Shown one piece after another: positions 1-32,000 of a stretch of 32,000 nt of DNA. How positions within the stretch are numbered: position 1 is the first letter of the stretch; each line of letters starts with the position of its first letter. The notes under the pieces were generated by a model. That model was not told the origin of the DNA and did no database searches. It was given only the letters and a program-made list of their open reading frames with translations. Both the position numbers and the translations under genes were made by a program. Source of the stretch: Okeania sp. (GTDB lineage: Bacteria > Cyanobacteriota > Cyanobacteriia > Cyanobacteriales > Microcoleaceae); assembly GCF_035285525.1 (NCBI RefSeq), contig NZ_JAYKGW010000235.1:28317-60316 (forward strand). The letters are read 5' to 3'.

Positions 1-87
1 AATATTCCGGAAGCGATCGCTCGTGGTTCTAATTCTACTGTAATTTTAGTCCGAGCTGCAATTAATTATGCGATCTCCTCAAATAGT

Positions 88-525
88 TAGGGTTGGCGCT
101 TCTTCAGTCTTTTTTAAGGGTAGGGACGTTGCACCGACAAAAATGCGTTTTCCTTAGGGAATGCTCTGCTTTCCATGTCGCCGAGCGATACGCTCGGCGA
201 CATAAAAAGCGTACTTCTACTCTATAGAACCCCTAACCGTATCTTGACAAAGCTGTGTTTTTTTGCCTAAGTCAGGAGTCAACCCACCCCTAACCCCTCC
301 CAGGAGGGGAAATAGGGAAAAAGCTAGCTAGAGTTAGAGCCTTAGATTCACCATCTCCCGATCTCCCGATCTCTCCATTTCCCCAACTAATTTTGGAGAC
401 CCGTTGAGGGGTTCTATATGTATTGCCTTTGCGTATCAATAACCACTTCTTCTACAACTCCAGGTTTCTCCTAACTCTTAACTACTCCCTACCCTAATCA
501 TCAGACTTTTGAGCGCCAACCCTAA
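88..525. mobile_element. MITE-like element (~440 bp) with imperfect terminal inverted repeats and nested hairpin repeats
   Basis: ttagggttggcgct (88-101) is the exact reverse complement of agcgccaaccctaa (512-525). The interior contains gtagggacgtt... and the palindrome atgtcgccgagcg-ata-cgctcggcgacat (about 174-203). Related end sequences recur at about 7340-7445. Confidence 0.55.
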
Positions 526-1763
526 GTAGTATACTCAGCGTTAATTTTTACATAGTCATAACTAAGGTCACATCCCCAAGCTTTTCCACTACCAATACCA
601 TCTCCAACTTTTATAGAAATTAACACAGTATCATCTTTGAGATATTCTCCTGCTGCCCTCTGTTTTAGATATTCACTAGCAGCAGGGCGGTCAAAATCTA
701 AAGGTTGACCGTTCTCCATGAGCAAAAAGTCTCCCAACTTTACCTGTAACTTTTCCTGTTCAAACTTGACTCCAGCGCGACCTGCTGCTGCTGCTATTCT
801 TCCCCAGTTAGGATCGCGACCAAAAATAGCTGATTTGACGAGAGAAGACCCGGCAATAGTTTTGGCAATTTGATTAGCAGATGCTTCATCAGAAGTTCCA
901 GTAACTTGAACCTCTATCAAACAAGTCGCTCCCTCTCCATCACGAGCGATCGCTTTGGCTAAATAAATACAAACTTCTGTTAACATTGCCTCCAACTTTT
1001 CTGCTTCTGCTCCCATATTCGTAATCGCAGATGTGCGAGACTGACCGTTGGCTAGAGCAATGACTGTATCGTTGGTACTGGTATCTCCATCAACAGTAAT
1101 TTGATTGAAACTGCGATTAACTGCTCTGGTTAACATTTCTTGCCATAATGGAGGAGAAACTGCTGCATCACAGGTAACAAATGATAACATTGTTGCCATA
1201 TTCGGATGAATCATTCCCGAACCTTTCGCAATACCACCAATACGAACTGGGCGATCGCCTACCATAGTTTCTAAAGCGATTGATTTTGTAACTAAATCTG
1301 TAGTGATAATAGCTTTAGCTGCTGCTTCCCCACCTTCTGGAGAAACTGTAGAAAGTAAATTGGGAATGGCTGCTTTGAGAGCATCCATTTTAATTCGTTT
1401 GCCAATAACTCCGGTGGAAGCTAGTAAAATCGAGTCTGGGGAAATATTGAGTGCTTTACCTAATTCTGCTGCACTTTCCACAGCATCTTGCCAACCTAAA
1501 TCTCCTGTAGCAGCATTTGCTTGTCCAGCATTACATAAAATTGCTTTAGCGCTTGGTTTCTCTTCTAAACGCTGGCGACAATAATCGACACAAGCTGCTC
1601 TGACTTGACTTGTGGTAAATACTCCCGCAGCGATCGCATCTACGTCGGACAAAATCAGAGCTAAGTCTGCTGCCCCAGAAGGCTTTAACCCTGCAATTAT
1701 TCCTGTTGCCTGATATCCCTTGGGAGCTGTTACTCCACCAGTTATTACTTGCCAGTCTGACAT
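522..1763 (-). CDS. argJ: Bifunctional ornithine acetyltransferase / N-acetylglutamate synthase (ArgJ)
   Basis: 413-aa ORF. N-terminus [22 protein letters not shown], internal autoproteolysis-type [11 protein letters not shown] segment and C-terminus [11 protein letters not shown] are typical of ArgJ over its full length. Confidence 0.95.
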
Positions 1764-1854
1764 TTTTCTTTCCTTATATTGGATAATTGTGACTGATTAT
1801 ACTAATGACTTAAAAGATAGCCGTTTAAATTTCATTAAAAATTTAGTATTACAC

Positions 1855-2301
1855 TTATTTTGGCAGCCAATCTTCATCCAATATTTGTTCCAGAGAATAA
1901 GGGTTAATTTCTCGTAATTGAAGTTCTGATTTAACTTGAGCAATTTTTCTAGCTTTGCCATAAAGATAGTCAAGTCGTTCAGCTAAATAATTGCGTAAAT
2001 TTGTTGTGAGTTTGTATTCTAACTGAGTCCGAAAAGTTAAAATTTTTCCACGCCAATGCCTGGAGTTATTAGCTCTTTCTGCTGACCAATATTGATAAAG
2101 TAGTAAATGTTGAATAATTAAAGTCACGAAACTTTCTACAGCACTTTTTTCACTTCTACCCAATCCTTCTAACTCCTCAATTAAATTATCATAATCTAGG
2201 TTTTCTAATTGACGATTATTTAGTAGTTTAATTATTTCTTCTAACCACAGGAAATAATCTACTTCATACAGTAATTTTAGATCGGTAATTTGATGAATCA
2301 T
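1855..2301 (-). CDS. DUF29 domain-containing protein
   Basis: 148-aa ORF. The pattern LYEVDYFLWLEE...LDYDNLIEELEGLGRSEKSAVES...LLLYQYW matches the helical DUF29 family, which is very abundant in cyanobacteria. Confidence 0.8.
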   Translation of the reverse strand: MIHQITDLKLLYEVDYFLWLEEIIKLLNNRQLENLDYDNLIEELEGLGRSEKSAVESFVTLIIQHLLLYQYWSAERANNSRHWRGKILTFRTQLEYKLTTNLRNYLAERLDYLYGKARKIAQVKSELQLREINPYSLEQILDEDWLPK

Positions 2302-2605
2302 GTTGTATATCTATTTGTGTTGTGAACAAGTTAACGATCACTTGTCTTAACATTAGTAACTTTTCGCTGGCTATTCTAATGCACCATTTTAGATGAAACG
2401 ATCCACTACTGAACTACTTTACGCCATGTGCAACTTTTCCTGACTTACTAAATTTAAGGAGTTATTAAAATAGCCTTTTCAACTTTATGGCGGTTGTTGT
2501 ATTTTCGTAGAAAGTTGCACACCGCGTTACTTTAAGTGTTATCAGCCTTTTCCCATAATACTTTCAGTATACTCTCCCATTCTAAATTCTAAATTTTAAA
2601 TTCTA

Positions 2606-2917
2606 CAGGACTTAGGGCGTGTCATCAATTAAATAAGTTGACAAAAAGGCTATTCTCTGTTAAGTAAAAATGGCGATCAGGGTTGGGTAGGTTCAAAGAT
2701 AGCTCGCGCATACCTGAAATTGTGCGGTAGGTAGGGGCGGGTTTCTCAGTTAAATGAACGATTGTCACAGTTAGTTAGATAAACCCGCCCCCCCAATGAT
2801 GTAATGAACAACTTTAGCTTTGTCAGTCTACTACTTTTGTTGATAAAGCTTCTAACATCTAATTGATGACACACCCTAAGCAAATGTACTATATCTAGGG
2901 TTGTTGCGTAAGTCCTG
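2606..2917. mobile_element. Composite MITE: inner element with 20-bp TIRs nested in a caggacttac-type repeat
   Basis: cttagggcgtgtcatcaatt (2611-2630) matches the reverse complement of aattgatgacacaccctaag (2861-2880) at 19/20 positions. The outer pair is caggact (2606-2612) / agtcctg (2911-2917). An inner hairpin runs from aggggcgggttt to aaacccgcccc (2733-2791). Confidence 0.6.
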
Positions 2918-2927
2918 TATTTTTGAC

Positions 2928-4520
2928 TTAAGAAATTGGCCGATAAACTCGATAGTCAATTTCTGGAAAAATATTGTCGATCGCTTCAATTTTTTCCAAC
3001 CAACCAGAGTCAATCTTTCCTTCTAAAATATCTTCATACAGCTTATTAAAACGCATTAAATGCGATCGCGTCCTCCGCACAGCATAAGGAACCATAGTAC
3101 CCGTACTCATAATAAACGCCCAGTCAGAAGATTGAGCCAGTAATAATTCTCGACTGGCCTGATTTAGGGCCTTTAGTACCAATTCATCCTGTGCTTCGTA
3201 TCGCGCCAATTCAACCATCCTTTCTGCGGCCTGATGCAAATGAGGATAAATCCAAGAATTAGTATGATTGAGCCAATATTCATGGAAACCCTTATATCCC
3301 CAACTCGACTGTGCTGGAAGACAAACTTGATGTTCAGGATGTTTCTGTAAATAATCTGCTAAATGAATCATTCGATAACTGCTCTGGTCATACCAAGTTT
3401 TACGGAATAGGATATCCAAAAACCAAGGTCCTTCATACCACCAGTGACCAAACAACTCAGCATCGTAGGGAGAAACAATTATTGGCAACCTCTCCATAAT
3501 ATGGTATAGATGCTCGACCTGCCGTTGCCGATTAAACATAAAATTACCAGCGTGTTCTGCTGCTTTTTCTCTTGCCCAGTATGGGTCATAAAGTTGTTTA
3601 TCTGCTAACCCTAGATCCCGACCTGTAATTTTATGATATTTAATCCCTGTATTTTTGCGCTGGCCATTCGGCATAATATAAGGCTTAATATATTCATATT
3701 CTGCTTCCCAGCCTAAATCTTTATAAAATTCTCTATATTCTGGGTCTCCTGGATATCCGAGTTGGGAAGACCATACTTGTTGAGAAGATTCATGGTCTCT
3801 CGAAAAAACGGCGACTCCTGATTTAGTAAAGATAGGAGCATAACTCCCGTATCTGGGCCTGGGTCTAGCATAGAGTACACCATGACTATCTGTTAAGAAA
3901 TAACGTATACCAGCATCCGCTAGTAATCGTTCTAGACCTTCATAATAAGCACATTCTGGTATCCAAATACCTCTGGGGCGACGGCCAAAATTTTGTTCAT
4001 AATGTTGACAAGCAACTTCTATTTGTGCCCAGACTGCCTGGGGGCACATTTTCATTAGTGGGAAGTAACCGTGGGTAGCGCCACAGGTCATAATTTCTAG
4101 ATTATTACTGTCTTGAAATTGCTTAAATGCTGTAATTAGGTCACGGTCATAACGTTCCCAGACTTCTCTGACATTGTTAAAGTGAGTGGCGTAATGTTCT
4201 GCAAGGTAGCGGACATGACCGTTGTGGATATTGTGGTCAATTTCCTTTTCTGCTAATTCTTCCAGTAAGGTTAGGTGATGTTCGTAGCGGTCTTGTAGTA
4301 GGGGGTCTCGTAGCATGGACACCAAGGGAGGTGTTATGCTCATGGTCATTTTAAAGTTTACACGATCTTGCTTTAACCCCTCAAACATTTGGATGAGGGG
4401 GACATAAGTTTCCGTAATTGCTTCAAATAGCCACTCTTCTTCTAAAACATAATCGCTTTCTGGATGTCTGACAAAAGGGAGATGGGCATGAAGAACAAAG
4501 GCGAGGTAGCCAATAGCCAT
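2928..4520 (-). CDS. Glycoside hydrolase family 57 protein (1,4-alpha-glucan branching enzyme type, with DUF1957-like C-terminal part)
   Basis: 530-aa ORF. It begins GYLAFVLHAHLPFVRHPE, the hallmark N-terminus of GH57 branching enzymes, and the length is typical. Confidence 0.85.
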   Translation of the reverse strand: MAIGYLAFVLHAHLPFVRHPESDYVLEEEWLFEAITETYVPLIQMFEGLKQDRVNFKMTMSITPPLVSMLRDPLLQDRYEHHLTLLEELAEKEIDHNIHNGHVRYLAEHYATHFNNVREVWERYDRDLITAFKQFQDSNNLEIMTCGATHGYFPLMKMCPQAVWAQIEVACQHYEQNFGRRPRGIWIPECAYYEGLERLLADAGIRYFLTDSHGVLYARPRPRYGSYAPIFTKSGVAVFSRDHESSQQVWSSQLGYPGDPEYREFYKDLGWEAEYEYIKPYIMPNGQRKNTGIKYHKITGRDLGLADKQLYDPYWAREKAAEHAGNFMFNRQRQVEHLYHIMERLPIIVSPYDAELFGHWWYEGPWFLDILFRKTWYDQSSYRMIHLADYLQKHPEHQVCLPAQSSWGYKGFHEYWLNHTNSWIYPHLHQAAERMVELARYEAQDELVLKALNQASRELLLAQSSDWAFIMSTGTMVPYAVRRTRSHLMRFNKLYEDILEGKIDSGWLEKIEAIDNIFPEIDYRVYRPIS

Positions 4521-4682
4521 AGTCTTTAATAGGTAATAAAGTAAGGTGAACTGAAATTGAAATTGAAAAAAATTATAATATTTTCTTTATGATTGTAATG
4601 CTAAAGAGTACAAATTTAGAATTTAGAATTTAGAATTGGATAGTATCAGGAAGGCAGAACGGAAGGAATAAGGTAAGAAGGT

Positions 4683-4788
4683 TAGGATTTACACGGGAGG
4701 AACCCGGTTTCTAGGAGAAATCGTTGTTTTGAGCAGTAATAATCTACCCTCGTACCGGGTTTCTGGGTTCATCTGCGTAAGTCCTGAA
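4683..4788. repeat. Dispersed repeat family 'aggacttac ... gaacccggtttct ... gcgtaagtcct'
   Basis: taggatttacacgggaggaacccggtttctaggag...accgggtttctgggttcatctgcgtaagtcctg is near-identical in architecture to 18098-18175, with partial copies at 17120-17165 and 17223-17250. Confidence 0.55.
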
Positions 4789-4900
4789 GGTATAAACTTT
4801 TTCATCGACTAATTATCCGGATACAAGTGTATATGTTCATAATTTTATCTACAGTTCAATCTCCCCATCTCCCCATCTCCCACAACTATATAACGAGTAT

Positions 4901-7054
4901 TTAACCGGATTTTATATTATATATAACTTCACTACTATCAAGAACTGCTTCCTGTAATGCTCCTACTGAAAACTTGGCTCCTGTTAAATTAGCTCCCCTC
5001 AAATCAGCGTTAGTAAAATTTCCTCTCTCACAGTTGGCATTTTGAAGATCGGCAGCTCTGAGATTAGCATCTTGAAAATTTAAGTCTTGCAAACTTAAAC
5101 CAATTAGCACACAGTTAGAAAAATCATTATTTCCTGCATCTAATCTTTCCCTAATTTGCTGTCGCCATAGCTTGTTAAACATTCCTATCTCAGATAACTT
5201 AGAAATCAAATAAATTAACTTATTATTAGACTCTATACCGCGAAGAGTACCCTGAACATCATACCAGTTGAGCCAAGGTAATAATCCCTCTGGAGACTGA
5301 AGGGAAAAATTGACCTTATTTTCGTGATAAGCATCAGCAGTTTGAGCATAACCACGACCTACACAATTAATAAAATTTTTCTCTACCTTTGCCAGATCTT
5401 CACTTTGAGTAGATAGGGTGCGCCAAATTCTTTCTTGCACACTAAAACCAAAATGCCCATGAGAATATACTATCCACAGTAAATCAATGGTTCGGAAATC
5501 CAGTAAAGGTAATTTATAAACAAATTTTTCATTCAGACAACTGGAAAAATGACCATAAAACGAGGAAGCCGGAAACTCTTCCCGATGGATACTTTCCAGC
5601 ATTTTTTGATAATTCTGTAGTAAGCGAGTAAGTTGATTAAATATCTCAGACTGAATATTTTTGTTGATTGTCTTCAAAACCTCTTTGGCTTCCCGAATAC
5701 CTTCGTATATATCTATTCTAAAAGCAATTTCACACAATAAGCGGAAGGTTTCCCTATCCGCTTTTTGCCATTGAGATGCTGCTAGTAAATCTTGCAGTTT
5801 TTTGTAGTTAACTCCTAATGCTGAGTGCAACTCTATATCCGTAACCAATTTTTTCTTGGGATCAAAAATGACATCTCTAGGACGTTGCCAGACTTTTTCA
5901 ATGATTTCAGCGATCGCTTCCCCAAGTGTTTCTGATGAAATATTCTCTTCTCCCAACTTTTGCCACAACTTAGAAGATATGTAGTAAGGACGAGGCATTT
6001 GTTCATAAAGCCGTTTAGCATAACCCCCTGTCACCCCCACCGGAATTACCACTGCACCCATTTCTATTGCAGTTTCAGCTTCTTGTTTTGCACCTGGTCC
6101 CCCTTCTATAAGTACATAAACCGATGCCATGCGAGCTAAAATTTCTCGACGCTCAAATAAAGTTTTACCTCCATAAAGATTTAGACCATATTCCCAGGGT
6201 TGAAATCCTTCTGGTTGGATATGATACACTAAAGCTGGTTGATGTTGCTGATAGCATTCTTGCCAAAAACTACGGGAGACTGCTTCAGGTATACCTGTGA
6301 CTCCACCTGTTAAGAGAGCTAACTTTTGAAATGATGTAGCAAGTTTTCTACCAGTAGCATTGCATATTGCCTTGGTAGTTACACCCCAAAATGAGGTACT
6401 GCCAATGATTGCTACTCGATACTCAGATTGAATTTGAGTAAGTAACTGTCTAGCTATTTTGCTTTCATATTTTTGCCTAGAAGTGGGGGAAGTTATGGAA
6501 GTTGGCAGGTTTATTTTGTATTGTTCGTAATTATCCAGCTCGTGACAAACAAAAATTATTCTCCATGGTAAAGGGTGATTTTCCAAAAATGTCAGGGCTT
6601 CTGTGAGAGCTATTTTCGCAGCCCAATCTCTAGGAAAGCCACGCATTCCGGTGCTAATACAGGGAAACGCGAGACTATGAATTTGGTTTTGTGCTGCTAG
6701 TTGCAAACAGTTCCGATAACATCTGGCTAGCTGTTTGCTGGATATTTTACTATTGGTTTTATCCCAAACTGGGGCACAGGTATGAATGATGTATGAAGCT
6801 ATAAGTTTATAGCCTTTAGTAATTTTAGCTTCGCTAGTTTCCAGCCATTCTATTTGTCTTGTGGCTTTTATTATTGCTTCTCCTGCTGCTTGGTAAATTT
6901 GACTAGATAATCCATGACCACGAAGACTATTGTCAGTAGGATTCACGATCGCTTCTACCGATTGATAAATAATATTGCCTTGAGTAATGCTCAAGCGTTT
7001 ACCACATTGTAGATTTTTCCTAGAAGTCTGCGTACTTTTCCCTGGTTTATTCAT
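4901..7054 (-). CDS. Multidomain protein: Macro (ADP-ribose binding/processing) + LOG/SLOG-like Rossmannoid + GUN4-like + C-terminal pentapeptide repeats
   Basis: 717-aa ORF. The Macro-like part is about aa 20-185 (ITQGNI..VEAIVNPTDNSL.G.G....IYQAAG, AFPCISTGMRGFP). The LOG/SLOG-like part is about aa 205-350 (VAIIGS..., LLTGGVTGIPEAV, IEGGPGAKQEAETAIEMGAVVIPVGVTGG). The GUN4-like part is about aa 400-600 (GVNYKKLQDLLAASQWQKADRET, DLLW..SHGHFGFSVQERIW). Pentapeptide repeats are about aa 630-700 (ANLRAADLQNANCERGNFTNADLRGANLTGAKF). Confidence 0.75.
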   Translation of the reverse strand: MNKPGKSTQTSRKNLQCGKRLSITQGNIIYQSVEAIVNPTDNSLRGHGLSSQIYQAAGEAIIKATRQIEWLETSEAKITKGYKLIASYIIHTCAPVWDKTNSKISSKQLARCYRNCLQLAAQNQIHSLAFPCISTGMRGFPRDWAAKIALTEALTFLENHPLPWRIIFVCHELDNYEQYKINLPTSITSPTSRQKYESKIARQLLTQIQSEYRVAIIGSTSFWGVTTKAICNATGRKLATSFQKLALLTGGVTGIPEAVSRSFWQECYQQHQPALVYHIQPEGFQPWEYGLNLYGGKTLFERREILARMASVYVLIEGGPGAKQEAETAIEMGAVVIPVGVTGGYAKRLYEQMPRPYYISSKLWQKLGEENISSETLGEAIAEIIEKVWQRPRDVIFDPKKKLVTDIELHSALGVNYKKLQDLLAASQWQKADRETFRLLCEIAFRIDIYEGIREAKEVLKTINKNIQSEIFNQLTRLLQNYQKMLESIHREEFPASSFYGHFSSCLNEKFVYKLPLLDFRTIDLLWIVYSHGHFGFSVQERIWRTLSTQSEDLAKVEKNFINCVGRGYAQTADAYHENKVNFSLQSPEGLLPWLNWYDVQGTLRGIESNNKLIYLISKLSEIGMFNKLWRQQIRERLDAGNNDFSNCVLIGLSLQDLNFQDANLRAADLQNANCERGNFTNADLRGANLTGAKFSVGALQEAVLDSSEVIYNIKSG

Positions 7055-7316
7055 ACTTGATTTTATATATAAAAATAATTAATTTTCATTATTATACAGA
7101 TTTTCCTTGATATTTGCTGAGTATAAATTTATGTGTTTATTAAAAGCAGAAATTACTAATAGATATTTCCAGGGAACAGGGAACAGGTATGGAGGGAATA
7201 GGTATGGAGGGAATAGTTGGAAAAGTGTTTTCTAGTCTAAAAGCCATCATCAGTCGATGTCCTAATTGCCTTGTCGGTTGCTATACTTTTTGATTACCCG
7301 TAACCTATTTAGGGTT

Positions 7317-7554
7317 TGCTGATTTATCGGGAACCGTAAAAGTCTTTTTTAAGGGTAGGGATGTTGTATGCAACGTCTTTACGGAAGCGCTTGAGTAGGG
7401 AGTAGTTAAGAGTTAGGAGAAACGCGGAGTTGTACAAAAGGTAGTCATTCTTAGTTTCTCCTTATTTTTTCTGTCATAATTACCCTAAAATCCTTACTTT
7501 TTCCTCTCCATAAACCGAAAATTTGGTACTTTTGCGGTTCCCGATAAATCAGTA
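7317..7554. mobile_element. Palindromic element split by insertion of a second repeat (nested MITEs)
   Basis: tgctgatttatcgggaaccgtaaaagt (7317-7343) matches the reverse complement of acttttgcggttcccgataaatcagta (7528-7554) at 25/27 positions. The 184 bp between them carries sequences of the family seen at 88-525 (aagggtaggg..., gagtagggagtagttaagagttaggagaaac). Confidence 0.55.
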
Positions 7555-7713
7555 CCTAAAATTATTCAAACCTTTATTGAATAGTGCTTTCCTCTTTAAT
7601 CAGCTAACCCTATTTAGGATTGCTATATTAGGAATTATTCACTAACACAAGAAACCGAATTTATGCAGGAAATTCTGGGGAATAAACCAGGTTTCTGCAT
7701 AGGTAATTTCTAA

Positions 7714-8826
7714 CTAACTAAAATAACTTTTGACAATCTTGATAATTCTCTCCGAGGCATAACCATCACCAAAGGGATTAACTGCCATTGCCATTTCTTT
7801 ATATTTGCTAATATCACTCAATAATTCTCCAGCAGCAGTCACAATATTATTCGTATTAGTACCAACAAGTTTAGCAGTTCCCGCCATTATTGCTTCTGGT
7901 CTTTCTGTTGTTTCTCGTAATACTAAAACTGGCTTACCCAAACTAGGAGCTTCTTCTTGTAAACCCCCAGAATCAGTTAATATTAAATAAGAATTTTGCA
8001 TAGCTCCTACTAATTGACTATAATCAAAAGGTTCTTCTAAAAATACTCTTGGATGATTCCCTAAAATTGCTTTTAAAGGTTCCCTAACTGTGGGATTTTT
8101 ATGGAGAGGTAAAACTAAAGCAGTGTCAGGAAATTTATCTAGAATTTGCAAAAATGCTTGAGCAATTTTTTCTAAAGGTTCTCCCCAATTTTCTCGCCGA
8201 TGAACTGTTGCTAATATTACTCGATATTTAATCCAATCTAAACCATTAATCTGACATTGAGGTTGAGATTTTGCTACTTTTAACAAAGCATCAATTACCG
8301 TATTTCCTGTTTGATGAATTTCTCCTATGACCCCTGATTTTTGTAAATTTTCCATAGCCAAATTTGTAGGAGCAAAATGTAATTGAGCTATCTGAGAAAT
8401 TAAACGACGATTGGCTTCTTCTGGATAGGGATTAAATAAGTCATTAGTTCTTAAACCTGCTTCTACATGACCAACAGGAATTTTTTGATAAAATGCAGCT
8501 AAAGAAGCAGCAAAAGCGGCGCTAGTATCTCCCTGAACTAATACTAATTGAGGTTGCAATTGGAGAAATAATTCTTCTAGTCCTTGTAAACTTCGACACA
8601 GAATATCTGTCAATGTTTGTCTAGTTTGCATAATTGCTAAATCTTGGTTAGCTTTAATATTAAATAATTCCATTACTTGGGTAACCATTTCTTTATGTTG
8701 ACCAGTCAAAATTACCAGGGTATCAAAATTAGGAGAACTTTGAAAAGTTTGGATAACTGATGCTAATTTGATAGCTTCGGGGCGAGTTCCTAAAGTGATT
8801 GCTACTCGAATAGGAGTGTTGGGCAT
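7714..8826 (-). CDS. wecB: UDP-N-acetylglucosamine 2-epimerase (non-hydrolysing)
   Basis: 370-aa ORF with GTRPEAIKLA, VLVQGDTSAAFAASLAAFYQKIPVGHVEAGLRT, HRREN, LTDSGGLQEEAPSLGKPVLVLRETTERPE. This is a classic WecB/MnaA signature. Confidence 0.93.
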   Translation of the reverse strand: MPNTPIRVAITLGTRPEAIKLASVIQTFQSSPNFDTLVILTGQHKEMVTQVMELFNIKANQDLAIMQTRQTLTDILCRSLQGLEELFLQLQPQLVLVQGDTSAAFAASLAAFYQKIPVGHVEAGLRTNDLFNPYPEEANRRLISQIAQLHFAPTNLAMENLQKSGVIGEIHQTGNTVIDALLKVAKSQPQCQINGLDWIKYRVILATVHRRENWGEPLEKIAQAFLQILDKFPDTALVLPLHKNPTVREPLKAILGNHPRVFLEEPFDYSQLVGAMQNSYLILTDSGGLQEEAPSLGKPVLVLRETTERPEAIMAGTAKLVGTNTNNIVTAAGELLSDISKYKEMAMAVNPFGDGYASERIIKIVKSYFS

Positions 8827-9410
8827 TTCTATTTAATTTGATATGTTTTTCAGACAATAATCAGAATTATATAGCAATTTTGATACTGATAAGTTACAAA
8901 ATTTCTAAATATTTAGCAGTTAGGTATTTATTGTAGTGTAAGCATTAAGCATTTAGCTTTTGAACTTAATAAGTGTTTGTGCAAAATTAATTACACATCT
9001 ATACAAACTGAATTATTTTCCTTCTCAAGAGTACAGAGAATTAGAATAGGTAAATAATTTTGCTTAGGTACTTAACTTACTAAAGTTAGTTAATGGCCTG
9101 TTTATTTCCTACGGAATGCTAGGCAAATATAAGTTTGACTTCTTTTTCAAGGCTAATTTATATTTGGTGTGCTATTAAGTTAGTAATTCATAGCTAATAA
9201 CTGAATGCTTATAGCTTACTTTAAAGCTATTTTAAGGTAATAAACTACATAGCTCAATAGACTATTAAGGTTAATTAATGGACTTTTAACGATACTTTTA
9301 ATTCTTGGAAATTTCTGAATTGTTTTTCCCTCCTTTAAAAGTAATAAAGCTATTAGGGCAGCTCCTTCGCACCAGGCTAGCTAATGGCTGACTGCTCAAT
9401 GCTGAATGCT

Positions 9411-9960
9411 TACCTAAATAGACATCTGCAAAAATCAAAAATATAATCCATTATTATATATAAATCATCAATTAGTCCCCCTGTTCCCTGTTTCCTAAAA
9501 AAGCTTTATTAGTTGAGGTCAATTGTATCTTACTATCAAAACCGACTTTAAGGGTTATATTCTTCATTTAAAGCCATTTTTAGGTTTAGATAAGGTCAGC
9601 TCTCAGTAATAATATCTAAATCTTAAGAAATAGCCGTAAACAGACTTTTCCAAAAATTAAAAATATAATCAATTCTTATCCATAAATAATCAATTACTCC
9701 CCCATTCCCTGTTCCCTAAAAAAAGCTTTATTATTCGAGGTCAATTGCATCTTACTATCAAAGCCGATTTTAAGGGTTATATTCTTCATTTAAAGCCATT
9801 TTTAGGTTTAGATAGGGTCAGCTCTCAGTAATAATATCTAAGCCTTAAGAAATAGCCGTAAATAGAAATCTGCAAAAATCAAAAATATAATTAATTCTTA
9901 TCTATAAATCATCAATTACTGCCCCTGTTCCCTGTTTCCTGTTCTCTGTTCCCTCTTTTC
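9411..9960. repeat. Tandem repeat, period ~222 bp, about 2.4 copies
   Basis: ctgcaaaaatcaaaaatataat... starts at 9425 and 9870, with a diverged copy at about 9647. Each unit contains ctgttccctgtttcct, gaggtcaattg.atcttactatcaaa.ccga.tttaagggttatattcttcatttaaagccatttttaggtttagata.ggtcagctctcagtaataatatctaa. Confidence 0.85.
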
Positions 9961-10107
9961 GGAAGATGTCTAATGAATATAGACCCTAGAGAATTTCATA
10001 TTTTTCAGTTAAAAATTTCATATTTTTGGAGCAAATATTCTGATAGTTTACCAGTTAAATAGTAGTCATTTTATGTAATTTATAAGATTTTTGAATTAAA
10101 ATTTTTT

Positions 10108-11640
10108 ATGAATGGACAAAAATCACATAATACTTCACCTACTATAATGGTGGTAGATGACCAAGAATATATGCGTTATTTGCTGTCTAGAGCTTTAAAA
10201 TTAGAAGGGTATGAGATAATAGAAGCAAGTAATGGCAAAGAATGCCTGGAAAAATGTAGCACTCAAATACCAGATTTAATTTTACTAGACCTAATGATGC
10301 CAGAAATGGATGGTTTTAATTGCTGTGTTAAATTGCAAAAACTTTTTAACGAGAGTTTATCAAATAATTTTTGTCTTGGGAACCTAGATAGCAACCCTTT
10401 AATTTATCAAACTCCATTATTAATAATCACTTCTCTTGAAGATAAAGAATCTGTTGATTTAGCTTTTAAAGTTGGGGCAATGGATTATATTACTAAACCA
10501 ATTAAATTGACAGTTTTACTGAAGCGAGTTCATCGAATTTTGCAAATTAATGAAGTGGTAAAAGAATTAAGGCAGCAAACAGAAAATGCCAAATTTATGA
10601 GTTTTATTCAAGAACGGATACGTCAATCATTACAACTTGATGAAATTCTAAAAACTACAGTAGATGAAGTCAGAAGTTTTCTGAAAACTGACAGAGTATT
10701 TATATATAAATTCAAGCCTGATGGAACAGGAGAAGTAGTTATGGAATCTGTGAGTTTTTATCAAACATCTGTTCTAGAAAGCATGAATAAATTTAGTAAT
10801 AATGGACATAATAAATTGGCAGATAAAGAAGATATACCTATTGCAGATCTAATTCCATATCATGTTAAATTTCTGACTCAGTTTCAAGTAAAGGCTAACT
10901 TAGTAGTACCAATATCAAAGATTAATACAGAACAAAAATCTGCAGAAGATTTTGATTATACTCAAGAACAATTGTGGGGATTATTAATTGTTCATCACTG
11001 TTCAGAACGAAGAAAATGGCAGCCTTTAGAAATTGAATTTCTGGAACGTTTAGCTGGACAGTTAGCGATCGCTATTCAACAATCAGAAATATATCAAAAA
11101 TTAGTAATTGCTAATCAAAAGTTAGTTGAATTTGCCAACTATGATAGTTTAACTAAGGTTGCTAACCGTCGTGTATTTGAAGAATATATGGATAAAGAAT
11201 GGCAACGTATGGCAAGGGAAAAAACACCAATGACTTTGATTTTATGTGATGTTGACTATTTCAAAGGTTACAATGATACTTATGGTCATTTAGCAGGAGA
11301 TAGATGTCTGCAAACTATTGCTAATGTAATTAAAACAGAAGTTAAGCGACCGGCAGATTTAGTTGCACGTTACGGTGGGGAAGAATTTGTAATTGTATTA
11401 CCTCTAACAACTGCTCAAGGTGGATTTGATTTAGCAGAATTAATTCGTCAGCGACTTTTAGATTTAAAATTAGTTAATTCTGGTTCCAAAATATCAGAAT
11501 TTGTTACTCTTAGTTTAGGTGTAGCAAGCACTATTCCTTTATCAGAAGTTTCCTGGGAAAAATTAGTAAAAATAGCAGATAAAGCCCTTTATAAAGCAAA
11601 GGAAGAAGGACGTGATCGCGTAATTATTAAAAATTTTTAA
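10108..11640 (+). CDS. Response regulator receiver (REC) - GAF - GGDEF diguanylate cyclase
   Basis: 510-aa ORF. REC motifs are VVDDQ and DLILLDLMMPEMDG ... ITKP. The central region is GAF-like (DRVFIYKF...WGLLIVHHC). The GGDEF domain has RPADLVARYGGEEF, i.e. an RxxD I-site five residues before GGEEF. Confidence 0.9.
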   Translation: MNGQKSHNTSPTIMVVDDQEYMRYLLSRALKLEGYEIIEASNGKECLEKCSTQIPDLILLDLMMPEMDGFNCCVKLQKLFNESLSNNFCLGNLDSNPLIYQTPLLIITSLEDKESVDLAFKVGAMDYITKPIKLTVLLKRVHRILQINEVVKELRQQTENAKFMSFIQERIRQSLQLDEILKTTVDEVRSFLKTDRVFIYKFKPDGTGEVVMESVSFYQTSVLESMNKFSNNGHNKLADKEDIPIADLIPYHVKFLTQFQVKANLVVPISKINTEQKSAEDFDYTQEQLWGLLIVHHCSERRKWQPLEIEFLERLAGQLAIAIQQSEIYQKLVIANQKLVEFANYDSLTKVANRRVFEEYMDKEWQRMAREKTPMTLILCDVDYFKGYNDTYGHLAGDRCLQTIANVIKTEVKRPADLVARYGGEEFVIVLPLTTAQGGFDLAELIRQRLLDLKLVNSGSKISEFVTLSLGVASTIPLSEVSWEKLVKIADKALYKAKEEGRDRVIIKNF

Positions 11641-11645
11641 ATTTT

Positions 11646-11866
11646 GGTATTTAAGCTTTAGTTTGGTAACACAACCTTCCCAGTTGTTACAGCTACCGAA
11701 GGCTGTGTGACAAATAATAATTTTAGTATTTAAGCTTTAGTTTGGTAAGACAACCTTCCAGGTTGTTACAGCTACCAAAGGCTGTGTTACAGGGGATAGA
11801 GATTAATCTTCAAAAGTTTGGTAATACAACTTTCCAAGTTGTTACAGCTACCGAAAGCTGTGTGAC
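11646..11866. repeat. Three tandem copies (~78-79 bp spacing) of a hairpin-forming repeat tttggtaa.acaaccttcc.ggttgttacagctacc.aaggctgtgt.ac
   Basis: Copies lie at about 11646-11711, 11725-11790 and 11815-11866, immediately after the GGDEF gene stop. Copy 2 contains the perfect hairpin acaacc-ttcca-ggttgt. The same family occurs in inverse orientation at 31600-32000. Confidence 0.75.
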
Positions 11867-11886
11867 AATTGAACATTCCTTCTTTT

Positions 11887-12468
11887 CTAGAATGGAGTAT
11901 TGCAGTTAAATAACATTTTTTCTATCTGAGAATCAATAAATAATGGTTGAACTGGAATTTTAACAAGTAACTTTTGAAAGGAGCAATTATCTTGGCTAAT
12001 AGTTTTTTCTAACTCTATTTTGATTTGTTGCCGATAGAAACCACATAATGGTTCCCACCTTTGAGATTTTTGAGGAACTAATGCTAAAATTTCTGGAGAA
12101 AGTTGGTTTAATTTAGTTGCCCAAGTTTGAATAATATTCGAGTTCAACAGAGGTAAATCACATCCTAATAATAAAATCCAATCACTATTAATTTGAGTTA
12201 ATCCCTCAGTAAAAGCAACTAAAGGACCTTCATTTTTTAACTCAATTAACCATTCACATTCTATAGGTATAATTGGTTGATATTTTTCCGGCCACGGAGT
12301 AATAATATAAACTTTTTCTGTACATTTATTTGCTACTTGATACACCCTTTTTAACATAGGTATATTTTCCCAAAGCATTAAGGCTTTATCTTGACCCATA
12401 CGAGAACTTTTTCCACCTGCAAGAATGAGTGCTACTAAATGATTTTTAGAGAGTGAAGATTTATTCAT
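11887..12468 (-). CDS. mobA: Molybdenum cofactor guanylyltransferase
   Basis: 193-aa ORF with N-terminal ALILAGGKSSRMGQDKAL and internal LLLGCDLP, typical of MobA. Confidence 0.85.
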   Translation of the reverse strand: MNKSSLSKNHLVALILAGGKSSRMGQDKALMLWENIPMLKRVYQVANKCTEKVYIITPWPEKYQPIIPIECEWLIELKNEGPLVAFTEGLTQINSDWILLLGCDLPLLNSNIIQTWATKLNQLSPEILALVPQKSQRWEPLCGFYRQQIKIELEKTISQDNCSFQKLLVKIPVQPLFIDSQIEKMLFNCNTPF

Positions 12469-12498
12469 ATCTAAGCTTGATAGATGTTTGTTATAACG

Positions 12499-12600
12499 AA
12501 AAAAACTGTAGGGGTTTAGTCTCCAAATCCCTTAGCACTTGGATTTGGAAACCAAACCCCGCACTTATAAAATCTTACAACCTAATTTAAGATTGCTATA
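12499..12600. repeat. Dispersed repeat family 'tatagcaatcctaaatagg ... ggggtttgg..ccaaacccctacag'
   Basis: aaaaaactgtaggggtttagtctccaaatcc...ggatttggaaaccaaaccccg...aagattgctata. Related copies lie at 16103-16172, 27059-27150 and 28355-28455. Confidence 0.55.
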
Positions 12601-12921
12601 ATTTTCTTAAACGAGGGAATAGTTAGGGAGTTTCATACAACCTTTGTAGCGAGAAGCCAAAATAAAAATACAAGACTTACGCAACGGCAATAATTGTAGA
12701 GACAGTATCTGGCATAATTGCCAAATTATACACCATACAGCAGTTTTCATTTCGGTAGACCACAGTAGGGACGTTAGCATTTTTGTTATGCAACGTCCCT
12801 ACCAGGTTTTGGTAATAGGGATATGATTCATCAATTTTAAAAGGACTGTATATTGGGGTAATGCGTAATTCCTGAAAATAGTTAATACCCTACTGAGCGA
12901 TCGCTATTTTTGTAGTTATAC

Positions 12922-13290
12922 TTAAGCTAACAACTTAATCATTTCTTCAGTAACAACTTCTACTTTCAGAAAGCGGCAAATAGCTTCAATTTTATTCCCT
13001 TTACCAATTTTAAATTCCAGATGTAACCAATTTTCCGGTGACAGACCAAGATTCTCTATCCAAGATGAAGGAGTAACTTGCCTCCATCCTACGATTGTAC
13101 CAAGATTTCTGGGAGAAGTGACATTTGTAAGCAAACCTATCTGAGGTAAAAATTCTATTTGGAGATGAGTACAGGAAACCAAAGTAACCTTAAGCGGTTG
13201 GTCAACTGTTGCTACTTCTGCTTCACTTGAGTCTAATTCCCAGTAGTAGTTAAGATTAAGTATATAATCGTTAGGAAATTGCCAATTCAT
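12922..13290 (-). CDS. Hypothetical protein (no recognisable family)
   Basis: 122-aa ORF in a clean gap between other genes. I see no motif I can assign, so the coding call rests on ORF length only. Confidence 0.45.
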   Translation of the reverse strand: MNWQFPNDYILNLNYYWELDSSEAEVATVDQPLKVTLVSCTHLQIEFLPQIGLLTNVTSPRNLGTIVGWRQVTPSSWIENLGLSPENWLHLEFKIGKGNKIEAICRFLKVEVVTEEMIKLLA

Positions 13291-13566
13291 TGAAAGTAAC
13301 TCAGCTTCTGTAAAATCGTACTCTAAACTGCTCCCTGTTCCCTATTCCTTTTCTTCACTAACAGACTTTTTCAGTAAACCCTAACTACAAAATAGAGCAT
13401 TTAGGTGACTATATCACAAGTCAGTATCTTAAAATCACCCATCCTAACCTCTAATTTTTTCTGGAGATAGATTTGCTAAAAATCTTATTCCAAAAGGTTT
13501 TTACTTTAATTGTCACCCCTCCAGTCAATTGAGAACAGTTGATGACAGATATCTATAAATTATGCT

Positions 13567-14331
13567 TCACTCCATAATCACAGGATTTGTATTAGTCCTA
13601 AAATTAACCACATTGCCAATAACAGCGATCGCTGGTGCTTCAAATCCAGTCGCTTCAATTTTTTCTACAATATTATTGAGAGTACCAATTAATTCTTTTT
13701 GCTCTGGACGAGTTCCCCACTGAATTAAAGCTACAGGTGTTTCTAGGTCACGTCCGGCAGCAATCAGTTCTTCGATCACATTATGCAAGTTATGCACACC
13801 CATATAAATCACTATTGTTTCTGAACCATGGGCGATCGCTTCCCAATTAATTTCGGGTCGATATTTACCTGCTGCTTCGTGACCTGTAACAAAGGTGACT
13901 GAGGAACTATAGTCTCTGTGAGTTACAGGGATACCAGCATAAGCAGGTGCAGCGATACCGGAAGTGACACCAGGAACAACTTCCACAGATACTCCTGCTT
14001 GCATTAAGTCTTGGAGTTCCTCTCCACCGCGACCAAAAACAAAGGGATCGCCTCCTTTTAAACGTACTACTACTGCATGGGTTTTAGCTTTTTCTATTAG
14101 TAGTTGAGTTGTTTCTATTTGCTCTAGGGAGTGACGACCGCGACGTTTTCCTGCATTAATTTTTTCCGCAAGGGGGTTGATCATTCCCAGAATAGTTGGA
14201 CTGACTAGAGCATCATAGATCACAACCTCAGCTTGCTCTAATAGAACTTTGCCTTTGAGTGTCATTAGTCCGGGATCTCCGGGTCCTGCTCCTACTAAAT
14301 ATACTTTGCCTACAAATTTTATGTGCTTCAT
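13567..14331 (-). CDS. cobA: Uroporphyrinogen-III C-methyltransferase
   Basis: 254-aa ORF with VYLVGAGPGDPGLMTLKG, VVRLKGGDPFVFGRGGEE, VPGVTSGIAAPAYAGIPVTHR. These are SUMT/CobA signatures. Confidence 0.92.
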   Translation of the reverse strand: MKHIKFVGKVYLVGAGPGDPGLMTLKGKVLLEQAEVVIYDALVSPTILGMINPLAEKINAGKRRGRHSLEQIETTQLLIEKAKTHAVVVRLKGGDPFVFGRGGEELQDLMQAGVSVEVVPGVTSGIAAPAYAGIPVTHRDYSSSVTFVTGHEAAGKYRPEINWEAIAHGSETIVIYMGVHNLHNVIEELIAAGRDLETPVALIQWGTRPEQKELIGTLNNIVEKIEATGFEAPAIAVIGNVVNFRTNTNPVIME

Positions 14332-14357
14332 ATTCTGGGATGGCGATAAAAACTAAA

Positions 14358-15200
14358 TTACTTTAATTGTACCTCTAAATTACCATTATCATAAAATAGA
14401 ATCGTAAACTCTGCCCACTCTGTTTTGAGTGATTCTTTTTTAAGATTAGCTTCAGAATTAACTAGACTAGGTATAGGTGTCTTTTCCAAATTATCTACTG
14501 CTATTTGATTAAAAGGTTCATAATCAGCGATCGCGCCATTTTTATCTATTTTAACTAAGTATATTGAAGTTAGATTTACCGGAGTTTTCCAGTTTTTATA
14601 AATAGTATTGTATAGTTTTTGTTTTAATTGTAATAATTCTGTTTCATTGGTAATTTTGTTAGCTATTGGTTCTACATTTTGAGGTGGAGAATGAGTATTT
14701 TTTTTCCAAGAATTTTTATTTAACAACTCAAATTTATTATACAGCTCGTCTAAGGTTTTATTTTTTTCTGTTGAAGTTGAATCGTAAACAACATTAGCCA
14801 CAACTTTTTCTTTATTTAATCGATGAATATCTCCAGTAATCAGGATACGATAAAATCCAGAAATTATCACCAGAACAATAGTAGTTAATGAAACTAATGA
14901 TGCTGTTTTAAATCGTTCGGTTAATTCCGTTGTACTATGAGCAATCATATCTTGCTCTGAAATATCTGTTTTCACCATTATCATTTCCGCTTCTTGGCGT
15001 TGGATAGTTATTTCTCTGCTTGAACCAACCCTAATGTGCAATGGACCCAACAATTTGCTTTTACCCAAAACTTGCACTGGTTTATTAGAAACTATTCCCT
15101 TTTTTTCTAGTCTCTGAACAATTCCTCTTGTATCGTCATTGCTGATAATTCGTTCAACTATTCCTATTTGTCCTGTTTTTAAATGCAATAAATTCATCAT
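14358..15200 (-). CDS. FeoA-domain membrane protein with uncharacterised C-terminal domain
   Basis: 280-aa ORF. The N-terminal ~75 aa (LKTGQIGIVERI...RLEKKGIVSNKPVQVL...GPLHIRVGSSREITIQRQEAEMIMV) fit the FeoA SH3-like pattern. One hydrophobic helix follows (LVSLTTIVLVIISGFYRILI), then about 150 aa of unknown function. It lies 26 bp upstream of cobA on the same strand. Confidence 0.6.
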   Translation of the reverse strand: MMNLLHLKTGQIGIVERIISNDDTRGIVQRLEKKGIVSNKPVQVLGKSKLLGPLHIRVGSSREITIQRQEAEMIMVKTDISEQDMIAHSTTELTERFKTASLVSLTTIVLVIISGFYRILITGDIHRLNKEKVVANVVYDSTSTEKNKTLDELYNKFELLNKNSWKKNTHSPPQNVEPIANKITNETELLQLKQKLYNTIYKNWKTPVNLTSIYLVKIDKNGAIADYEPFNQIAVDNLEKTPIPSLVNSEANLKKESLKTEWAEFTILFYDNGNLEVQLK

Positions 15201-15883
15201 CGTTTTAACTTATTTTTTTATGTACGTTGAAAGAATTATATTTTTTTTTAGAAAAAATTTCAATACTTAATACTAAATTTAACATACCTCTACAAAAATT
15301 AAAATTTACCTAAGTAGTCGGACCAAGTTAATTTCCTAGTTGAGAGAGGCTACAAGAAAGGGAGAAAAGAGAGTCAACAGAATATGTAATTAATTTTGTT
15401 TATGTACTTATTAAAAATTAGTGAGGTACAAAGTTTTATCCGTAAATGAGAAATAGAGATATTAGTTTTGAGCTATAGAAATCCTCAATATTTTTTGACA
15501 AATCAAAAAGTAAATAGAAAAACTGATTTCTGGGGAACCGTAACTCTCACCTGTTCATAGTTAAGCGTTTCCTGTTCCCTAAAAGCTTTTGAATTTTGTA
15601 CATAAATAAAATAGGATTGCTATATATCTATGTCACTATTCTAAAAAGTGCTGTAATTGTTGATACTAACTTACTAAAATACAGTTGTAAGTATTTATTC
15701 ATCTTCTATTAGCTATAGCAATTTTCAATACGTTGTCATACTTTATCTCCCCTTGTATTATAAGTTGTATCTCACAATTAGCATAAAAAAGAAAGTAGCT
15801 TAGTAAGTATTTATACTGTATTAATTATTTCTATTTAAGTTTCTCATTGGTCAAATTATCAGGAAAGTATTAAGTATAAATAC

Positions 15884-16060
15884 TTACTTATATGGATTCA
15901 GTTTAACAGTTTTAAAATAATCTATGTTTTGTAAAGCTGCAAAAATTCCTGTAAATTCTATTAGTTTGCTAATGTCAAAAATTCCGGATTTACCATCTTA
16001 AAATTTCCGATAAAGTTGAGAGTTTTCTTGATAGCTAAATTCTATGATATCTTTTAACAT
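15884..16060 (-). pseudogene. Decayed DUF2442-like small gene with an in-frame TAA and a truncated C-terminus
   Basis: GGAG lies 8 nt upstream of the ATG at 16060. The reading MLKDIIEFSYQENSQLYRKF(TAA at 15998-16000)DGKSGIFDISKLIEFTGIFAALQNIDYFKTVKLNPYK stays in one frame. It follows the DUF2442 pattern as I recall it (ML.D..E..Y.....L...F.DG..G..DLS.L....G.F..L.....F..V.V). Confidence 0.4.
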
Positions 16061-16102
16061 AATTTACTCCAAAGATTCAATTTTTTCTAAAGGATTTTAC
16101 TC

Positions 16103-16172
16103 TATAGTAATCCTAAATAGGTTGTAATATTTTATCTAAGGGGGTTTGGAGACCAAACCCCTACAGTTTTTT
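16103..16172. repeat. Copy of the 'aatcctaaatagg / ggggtttggagaccaaacccctacag' repeat family
   Basis: tatagtaatcctaaataggttgtaatattttatctaagggggtttggagaccaaacccctacagtttttt contains the hairpin ggggtttgg-aga-ccaaacccc. Confidence 0.6.
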
Positions 16173-16400
16173 CTAATGAATGATTTTATATTGCTATATA
16201 TTCAATTCCCTTACGGTTTTAACCAGAGGTAATTATCTATTAATGAATAATAGATAATGAATATTTTTTCCCGCTTCAGTAACCCAGAAACAGGGTTGAT
16301 TTTTGTGGTATAAAAGCAGATAAACCTGGTTTACTAAATACCTCAAGATACTAATATATACCTGCCATAAACCCGGTTTATTATAGAGGGAAAAATAATC

Positions 16401-17060
16401 TTATTTTTTCTGCTGCATTCGAGCTAACATATTAGACCTAAATTCGGCAAATGCTGCTTCTGTCGCTGCAGAATTTTGCCATGAGGAACGTGTCATTAAA
16501 TTTTTACACCAAGCGCTAACTTTAGGATATTCATCTAAGGAAATACCTCCTCTGGAAATTAGAGGAATTATTGTTCCAGCAACAACGTCAGCTAAAGTAA
16601 TATTGTCACTACCAAAATAAGGGCGATCGCCTAATAATTTCTCAAAGAATGTAAGGACTGTGGAAATTTTTGCTTCCGCTTTTGCAACTTTTTCTGTGTC
16701 TTCTCCAGGCATATCTAAAATTCGTGATATTAATGGATTAATTGCAGGCAATAATTCATTAACACTCACCATTTGTACCATCCTTACAATTGTTAATTCT
16801 TCTACCTCTTTAGGTAACATATTAGGGGTAGGATATTTGGCTTCTAAATAGTCAAGAATTGCTAAAGATTCGACTACATTAAAACCATCATCTACCAAAG
16901 CAGGAATGTGATGAAAAGGGTTAATTGCTAAAAATTCAGGTTTAAATTGTCCTCCATTAAGTTTGACTTCTACTAATTCAAATTCAAGTCCTTTTTCTAA
17001 TAGTGTTATCCAAACACGGCGGGAGTTAGGAGATACGGGGGTGTGATAAAGAGTTATCAT
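16401..17060 (-). CDS. Glutathione S-transferase
   Basis: 219-aa ORF. It has an N-terminal thioredoxin-like GST fold (LYHTPVSPNSRRVWITLLEKGLEFELVEV..., IPALVDDGFNVVESLAILDYLEAKYP) and a helical C-terminal domain. Confidence 0.88.
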   Translation of the reverse strand: MITLYHTPVSPNSRRVWITLLEKGLEFELVEVKLNGGQFKPEFLAINPFHHIPALVDDGFNVVESLAILDYLEAKYPTPNMLPKEVEELTIVRMVQMVSVNELLPAINPLISRILDMPGEDTEKVAKAEAKISTVLTFFEKLLGDRPYFGSDNITLADVVAGTIIPLISRGGISLDEYPKVSAWCKNLMTRSSWQNSAATEAAFAEFRSNMLARMQQKK

Positions 17061-17137
17061 TTAAAGAACCTCACAAGTTTATGAATGAGTTTAGCATTAT
17101 TGATTTTAGCATTAAACAGGACTTACCCAGGGTGAAG

Positions 17138-17305
17138 CCAGAAACCCGGTTTTTTTTCGTAAGTCCTAATTCAACTTAATATTTCAGGTAAAAGTCTTGG
17201 GTTAAAGAAATAAATTCTCAACCCAGAAACCGGGTTTCTTTTCGTAAACCCTAATTCAACTTAATATTTCAGGTAAAAATCTTGGATTAAAGAAATAAAT
17301 TCGGG
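17138..17305. repeat. 85-bp tandem duplication that includes the last ~14 codons of trmN6 plus 3' flank
   Basis: ttaatatttcaggtaaaagtcttgggttaaagaaataaattc starts at 17176. ttaatatttcaggtaaaaatcttggattaaagaaataaattc starts at 17261 and is the real gene end. Both are preceded by ccagaaacc.ggttt...cgtaa..cctaattcaac. Confidence 0.8.
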
Positions 17306-17983
17306 TGTATATATATCTTGTTTATTTTTGATAGTAAGAATATTTTCTTGTAATGGTAATTGTTGTTTACTTAGTTCCAGCAAAATTCGTTTCACAGGAA
17401 TTTCTTGGTTATGTTTAACATACAGTTTTCTCTGACAAAATAATCCCAAATCTTCTGCCTTTTCTTGAAAATTTATAGCTGGTTCCACTGGATAAATTAC
17501 AGCTAATTTACCTGTTGCTGATAAAAGTTTAATTGCTGTTTTTAATAAATCAGTTTGTGAAAGGAAATCGGTATGTCTGGCAACATTTCTTGCCTGATTT
17601 GCAGCTTTATAAGCATTTTCAAAAAAAGGTGGATTTGAGACAATTAAATCATAACGTTTTTGGCAAATTTTTGTATATTCTTGGATGGAATAATTGAAGA
17701 TTTTAATTCGGTTTGACCAAGGCGATCGCTCTACATTTTCCTTAGCTTGAAGAAATGAGTCTTTGTCAATTTCTACAGCATCAATAAATGTTCCATATTG
17801 TTGACTAGAACGCTGTGCCAACATTAAAGCAATTAAACCAGTACCAGTGCCAATATCTAAAATTTTTTCTGCACCCGAAATATCTACCCATGCTCCCAAT
17901 AAAGTACCATCAGTACCAACTTTCATAGCACATTTATCTTGCCAAACAGTAAACTGTTTAAATTGAAATTTATTTCCTTTCAT
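17261..17983 (-). CDS. trmN6: tRNA1(Val) (adenine37-N6)-methyltransferase (YfiC/TrmN6 family)
   Basis: 240-aa ORF. FQFKQFTVWQDKCAMKVGTDGTLLGAW closely parallels the E. coli YfiC N-terminus. It has the SAM motif LDIGTGTGLIALMLAQR and the catalytic IVSNPPFF (NPPF). Confidence 0.85.
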   Translation of the reverse strand: MKGNKFQFKQFTVWQDKCAMKVGTDGTLLGAWVDISGAEKILDIGTGTGLIALMLAQRSSQQYGTFIDAVEIDKDSFLQAKENVERSPWSNRIKIFNYSIQEYTKICQKRYDLIVSNPPFFENAYKAANQARNVARHTDFLSQTDLLKTAIKLLSATGKLAVIYPVEPAINFQEKAEDLGLFCQRKLYVKHNQEIPVKRILLELSKQQLPLQENILTIKNKQDIYTPEFISLIQDFYLKY

Positions 17984-18097
17984 ATTCTAAATTTTTCTCC
18001 TGATATCTATATCAATAATTATCCTCCTCAAAATTTACTCTGATTTAGCTGAAATTTTTTCATAATTACGTTATCTTAAAATAAATGTAAATTTATT

Positions 18098-18175
18098 AGG
18101 ACTTACACTGGAGGAACCCGGTTTCTAGGAGCAACCGAGTTTCTGGGTTCAGTTCAGTTTCTGCGTAAGTCCTGT
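18098..18175. mobile_element. Small MITE-like element of the aggacttac family between divergent trmN6 and the Rieske oxygenase gene
   Basis: taggacttacactggaggaacccggtttctaggagcaaccgagtttctgggttcagttcagtttctgcgtaagtcctg has terminal inverted aggacttac / gtaagtcct. Confidence 0.6.
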
Positions 18176-18197
18176 TTATCTGAAATAAGGACTAATA

Positions 18198-19688
18198 ATG
18201 GTAACAGAAAAAATTCTCAAACAAGACACCCAAAAGACAATAGAAACAGAAACATTTCAGTGGACAAAACAATGGTATCCAGTAGCAGTTGTAGACCACA
18301 CTGACTCATCTCGACCATATCCATTTCAGCTACTGGGGAAAAATTTAGTTCTGTGGCAGAATAATAGTGGAAAATGGTCTTGCTTTGAAGATGTTTGTCC
18401 TCACCGACTCGTTCCTTTTTCCGAAGGTAGAGTAGAATCAGATGGAACTCTGATGTGTGCATACCACGCTTGGCGCTTTAACTCCGAGGGCAAGTATGTC
18501 AGCATTCCTCAGTCTAAAAATAAAGAAACCGAAGCCAAAAATTGTGCTGACAGTAAATCTTGTGCTATTGTCTATCCCACCCAGGAACGTCAAGGTTTAC
18601 TTTGGGTATGGGCAGAATCTGGAGAACAAGCTCAGGTAGAAAGTCAGTTACGGGAACCCAGGGTTATTCCTGAACTAGAAAACCCATCAGACAAAGTTGT
18701 GAAACTATATTGGAGTATGCGCGAACTTCCCTACGGTTGGGATTTATTTATGGAAAATGTTTCAGATCCAGCTCATGTTCCAGTTTCCCACCACGGAATA
18801 ATGGGTAGCAGATATGATGAGGATAAATATTATGACATGATTCCAGTGAGGAAATTTTCTACCCAGGAAGGTTTCTCTTTTGAAATCAGACCAATAAAAG
18901 TACCTGGTATGAAACAAGCTATCCATGATTTTCAACCACCTTGTCACATGAGAATTTTCACTGAACTTGAGGGTGGTGGAAAATCCATTTTGGCTTTGTA
19001 TGCTAGTCCTTCTCGGCCTGGTTGGTGTCGAACTATTGGATGTCAGGTGTTTGTAAAAGATGACCAAGGAAAACGAGCGAAAGGTTTAGGATTCTTTGGT
19101 TTGCCAATGCCTGAATGATTGAGTCATGTATTAGGTCCTATATTTTTACACCAAGATTTGGTCTTTCTTCATTATCAGGAGAAAATCCTAGCAAGGCAAC
19201 AGCAAGGAAAATATCTAGATATGATTTATACGCCTAATCCTCAAGATAAAATGGTGATTACATTCCGCAGATGGTTGGAGAAATCTGCTGGAGGTGGGAT
19301 ACCTTGGAGTCAAGAATGTAATCCCGAAATACCACTACCAGAATATGACAAACGTAAGCTTTTTGATGTTTGGGAAACTCACACGAAACATTGTCTGACT
19401 TGTCAGAATGCACTGAAAAATATTAATCGCTTCAAAATTTTGACCTACGTTTTGGCAGCGTTATGTTTGTGTTTGGGGATAATTATTGATGCACGGACGA
19501 TCGCTATTCAAGTAGCTACAGCAGCAGTAACTGAAACGGCAACTTCTGTTTCTGGTTTGGCATTGCCTCCACTAGGATTTTGGTTGGCGGTTGGAGGTGC
19601 AGCTTTATTTGCTTTCGGTGGATATAAGTTGCAACAGTTGACTAGATTGTTTTATGTTTATGAGTTTGAACACGCAGATAATGATTAA
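18198..19688 (+). pseudogene. Rieske [2Fe-2S] / pheophorbide-a-oxygenase (PaO/Tic55) family oxygenase interrupted by a single in-frame TGA (19116-19118)
   Basis: ORFs 18198..19118 and 19119..19688 are in the same frame and are separated only by TGA. Part 1 has the Rieske motifs CPHR...CAYHAWRF and a non-haem iron region (NVSDPAHVPVSHH). Part 2 has the PaO-domain segment LHYQE...ITFRRWL, the CxxC motif (HCLTCQ) and C-terminal TM helices. The sum of 496 codons is typical for the family. Confidence 0.8.
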
Positions 19689-19695
19689 GCTGTTT

Positions 19696-19721
19696 CAGTT
19701 ATCAGTTATCAGTTATCAGTA
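19696..19721. repeat. Heptamer short tandem repeat (cagttat x ~3.6), STRR-like
   Basis: cagttatcagttatcagttatcagta lies directly after the oxygenase stop codon. Confidence 0.85.
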
Positions 19722-19920
19722 TCTCTCTGAAGCATCTGGATGACAGCAATTTTCATTTGGGTAAATCACAGTCGGGACGTTACATGAGATGTCCCTAAAA
19801 CATTAATTGATTTTATTTTTAATTTTTAGAGATATCTATGTAGATAGTAAATCCCATTCACATTTAGGAGAAAAGAGATTAGGAGTTACCCATGAACGCT
19901 ATTCGTAGTGGATTGTTTGA

Positions 19921-20111
19921 TCTAAAATGGTGCATTAGGAAGACACCGTAGGGGCGGGTTTTACAGGTGAGTTAACGAGTTGATCTAGTTTACTAGATCA
20001 ACCCGCCCCCAGTGATATAAGCCACCATCTCAGGGGTGGGTTTATGTAAATTCTAGAAATCTATGAAAATTTCCTGAGAAACTCGCCCCTACCTATTGCA
20101 CCATTTTAGAT
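19921..20111. mobile_element. MITE-like element with perfect 14-bp TIRs and internal GC-rich hairpins
   Basis: tctaaaatggtgca (19921-19934) is the exact reverse complement of tgcaccattttaga (20098-20111). The interior has ggggcgggtt...aacccgccc and ggggtgggttt...ctcgcccct hairpins. The 21-mer tgcaccattttagatgaaacg (20098-20118) is identical to 2380-2400. Confidence 0.65.
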
Positions 20112-20375
20112 GAAACGGTCTAGTAGGGTGCGTTTTGCGTTCCGCAAAGCTCCGCTTTATATGTCGGCTCAAGCGCCGAAACGCTACGCGACATGTAAAG
20201 CCTATCTCGTAATGCACTGATAATCTATATCTAGTGCCTCCCGTGTAAGTCCTGAGAGATATTACCGTTAAAAGTCAACTAGGCAAAGGCAGTTTATTCA
20301 CGATTCATCTACCTTGTATTTCTGAGACATTTGATTGAATACTAATTACTGGCGATTTTTTTTGCATATTTCCTT

Positions 20376-20657
20376 TTATCTCTTATATTGTCGGTTAATT
20401 TGGAACCACATAATAATTCCTGTCACTGCTAGCATTAACATTCCAAAGGCATTTAAAAATGGGTAAATCATCTCTAAATTAATTCTCCCAAACTTACCTC
20501 TATGCCATTCTAATAGCCAAATAAAATCATTGGCTTTACCAGTAATAACTGATATCTGAAAAAGAGAACCTGTAACTAAACTAAGTAGTACAGGAAATAA
20601 CATTACTGGAGCAAATAAATAGTGAAGTTGGCGTAGTCTGGCTTTATTAATTTTCAT
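20376..20657 (-). CDS. Small PepSY-associated-TM-like membrane protein
   Basis: 93-aa ORF with RLRQLHYLFAPVMLFPVLLSLVTG and a second TM helix (FGMLMLAVTGIIMWF), resembling PepSY-TM helix proteins. The family call is tentative. Confidence 0.5.
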   Translation of the reverse strand: MKINKARLRQLHYLFAPVMLFPVLLSLVTGSLFQISVITGKANDFIWLLEWHRGKFGRINLEMIYPFLNAFGMLMLAVTGIIMWFQINRQYKR

Positions 20658-20701
20658 AACTCAAAAACAAAAATTCAATTGAGGACAAAGATAATAAATA
20701 G

Positions 20702-20896
20702 GTAAGCATTCAGCGGTCAGCTATTACTTTTAGTTTGCGATCCAAGCTTTTTCATTTGAGAATGAAAAATTACTATAAAAGTCAGTTTCCAGGTCTATAT
20801 TCGTTTTAATATTCTCCTTAAGCTTGAGGTTTTTATTGCTGAATGCGAGCGGATTCCTTAGGAATAGCTGACAGCTAATAGCTGAATCCTTACATA
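20702..20896. mobile_element. MITE-like element with imperfect TIRs gtaagcattcagc..cagctatt
   Basis: gtaagcattcagcggtcagctatta (20702-26) pairs with aatagctgacagctaatagctgaatccttac (20866-96). Related half-sites lie at about 9375-9418 and 24711-24765. Confidence 0.5.
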
Positions 20897-20915
20897 AATA
20901 AATAAATAGCTTCTA

Positions 20916-21233
20916 TCAGTTTCTATATCTGAATATATACCGCTTAATTGAAAATAGTAAGAAAGGCATAATTAATAACAGTAAAAAAACAATTTCTCCA
21001 GGCTGTAGTAGAAAATTATTCGTTGGAGCTAAGTCAAGGAAATTGATAACTTTCTCTTCTACAACTGTTTCTACTTTAGTCTCCACCTTTGGGGAAGGTG
21101 TTTCTTGTATTTGATTTTTTTGTTTTTCATTAACCGAATTACTTTCTACTTGTTTTACTTCTGCTTTTGAATTATCATTTTTATTCGGTACATGAAATTC
21201 TGGTGTATGAGCAAGAAAAGATATAGTTGGCAT
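20916..21233 (-). CDS. Hypothetical C-terminally membrane-anchored protein
   Basis: 105-aa ORF. A low-complexity, charged N-terminal part is followed by one C-terminal TM helix (IVFLLLLIMPFLLF). There is no family match, so it may not be a real gene. Confidence 0.35.
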   Translation of the reverse strand: MPTISFLAHTPEFHVPNKNDNSKAEVKQVESNSVNEKQKNQIQETPSPKVETKVETVVEEKVINFLDLAPTNNFLLQPGEIVFLLLLIMPFLLFSIKRYIFRYRN

Positions 21234-21519
21234 TATTTGGTAATTCCTATTGGTTTCAGTCGGCTTGGATATAGTGATAATTATGTTTGGCTTTTTCAGG
21301 GAAAAAATTTATCTTTATTTCATAATTTTATTTGATATAAAAATCCTATTTTATGTGTGTATAAAAATCTTAACTAGGTAATAGGCAATTAACAATGGAC
21401 AAGAGCTTCAGAATTGATGTCTAGTTTTTGAATTATTATAACATAGGCACGGATTGTTATAATGGTAATTTACTGAAATAAAATTTTTAATAAAGGGTAT
21501 AATTCCCAAAATATTAATT

Positions 21520-22977
21520 ATGAAAAAAATTAATCGCCGAAATTTTTTAATCCTAAGTTATAGTAGTATCATTGCTACTTTAATGTCTCAATGTCGGATA
21601 GCCAATACTCAAGAAAATCAACAAAATTTTTCATCATATTCTCAAATTAATCAGAGCCAAGATGGAATTTTAGAACTTGATTTAACAACTAATTTGAATC
21701 GAATAAATCTGGGAAATAAACCAGCTTATCTACTAAATTATAACGGACAAATTCCCGGACCAAGACTAGAAGCAAAACCAGGAGATACTATTAAAATTAA
21801 TTTCACTAACAATCTCCCCCAACCCACAAATATTCATTACCACGGACTGCATATTCCCATTACCGGAAACGCCGATAACGTCTTTCTGAATATTCCATCA
21901 GGCGATCGCTTTACATATCAATTCCAAATTCCGGAAAATCATCCTGCTGGAATGTTCTGGTATCATCCACATCTACATGGTTTTGTAGCAGAACAATTAT
22001 TTGGTGGGTTGGCGGGATTATTTATTGTTCGGGGAGAGTTAGATGAAATTCCAGAAGTGAAAGCTGCTGACGAACAATTTTTAGTATTGCAAGATTTTGC
22101 CTTAGACAAAAAAGGAAATATGCTCCCATCCCAGGAACTCTCAATAATGACGGGAAGGGAAGGAAATTTGATTACTGCTAACGGTCAACTTACCCCTAAT
22201 TTTGCCATTTCTGCTCAAGGTTTATTACGACTACGAATCCTGAATGCTTCCACTTCCAGATTTTATCGGTTGTCTCTAGAAGAACATCCATTTTATCTCA
22301 TCGCTACTGACGGAGGTGCATTAGCTGAACCCTTAGAAATGTCAGAACTGTTACTGACTCCTGGAGAACGTGCAGATGTATTAGTCCGAGCTAACCGAGA
22401 ACCAGGAAAATATCGTTTGCTAAATTTGCCTTACGAACGAGTGGGTATGGGTATGATGGGAGGAGGGATGATGGGGAGAAATATTCCTGAAAATCAACCG
22501 CAAGTATTAGCAACAGTCAGTTATGACAAACAGGTTGCTGCTGTACCACTGCCAACAAAACTAATCCCAGTTCCATCATTGCCAGAACCTGAAAAAGTGC
22601 GTCGTTTTCAAATGAATCATGGCATGATACCCGGTCAAGGAATGGCGTTTTTGTTTAATGGTGAGTCATATCAACCAGAAAGAATTGATACTCAAGTTCA
22701 GCTCAATACTCTTGAAGACTGGGAATTAATAAATACAGGCATTATGGATCATCCCTTTCATGTTCATGGCAATGCTTTTCAAGTTTTGAGTCGGAATGGT
22801 AAACCAGAAACTTATCGCGCTTGGAAAGATGTGGTTTTGGTGAGAGCGGGGGAAACAGTTTTAATGCGGATGCCTTTTCGAGATTTTGCTGGAAAGACTG
22901 TTTATCATTGTCATATTCTTGACCACGAAGATTTGGGAATGATGGGAAATTTGGAGATTATAGGTAAACCGCTGTAG
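21520..22977 (+). CDS. Multicopper oxidase (CueO/CopA-like) with Tat signal peptide
   Basis: 485-aa ORF. It has the twin-arginine motif NRRNFL. The copper ligand motifs are HYHGLH, WYHPHLHG, HPFHVHG and HCHILDHEDLGMMG. It also has the Met-rich loop GMGMMGGGMMG. Confidence 0.92.
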   Translation: MKKINRRNFLILSYSSIIATLMSQCRIANTQENQQNFSSYSQINQSQDGILELDLTTNLNRINLGNKPAYLLNYNGQIPGPRLEAKPGDTIKINFTNNLPQPTNIHYHGLHIPITGNADNVFLNIPSGDRFTYQFQIPENHPAGMFWYHPHLHGFVAEQLFGGLAGLFIVRGELDEIPEVKAADEQFLVLQDFALDKKGNMLPSQELSIMTGREGNLITANGQLTPNFAISAQGLLRLRILNASTSRFYRLSLEEHPFYLIATDGGALAEPLEMSELLLTPGERADVLVRANREPGKYRLLNLPYERVGMGMMGGGMMGRNIPENQPQVLATVSYDKQVAAVPLPTKLIPVPSLPEPEKVRRFQMNHGMIPGQGMAFLFNGESYQPERIDTQVQLNTLEDWELINTGIMDHPFHVHGNAFQVLSRNGKPETYRAWKDVVLVRAGETVLMRMPFRDFAGKTVYHCHILDHEDLGMMGNLEIIGKPL

Positions 22978-23001
22978 GAACGTTGCATGCAACGTTCCTA
23001 C
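22974..23001. repeat. 28-nt perfect palindrome gtaggaacgttgcatgcaacgttcctac (member of the gtagggacgtt...aacgtccctac family), possible terminator hairpin
   Basis: It is a perfect inverted repeat that includes the multicopper oxidase stop codon TAG (22975-22977). Related hairpins lie at 12765-12802, about 7352-7382 and 26005-26088. No T-run follows it. Confidence 0.8.
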
Positions 23002-23119
23002 AAAACAAGGCCGAACAAAGCCATTTTTTTGCCTAAATTCAATATTGTTGGGTTGCGCTTTCGCTTAACCCAACCTACAATATAAATATTGATATCAAAG
23101 ATTATTTGAGGTAATCGTT

Positions 23120-23677
23120 ATGAAAAAGTTTTTTTCTAATAGGATGCAGTCTCTAATTATTGGTGTAGGGGTTGCTGGAGTTTTAGGAGCAGCATATTTT
23201 TCTTTCATCGTTTTGCCACAAAACTCCGCCGTTAGTACCGCAACCCAGAATGTTGCAAATTCTGGTTCACCTACAACAAATTTAGCACCAGAAGCACTGA
23301 ATATTACTGTTTACCGCACTCCTACTTGTGGATGCTGTAAGGGTTGGGTGGAACATATTCAGAAAAATGGTTTTCAAGTAACCGATATTGTCAAACCTGA
23401 GTCAGAAATTCAAACTATTCGCCAGAAATATAATTTGCCTTCAGATTTGACATCTTGCCACACCAGTGAAATTGGGGGTTATCTTGTCGAAGGTCATATT
23501 CCAGTGGCAGATGTGAAACGTTTAATTGCCCAGAAACCAGATGTTGCTGGAATTAGTGTTCCCGGAATGCCTATTGGTACTCCGGGTATGGAAATGGGCG
23601 ATCGCCAACAATCTTTTGATGTATTTGCCTTTGAAAAAGATGGTCAGACTAGAGTTTTTAATTCTTATAAATTCTAG
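23120..23677 (+). CDS. DUF411 (CopG-like) metal-binding protein
   Basis: 185-aa ORF with a signal/TM helix, then TCGCCKGW, SCHT, GYLVEGHIP and GISVPGMPIGTPGME. This is the characteristic DUF411 motif set found in copper-resistance loci. Confidence 0.85.
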   Translation: MKKFFSNRMQSLIIGVGVAGVLGAAYFSFIVLPQNSAVSTATQNVANSGSPTTNLAPEALNITVYRTPTCGCCKGWVEHIQKNGFQVTDIVKPESEIQTIRQKYNLPSDLTSCHTSEIGGYLVEGHIPVADVKRLIAQKPDVAGISVPGMPIGTPGMEMGDRQQSFDVFAFEKDGQTRVFNSYKF

Positions 23678-23985
23678 AATATTGACTTAATCAAGGAATA
23701 AAGGTATAGTGCTTTATAAAAAGACTTATGCACTAAATTAGGGATGACGCAAAGGCACTATATAATATAGCGCATAGGTGCGTTAGCGAAGCGTAACGCA
23801 CCCTACTAATAGCGTTCATGGCTTTAGTCCTATTTATATTATCGGCAATGTATTCTCCCTGTTCCCACCTTCTGTGTTCCCTGTTCCCTGCGCGTAGCGC
23901 TATAATAAACAGAAAATTCTGATGGTTCAATACTCTGGTATAGTAATACATATCTAACACAATTAGAAAATTTTTTTAATCAACA

Positions 23986-24633
23986 ATGATGAAATTATTT
24001 ACTGTTGGTCATTCCAATCATTCTATCGAATTTTTTTTAAGTCTTTTACAAAAACATCAAATTACAACTGTGGCAGATGTTCGTTCTTTTCCTTATAGTA
24101 AGTATTCACCTCATTTTAATCAAAAAAATATTCAGCAATCTCTACAGGAAATCAATATTTCATACATTTTTTTAGGCAAAGAATTAGGTGCTAGAACTAA
24201 TGATTTAAGTTGCTATGTTAATGGCAAAGCTTTATATGAATTAATTGCTCAGACAGAAGATTTTAAAAAAGGTTTAGAAAGAGTTTATCAAAGTTGGGAA
24301 AATCATAATAATATTGCTTTAATGTGTTCTGAACAAGACCCCATTACTTGTCATCGTGCTATTTTAGTGAGCCGAAATTTAAAAAATCAAGGTTTAGATA
24401 TTTATCATATTCTTAAAAGTGGTGAATTAGAAAATCACTCCGATTTAGAAAAAAGACTATTAGAGATTAATAATCTTGTAGAAAAGCCTCAGTCATTTTT
24501 ACAATTAAGTCTTTTTGATACTGAAAGCTTCAGTCAAAATGTTACGCAATCTACTCAAGATTCTGAATATACGAAACTTGAAAAAGCTTACAAAATTCAA
24601 GGGGATAAAATTGCTTATGTAAACAAAAAATAA
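23986..24633 (+). CDS. DUF488 domain-containing protein (with ~70-aa C-terminal extension)
   Basis: 215-aa ORF. LFTVGHSNHSIEFFLSLLQKHQITTVADVRSFPYS and CSEQDPITCHRAILV match the DUF488 (YeaO-like) pattern. Confidence 0.8.
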   Translation: MMKLFTVGHSNHSIEFFLSLLQKHQITTVADVRSFPYSKYSPHFNQKNIQQSLQEINISYIFLGKELGARTNDLSCYVNGKALYELIAQTEDFKKGLERVYQSWENHNNIALMCSEQDPITCHRAILVSRNLKNQGLDIYHILKSGELENHSDLEKRLLEINNLVEKPQSFLQLSLFDTESFSQNVTQSTQDSEYTKLEKAYKIQGDKIAYVNKK

Positions 24634-24790
24634 TGTAAGCAATCAGCCTTTAGCTCTTAATAAACCTTGACTAAGAATTAAGGTATGATTAATGATTATT
24701 TCATTCATTTTTATTGCTGTTTGCGTAGCATTCATCCGGAATAGTTGACAGCTAATGGGTTAATTTTTACTTAGTTAGGAATTAAATAAA

Positions 24791-25237
24791 ATGGAAAAAA
24801 CTATTGAACTTTTTACAATTGGATTTACGAAAAAAACGGCTCAAGACTTTTTTGAAAACCTCACAAAATCAAAAGTAAAATGCCTTATTGATGCAAGATT
24901 TAATAATGTTTCTCAACTTGCCGGATTTGCCAAAAGAAAAGATTTAGAATATTTTCTCAAAGTTATTTGCGATATTGAATATATTCATATTCTAGATTTA
25001 GCACCTACTAAAGAACTTTTAGATGATTATAAAAAAAAGAAAATTACTTGGGATACTTATGAACAAAATTTTAATAATCTGATGAAAGAAAGAGAAATTG
25101 AAAAAAAGGTTTCACCTCAACTTTTAGACCGAGGTTGTTTACTTTGTAGTGAAGCTAAACCACATTATTGTCATCGTCGTTTAGTCGCTGAATATCTTAA
25201 TCAACAATGGGGAAATATTAAAGTATGTCATCTCTAA
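24791..25237 (+). CDS. DUF488 domain-containing protein (short paralog)
   Basis: 148-aa ORF. LFTIGFTKKTAQDFFENLTKSKVKCLIDARFNN and CSEAKPHYCHRRLVAEYL show the same DUF488 motifs, but it is highly diverged from the upstream copy. Confidence 0.8.
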   Translation: MEKTIELFTIGFTKKTAQDFFENLTKSKVKCLIDARFNNVSQLAGFAKRKDLEYFLKVICDIEYIHILDLAPTKELLDDYKKKKITWDTYEQNFNNLMKEREIEKKVSPQLLDRGCLLCSEAKPHYCHRRLVAEYLNQQWGNIKVCHL

Positions 25238-25899
25238 AAAAAATAATTTGTTTGGCTAATTCCTACAAACAAAATGAGCGTTGTATAGCAGGAATTGATT
25301 TAGATACAGGAAAATGGATTCGTCCAATATGCGATCGCCAATTTCCTGAAGATGGAAGAGTACCTTTAAGAATTAGACTTGTGGAACATGGAGAACCAAA
25401 ACCTCTTGATATTCTGGAAATTCCTCTTGATAATAAAGGAAATGATTTTGGTTTTGAAAGTGAAAACTTTTCAGTATTAAAAGGTAAATGGAAATGTTTA
25501 GGTAAAGCTAAAGTTGAGGATATATTTCCATACTGTAATAATTCAGAATATATCCTACATAATAATCGTAAATATATTTATCCTTCTTATCTAAAAAGAG
25601 TTCCCTGGCATCTACGTCGAACAATTGAAATTGTTAAAGTTAAAAAGCATAATTTTTCTTTTGTTCAAGATAAAAGAGGGAAATTTCGAGGTAGTATTAA
25701 AAGTAATCATGGTTATTGGCTTTTAAATAATGCAAAAATTACCGATCCAGAGTTTATGAAAAACTTAGAAAATGGATATTCTCCAACTGCAAATAATCTT
25801 TTGGTTACTGTTAGTTTGAGTCTGCCTTATGCTCCTGAAGATTGGGAAGGTGAAGCTCCTTGTTGGAAGTTAATAGCAAATATTATTGAATTTGATTAG
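25225..25899 (+). CDS. Uncharacterised Cys-rich protein, translationally coupled to the second DUF488 gene
   Basis: 224-aa ORF whose ATG lies 13 nt inside the end of the preceding gene. It has the N-terminal motif CLANSYKQNERCIAGIDLDTGKWIRPIC and the C-terminal motif APCWKLIANIIEF. I cannot assign a characterised family. Confidence 0.6.
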   Translation: MSSLKKIICLANSYKQNERCIAGIDLDTGKWIRPICDRQFPEDGRVPLRIRLVEHGEPKPLDILEIPLDNKGNDFGFESENFSVLKGKWKCLGKAKVEDIFPYCNNSEYILHNNRKYIYPSYLKRVPWHLRRTIEIVKVKKHNFSFVQDKRGKFRGSIKSNHGYWLLNNAKITDPEFMKNLENGYSPTANNLLVTVSLSLPYAPEDWEGEAPCWKLIANIIEFD

Positions 25900-26120
25900 T
25901 TGAAAAATTAAGGAATGAAAATTATATCATTTCCGGATAATTAGCGAGCCAAAAAACTTGCTCCTTTTTATACCTTAAAACTTCTTCTTCTCTTCTAATT
26001 TTGTAGGGACGTTCCACTGGCAAAAATGCTTTTTCCTAAGGTTATGCTCTGCATTTCATGTCCGCTCTTAGGGGAAAACGTCCCTACAACCTAAAACAAC
26101 CTGCTTTTTAATGCTTACAT

Positions 26121-26456
26121 TTAATTGTTAGCATAACGAGTAAATTGTCGTTTAAAAGAAGAATGAAAACCAATGACAATATCAGTAGGAGGTACACCCA
26201 TCTCTTCTAACCTTTCAGCAACAGACTCTTCTGTACCATTATATTGAATCCAAATTTTACCATCAATAATATCAAGGTGCATTACAGCACCAAATATTCG
26301 TTTATCTCCTCGCCAACCGATATAAGCTAATTGATAATGGTCCCGTTCTGTATCAAATATTAGTTCATCTTTGACTGTATCATTAGTATTGGCTATTTCC
26401 GCATGGGAAGTCAAAATTTCCCGAACAAGTTGTCGATATTTTTCTAATTTATCCAT
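26121..26456 (-). CDS. xisI: XisI (fdxN element excision controlling factor-like) protein
   Basis: 111-aa ORF. MDKLEKYRQLVREILTSHAE...DHYQLAYIGW...MHLDIIDGKIWIQYNGTE...GVP..DIV is the typical XisI family pattern. Confidence 0.85.
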   Translation of the reverse strand: MDKLEKYRQLVREILTSHAEIANTNDTVKDELIFDTERDHYQLAYIGWRGDKRIFGAVMHLDIIDGKIWIQYNGTEESVAERLEEMGVPPTDIVIGFHSSFKRQFTRYANN

Positions 26457-26860
26457 TCAGAAATTACCTCTAATTTAGGATTATAAATAATTAGTTTGAC
26501 TTGATAACGTTTCAGAGAACGTTGGATAAAAGGAAGCTGAAAAAAATTTTGATAAGCTTCTACAGGAATAGCTAAATAAACAATTCTGTCTGCTTCTTGT
26601 TCTTCAAGTGCTTGACAATAATTAAGATATTGACCTAAAGCAGTATGAAATGAGCTAATATCTGAATCTGCAATAAAACTTTTAATTTCTACAGCAATTT
26701 TTTCAGAACCTTTTTCTGCTGCAATAGCATTTTCTGCTGCTAAATCAATATGTAATTTGACAGCTTCACTAATTCTAATTGTAAAAGGATCGTGAGTAAT
26801 ATTCCATCCATCTTTGATTAAAGAATTTTTAACCTGTTGATGAAAAATGTCTTTTGCCAT
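26444..26860 (-). CDS. xisH: XisH (fdxN element excision controlling factor-like, endonuclease-fold) protein
   Basis: 138-aa ORF. MAKDIFHQQVKNSLIKDGWNITHDPFTI...DLAAE...IAVEIKSF is the typical XisH pattern. It overlaps xisI by 13 nt. Confidence 0.85.
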   Translation of the reverse strand: MAKDIFHQQVKNSLIKDGWNITHDPFTIRISEAVKLHIDLAAENAIAAEKGSEKIAVEIKSFIADSDISSFHTALGQYLNYCQALEEQEADRIVYLAIPVEAYQNFFQLPFIQRSLKRYQVKLIIYNPKLEVISEWIN

Positions 26861-26940
26861 TGTTGATAATTTTCATTATTGTTGGTAATTTTCTCTATAT
26901 AATTACTTACACAAAGACTCTATTGTACCTCCAATTTTTT

Positions 26941-27036
26941 CTAAGACATAGGGGGGAGATTAGTTATTATTGTTAATTTCTTGCTTAGGGTTAATTTACC
27001 AGCACCTGCATTGCCAAAAACTGCTACTTTTTTCAT
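26941..27036 (-). pseudogene. Stub of a P-loop NTPase/kinase gene
   Basis: AAGGAG lies upstream of the ATG at 27036. It encodes MKKVAVFGNAGAGKLTLSKKLTIITNLPPMS and then stops. This has a Walker A-like G.AGAGK start typical of small adenylate-kinase-like ATPases, but only 31 codons remain. Confidence 0.35.
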
Positions 27037-27058
27037 AAATTTTCTCCTTAAAGTTTAG

Positions 27059-27150
27059 ATATAAGAATCCTAAATAGGTTTTAATATTTTATCGCTGGCA
27101 GATGTTAAACTTTTCATTGCTAGAAACTAGCCTGATTTAGGATTCCTATA
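27059..27150. mobile_element. 92-bp MITE with TIRs tataagaatcctaaatagg / cctgatttaggattcctata
   Basis: The terminal inverted repeats are read directly. It shares an identical 29-mer, aatcctaaataggttttaatattttatcg (27066-27094), with 28366-28394. Confidence 0.65.
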
Positions 27151-27180
27151 TCATTAATGTAAAAATTATTCAAATGAAAC

Positions 27181-28255
27181 TTATAATTTTGACACTAAAT
27201 ATTTGACGTTTTCGACAGCTTCTTTATATCTATGTTTAGCCAATTTAATATTTTTTCCATCTGGCATTATAAAAGTTTCTCCTTGGTCAGGAAGTTGATG
27301 TAAAGGAATGCCAAGAGATGCAGAGACTTTTCCTGAAGAATGAAAATCTTTGACATTGGTAACATAAGCAGTTTGCCATCCACTGAGACAATCTAATGAA
27401 TTATTATTCTTAGTAAAATGTTCAGCAAATTTTTGATATTGTTCATAGCAAAAACTAATTAATTCTTCTCTAATTGAATTATAAGCATTAGCTACACCTT
27501 TATTGCTTGTGTAATTATTAAAAACAAATTGTTTTATTTTAGGTAATTTAAGCTCGAATCGCTGAACTTGTTTATTAAATGTGACAATATCACTCGCATA
27601 TTTTTTGAGAGATTCTGAAGGATATTGTTCATAAAGTAACATTAAAATCCCTTTAATTCCTTCTAATGAAGTAAAATCAGCCATCATAGGAATTATTAAA
27701 TAATCAGAAGAAAGTAACGCCATCTGTGTATAGATAGAAAAGCTAGGATTACAATCTATAAAAACAACTAACTCTTTGTATTTTTTCTTGTCAAATTCAC
27801 TTTGACATAATCTTTGTATTGCTGTCATGTAATCTTTCCATGCTGAAATTTTTGCTGGATTAATTACGGCATAATTAAGAGCTAAAGATAAAGATTCTAA
27901 AAAAGAATCACCAGCAATTAAATACAGATTTTTTTGGAATATGCTCATTATAGAGAGACGCTCGAACTTTATAAGTAGAATTTAATGATTTAAAGTCAGC
28001 ATTACCTTTCAAAATCCAATCAACAAAACCTACTACATTACGTCTTGAATAAGCTGATTGTAACTTTTGATTATTATCATATCCTTCCTTTCCGCCTCCA
28101 AGCAAAAATTGAGATATATTAGCTTGAGGACACATATCAATAACTAAAATTTGCTTCTCTGGATTTTGTTCAGCATACAATATTGAAGCATTGGAACATA
28201 AAGTTGTTTTACCAACACCACCTTTATTATTGTAAAAAGCATAAACTTTTGTCAT
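27181..28255 (-). pseudogene. ParA/MinD-superfamily ATPase disrupted by a +1 frameshift in an A7 run (T7 at 27939-27945 on the + strand)
   Basis: ORF 27908..28255 carries the deviant Walker A motif YNNKGGVGKTT. ORF 27181..27948 continues with NLYLIAGD...FIDCNPSFS...IIPMMADFTSLEG. Deleting one A from CCAAAAAAATCTG joins them as ..NEHIPKNLYLIAGD.. to give about 357 aa. Confidence 0.8.
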
Positions 28256-28354
28256 TTAACATTTCCTCTTAATCTAATAATATACATTTTTAGAAAAGGT
28301 TTTGAAACCCTGATAGCACTGTTCCAAAATTAATATTTTTGGAGAGGTCTAATA

Positions 28355-28455
28355 AATTAATATAGCATATAACAATCCTAAATAGGTTTTAATATTTTAT
28401 CGTAGGGATTTAGTCTCTAAACCAAAGCCCCAATGGAATTTGGAGAGAAAACCCC
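28355..28455. repeat. Copy of the aatcctaaatagg repeat family between the ParA-like pseudogene and the Cu-ATPase stop
   Basis: ataacaatcctaaataggttttaatattttatcgtagggatttagtctctaaacc...aaacccctacag. It is in the same orientation as, and exactly 1300 bp from, the copy at 27066. Confidence 0.6.
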
Positions 28456-28477
28456 TACAGTACAAGTATGAAAATTA

Positions 28478-30754
28478 CTATAGATTTATTTTTGGTCTAA
28501 ATTTTCTCAAACGTAAAGCATTTGTCACTACAGAAACCGAACTAAATGCCATTGCTCCTCCAGCAATAATTGGATTTAATAACCAACCTGTTAAAGGATA
28601 CAAAATACCGGCAGCAATAGGAATACCTAATACATTATAAATAAAGGCAAAAAACAGATTTTGCTGAATATTTCTCATTGTCGCCCGACTCAATTTAATT
28701 GCCGTAATAATACCACTTAAATCTCCAGAAATTAAAGTAATATCACTAGCAGCGATCGCTACGTCTGTTCCTGTTCCAATGGCTATTCCGACATCTGCTT
28801 GAGCTAATGCTGGAGCATCATTTATTCCATCTCCTACCATTGCCACAATTTGATGATTATCGGTTCTTTTTTTCTTTTCTAATTGCAGATTTTTGACAGT
28901 TTCAGCTTTTTGTTCTGGCAGCACTTCAGCAAATATTCTATTAATGCCAACTTCGGCAGCAATAACTTCTGCTGTTTGCCGATTATCTCCGGTTAACATG
29001 ACAACTTCTATTCCCATTTTTTGTAATGTTTGAACTACCTTTTTTGAGGATGATTTTAAAGTATCGGCTATACCAAATATTCCTTCAATTTTTCCATCAA
29101 CTGCTATCCAAGCAGTAGTTTTACCATCAGCTTCTAATTTATTTTGATTAGTTTGGAAATTACTAATCTCAATTCCTAATTTATTCATCCATCTAAAAGT
29201 ACCAATTTGTACTAATTTATCAGAAACAATTCCTTCTACTCCCATTCCCGAAATTGCCTCAAATTTTTCTGGTTCTGCTAAAGGAAATTCTATCCCTTGA
29301 GTTTGAGCATATTCAACAATAGCTTCTGCCAAAGGATGTTCTGATTTTCTCTCAACTGCTGCTGCTATTTTTAACAAATTAATTTCATTTTCATTGCCAA
29401 TTCCTTGAGTAGTTATATAATTAGTAACTTTAGGTTTTCCTTCGGTAAGTGTACCTGTTTTATCCAAAATAATTGCCTGAACTTGATGAGCAACTTCTAA
29501 ACTATCAGCACCCTTAATTAATATTCCATTTTCTGCACCTTTTCCAGTTGCCACCATCACAGAAGTAGGAGTAGCTAATCCCAAAGCACAAGGACAAGCA
29601 ATAATTAAAACACTAACAGTTGTAATTAACGACATAGTTAAATTTCCAGTCAAACTAAACCAGATAAAAAAAGTAGCGATCGCTATTCCCATAACAACAG
29701 GAACAAACCAAGAAATTACCATATCTGCTAATTTTTGAATTGGTGCTTTAGAACTTTGTGCCTGTTGAACTAATTTAATTATTTGAGCTAATACTGTATC
29801 TTTTCCAATTCTAGAAGCTTCAAATTTAAAACTACCAGTTTTATTAATTGTCGCCCCAATAACTTCATCCCCAGATTGTTTTTCTACAGGCAAACTTTCA
29901 CCAGTCACCATAGATTCATCTACTGTAGAATTACCTTTTTTTATTATTCCATCTACAGGAATTTTTTCCCCAGGGCGCACCACAATTAAATCGCCAATTT
30001 TTACTTGTTCAATAGGAATATCTATTTCTTTTTCCTCCCGAATAACTCTAGCAGTTTTTGCCTGTAAACCTATTAATTTTTCAATAGCTGCTGAAGTTTG
30101 TTTGCGAGCGCGATGTTCCAGAAGTCTGCCTAATAAAATTAGAGTAATAATAACCGCAGCAGCTTCATAATAAACATCAGGATTTAATCCTTGTCTAGTA
30201 AAAAAATCAGGAAAAAATGTTGGAAATAAAGAATATAAATAAGCTGCCCCCGTACCCAGGGCAACCAAAGTATTCATATCTACGGAATAATTTTTTAATC
30301 CTTTAAAAGCAGCAATAAAAAATGAAATACCGCACCAAAACATAACAGGAGTAGTTAATATTAATTGTAGCCAAGAATTATGTAACCATATTGGAATCCA
30401 AGGAATATTTAATCCAGTCATCATTGGCAACGAACCAATAATTAAAATTCCACTAATAACACCACCAAAAATTACTTTATTTGTCATTTCTTGTTCTAGA
30501 CGGCGATTTTCTCTCTCTTTTTCCGCCAGATTTATTGTTTGCTGAAGTGGTGTTGCTTCAAAACCAATATTTGTTACAGACTGTTGAATTTTGTGTAAAT
30601 TTGTTTGGTGAGAATTATACTTAACCGTTGCTTGTGCCATAGCAAAATTAACTTGACATTCTGCCACACCAGGTACATTTGTAATAGCTTTTTCAACTTT
30701 ATTAGCACAGCCAGCACAACTCATACCTTTTAGTTCTAAATATGTTATTTTCAT
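28478..30754 (-). CDS. Copper(I)-translocating P1B-1-type ATPase (CopA/PacS/CtaA-like)
   Basis: 758-aa ORF. It has an N-terminal HMA domain ([14 protein letters not shown]), TGES, CPC in TM6 ([11 protein letters not shown]), DKTGTLT and [10 protein letters not shown]. It also has the Cu(I) signatures YN-x4-P (YNVLGIP) and M-xx-SS (MAFSS). Confidence 0.95.
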
Positions 30755-30781
30755 AAAATTATTCCCTGATGATTATAGTAA

Positions 30782-30813
30782 AAGGCAGAAGGCAGAAGGC
30801 AGAAGGCAGAAGG
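30782..30813. repeat. Heptamer short tandem repeat (aggcaga x ~4.5), STRR-like
   Basis: aaggcagaaggcagaaggcagaaggcagaagg lies 28 bp upstream of the Cu-ATPase start codon. Further heptamer/octamer runs lie at 30900-30930 (taattaaa-type) and 31014-31048 (attatc. x5). Confidence 0.85.
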
Positions 30814-31130
30814 AAAAATCTTGCTTTATCTACGTTTTAGGCTGTTGATCTGTCCTAACCTTTGCTTCGACTACTATGAAGAAATATATTTACCGAAGAA
30901 TTAATAATTAAATAATTAAATAATTGAATAATTCAGGTTTAAAGCCTCCCCTTTGAAGGGGAATAAAATAAATTTTTTCCTTTGATTCAATCTTCTTCCT
31001 TTTCGGGAGAGGTAATTATCAATTATCCATTATCAATTATCTATTATTGAAAGCGGGTTCCACCTTGTTGAGGTATACCCACGGGGGCAAGATGCCCGCT
31101 ACTTGTCAACATTTAATTATTAATTATCTG

Positions 31131-31420
31131 TATCTTTAGAGGGCAAATAGCATTTGCCCCTACAAAATATTGTAAATTTATTAGGGCTTACGGAAATTCT
31201 GAAGTAATACCCTATCTTTAGAGGGCAAATGCCATTTGCCCCTACAAAATATTGTAAATTTATTAGGGCTTACGGAAATTCTGAAGTAATACTCTATCTT
31301 TAGAGGGCAAATGCCATTTGCCCCTACAAAATATTGTAAATTTATTAGGGCTTACGGAAATTCTGAAGTAATACTCTATGTTTAGAGAGCAAATGGCATT
31401 TGCCCCTACAAAATATGGTA
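31131..31420. repeat. Tandem repeat, period 82 bp, ~3.5 copies, each with a 19-bp palindromic core gggcaaatgccatttgccc
   Basis: Unit starts (tatctttagagggc / tatgtttagagagc) lie at 31131, 31213, 31295 and 31377. Whole units are repeated, so there are no unique spacers. Only the central bases of the palindrome vary (tag/tgc/tgc/tgg). Confidence 0.9.
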
Positions 31421-31492
31421 GTTTTGCGTAAATCTTAATCGTAAACTCTCAAGTTAACTTTAGATTCAAGTATAACTAAAGTCAAAATAGTT

Positions 31493-32000
31493 GCTACAAT
31501 TAATTTTATATTATATCCGTTAATCTCGGAGTGTATAAAAGTTAGGGAAATATATGTAGATATTTACAGCAATGCATGAGGATATTGAGGTAAAGTTATT
31601 TGCAGTTTAAGTATCCTGCTTCTTACAGCCTGGAAGGCTGTGTTACCAAAATTACTAACACAATTCTAGTCTTTATGAGGTCAAGTTATTTGCAGTTTAA
31701 GCATCCTGCTTCTTACAGCCTAGAAGGCTGTGTTACCAAAATTATTAACACAATTCTAGTCTTTATTTTGCACCTCACTAACTTGGAAATTGCTGTAATA
31801 TTCTTCCTTCTTTCTTACTTCTTACTTAATAAAACTGCTACAATTAATTTTATATTATATCGGTTAATATCGGAGTATATAAAAGTTAGGGAAATATATG
31901 TAGATATTTACAGCAATGCATGAGGATAGTGAGGTCAAGTTATTTGCAGTTTAAGCATCCTGCTTCTTACAGCCTAGAAGGCTGTGTTACCAAAATTACT
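31493..32000. repeat. Compound repeat: 343-bp period containing a 90-bp sub-repeat, running off the window end
   Basis: gctacaattaattttatattatat... starts at 31493 and 31836. ttatttgcagtttaag.atcctgcttcttacagcct.gaaggctgtgttaccaaaatta starts at 31597, 31687 and 31940. Confidence 0.8.

Follow-up and report, generated by a model that had tools for sequence, protein, structure and literature searches.

Within the 32,000-nucleotide stretch of Okeania sp. DNA that was analysed (GCF_035285525.1, NZ_JAYKGW010000235.1:28317-60316; hereafter the window), a complete gene was found that encodes a 717-residue protein of unusual composition (Table 1). Based on the comparison of sequences and folds, it was concluded that the protein most likely carries a module that would sense or process an ADP-ribose-type nucleotide within phosphorelay signalling, the biochemistry being inferred. 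The protein belongs to a cyanobacterial response-regulator family and has lost the receiver (REC) domain in which nearly all of its relatives end. An initial annotation, made from the same DNA without database searches, had proposed an ADP-ribose/nucleotide sensing or processing signalling protein, and the sequence and fold evidence is consistent with that proposal.

Domain Composition of the Protein

The open reading frame started with an ATG codon and contained no internal stops and no frameshifts over its 717 codons. An entry of 100% identity was found at NCBI under the name 'macro domain-containing protein [Okeania sp.]'. All four modules named in the initial annotation (Macro, LOG/SLOG-like, GUN4-like and pentapeptide) were recovered above the Pfam thresholds in this single frame. 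Macro (PF01661) was matched at residues 37-149 (E = 9.6e-31, 106.6 bits against a cutoff of 22), LDcluster4 (PF18306) at 212-344 (33.9 bits, cutoff 26.3) and STALD (PF18185) at 316-387 (34.0 bits, cutoff 24). GUN4 (PF05419) was matched in two stretches, the best at 509-597 (E = 5.2e-25, 88.7 bits, cutoff 29.2), and Pentapeptide (PF00805) at 659-696 (E = 1.3e-10, 41 bits, cutoff 20.2). The same Pfam search detected no SIR2, transmembrane (TM), nuclease or protease effector domain in the polypeptide. The full-length AF2 model had a pTM of 0.41 and a poor GUN4 region, therefore the domain-domain geometry was not reliably readable from it; Foldseek with this model gave matches to Macro only.

Table 1. 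Features of the gene and the adjoining DNA, in window coordinates
Feature	Position	Strand	Basis or remarks
Complete ORF, 717 aa	4901..7054	minus	Macro - SLOG - GUN4-like - pentapeptide repeats; without REC
Macro domain, MacroD/YmdB type, residues ~18-185	6500..7003	minus	Pfam, family profile, Foldseek
Macro loop 1, N38-G58 (NPTDNSLRGHGLSSQIYQAAG)	6881..6943	minus	Alignments
Macro loop 2, F130-P141 (FPCISTGMRGFP)	6632..6667	minus	Alignments
SLOG domain (LDcluster4, LOG-like), residues ~195-392	5879..6472	minus	Pfam, AF2, Foldseek, PDB profile
GUN4-like domain, residues ~405-625	5180..5842	minus	Pfam GUN4 and PDB GUN4 structures
Helical insertion in the GUN4 core, ~67 residues (445-511)	5522..5722	minus	Spacing of the aligned pieces
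Pentapeptide units, 13 tandem, N643-S707	4934..5128	minus	Pfam Pentapeptide, PDB matches, register
Breakpoint and novel tail	4901..4927	minus	blastn against L011 and L001, alignment, independent assembly
Non-coding spacer, rich in repeats, separating the truncated gene from the GH57 branching-enzyme gene	4521..4900	.	Repeats D13 (4682-4723) and I4 (4613-4646)
Non-coding region upstream of the gene, containing MITE-like inverted repeats	7055..7713	.	7319-7343 / 7528-7552; 7395-7449 pairs with 438-492

Macro Domain

In the PDB profile search, the family profile matched MACROD2 at E = 9e-31. Foldseek aligned the domain with YmdB at a TM score of 0.88 and 37% identity, and with MacroD2 at 38% identity. 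The canonical loop 1 of macrodomains reads NAAN..GGGGVDGxIHxAAG. Its Asn of NAAN, GGG run and Asp are seen in the MacroD2 reference (...NAANASLLGGGGVDGCIH...), a pattern from which the Macro of the window departed. Asn38 was kept, however the loop was one residue shorter than the canonical one, most of the glycines were gone and the GGGG run was replaced by RGHG. The position of the catalytic Asp was occupied by Ser50 in the window copy and by Cys in most of the relatives, and a change of His54 to Tyr was seen in the window copy only. Residues 42-49 had a pLDDT below 50 in the AF2 model.

In the canonical loop 2, STG(I/V)(Y/F)G(F/Y)P, an aromatic residue lies over the distal ribose. The corresponding STGMRGFP of the window protein had Arg138 in place of the aromatic residue, and this Arg was invariant in 21 family members. 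The altered glycine loop LRGHGLSS (residues 44-51), to which the initial annotation had drawn attention, was present, and was remodelled across the family rather than being peculiar to the window copy. Hydrolysis by the Macro domain is doubtful because its catalytic loop is degenerate; the initial annotation had suggested that this module may bind rather than hydrolyse. The closest cyanobacterial paralogues of this Macro domain were those of kinase-GUN4-Macro proteins, in which the canonical loop is retained.

SLOG Domain

The SLOG domain was modelled by AF2 with a pLDDT of 96.9, and all its motifs were intact in the window copy, namely IGSTS (219), LTGGVTGxxE257, H278, E301-R302-R303 and E317-GGPG-xxx-E325. 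The best fold match in Foldseek was the SLOG domain of BcThsA with 3'cADPR (7uxs, TM ~0.7), followed by TM1055, LOGs and the ADPR-binding N-terminal domain of TRPM2 (TRPM MHR), and also by DprA. The Gly-rich loop following strand 1 and the GxGxxxE element of the Rossmannoid SLOG fold were both present. The profile search of PDB was performed with a trimmed SLOG alignment, the first version having been contaminated by Macro and REC columns. It matched the LOG-like protein 1rcu at 1.5e-7, the LOG-family phosphoribohydrolase 9us2 at 2.8e-4 and ThsA at 7e-3. The nearest SLOG by fold was that of ThsA, and the nearest by sequence were LOG-like enzymes.

The LDcluster4 family of Pfam has, to our knowledge, no known activity. 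The SLOG domain scored below the thresholds of both the Pfam LOG model PF03641 (Lysine_decarbox; 14.3 bits, cutoff 27) and TIGR00725 (29.7, cutoff 106.9), by a wide margin in both cases; the domain is not a bona fide LOG. Arg99 and Glu122, the latter being the last residue of PGGxGTxxE, are the catalytic residues of CgLOG (PMC4979012). The ERK motif of LOG was aligned with ERR of the SLOG domain, and PGGxGTxxE with EGGPGxxxE, thus both proposed catalytic residues have counterparts, R302 and E325, respectively. Across 22 LDcluster4 homologues, E325 was invariant and R302 near-invariant, and these two residues, H278 and E257 were conserved across distant standalone LDcluster4 proteins. The same Glu as E325 is retained in the ThsA sensor, and the conserved SLOG residues do not allow an enzyme to be told from a sensor.

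The SLOG motifs were lost in a Mastigocoleus-like lineage (P0015 and P0016), yet the protein was kept there; therefore the SLOG chemistry is not indispensable in every family member. The gene contexts of standalone LDcluster4 proteins varied, and the neighbourhoods examined gave no consistent functional clue. One of these proteins adjoined a NUDIX gene, and one adjoined genes of a KaiC-like ATPase and a histidine kinase.

GUN4-Like Domain and Pentapeptide Repeats

The solved GUN4 structures 1z3x and 1y6i were matched at about 1e-10 in two pieces, 407-444 and 512-548. The core motifs of GUN4 (ADRET..LCEI, IDxLWxxxSxGxFGFSVQ and GxLPW) were present, and about 67 residues were found between the pieces where a canonical GUN4 has about 14. 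Helices were predicted at 434-462 and 469-492 of the GUN4 region by AF2. In SynGUN4, the porphyrin-binding Arg214 and Arg217 follow the P208-L210 motif (PMC1084334). Counted from LPWL, the position of Arg214 appeared to be Tyr or Asp, in a region where the HMMER alignments had already ended and the pLDDT was below 50. A role in chlorophyll synthesis is not implied by the GUN4-like domain. The initial annotation had noted that GUN4 is frequently fused to signalling domains in filamentous cyanobacteria; such fusions are a documented theme (PMC7159879), and Ser/Thr kinase-GUN4-Macro proteins were also found in cyanobacteria in this work.

The 13 consecutive pentads were of the A(D/N)LXX type and correspond to about three turns of a beta-helix. 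Pentapeptide proteins in PDB were matched at ~1e-13.

Relatives and Genomic Neighbourhood

At the C-terminus of almost all relatives, REC domains of the CheY-like type were found, either singly or in pairs, which matched CheY structures at E ~1e-20. Relatives of 845-978 aa, among them the full-length orthologue of 845 aa from Dapis BLCC M126, carried one or two of them. Relatives of ~537 aa were composed of Macro-SLOG-REC, and one of 401 aa of Macro-SLOG only. SLOG-PPR-REC and SLOG-PPR-GUN4-REC proteins, both without Macro, were found in other cyanobacteria. As judged from these architectures, an N-terminal LOG-like SLOG and a C-terminal CheY-like REC form the core of the family, with Macro, GUN4 and pentapeptide domains being optional. 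One clade has an additional N-terminal MacroD-type Macro, and in this clade Okeania, Dapis and Trichodesmium also carry the GUN4-like domain with a short pentapeptide beta-helix, inserted between SLOG and REC. Collinear orthologues of the same architecture were present in at least 12 independent assemblies of these three genera.

When 1.84 billion cluster representatives were searched exhaustively, the collinear Macro-SLOG pair was confined to three 50%-identity clusters. Macro-SLOG proteins without REC occur naturally: P0020 was found on 11 contigs, and the Macro-SLOG-only form is encoded by a Nostocaceae MAG. The unusual four-domain combination emphasized in the initial annotation is therefore real in one ORF, but it is not a conserved unit, since the core is formed by SLOG and REC. 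Likewise, what the initial annotation had suggested might be a standalone component belongs to a family of response regulators, of which it is a truncated copy. In the literature searched, no description of Macro-SLOG as the N-terminal module of any response regulator was found, and nothing specific on the Macro-SLOG-GUN4-pentapeptide architecture.

The gene of the window is surrounded by housekeeping genes, coding for ArgJ, a GH57 branching enzyme and UDP-GlcNAc 2-epimerase. Okeania, Dapis and Trichodesmium shared a stable synteny on the chromosome, in agreement with vertical inheritance. In Rivularia-type loci, the gene of a HAMP sensor histidine kinase was located upstream of the family gene, whereas the Dapis/Okeania SIO3I5 subclade had a hybrid kinase gene near it. 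No TIR gene was found near the gene of the window or in the Pfam-annotated homologue loci. No conserved TIR, SIR2, ART or ThsB neighbour was found in seven Pfam-annotated homologue neighbourhoods or among the neighbour clusters of 23 related loci, the latter result covering the conserved clusters. In one locus (L009), an ADP-ribosylglycohydrolase gene was located 6 kb away and was not conserved. The promoter and terminator scan of the window gave counts at chance level, and no tRNA or Rfam matches were obtained in it.

Loss of the Receiver Domain

The last homologous codon of the gene was V710 (4925-4927); the seven codons between it and the stop (IYNIKSG) were unrelated. By blastn, the homology with the L011 and L001 loci ended at window position 4925/4924, 24 nt ahead of the stop codon, where a linker and the REC domain or domains follow in the relatives. 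Upstream of this point, the orthologous genes of Okeania and Dapis were collinear with window 7126-4925 at the nucleotide level. REC (PF00072) with its phospho-acceptor Asp was absent from the protein, and none was present downstream; a tblastn search with the P0002 tail matched only an unrelated REC of a GGDEF protein. Since REC is missing, the protein is a derivative of the response-regulator family and not a response regulator itself. It was concluded from these alignments that the window copy lost its REC when the linker between the pentapeptide repeats and REC was rearranged at about nt 4925. A frameshift past the stop codon was also considered and was rejected, as the three-frame translation gave stops and repeats only.

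Besides REC, the window lacked a hybrid histidine kinase (of the ETR1_N-PAS-GAF type), a TPR gene and an M48 peptidase of the relatives. The spacer downstream stands where relatives have the part that codes for REC and an M48 peptidase gene, the latter being present downstream in 11 related loci. At the position of the upstream non-coding region, the closest relatives carry a TPR gene of 379 aa.

Discussion

Taken as a whole, the data are best explained by a protein of the response-regulator family that lost its REC and whose Macro and SLOG domains handle an ADP-ribose-type nucleotide, an explanation to which we give about an even chance. On this explanation, the 717-residue polypeptide would be a cytoplasmic signalling protein, in which two ADP-ribose/nucleotide-handling domains are joined to the GUN4-like domain and the short beta-helix of pentapeptide repeats. 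We proposed that the nucleotide would be handled by the Macro-SLOG pair, with the ADP-ribose moiety bound in the remodelled Macro pocket, where the invariant Arg found instead of the usual aromatic side chain may leave room for an additional negative group carried by the distal ribose. The adenine-nucleotide part would be bound by the SLOG domain, which may cleave the adenine N-glycosidic bond, because the counterparts of both LOG catalytic residues are kept. In full-length relatives, the activity of the pair would be coupled to the phosphorylation of REC, and the GUN4-like domain may supply a metabolite input. The protein of the window would then represent the module released from phosphorelay control, like the Macro-SLOG-only protein of the Nostocaceae MAG.

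The alternative that deserves most attention, possible but considerably less probable, is a non-catalytic sensor or scaffold, in which Macro and SLOG would only bind a nucleotide ligand, as macroH2A-type Macro and ThsA SLOG do. Both domains would serve as inputs to a CheY-like protein, and the output would pass through contacts with other proteins, made by the pentapeptide helix and also by the CheY-like REC in relatives. The shortened Macro loop 1 without its glycine run and Asp, the Arg of loop 2, the fold match to a ThsA sensor domain with 3'cADPR, the C-terminal position and CheY-like type of REC, and the retention of P0015 and P0016 with degenerate SLOG motifs all point in this direction. 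However, the conservation of R302, E325, H278 and E257 in distant standalone LDcluster4 proteins is a pattern more typical of enzymes, and the SLOG profiles were nearer to LOG-like proteins than to ThsA. A conflict-system component was among the options of the initial annotation. As an anti-phage or conflict component, the protein would either sense TIR-derived ADPR signals in the manner of Thoeris or degrade them enzymatically, which was found improbable. Macro and SLOG domains both serve as sensors in Thoeris (PMC11204291), the conflict systems of multicellular cyanobacteria include GUN4 and pentapeptide domains (PMC7159879), and the ThsA SLOG was the top fold match. PADLOC gave weak ThsA/STALD matches (6.5e-8) and matched the GUN4 part to PD-T4-6. 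Nevertheless, the gene did not match the Thoeris ThsA layout, which has a SLOG or Macro sensor with a SIR2 or TM effector and an adjacent thsB. The polypeptide contains no SIR2, TM, nuclease or protease effector, its neighbours are housekeeping genes in stable chromosomal synteny, and the family members are response regulators. Since none of the 23 related loci had a conserved TIR/ThsB, SIR2 or ART neighbour, a role in a defence system is unlikely.

The gene might also be a decaying remnant, functionless after the rearrangement took REC and the nearby kinase and on its way to becoming a pseudogene, which was judged quite remote. Its 3' end is truncated and carries unrelated codons, and the neighbouring hybrid histidine kinase, TPR and M48 peptidase genes are missing too. 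Furthermore, ten window-only changes, including H54Y, were counted in frame at otherwise invariant positions, against 0-5 in the relatives, and the protein was about 5% more diverged from the outgroups than the relatives were; some relaxation after the loss of REC is possible. However, the 717 codons are free of frameshifts and stops, the SLOG motifs are all intact, and P0020 is a natural protein without REC. The dN/dS values between the window and the relatives were 0.22-0.24 in every domain comparison, near the 0.18-0.20 found among full-length relatives, and the truncated ORF is still under purifying selection. As for an assembly chimera of separate genes, which the initial annotation had named as a possible refutation, no support was found, the sole oddity being that the homology ends abruptly at nt 4925. 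Orthologues in at least 12 assemblies were collinear, and an independent Logan assembly of run SRR19514071 was 100% identical across window 4872-7200, including the unusual 3' end, which leaves this explanation a negligible probability.

The explanation favoured here, that of an ADP-ribose-type nucleotide module in a response-regulator family, would be of wider interest. What is known of bacterial Macro and SLOG domains comes mainly from phage defence, where they are Thoeris sensors, from phage counter-defence and from housekeeping de-ADP-ribosylation. Here, the two domains make up the part outside the receiver in a cyanobacterial response-regulator family that is inherited vertically. If an ADP-ribose-type nucleotide is bound or processed under phosphorelay control, NAD-derived signalling would be part of ordinary cyanobacterial physiology, and the widespread LDcluster4 proteins of ~200 aa would gain their first functional handle. 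The copy of the window, being a natural REC deletion, could serve as a comparison for the contribution of the receiver. More speculatively, filamentous cyanobacteria might possess a hitherto unrecognised His-Asp-regulated pathway based on an ADP-ribose-derived small molecule, in which the LOG-like SLOG would make or destroy the signal by cleavage of the adenine N-glycosidic bond, the remodelled Macro would help in one clade, and the GUN4-like domain would tie the pathway to tetrapyrrole or other metabolite status. Such a pathway is considered rather unlikely; if true, NAD/ADPR second-messenger signalling would operate outside phage defence. At present, the analysis offers a well-defined hypothesis together with a clean description of the family.

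Comparison with Known Systems

The full-length relatives resemble CheY-like or PatA-type response regulators with a C-terminal REC, whereas the window protein has none. With MacroD-type macrodomains (human MacroD1 and MacroD2, E. coli YmdB and Oceanobacillus OiMacroD), the Macro domain shares the fold and 35-38% identity, N38 as the first Asn of NAAN and most of loop 2 (FPCISTG..GFP). It differs from them in the shortened loop 1 with the GGGG and Asp lost, in the Arg replacing the aromatic residue of loop 2 and in being embedded in a multidomain response-regulator family. The GUN4-like domain shares the core motifs with true GUN4, the Mg-chelatase cofactor, but it lacks the N-terminal domain and its core is split by the insertion.

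The Rossmannoid SLOG fold and the GGxxG loop are common to the SLOG domain and the LOG/TIGR00725-type enzymes (cytokinin riboside 5'-monophosphate phosphoribohydrolases, PpnN/YgdH and TM1055). Unlike in these enzymes, the phosphate-binding Thr is Ala in the window SLOG, which belongs to the Pfam LDcluster4 family and shares its polypeptide with Macro, GUN4 and pentapeptide domains. The best structural counterpart, the SLOG (STALD) domain of ThsA, aligned through its C-terminal half (GxxxE...VIPVGxTGG). However, the identity was only 16-18%, the window protein has neither a SIR2 or TM effector nor a ThsB/TIR neighbour, and its gene is chromosomal and syntenic, in a family linked to REC.

The pairing of Macro and SLOG in one polypeptide has a precedent in phages, where Macro-SLOG and NADAR-SLOG fusions occur; for the Macro-SLOG fusions, processing of ADPr derivatives was predicted, with two different bonds as the targets (Iyer, Burroughs, Aravind 2022, PMC9503650). 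Those proteins are viral, carry mostly a YpsA-like SLOG and were proposed to be counter-defence enzymes (PMC9503650), whereas the protein described here is cellular, has an LDcluster4/LOG-like SLOG and belongs to a two-component family with GUN4 and pentapeptide modules.

Domain composition of the protein

The gene was a single ORF without internal stops, and the plus strand across it was crowded with stops. The initial annotation had read Macro, LOG/SLOG-like, GUN4-like and pentapeptide modules in this polypeptide, and all four scored above the Pfam-A curated cutoffs (Table). NCBIfam was in agreement: its pentapeptide models, TIGR00725 and models of the MacroD/YmdB type matched, none of them reaching the equivalog cutoff. 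The NCBI entry 'macro domain-containing protein [Okeania sp.]' was 100% identical to the protein. The G+C content of the window was 34.6%.

Table. Features of the window and related loci (window positions unless residues or a handle are given; L, loci in other genomes; P, homologous proteins; PPR, pentapeptide repeats; REC, CheY-like receiver domain)
Feature	Location	Remarks
Window gene	4901..7054 (-)	717 aa, ATG start
Macro	residues 37-149	Pfam-A, E 9.6e-31, above curated cutoff
SLOG as LDcluster4	residues 212-344	Pfam-A, 33.9 bits, cutoff 26.3
SLOG as STALD	residues 316-387	Pfam-A, 34.0 bits, cutoff 24
GUN4	two stretches, best residues 509-597	Pfam-A, E 5.2e-25, above curated cutoff
Pentapeptide	residues 659-696	Pfam-A, E 1.3e-10, above curated cutoff
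Hybrid kinase site	8880-10030	compared with L001 2036-5272; 222-nt tandem repeats at 9415-9940
Repeat-rich intergenic examples	7319-7552, 11640-11867, 17135-17302, 31128-31425, 31586-31765	
Rieske/pheophorbide a oxygenase (PaO)-like gene	18198-19688 (+)	abutting ORFs 18198-19118 and 19119-19688
Copper-handling cluster	21520-30754	multicopper oxidase 21520-22977; DUF411 23120-23677; HMA-domain P-type ATPase 28478-30754 (-)
DUF488 pair	23986-24633, 24791-25237 (+)	then overlapping DuOB (dual OB) gene 25225-25899
SLOG-PPR-REC, no Macro	P0162, P0171, P0186, P0202	
SLOG-PPR-GUN4-REC, no Macro	P0160	
Kinase-GUN4-Macro / kinase-GUN4-TPR-Macro	L052 8982-10982; L096 5607-8180	Microseira wollei NIES-4236 (L052)
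Standalone LDcluster4 gene beside NUDIX gene	L012 4398-5618	cyanobacterial MAG
chlD-linked loci	L024-L027, L029	Okeania SIO1I7 subclade

Related proteins and loss of the receiver domain

Close relatives of the protein (66-78% identity, 845-978 aa) carried one or two CheY-like REC domains beyond the pentapeptide repeats. A wider group of ~537 aa (Rivularia sp. PCC 7116, Calothrix, marine MAGs) was Macro-SLOG-REC, without GUN4 or pentapeptide repeats, and a 401-aa Nostocaceae MAG protein was Macro-SLOG only. With residues 1-395 as the query, HMMER was run exhaustively against 1.84 billion cluster representatives; collinear matches over Macro and SLOG were confined to three clusters at 50% identity (P0010, P0023, P0015). 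The same search returned cyanobacterial proteins without Macro, with SLOG 44-52% identical; their REC domains were of the same subtype (ILIVDDSITVRELL...TSRG...YFTKPY). An N-terminal SLOG with a C-terminal REC is therefore the conserved unit of the family, Macro, GUN4 and pentapeptide being optional modules. GUN4 and pentapeptide repeats occurred in both orders. The eukaryotic transcripts P0178 (MMETSP) and P0208 (EukProt) encoded LDcluster4 SLOG ~30% identical to the window SLOG, one of them with N-terminal EF-hands.

The window gene ceased to resemble its relatives at position 4925, which is codon V710 of the linker that follows the final pentapeptide unit; seven further codons of unrelated sequence (IYNIKSG) led to the stop. 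No REC remnant was found in the downstream DNA. The gene after the orthologue was a TPR/M48 peptidase in 11 of the 11 Okeania-clade loci with downstream sequence; in the window, 380 bp of repeat-rich DNA was followed by a GH57 branching enzyme instead. Also missing were a 379-aa TPR gene, located between the epimerase and the Macro-SLOG gene in the closest subclade, and a 1078-aa ETR1_N-PAS-GAF-HisKA-HATPase-REC hybrid histidine kinase. In Dapis and Okeania SIO3I5, this kinase gene is flanked by those for UDP-GlcNAc 2-epimerase and REC-GAF-GGDEF. In the window, its site was occupied by ~1.2 kb of non-coding DNA including tandem repeats, and only ~45 nt around the kinase 3' end remained. In the SIO1I7 subclade, the hybrid kinase was not near the Macro-SLOG gene, and chlD lay upstream instead. 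The shared loss of REC and the nearby kinase in one genome was considered suggestive, but it is a single event.

Short repeats, both tandem and dispersed, and hairpin (MITE-like) elements crowded the intergenic DNA of the window, and several of them recurred at distant sites. Such elements bordered the window gene on both ends and may have mediated the deletions around it.

Properties of the individual domains

The AF2 model of the SLOG region (residues 190-395, 35 homologues) had a pLDDT of 96.9. Its top Foldseek match was the B. cereus ThsA SLOG with 3'cADPR (TM ~0.7, 16% identity), followed by TM1055 (1rcu), YgdH/LOG enzymes, TRPM N-terminal domains and DprA. Sequence profiles gave the opposite order (1rcu, 1.5e-7; LOG-family protein 9us2, 2.8e-4; ThsA, 7e-3). 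In the 9us2 alignment, E301-R302-R303 lay opposite the LOG E-R-K motif and E317-G-G-P-G-x-x-x-E325 opposite P-G-G-x-G-T-x-x-E; the residues proposed as catalytic in C. glutamicum LOG are Glu122, at the end of the latter motif, and Arg99, within the former (PMC4979012). In a set of 22 SLOG sequences that extended to distant standalone proteins, G218, G235, T249, G251, G254, H278, G290, G296 and E325 were invariant, and S219, E257, R261, R302, R303 and E317-GGPG were at least 90% conserved. The domain is thus an LDcluster4-family SLOG keeping LOG-like catalytic positions. A bona fide LOG assignment was rejected, the scores being below curated LOG thresholds. The motifs were degenerate in the Mastigocoleus-like lineage (P0015, P0016).

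More than 150 standalone LDcluster4 proteins of ~200 aa (34-49% identity) were found in cyanobacteria, Planctomycetes and other phyla, with no consistent genomic context among those checked. In L012, such a gene lay 22 bp from a divergent NUDIX (NDP-sugar hydrolase-like) gene, a possible ADP-ribose link that none of the other examined contexts shared.

The family Macro profile matched human MACROD2 (E 9e-31), and the modelled domain matched E. coli YmdB (TM 0.88, 37% identity). The altered glycine loop pointed out in the initial annotation was borne out by alignments, as a remodelling common to the whole family: the canonical ...NAANxxLxGGGGVDGxIHxAAG... became ...N38-P-T-(N/D)-x-x-L-x-x-x-G-L-C50-S-x-I-H54-x-A-A-G..., with loop 1 one residue shorter and the glycine run gone. 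The catalytic Asp position was Cys in the family and Ser in the window copy and P0022. In loop 2, STG(I/V)(Y/F)GFP became (S/G)T(G/R)xR138GFP with Arg138 invariant. The nearest cyanobacterial paralogues, Ser/Thr-kinase-GUN4-Macro and kinase-GUN4-TPR-Macro proteins (L052, L096), shared the AIVNPT(D/N) motif, yet kept canonical SGGGGVD and STGxFGFP; therefore, the catalytic-site remodelling is specific to the present family. The ADP-ribose-binding fold is probably retained, MacroD-type hydrolysis is doubtful, and Arg138 may accommodate an extra negative group. The non-catalytic ADPR binder macroH2A1.1 has a similar loop 2, GRNGFPK. Macro and GUN4 were joined repeatedly in filamentous cyanobacteria, in differing architectures.

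The GUN4 core aligned with solved structures in two pieces (E about 1e-10), residues 407-444 with SynGUN4 84-120 and 512-548 with 135-171, separated by a predicted helical insertion of ~67 residues versus ~14 in GUN4. SynGUN4 requires Arg214 to bind porphyrins (PMC1084334), and tetrapyrrole binding by SynGUN4c was left as a question by the GUN4 authors. Judged by spacing from the LPWL motif in a region without reliable alignment, the equivalent position was seemingly not Arg. Fusions of GUN4 with kinases, caspases, trypsin and TIR are noted in cyanobacteria by Kaur et al. (PMC7159879), who proposed an allosteric sensor role for it. The pentapeptide region comprised 13 consecutive pentads (N643-S707), ~three beta-helix turns.

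GUN4 is a Mg-chelatase cofactor. In five loci, chlD (Mg-chelatase D subunit; AAA+ plus VWA) lay ~1.3-3.5 kb upstream of the GUN4-bearing orthologue on the same strand. Neither the window nor the other subclade showed this linkage, which may be chance synteny.

Genomic neighbourhood and alternative explanations

A chimera of separate genes was ruled out: Okeania sp. SIO3I5, Dapis sp. BLCC M126 and Okeania sp. SIO1I7 each carried an orthologue aligning collinearly with window ~7126-4925 (77-82% nucleotide identity), and window 4872-7200 recurred at 100% identity in a Logan assembly of run SRR19514071. When one genome per GTDB species was scanned, residues 1 to ~710 were matched at 13 loci, which belonged to Okeania, Dapis, Trichodesmium and related MAGs. 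A pseudogene would agree with the truncated 3' end and with the unique changes at otherwise invariant columns, 10 in the window protein (in-frame count) versus 0-5 in relatives, including H54Y, L61I and D175N; divergence from outgroups was also ~5% greater than for relatives. However, the window gene gave a Nei-Gojobori dN/dS of 0.22-0.24 when paired with relatives, compared with 0.18-0.20 between full-length relatives, and values were similar domain by domain. The ORF is thus under continuing constraint despite REC loss, and a pseudogene is less likely.

The proposal of a conflict-system component gained no support from the genomic context. PADLOC gave weak ThsA SLOG matches and a PD-T4-6 match stemming from the GUN4 part, but no conserved TIR, SIR2 or ART gene was found across 23 related loci and no effector domain in the polypeptide, making a defence role less likely. 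Conserved neighbours in the 23 loci were only lineage-specific syntenic genes, including, in Rivularia-type loci, a sensor histidine kinase, an ArsR/Clp_N protein and a 90-aa protein upstream. Neighbours in the window were ArgJ, DUF29, the GH57 enzyme, UDP-GlcNAc 2-epimerase, REC-GAF-GGDEF and MobA.

Elsewhere in the window, a copper-handling cluster and a recurring DUF488-DuOB arrangement were observed. The PaO domain was divided over two ORFs; the split may stem from a sequencing error or an in-frame stop, or the gene may be a pseudogene.

Proposed function

From bioinformatic evidence, we propose that the Macro-SLOG pair would handle an ADP-ribose-type nucleotide. Macro would most likely be a binding module, or one of altered specificity, and SLOG either an adenine-nucleotide N-glycosidase or a ligand sensor; a purely non-catalytic sensor is the main rival. 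In full-length relatives, Macro-SLOG activity would be coupled to REC phosphorylation, and the window copy, a shortened derivative, would act without this control. All four domain families, Macro-SLOG pairing in phages and cyanobacterial GUN4 fusions were already known; a literature search found no paper on the SLOG...REC response-regulator family or the Macro-SLOG-GUN4-pentapeptide arrangement. The family offers a clear, testable hypothesis: NAD/ADPR-type signalling may operate within the two-component systems of cyanobacteria. The same division of labour between the domains was proposed for phage Macro-SLOG fusions by Iyer et al. (PMC9503650), whereas the setting of the present family would be cellular signalling.

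What the first reader, a model, noticed from the sequence alone, without database searches (positions are those of the whole stretch)
23986..25899. DUF488 - DUF488 - Cys-rich unknown: a co-directional, translationally coupled three-gene cassette with no assigned function
Seen in the sequence:
- There are two highly diverged DUF488 paralogs. Their motifs are LFTVGHS...VADVRSFPYS...CSEQDPITCHR and LFTIGFT...LIDARFNN...CSEAKPHYCHRR.
- A 224-aa ORF follows, and its ATG sits 13 nt inside the end of the second paralog.
- That third protein has a distinctive N-terminus (CLANSYKQNERCIAGID..GKWIRPIC) and C-terminus (CWKLIANIIEF) that I cannot place in any characterised family. I vaguely recall similar N-termini annotated as a 'dual OB' type domain, but this is unverified.

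Established knowledge: to my knowledge DUF488 (the E. coli YeaO family) has no experimentally defined activity.

Inference: paralog duplication, coupling and a position in an AT-rich accessory patch suggest a self-contained accessory module. The patch also holds xisHI, a decayed ParA gene and MITEs. The module might be nucleic-acid or nucleotide directed and possibly conflict/defence related.
Basis: partly seen in the sequence, partly recalled or inferred. Interest (0 to 1): 0.78.

Follow-up and report, generated by a model that had tools for sequence, protein, structure and literature searches.

The report
DUF488–DUF488–DuOB candidate DNA-conflict cassette
Three adjacent genes (two cysteine-motif enzymes of unknown activity plus a double-OB-fold, DNA-binder-like protein) form a widely conserved module that is already listed as an untested candidate anti-phage system, so the finding is real but not new.

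Summary
Three co-directional ORFs lie at 23986-24633, 24791-25237 and 25225-25899. The first two are DUF488 paralogs that are 25% identical. The third overlaps the second by 13 nt.

The third protein is not unplaceable. It matches Pfam DuOB (dual OB-containing domain) over its full length, E 4e-40. The second gene is the "active DUF488-N3a" subclade. All three match the three components of PADLOC's phage-defence candidate PDC-M45.

The linkage is not chance. Of 80 genome loci found with DuOB, 78 carry the same three genes in the same order. Planctomycete-type contigs do too. Other loci permute the order or swap the first DUF488 for mSLOG::DUF4326 or an HNH protein.

Relatives are embedded in type I R-M (with an HsdS::DUF488 fusion) and in BREX. 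DuOB is also fused to a RecQ helicase within the same cassette.

AlphaFold models give a tandem OB fold and a Rossmannoid fold with a PTP-like Cys loop. Neither has a close PDB relative.

The best reading is a DNA-directed conflict module: DuOB binds DNA and the DUF488 enzymes process DNA termini. No experiment was found. In this window the cassette sits among copper genes, not in a defence island. I file it as a new member of a known, uncharacterised candidate kind.

The parts
23986..24633 (+). orf1: DUF488 protein (215 aa), PDC-M45B type. DUF488 domain at about residues 1-140, plus a conserved C-terminal tail of about 75 aa. Motifs TVGHS, DVR and C114-S-E-x5-C122-H-R124.
   Evidence: Pfam DUF488 E 1.3e-22; DUF488-N3a reaches only 23.9 bits against a cutoff of 27. 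PADLOC PDC-M45B E 1e-71. Motif residues are conserved in 79 orthologous loci.
24634..24790 (+). 157-nt spacer between orf1 and orf2. It is not conserved, and in most relatives the two genes overlap.
   Evidence: With longest-ORF starts, orf1 and orf2 overlap in 74 of 79 loci. One weak promoter-like match lies at 24667-24696 and there is no terminator-like site.
24791..25237 (+). orf2: DUF488 of the 'active N3a' subclade (148 aa), PDC-M45C type. It is the most conserved component and the constant partner of DuOB. C119 ends a beta-strand, followed by the loop SEAKPHY, then C127-H128-R129 at the start of a helix.
   Evidence: Pfam DUF488 E 1.4e-22 and DUF488-N3a 45.3 bits against a cutoff of 27. 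PADLOC PDC-M45C E 2.8e-69. AF2 model pLDDT 88.8 with strand 115-119 and helix 128-140. Invariant residues are listed.
25225..25237 (+). 13-nt overlap of the orf2 stop region with the orf3 start (ATGTCATCTCTAA).
   Evidence: The same -13 overlap occurs in 13 other loci, and orf2/orf3 overlap in 43 of 79 loci.
25225..25899 (+). orf3: DuOB (dual OB-containing domain) protein, 224 aa, PDC-M45A type. It is the predicted DNA-binding subunit.
   Evidence: Pfam DuOB E 4.2e-40, full length. PADLOC PDC-M45A E 1.3e-24. AF2 pLDDT 96.2, pTM 0.92, mostly beta-strand with short helices. Weak fold matches to HIN-200 tandem-OB DNA binders, LEF-3 and SSBs.
25943..25962 (+). Terminator-like hairpin plus T-run downstream of orf3. 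It is the only such site in 23600-26200.
   Evidence: This is a consensus match only: 1 site found against 1.2 expected in shuffles.

Best explanation
The cassette is a three-component, DNA-directed conflict module of defence type. It is the DUF488-DUF488-DuOB gene-order form of the system that PADLOC lists as candidate PDC-M45.

Proposed working:
- The DuOB protein, a compact tandem OB fold with invariant Trp, Arg and Lys residues, binds single-stranded DNA, DNA ends or similar DNA structures. It acts as the targeting subunit.
- DuOB brings in the two DUF488 enzymes: the constant 'active N3a' paralog and a second, exchangeable paralog.
- Both paralogs keep a Cys-loop-His-Arg centre on a Rossmannoid fold of the protein-tyrosine-phosphatase/rhodanese type.
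- They are inferred to carry out cysteine-dependent phosphoryl or sugar-phosphate chemistry on DNA termini or DNA adducts. This would make invading or cleaved DNA unusable. In variants it would hand the DNA to fused effectors (RecQ helicase, Vsr-like endonuclease) or cooperate with type I R-M or BREX.

Shown: family membership, conserved linkage, the fusions, embedding in defence systems in relatives, and the predicted folds.

Inferred: DNA binding, complex formation, the chemistry, and the anti-phage or anti-plasmid role.
For: - All three proteins hit the three PDC-M45 components and Pfam DUF488, DUF488-N3a and DuOB.
- Linkage: 78 of 80 genome-scan loci plus an Okeania contig have orf1-type, orf2-type and DuOB on one strand, mostly overlapping. 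The same trio occurs in Phycisphaerae- and Planctomycete-type contigs.
- In IMG/VR loci the order is DuOB first, yet the genes stay linked. Linkage that survives rearrangement argues for a joint function.
- DNA direction: DuOB::RecQ helicase sits in the third position of the same cassette. DuOB::DUF559/MTES_1575 endonuclease fusions exist. An HsdS::DUF488 fusion lies between HsdM and HsdR.
- The cassette lies between BrxC (and PglX) and PglZ/BrxL in BREX loci.
- DuOB model: pLDDT 96. Its only fold matches are DNA-binding OB proteins such as HIN-200, LEF-3, SSB and ExoVII.
- orf2 model: the best PDB hit is a protein tyrosine phosphatase, followed by PRL phosphatases and methylase N-domains. Cys119 ends a strand and C127-H-R starts the next helix.
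- PDCs were defined by embedding in BREX, DISARM or type I R-M systems.
Against: - No experiment on DuOB, DUF488 or PDC-M45 was found.
- In this window the neighbours are copper-homeostasis genes, xisHI and a broken parA. None hits PADLOC except a lone small methyltransferase 6 kb away.
- Among 145 immediate neighbours of cyanobacterial cassettes there is no recurrent partner, and only a minority are defence-like.
- In Phycisphaerae the cassette is syntenic between a fucose isomerase gene and clpB. The proteins are well conserved, with orf2 at a median 66% identity across cyanobacteria. Both points fit a stable chromosomal function as well as defence.
- Fold matches are weak: E no better than 2e-3 and TM 0.3-0.5.
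- The Cys-to-Arg spacing is not the canonical CX5R.
Confidence: 0.55

Rival explanations
1. A chromosomal DNA repair or maintenance operon rather than an immune system. DuOB recognises damaged or single-stranded DNA. The DUF488 pair cleans up blocked termini, for example 3'-phosphate or sugar-phosphate remnants, for the host's own benefit.
For: - The cassette has a stable position in related genomes: after the multicopper oxidase and DUF411 genes in both the window and Okeania, and between a fucose isomerase gene and clpB in three Phycisphaerae-type contigs.
- Neighbours are mostly housekeeping genes.
- Sequence conservation is high, with orf2 at a median 66% identity.
- The RecQ fusion fits repair as well as defence.
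Against: - Distribution is patchy: 303 of 185,579 species genomes matched the search pattern used.
- Relatives are embedded inside type I R-M and BREX operons, with an HsdS fusion.
- Partners are exchangeable (mSLOG::DUF4326, HNH, WD40, kinase), and one DuOB sits next to an AAA_21 ATPase and a CHAT-TPR protein. This is typical of conflict systems.
- Distant relatives occur on IMG/VR contigs that carry terminase genes.
Confidence: 0.25
2. A nucleotide or ADP-ribose-derivative processing module. The DUF488 enzymes act on small-molecule sugar-phosphates such as signals or NAD-derived products. DuOB serves as a sensor or regulator rather than a DNA-targeting subunit.
For: - In five loci the second DUF488 is replaced by an mSLOG::DUF4326 fusion.
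- DUF4326 was proposed to process terminal phosphates on ribose of ADPr-derived molecules (Viruses 2022, PMC9503650).
Against: - The fusions of DuOB and DUF488 are to DNA-handling proteins: RecQ, a Vsr-like endonuclease and HsdS.
- No cyclase, TIR, or other signal-generating enzyme recurs next to the cassette.
Confidence: 0.1
3. The adjacency is coincidental, or the genes are decaying remnants with no joint function in this genome.
For: - This region contains broken genes: a split parA and a Rieske/PaO gene with an in-frame stop.
- orf1 is separated from orf2 by an unusual 157-nt spacer.
Against: - All three ORFs are intact and full length against their profiles.
- Catalytic-motif residues are conserved.
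- The trio recurs in 78 of 80 loci and across phyla.
- The same sequence appears in an independent assembly.
Confidence: 0.03

Closest known systems
PADLOC phage-defence candidate PDC-M45 (components A, B, C), from the guilt-by-embedding survey of Payne et al., bioRxiv 10.1101/2024.01.29.577857
   Same: All three window proteins match the three component models: B at 1e-71, C at 2.8e-69 and A at 1.3e-24. The genes are adjacent and on one strand. Relatives are embedded in type I R-M and BREX, which is how PDCs were defined.
   Different: The gene order here is B-C-A (DuOB last), whereas the six three-gene IMG/VR loci, including the BREX-embedded ones, have A-B-C. The window copy is not embedded in or next to any defence system. 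PDC-M45 itself has no published test that I could find.
DUF488-N3a, DUF488-N3i and DuOB Pfam families. [quoted passage not shown]
   Same: orf2 passes the N3a model and orf3 passes the DuOB model. DUF4326, from the same proposed clade, substitutes for the first DUF488 in some loci. The fold search on orf2 returns PTPs and methylase N-domains.
   Different: The paper could not be read here. Only its existence was checked, so the correspondence to its predicted systems rests on memory. orf1 matches neither N3a (below cutoff) nor N3i (no hit).
E. coli YeaO (stand-alone DUF488)
   Same: It shares the same Pfam domain. It also has no defined activity. A yeaO deletion skews CRISPR spacer acquisition towards insG, a DNA-related hint (bioRxiv 10.1101/2024.05.24.595836).
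   Different: To my recollection YeaO is a single small gene without a DuOB partner; its genomic context was not examined here. The window has two diverged paralogs plus DuOB.
Protein tyrosine/dual-specificity phosphatases and rhodaneses (Cys P-loop enzymes)
   Same: The fold is Rossmannoid. A Cys sits at the C-terminal end of a central strand, followed by a loop and a helix that begins with His-Arg. The top PDB fold hit is a PTP.
   Different: The spacing is C-x7-C-H-R, not C-x5-R. There is a second conserved Cys and a conserved Glu. Structural matches are weak (E 8e-3, TM 0.37). No activity is known.
HIN-200 domains (AIM2, IFI16, p202) and SSB/LEF-3 OB-fold DNA binders
   Same: Two OB folds sit in one compact domain. 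These are the best, though weak, structural matches.
   Different: There is no detectable sequence similarity. TM is 0.3-0.36. DuOB has its own invariant residues (S13, C20, R33, E80, N81, W89, S197, K215). DNA binding is untested.

Membership tests
Pfam DUF488 (PF04343) | Score above the gathering threshold (22.2 bits) over most of the 121-position profile | tested here: met
   orf1 scores 81.1 bits over profile positions 2-118. orf2 scores 81.1 bits over positions 2-121.
Pfam DUF488-N3a, active N3 subclade (PF22751) | Score above the gathering threshold (27 bits) | tested here: met
   Met for orf2 (45.3 bits), which scores only 16.1 bits against N3i. Not met for orf1 (23.9 bits), which is therefore a different DUF488 clade.
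Pfam DuOB (PF22557) | Full-length match above 27 bits, and a two-OB-fold architecture | tested here: met
   138.5 bits over profile positions 1-210 of 210. The AF2 model is mostly beta-strand with pLDDT 96.2. Fold hits are tandem-OB or OB proteins.
PADLOC PDC-M45 | All three components (A, B, C) present and adjacent | tested here: met
   A at 1.3e-24, B at 1e-71, C at 2.8e-69. The genes are contiguous on the + strand. PADLOC's own system-calling rules were not run.
PADLOC PDC-M45 | Found embedded in BREX, DISARM or type I R-M (the basis for candidate status) | tested here: not met
   Not met for the window copy, which is flanked by multicopper oxidase, DUF411, xisHI, parA fragments and a Cu-ATPase. 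Met in relatives L087/L088 (type I R-M) and L091/L092 (BREX).
PADLOC PDC-M45 / antiviral defence system | Confers protection against phage or other mobile elements | not testable with these tools
   No experimental report was found. Most PDCs are unvalidated.
Rhodanese / protein-tyrosine-phosphatase superfamily | Catalytic Cys at the end of a central beta-strand, followed by a phosphate-binding loop and a helix with a conserved Arg | tested here: met
   In orf2, strand 115-119 ends in C119 and helix 128-140 starts with H128-R129. C119, S120, E121, P124, C127, H128 and R129 are invariant across 43 sequences that include orf1.
Rhodanese / protein-tyrosine-phosphatase superfamily | Canonical C-x5-R signature and significant structural similarity | tested here: inconclusive
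   The spacing is C-x7-C-H-R. The best PDB hit is a PTP, but at E 8e-3 and TM 0.37, and no hit reaches E<=1e-3.
OB-fold ssDNA/dsDNA-binding proteins (SSB, HIN-200) | Binds DNA through the OB surface | not testable with these tools
   Support is indirect only: weak fold matches, invariant W31, W89, R33 and K215, and fusion to RecQ and to endonuclease domains.
Toxin-antitoxin module | A small toxin/antitoxin pair with known TA domains | tested here: not met
   None of the three proteins hits a TA family in Pfam, NCBIfam or PADLOC.

The most novel reading that the evidence does not exclude
The DuOB-last (B-C-A) clade found in cyanobacteria and planctomycetes may not be an immune system. It could be a vertically kept DNA-end repair or maintenance pathway. 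In it, a heteromeric pair of DUF488 cysteine enzymes, targeted by a new tandem-OB DNA-end or ssDNA sensor, would perform a previously undescribed covalent Cys-dependent chemistry on DNA termini, such as phosphate or sugar-phosphate transfer. That would give the large DUF488 family, including E. coli YeaO, its first biochemical function.
Probability: 0.2. Interest if true: 0.75.

Novelty: new member of a known kind. Interest (0 to 1): 0.45.

Why it matters
DUF488 is a very large family. More than 8000 90%-identity clusters were retrieved for the N3a paralog alone. No biochemical activity was found for it in the literature searched. DuOB is a sizeable family too, with 3370 clusters at E<=1e-5, and has no solved structure.

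The cassette is compact (1.9 kb), intact and strongly conserved. Its relatives are fused to or embedded in well-understood DNA machines: RecQ, HsdS and BREX. That makes it a tractable entry point for finding what DUF488 enzymes do and whether PDC-M45 is a real defence system.

It does not reveal a new kind of system. The families and the three-gene association are already in Pfam and PADLOC.

Tried and rejected
- I tried to read Burroughs & Aravind 2023 by DOI, PMID and PMC id. It is not held, so statements about its content are from memory only.
- Literature searches for PDC-M45, DuOB, 'dual OB' and DUF488 found no experimental work.
- Sequence searches of the PDB found nothing for any of the three proteins.
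- Rfam found no RNA family anywhere in the window.
- The first locus scan, with the 55-sequence alignment, failed because it had no conserved stretch. I repeated it with 12 sequences.
- My initial recollection that DUF488 belongs to the ParB/Srx fold is rejected. The ParB paper only lists DUF488 as a fusion partner, and the fold search gives PTP- and methylase-like Rossmannoid hits.
- The idea that orf1 is the 'inactive N3i' partner is rejected. It has no N3i hit, and its Cys, Glu, Cys-His-Arg residues are conserved.
- The idea that the cassette is a recent insertion into the copper cluster is rejected. It has the same position in Okeania.
- The idea of a conserved regulatory element in the orf1-orf2 spacer is rejected. 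The spacer does not align between relatives.
- Promoter-like matches are not clearly above shuffled expectation, 18 against 11.1 +/- 3.8, so I did not use them.
- Two context look-ups failed because the service was busy. One was repeated successfully.
Full report
**Observation.** Every quoted motif is present. orf3's ATG lies 13 nt inside orf2. orf1 and orf2 are separated by 157 nt, so coupling by overlap applies only to the last two genes. The only terminator-like site in 23600-26200 follows orf3, at 25943-25962. Promoter-like matches are not clearly above shuffled expectation.

**Family assignment.**
- Both upstream proteins are DUF488: PF04343, E 1.3e-22 and 1.4e-22. They are 25% identical to each other, E 5e-6.
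- orf2 also passes the Pfam model 'Active DUF488-N3 subclade' (45.3 bits, cutoff 27). orf1 does not (23.9 bits) and shows no hit to the inactive subclade.
- The third protein matches Pfam DuOB, 'Dual OB-containing domain', end to end, E 4.2e-40. NCBI and UniRef already name relatives 'dual OB domain-containing protein'.
- Against PADLOC-DB, the three proteins hit the three components of one candidate system, PDC-M45: B at 1e-71, C at 2.8e-69 and A at 1.3e-24.
- NCBIfam has nothing for them.

**What PDC-M45 is.** PDCs are 'phage defence candidates'. They were derived from gene cassettes found embedded inside BREX, DISARM or type I R-M operons ('guilt by embedding'), and 145 of them were added to PADLOC without testing (bioRxiv 10.1101/2024.01.29.577857). 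Later surveys state that most PDCs remain unvalidated (PMC12988326; PMC12881386). No paper in the library mentions PDC-M45 or DuOB as a protein domain.

For DUF488, the only functional remark found concerns E. coli yeaO. It has no literature, and its deletion skews CRISPR spacer acquisition towards insG.

The Pfam N3a, N3i and DuOB names come, to my recollection, from Burroughs & Aravind 2023 (NAR Genom Bioinform lqad029). That paper placed DUF488 with RapZ-C and DUF4326 in the rhodanese-phosphatase superfamily and predicted DNA-end processing in conflict systems. I could confirm that the paper exists but could not read it.

**Is the adjacency more than chance?** Yes.
- DuOB is a sizeable family: 1038 50%-identity cluster representatives at E<=1e-3 and 3370 90%-identity clusters at E<=1e-5 with a profile.
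- A scan of one genome per GTDB species found 303 genomes encoding a relative. The best 80 loci are all cyanobacterial.
- In 78 of those 80, and in an Okeania contig, an orf1-type DUF488, an orf2-type DUF488 and DuOB follow each other on one strand.
- Of the two exceptions, one match lies at a contig edge. The other (L065) is a lone DuOB next to an AAA_21 ATPase and a CHAT-TPR protein.
- With longest-ORF starts, orf1/orf2 overlap in 74 of 79 loci and orf2/orf3 in 43 of 79. Thirteen loci have the same -13 overlap as the window.
- Median identity to the window proteins across these loci is 53% (orf1), 66% (orf2) and 51% (orf3). The motif residues of both DUF488s are conserved.
- The same trio and order occur in Phycisphaerae- and Planctomycete-type contigs.

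**Variants that inform function.**
- In IMG/VR contigs the order is DuOB, then orf1-type, then orf2-type (six loci). In five other loci it is DuOB, then orf2-type, then an mSLOG::DUF4326 fusion.
- One contig has an HNH/AP2 protein in place of the first DUF488.
- The constant core is therefore DuOB plus the N3a-type DUF488, with an exchangeable third enzyme.
- DuOB is fused to RecQ helicase (DEAD, Helicase_C, RecQ_Zn_bind, RQC/HRDC, HTH_40), to a DUF559/MTES_1575 endonuclease domain, to a Ser/Thr kinase, and to WD40 repeats.
- The RecQ fusion and a WD40 fusion both occupy the third position of otherwise identical cassettes.
- In L087/L088 the first DUF488 is fused to the C-terminus of a type I specificity subunit. 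The operon reads HsdM, HsdS::DUF488, N3a, DuOB, a small ORF, HsdR.
- In L091 the cassette sits between a BrxC-like protein and PglZ-BrxL. In L092 it follows a BrxC-sized ORF (not individually scanned) and a PglX-like methylase.

**Structure.**
- No PDB chain matches any of the three proteins by sequence.
- The DuOB model built from 60 sequences is confident (pLDDT 96.2, pTM 0.92) and is mostly beta-strand with short helices.
- Its best PDB and viral-model matches are weak (E no better than about 1e-3, TM 0.3-0.4). They are consistently DNA-binding OB proteins: HIN-200 tandem-OB domains of p202, p204, IFI16 and AIM2, baculovirus LEF-3, bacterial SSBs and the ExoVII OB domain.
- Invariant DuOB positions include S13, C20, G23, R33, E80, N81, W89, S197 and K215. 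W31, D62, H112, N113, T173, D174 and C213 are nearly invariant. This is more polar conservation than a generic SSB would need, so a specific ligand or end group is plausible. I could not map these residues in space.
- The orf2 model has pLDDT 88.8 and an alternating strand-helix (alpha/beta) fold. Strand 115-119 ends in Cys119 and the next helix starts at His128-Arg129. C119, S120, E121, P124, C127, H128 and R129 are invariant across an alignment that includes orf1.
- Fold hits for orf2 are weak (best E 8e-3). They are a Clostridioides PTP, PRL-1/PRL-3 phosphatases, and tetrapyrrole- or diphthine-synthase-type methylase N-domains. This fits a PTP/rhodanese-like Cys-loop enzyme with a non-canonical C-x7-C-H-R loop.

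**Context.**
- In the window the cassette lies inside a copper-homeostasis neighbourhood. A multicopper oxidase (21520-22977) and DUF411 (23120-23677) are upstream. xisI/xisH, a ParA-like gene split in two, and a copper P-type ATPase (28478-30754) are downstream.
- The oxidase-DUF411-cassette order is shared with Okeania, so this is not a recent insertion.
- None of ten neighbours hits PADLOC except a lone small methyltransferase about 6 kb away.
- Across cyanobacteria, the 145 nearest neighbours fall into 169 Pfam families with no recurrent partner. Only a minority are defence-like: PIN, AAA_21, PemK, AriA and PDC-S09.
- In Phycisphaerae-type contigs the cassette is syntenic between a fucose isomerase gene and clpB.
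- The defence association therefore rests on a subset of relatives, not on this locus.

**Mechanism.** The most economical model has DuOB as the DNA-recognising subunit, for ssDNA, ends or related structures. The two DUF488 proteins would be Cys-dependent enzymes that act on phosphate or sugar-phosphate groups at DNA termini or adducts.
- When embedded in type I R-M or BREX, or fused to RecQ or an endonuclease, the module would act on foreign or cleaved DNA.
- Family membership, linkage, fusions and folds are shown.
- DNA binding, complex formation, chemistry and biological role are inferred.
- I put about 0.8 on 'the three genes work together on DNA', about 0.5 on 'defence or conflict role' and about 0.3 on 'end-processing chemistry'.
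- The main rival is a host DNA-repair function. It is favoured by the stable, non-island contexts and the high conservation. A small-molecule (nucleotide or ADPr-derivative) role is suggested by the mSLOG::DUF4326 variant, but it fits the DNA-machine fusions less well.

**Novelty and verdict.** The families (DUF488-N3a, DuOB) and their three-gene association (PDC-M45) are already catalogued, so this is a new member of a known, experimentally uncharacterised candidate kind. The window copy belongs to the DuOB-last arrangement common in cyanobacteria and sits outside any defence island. It is a reasonable target for experiments rather than a discovery. Interest 0.45.

Noticed in passing
window 18198-19688 (+): A Rieske/pheophorbide-a-oxygenase-type gene is interrupted by a single in-frame stop at 19116-19118. 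The two ORFs (18198-19118 and 19119-19688) are contiguous in one frame and carry the two halves of the PaO domain. It is probably a pseudogene.
   Followed up: partly
window 27181-28255 (-): A ParA/MinD-like ATPase is split into two overlapping ORFs, with the N-terminal P-loop part at 27908-28255 and the rest at 27181-27948. This indicates a frameshift. The same split appears in an independent Logan assembly contig, L103.
   Followed up: partly
window 21520-23677 and 28478-30754: A copper-homeostasis set (multicopper oxidase, DUF411, and a Cu P-type ATPase with an HMA domain) is separated by the cassette, xisHI and the broken parA. The oxidase-DUF411-cassette order is shared with Okeania sp. 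SIO2C2.
   Followed up: partly
window 26001-26089: A perfect 13-nt inverted repeat (TTGTAGGGACGTT / AACGTCCCTACAA) with a 63-nt spacer lies between orf3 and xisI. It could be a small hairpin or MITE-like element. No further copy came up in the window-wide repeat scan, which required repeats of at least 25 nt.
   Followed up: partly
window 9415-9940, 11640-11867, 17135-17302, 31128-31425, 31586-31765: Several intergenic tandem repeat arrays have periods of about 222, 77, 85, 82 and 90 nt. Dispersed short repeats are also present, for example the CCCTGTTCCCTG motif at 23858-23890, which is complementary to 7170-7202.
   Followed up: no
L093, L094, L095, L098, L102 (IMG/VR loci), about 6000-7800: A variant system reads DuOB, then N3a-type DUF488, then an mSLOG::DUF4326 fusion protein. 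Here the second DUF488 is replaced by a member of the sister family joined to a minimal SLOG domain.
   Followed up: partly
L106 3063-7143 and L107 2784-6864: The cassette occurs as DUF488, then DUF488-N3a, then a 980-aa DuOB::RecQ helicase fusion with HRDC and HTH_40. In Pseudanabaena, L029 and L032 carry DuOB::WD40 in the same position.
   Followed up: partly
L065 1331-5986: A DuOB gene without any DUF488 neighbour is flanked by a CHAT-TPR protein and an AAA_21 (AbiEii/OLD-like) ATPase. This may be a different DuOB-based system.
   Followed up: no
window 26121-26860 (-): A xisI/xisH gene pair overlaps by 13 nt, immediately downstream of the cassette and convergent with it. Neither protein hits PADLOC.
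   Followed up: no
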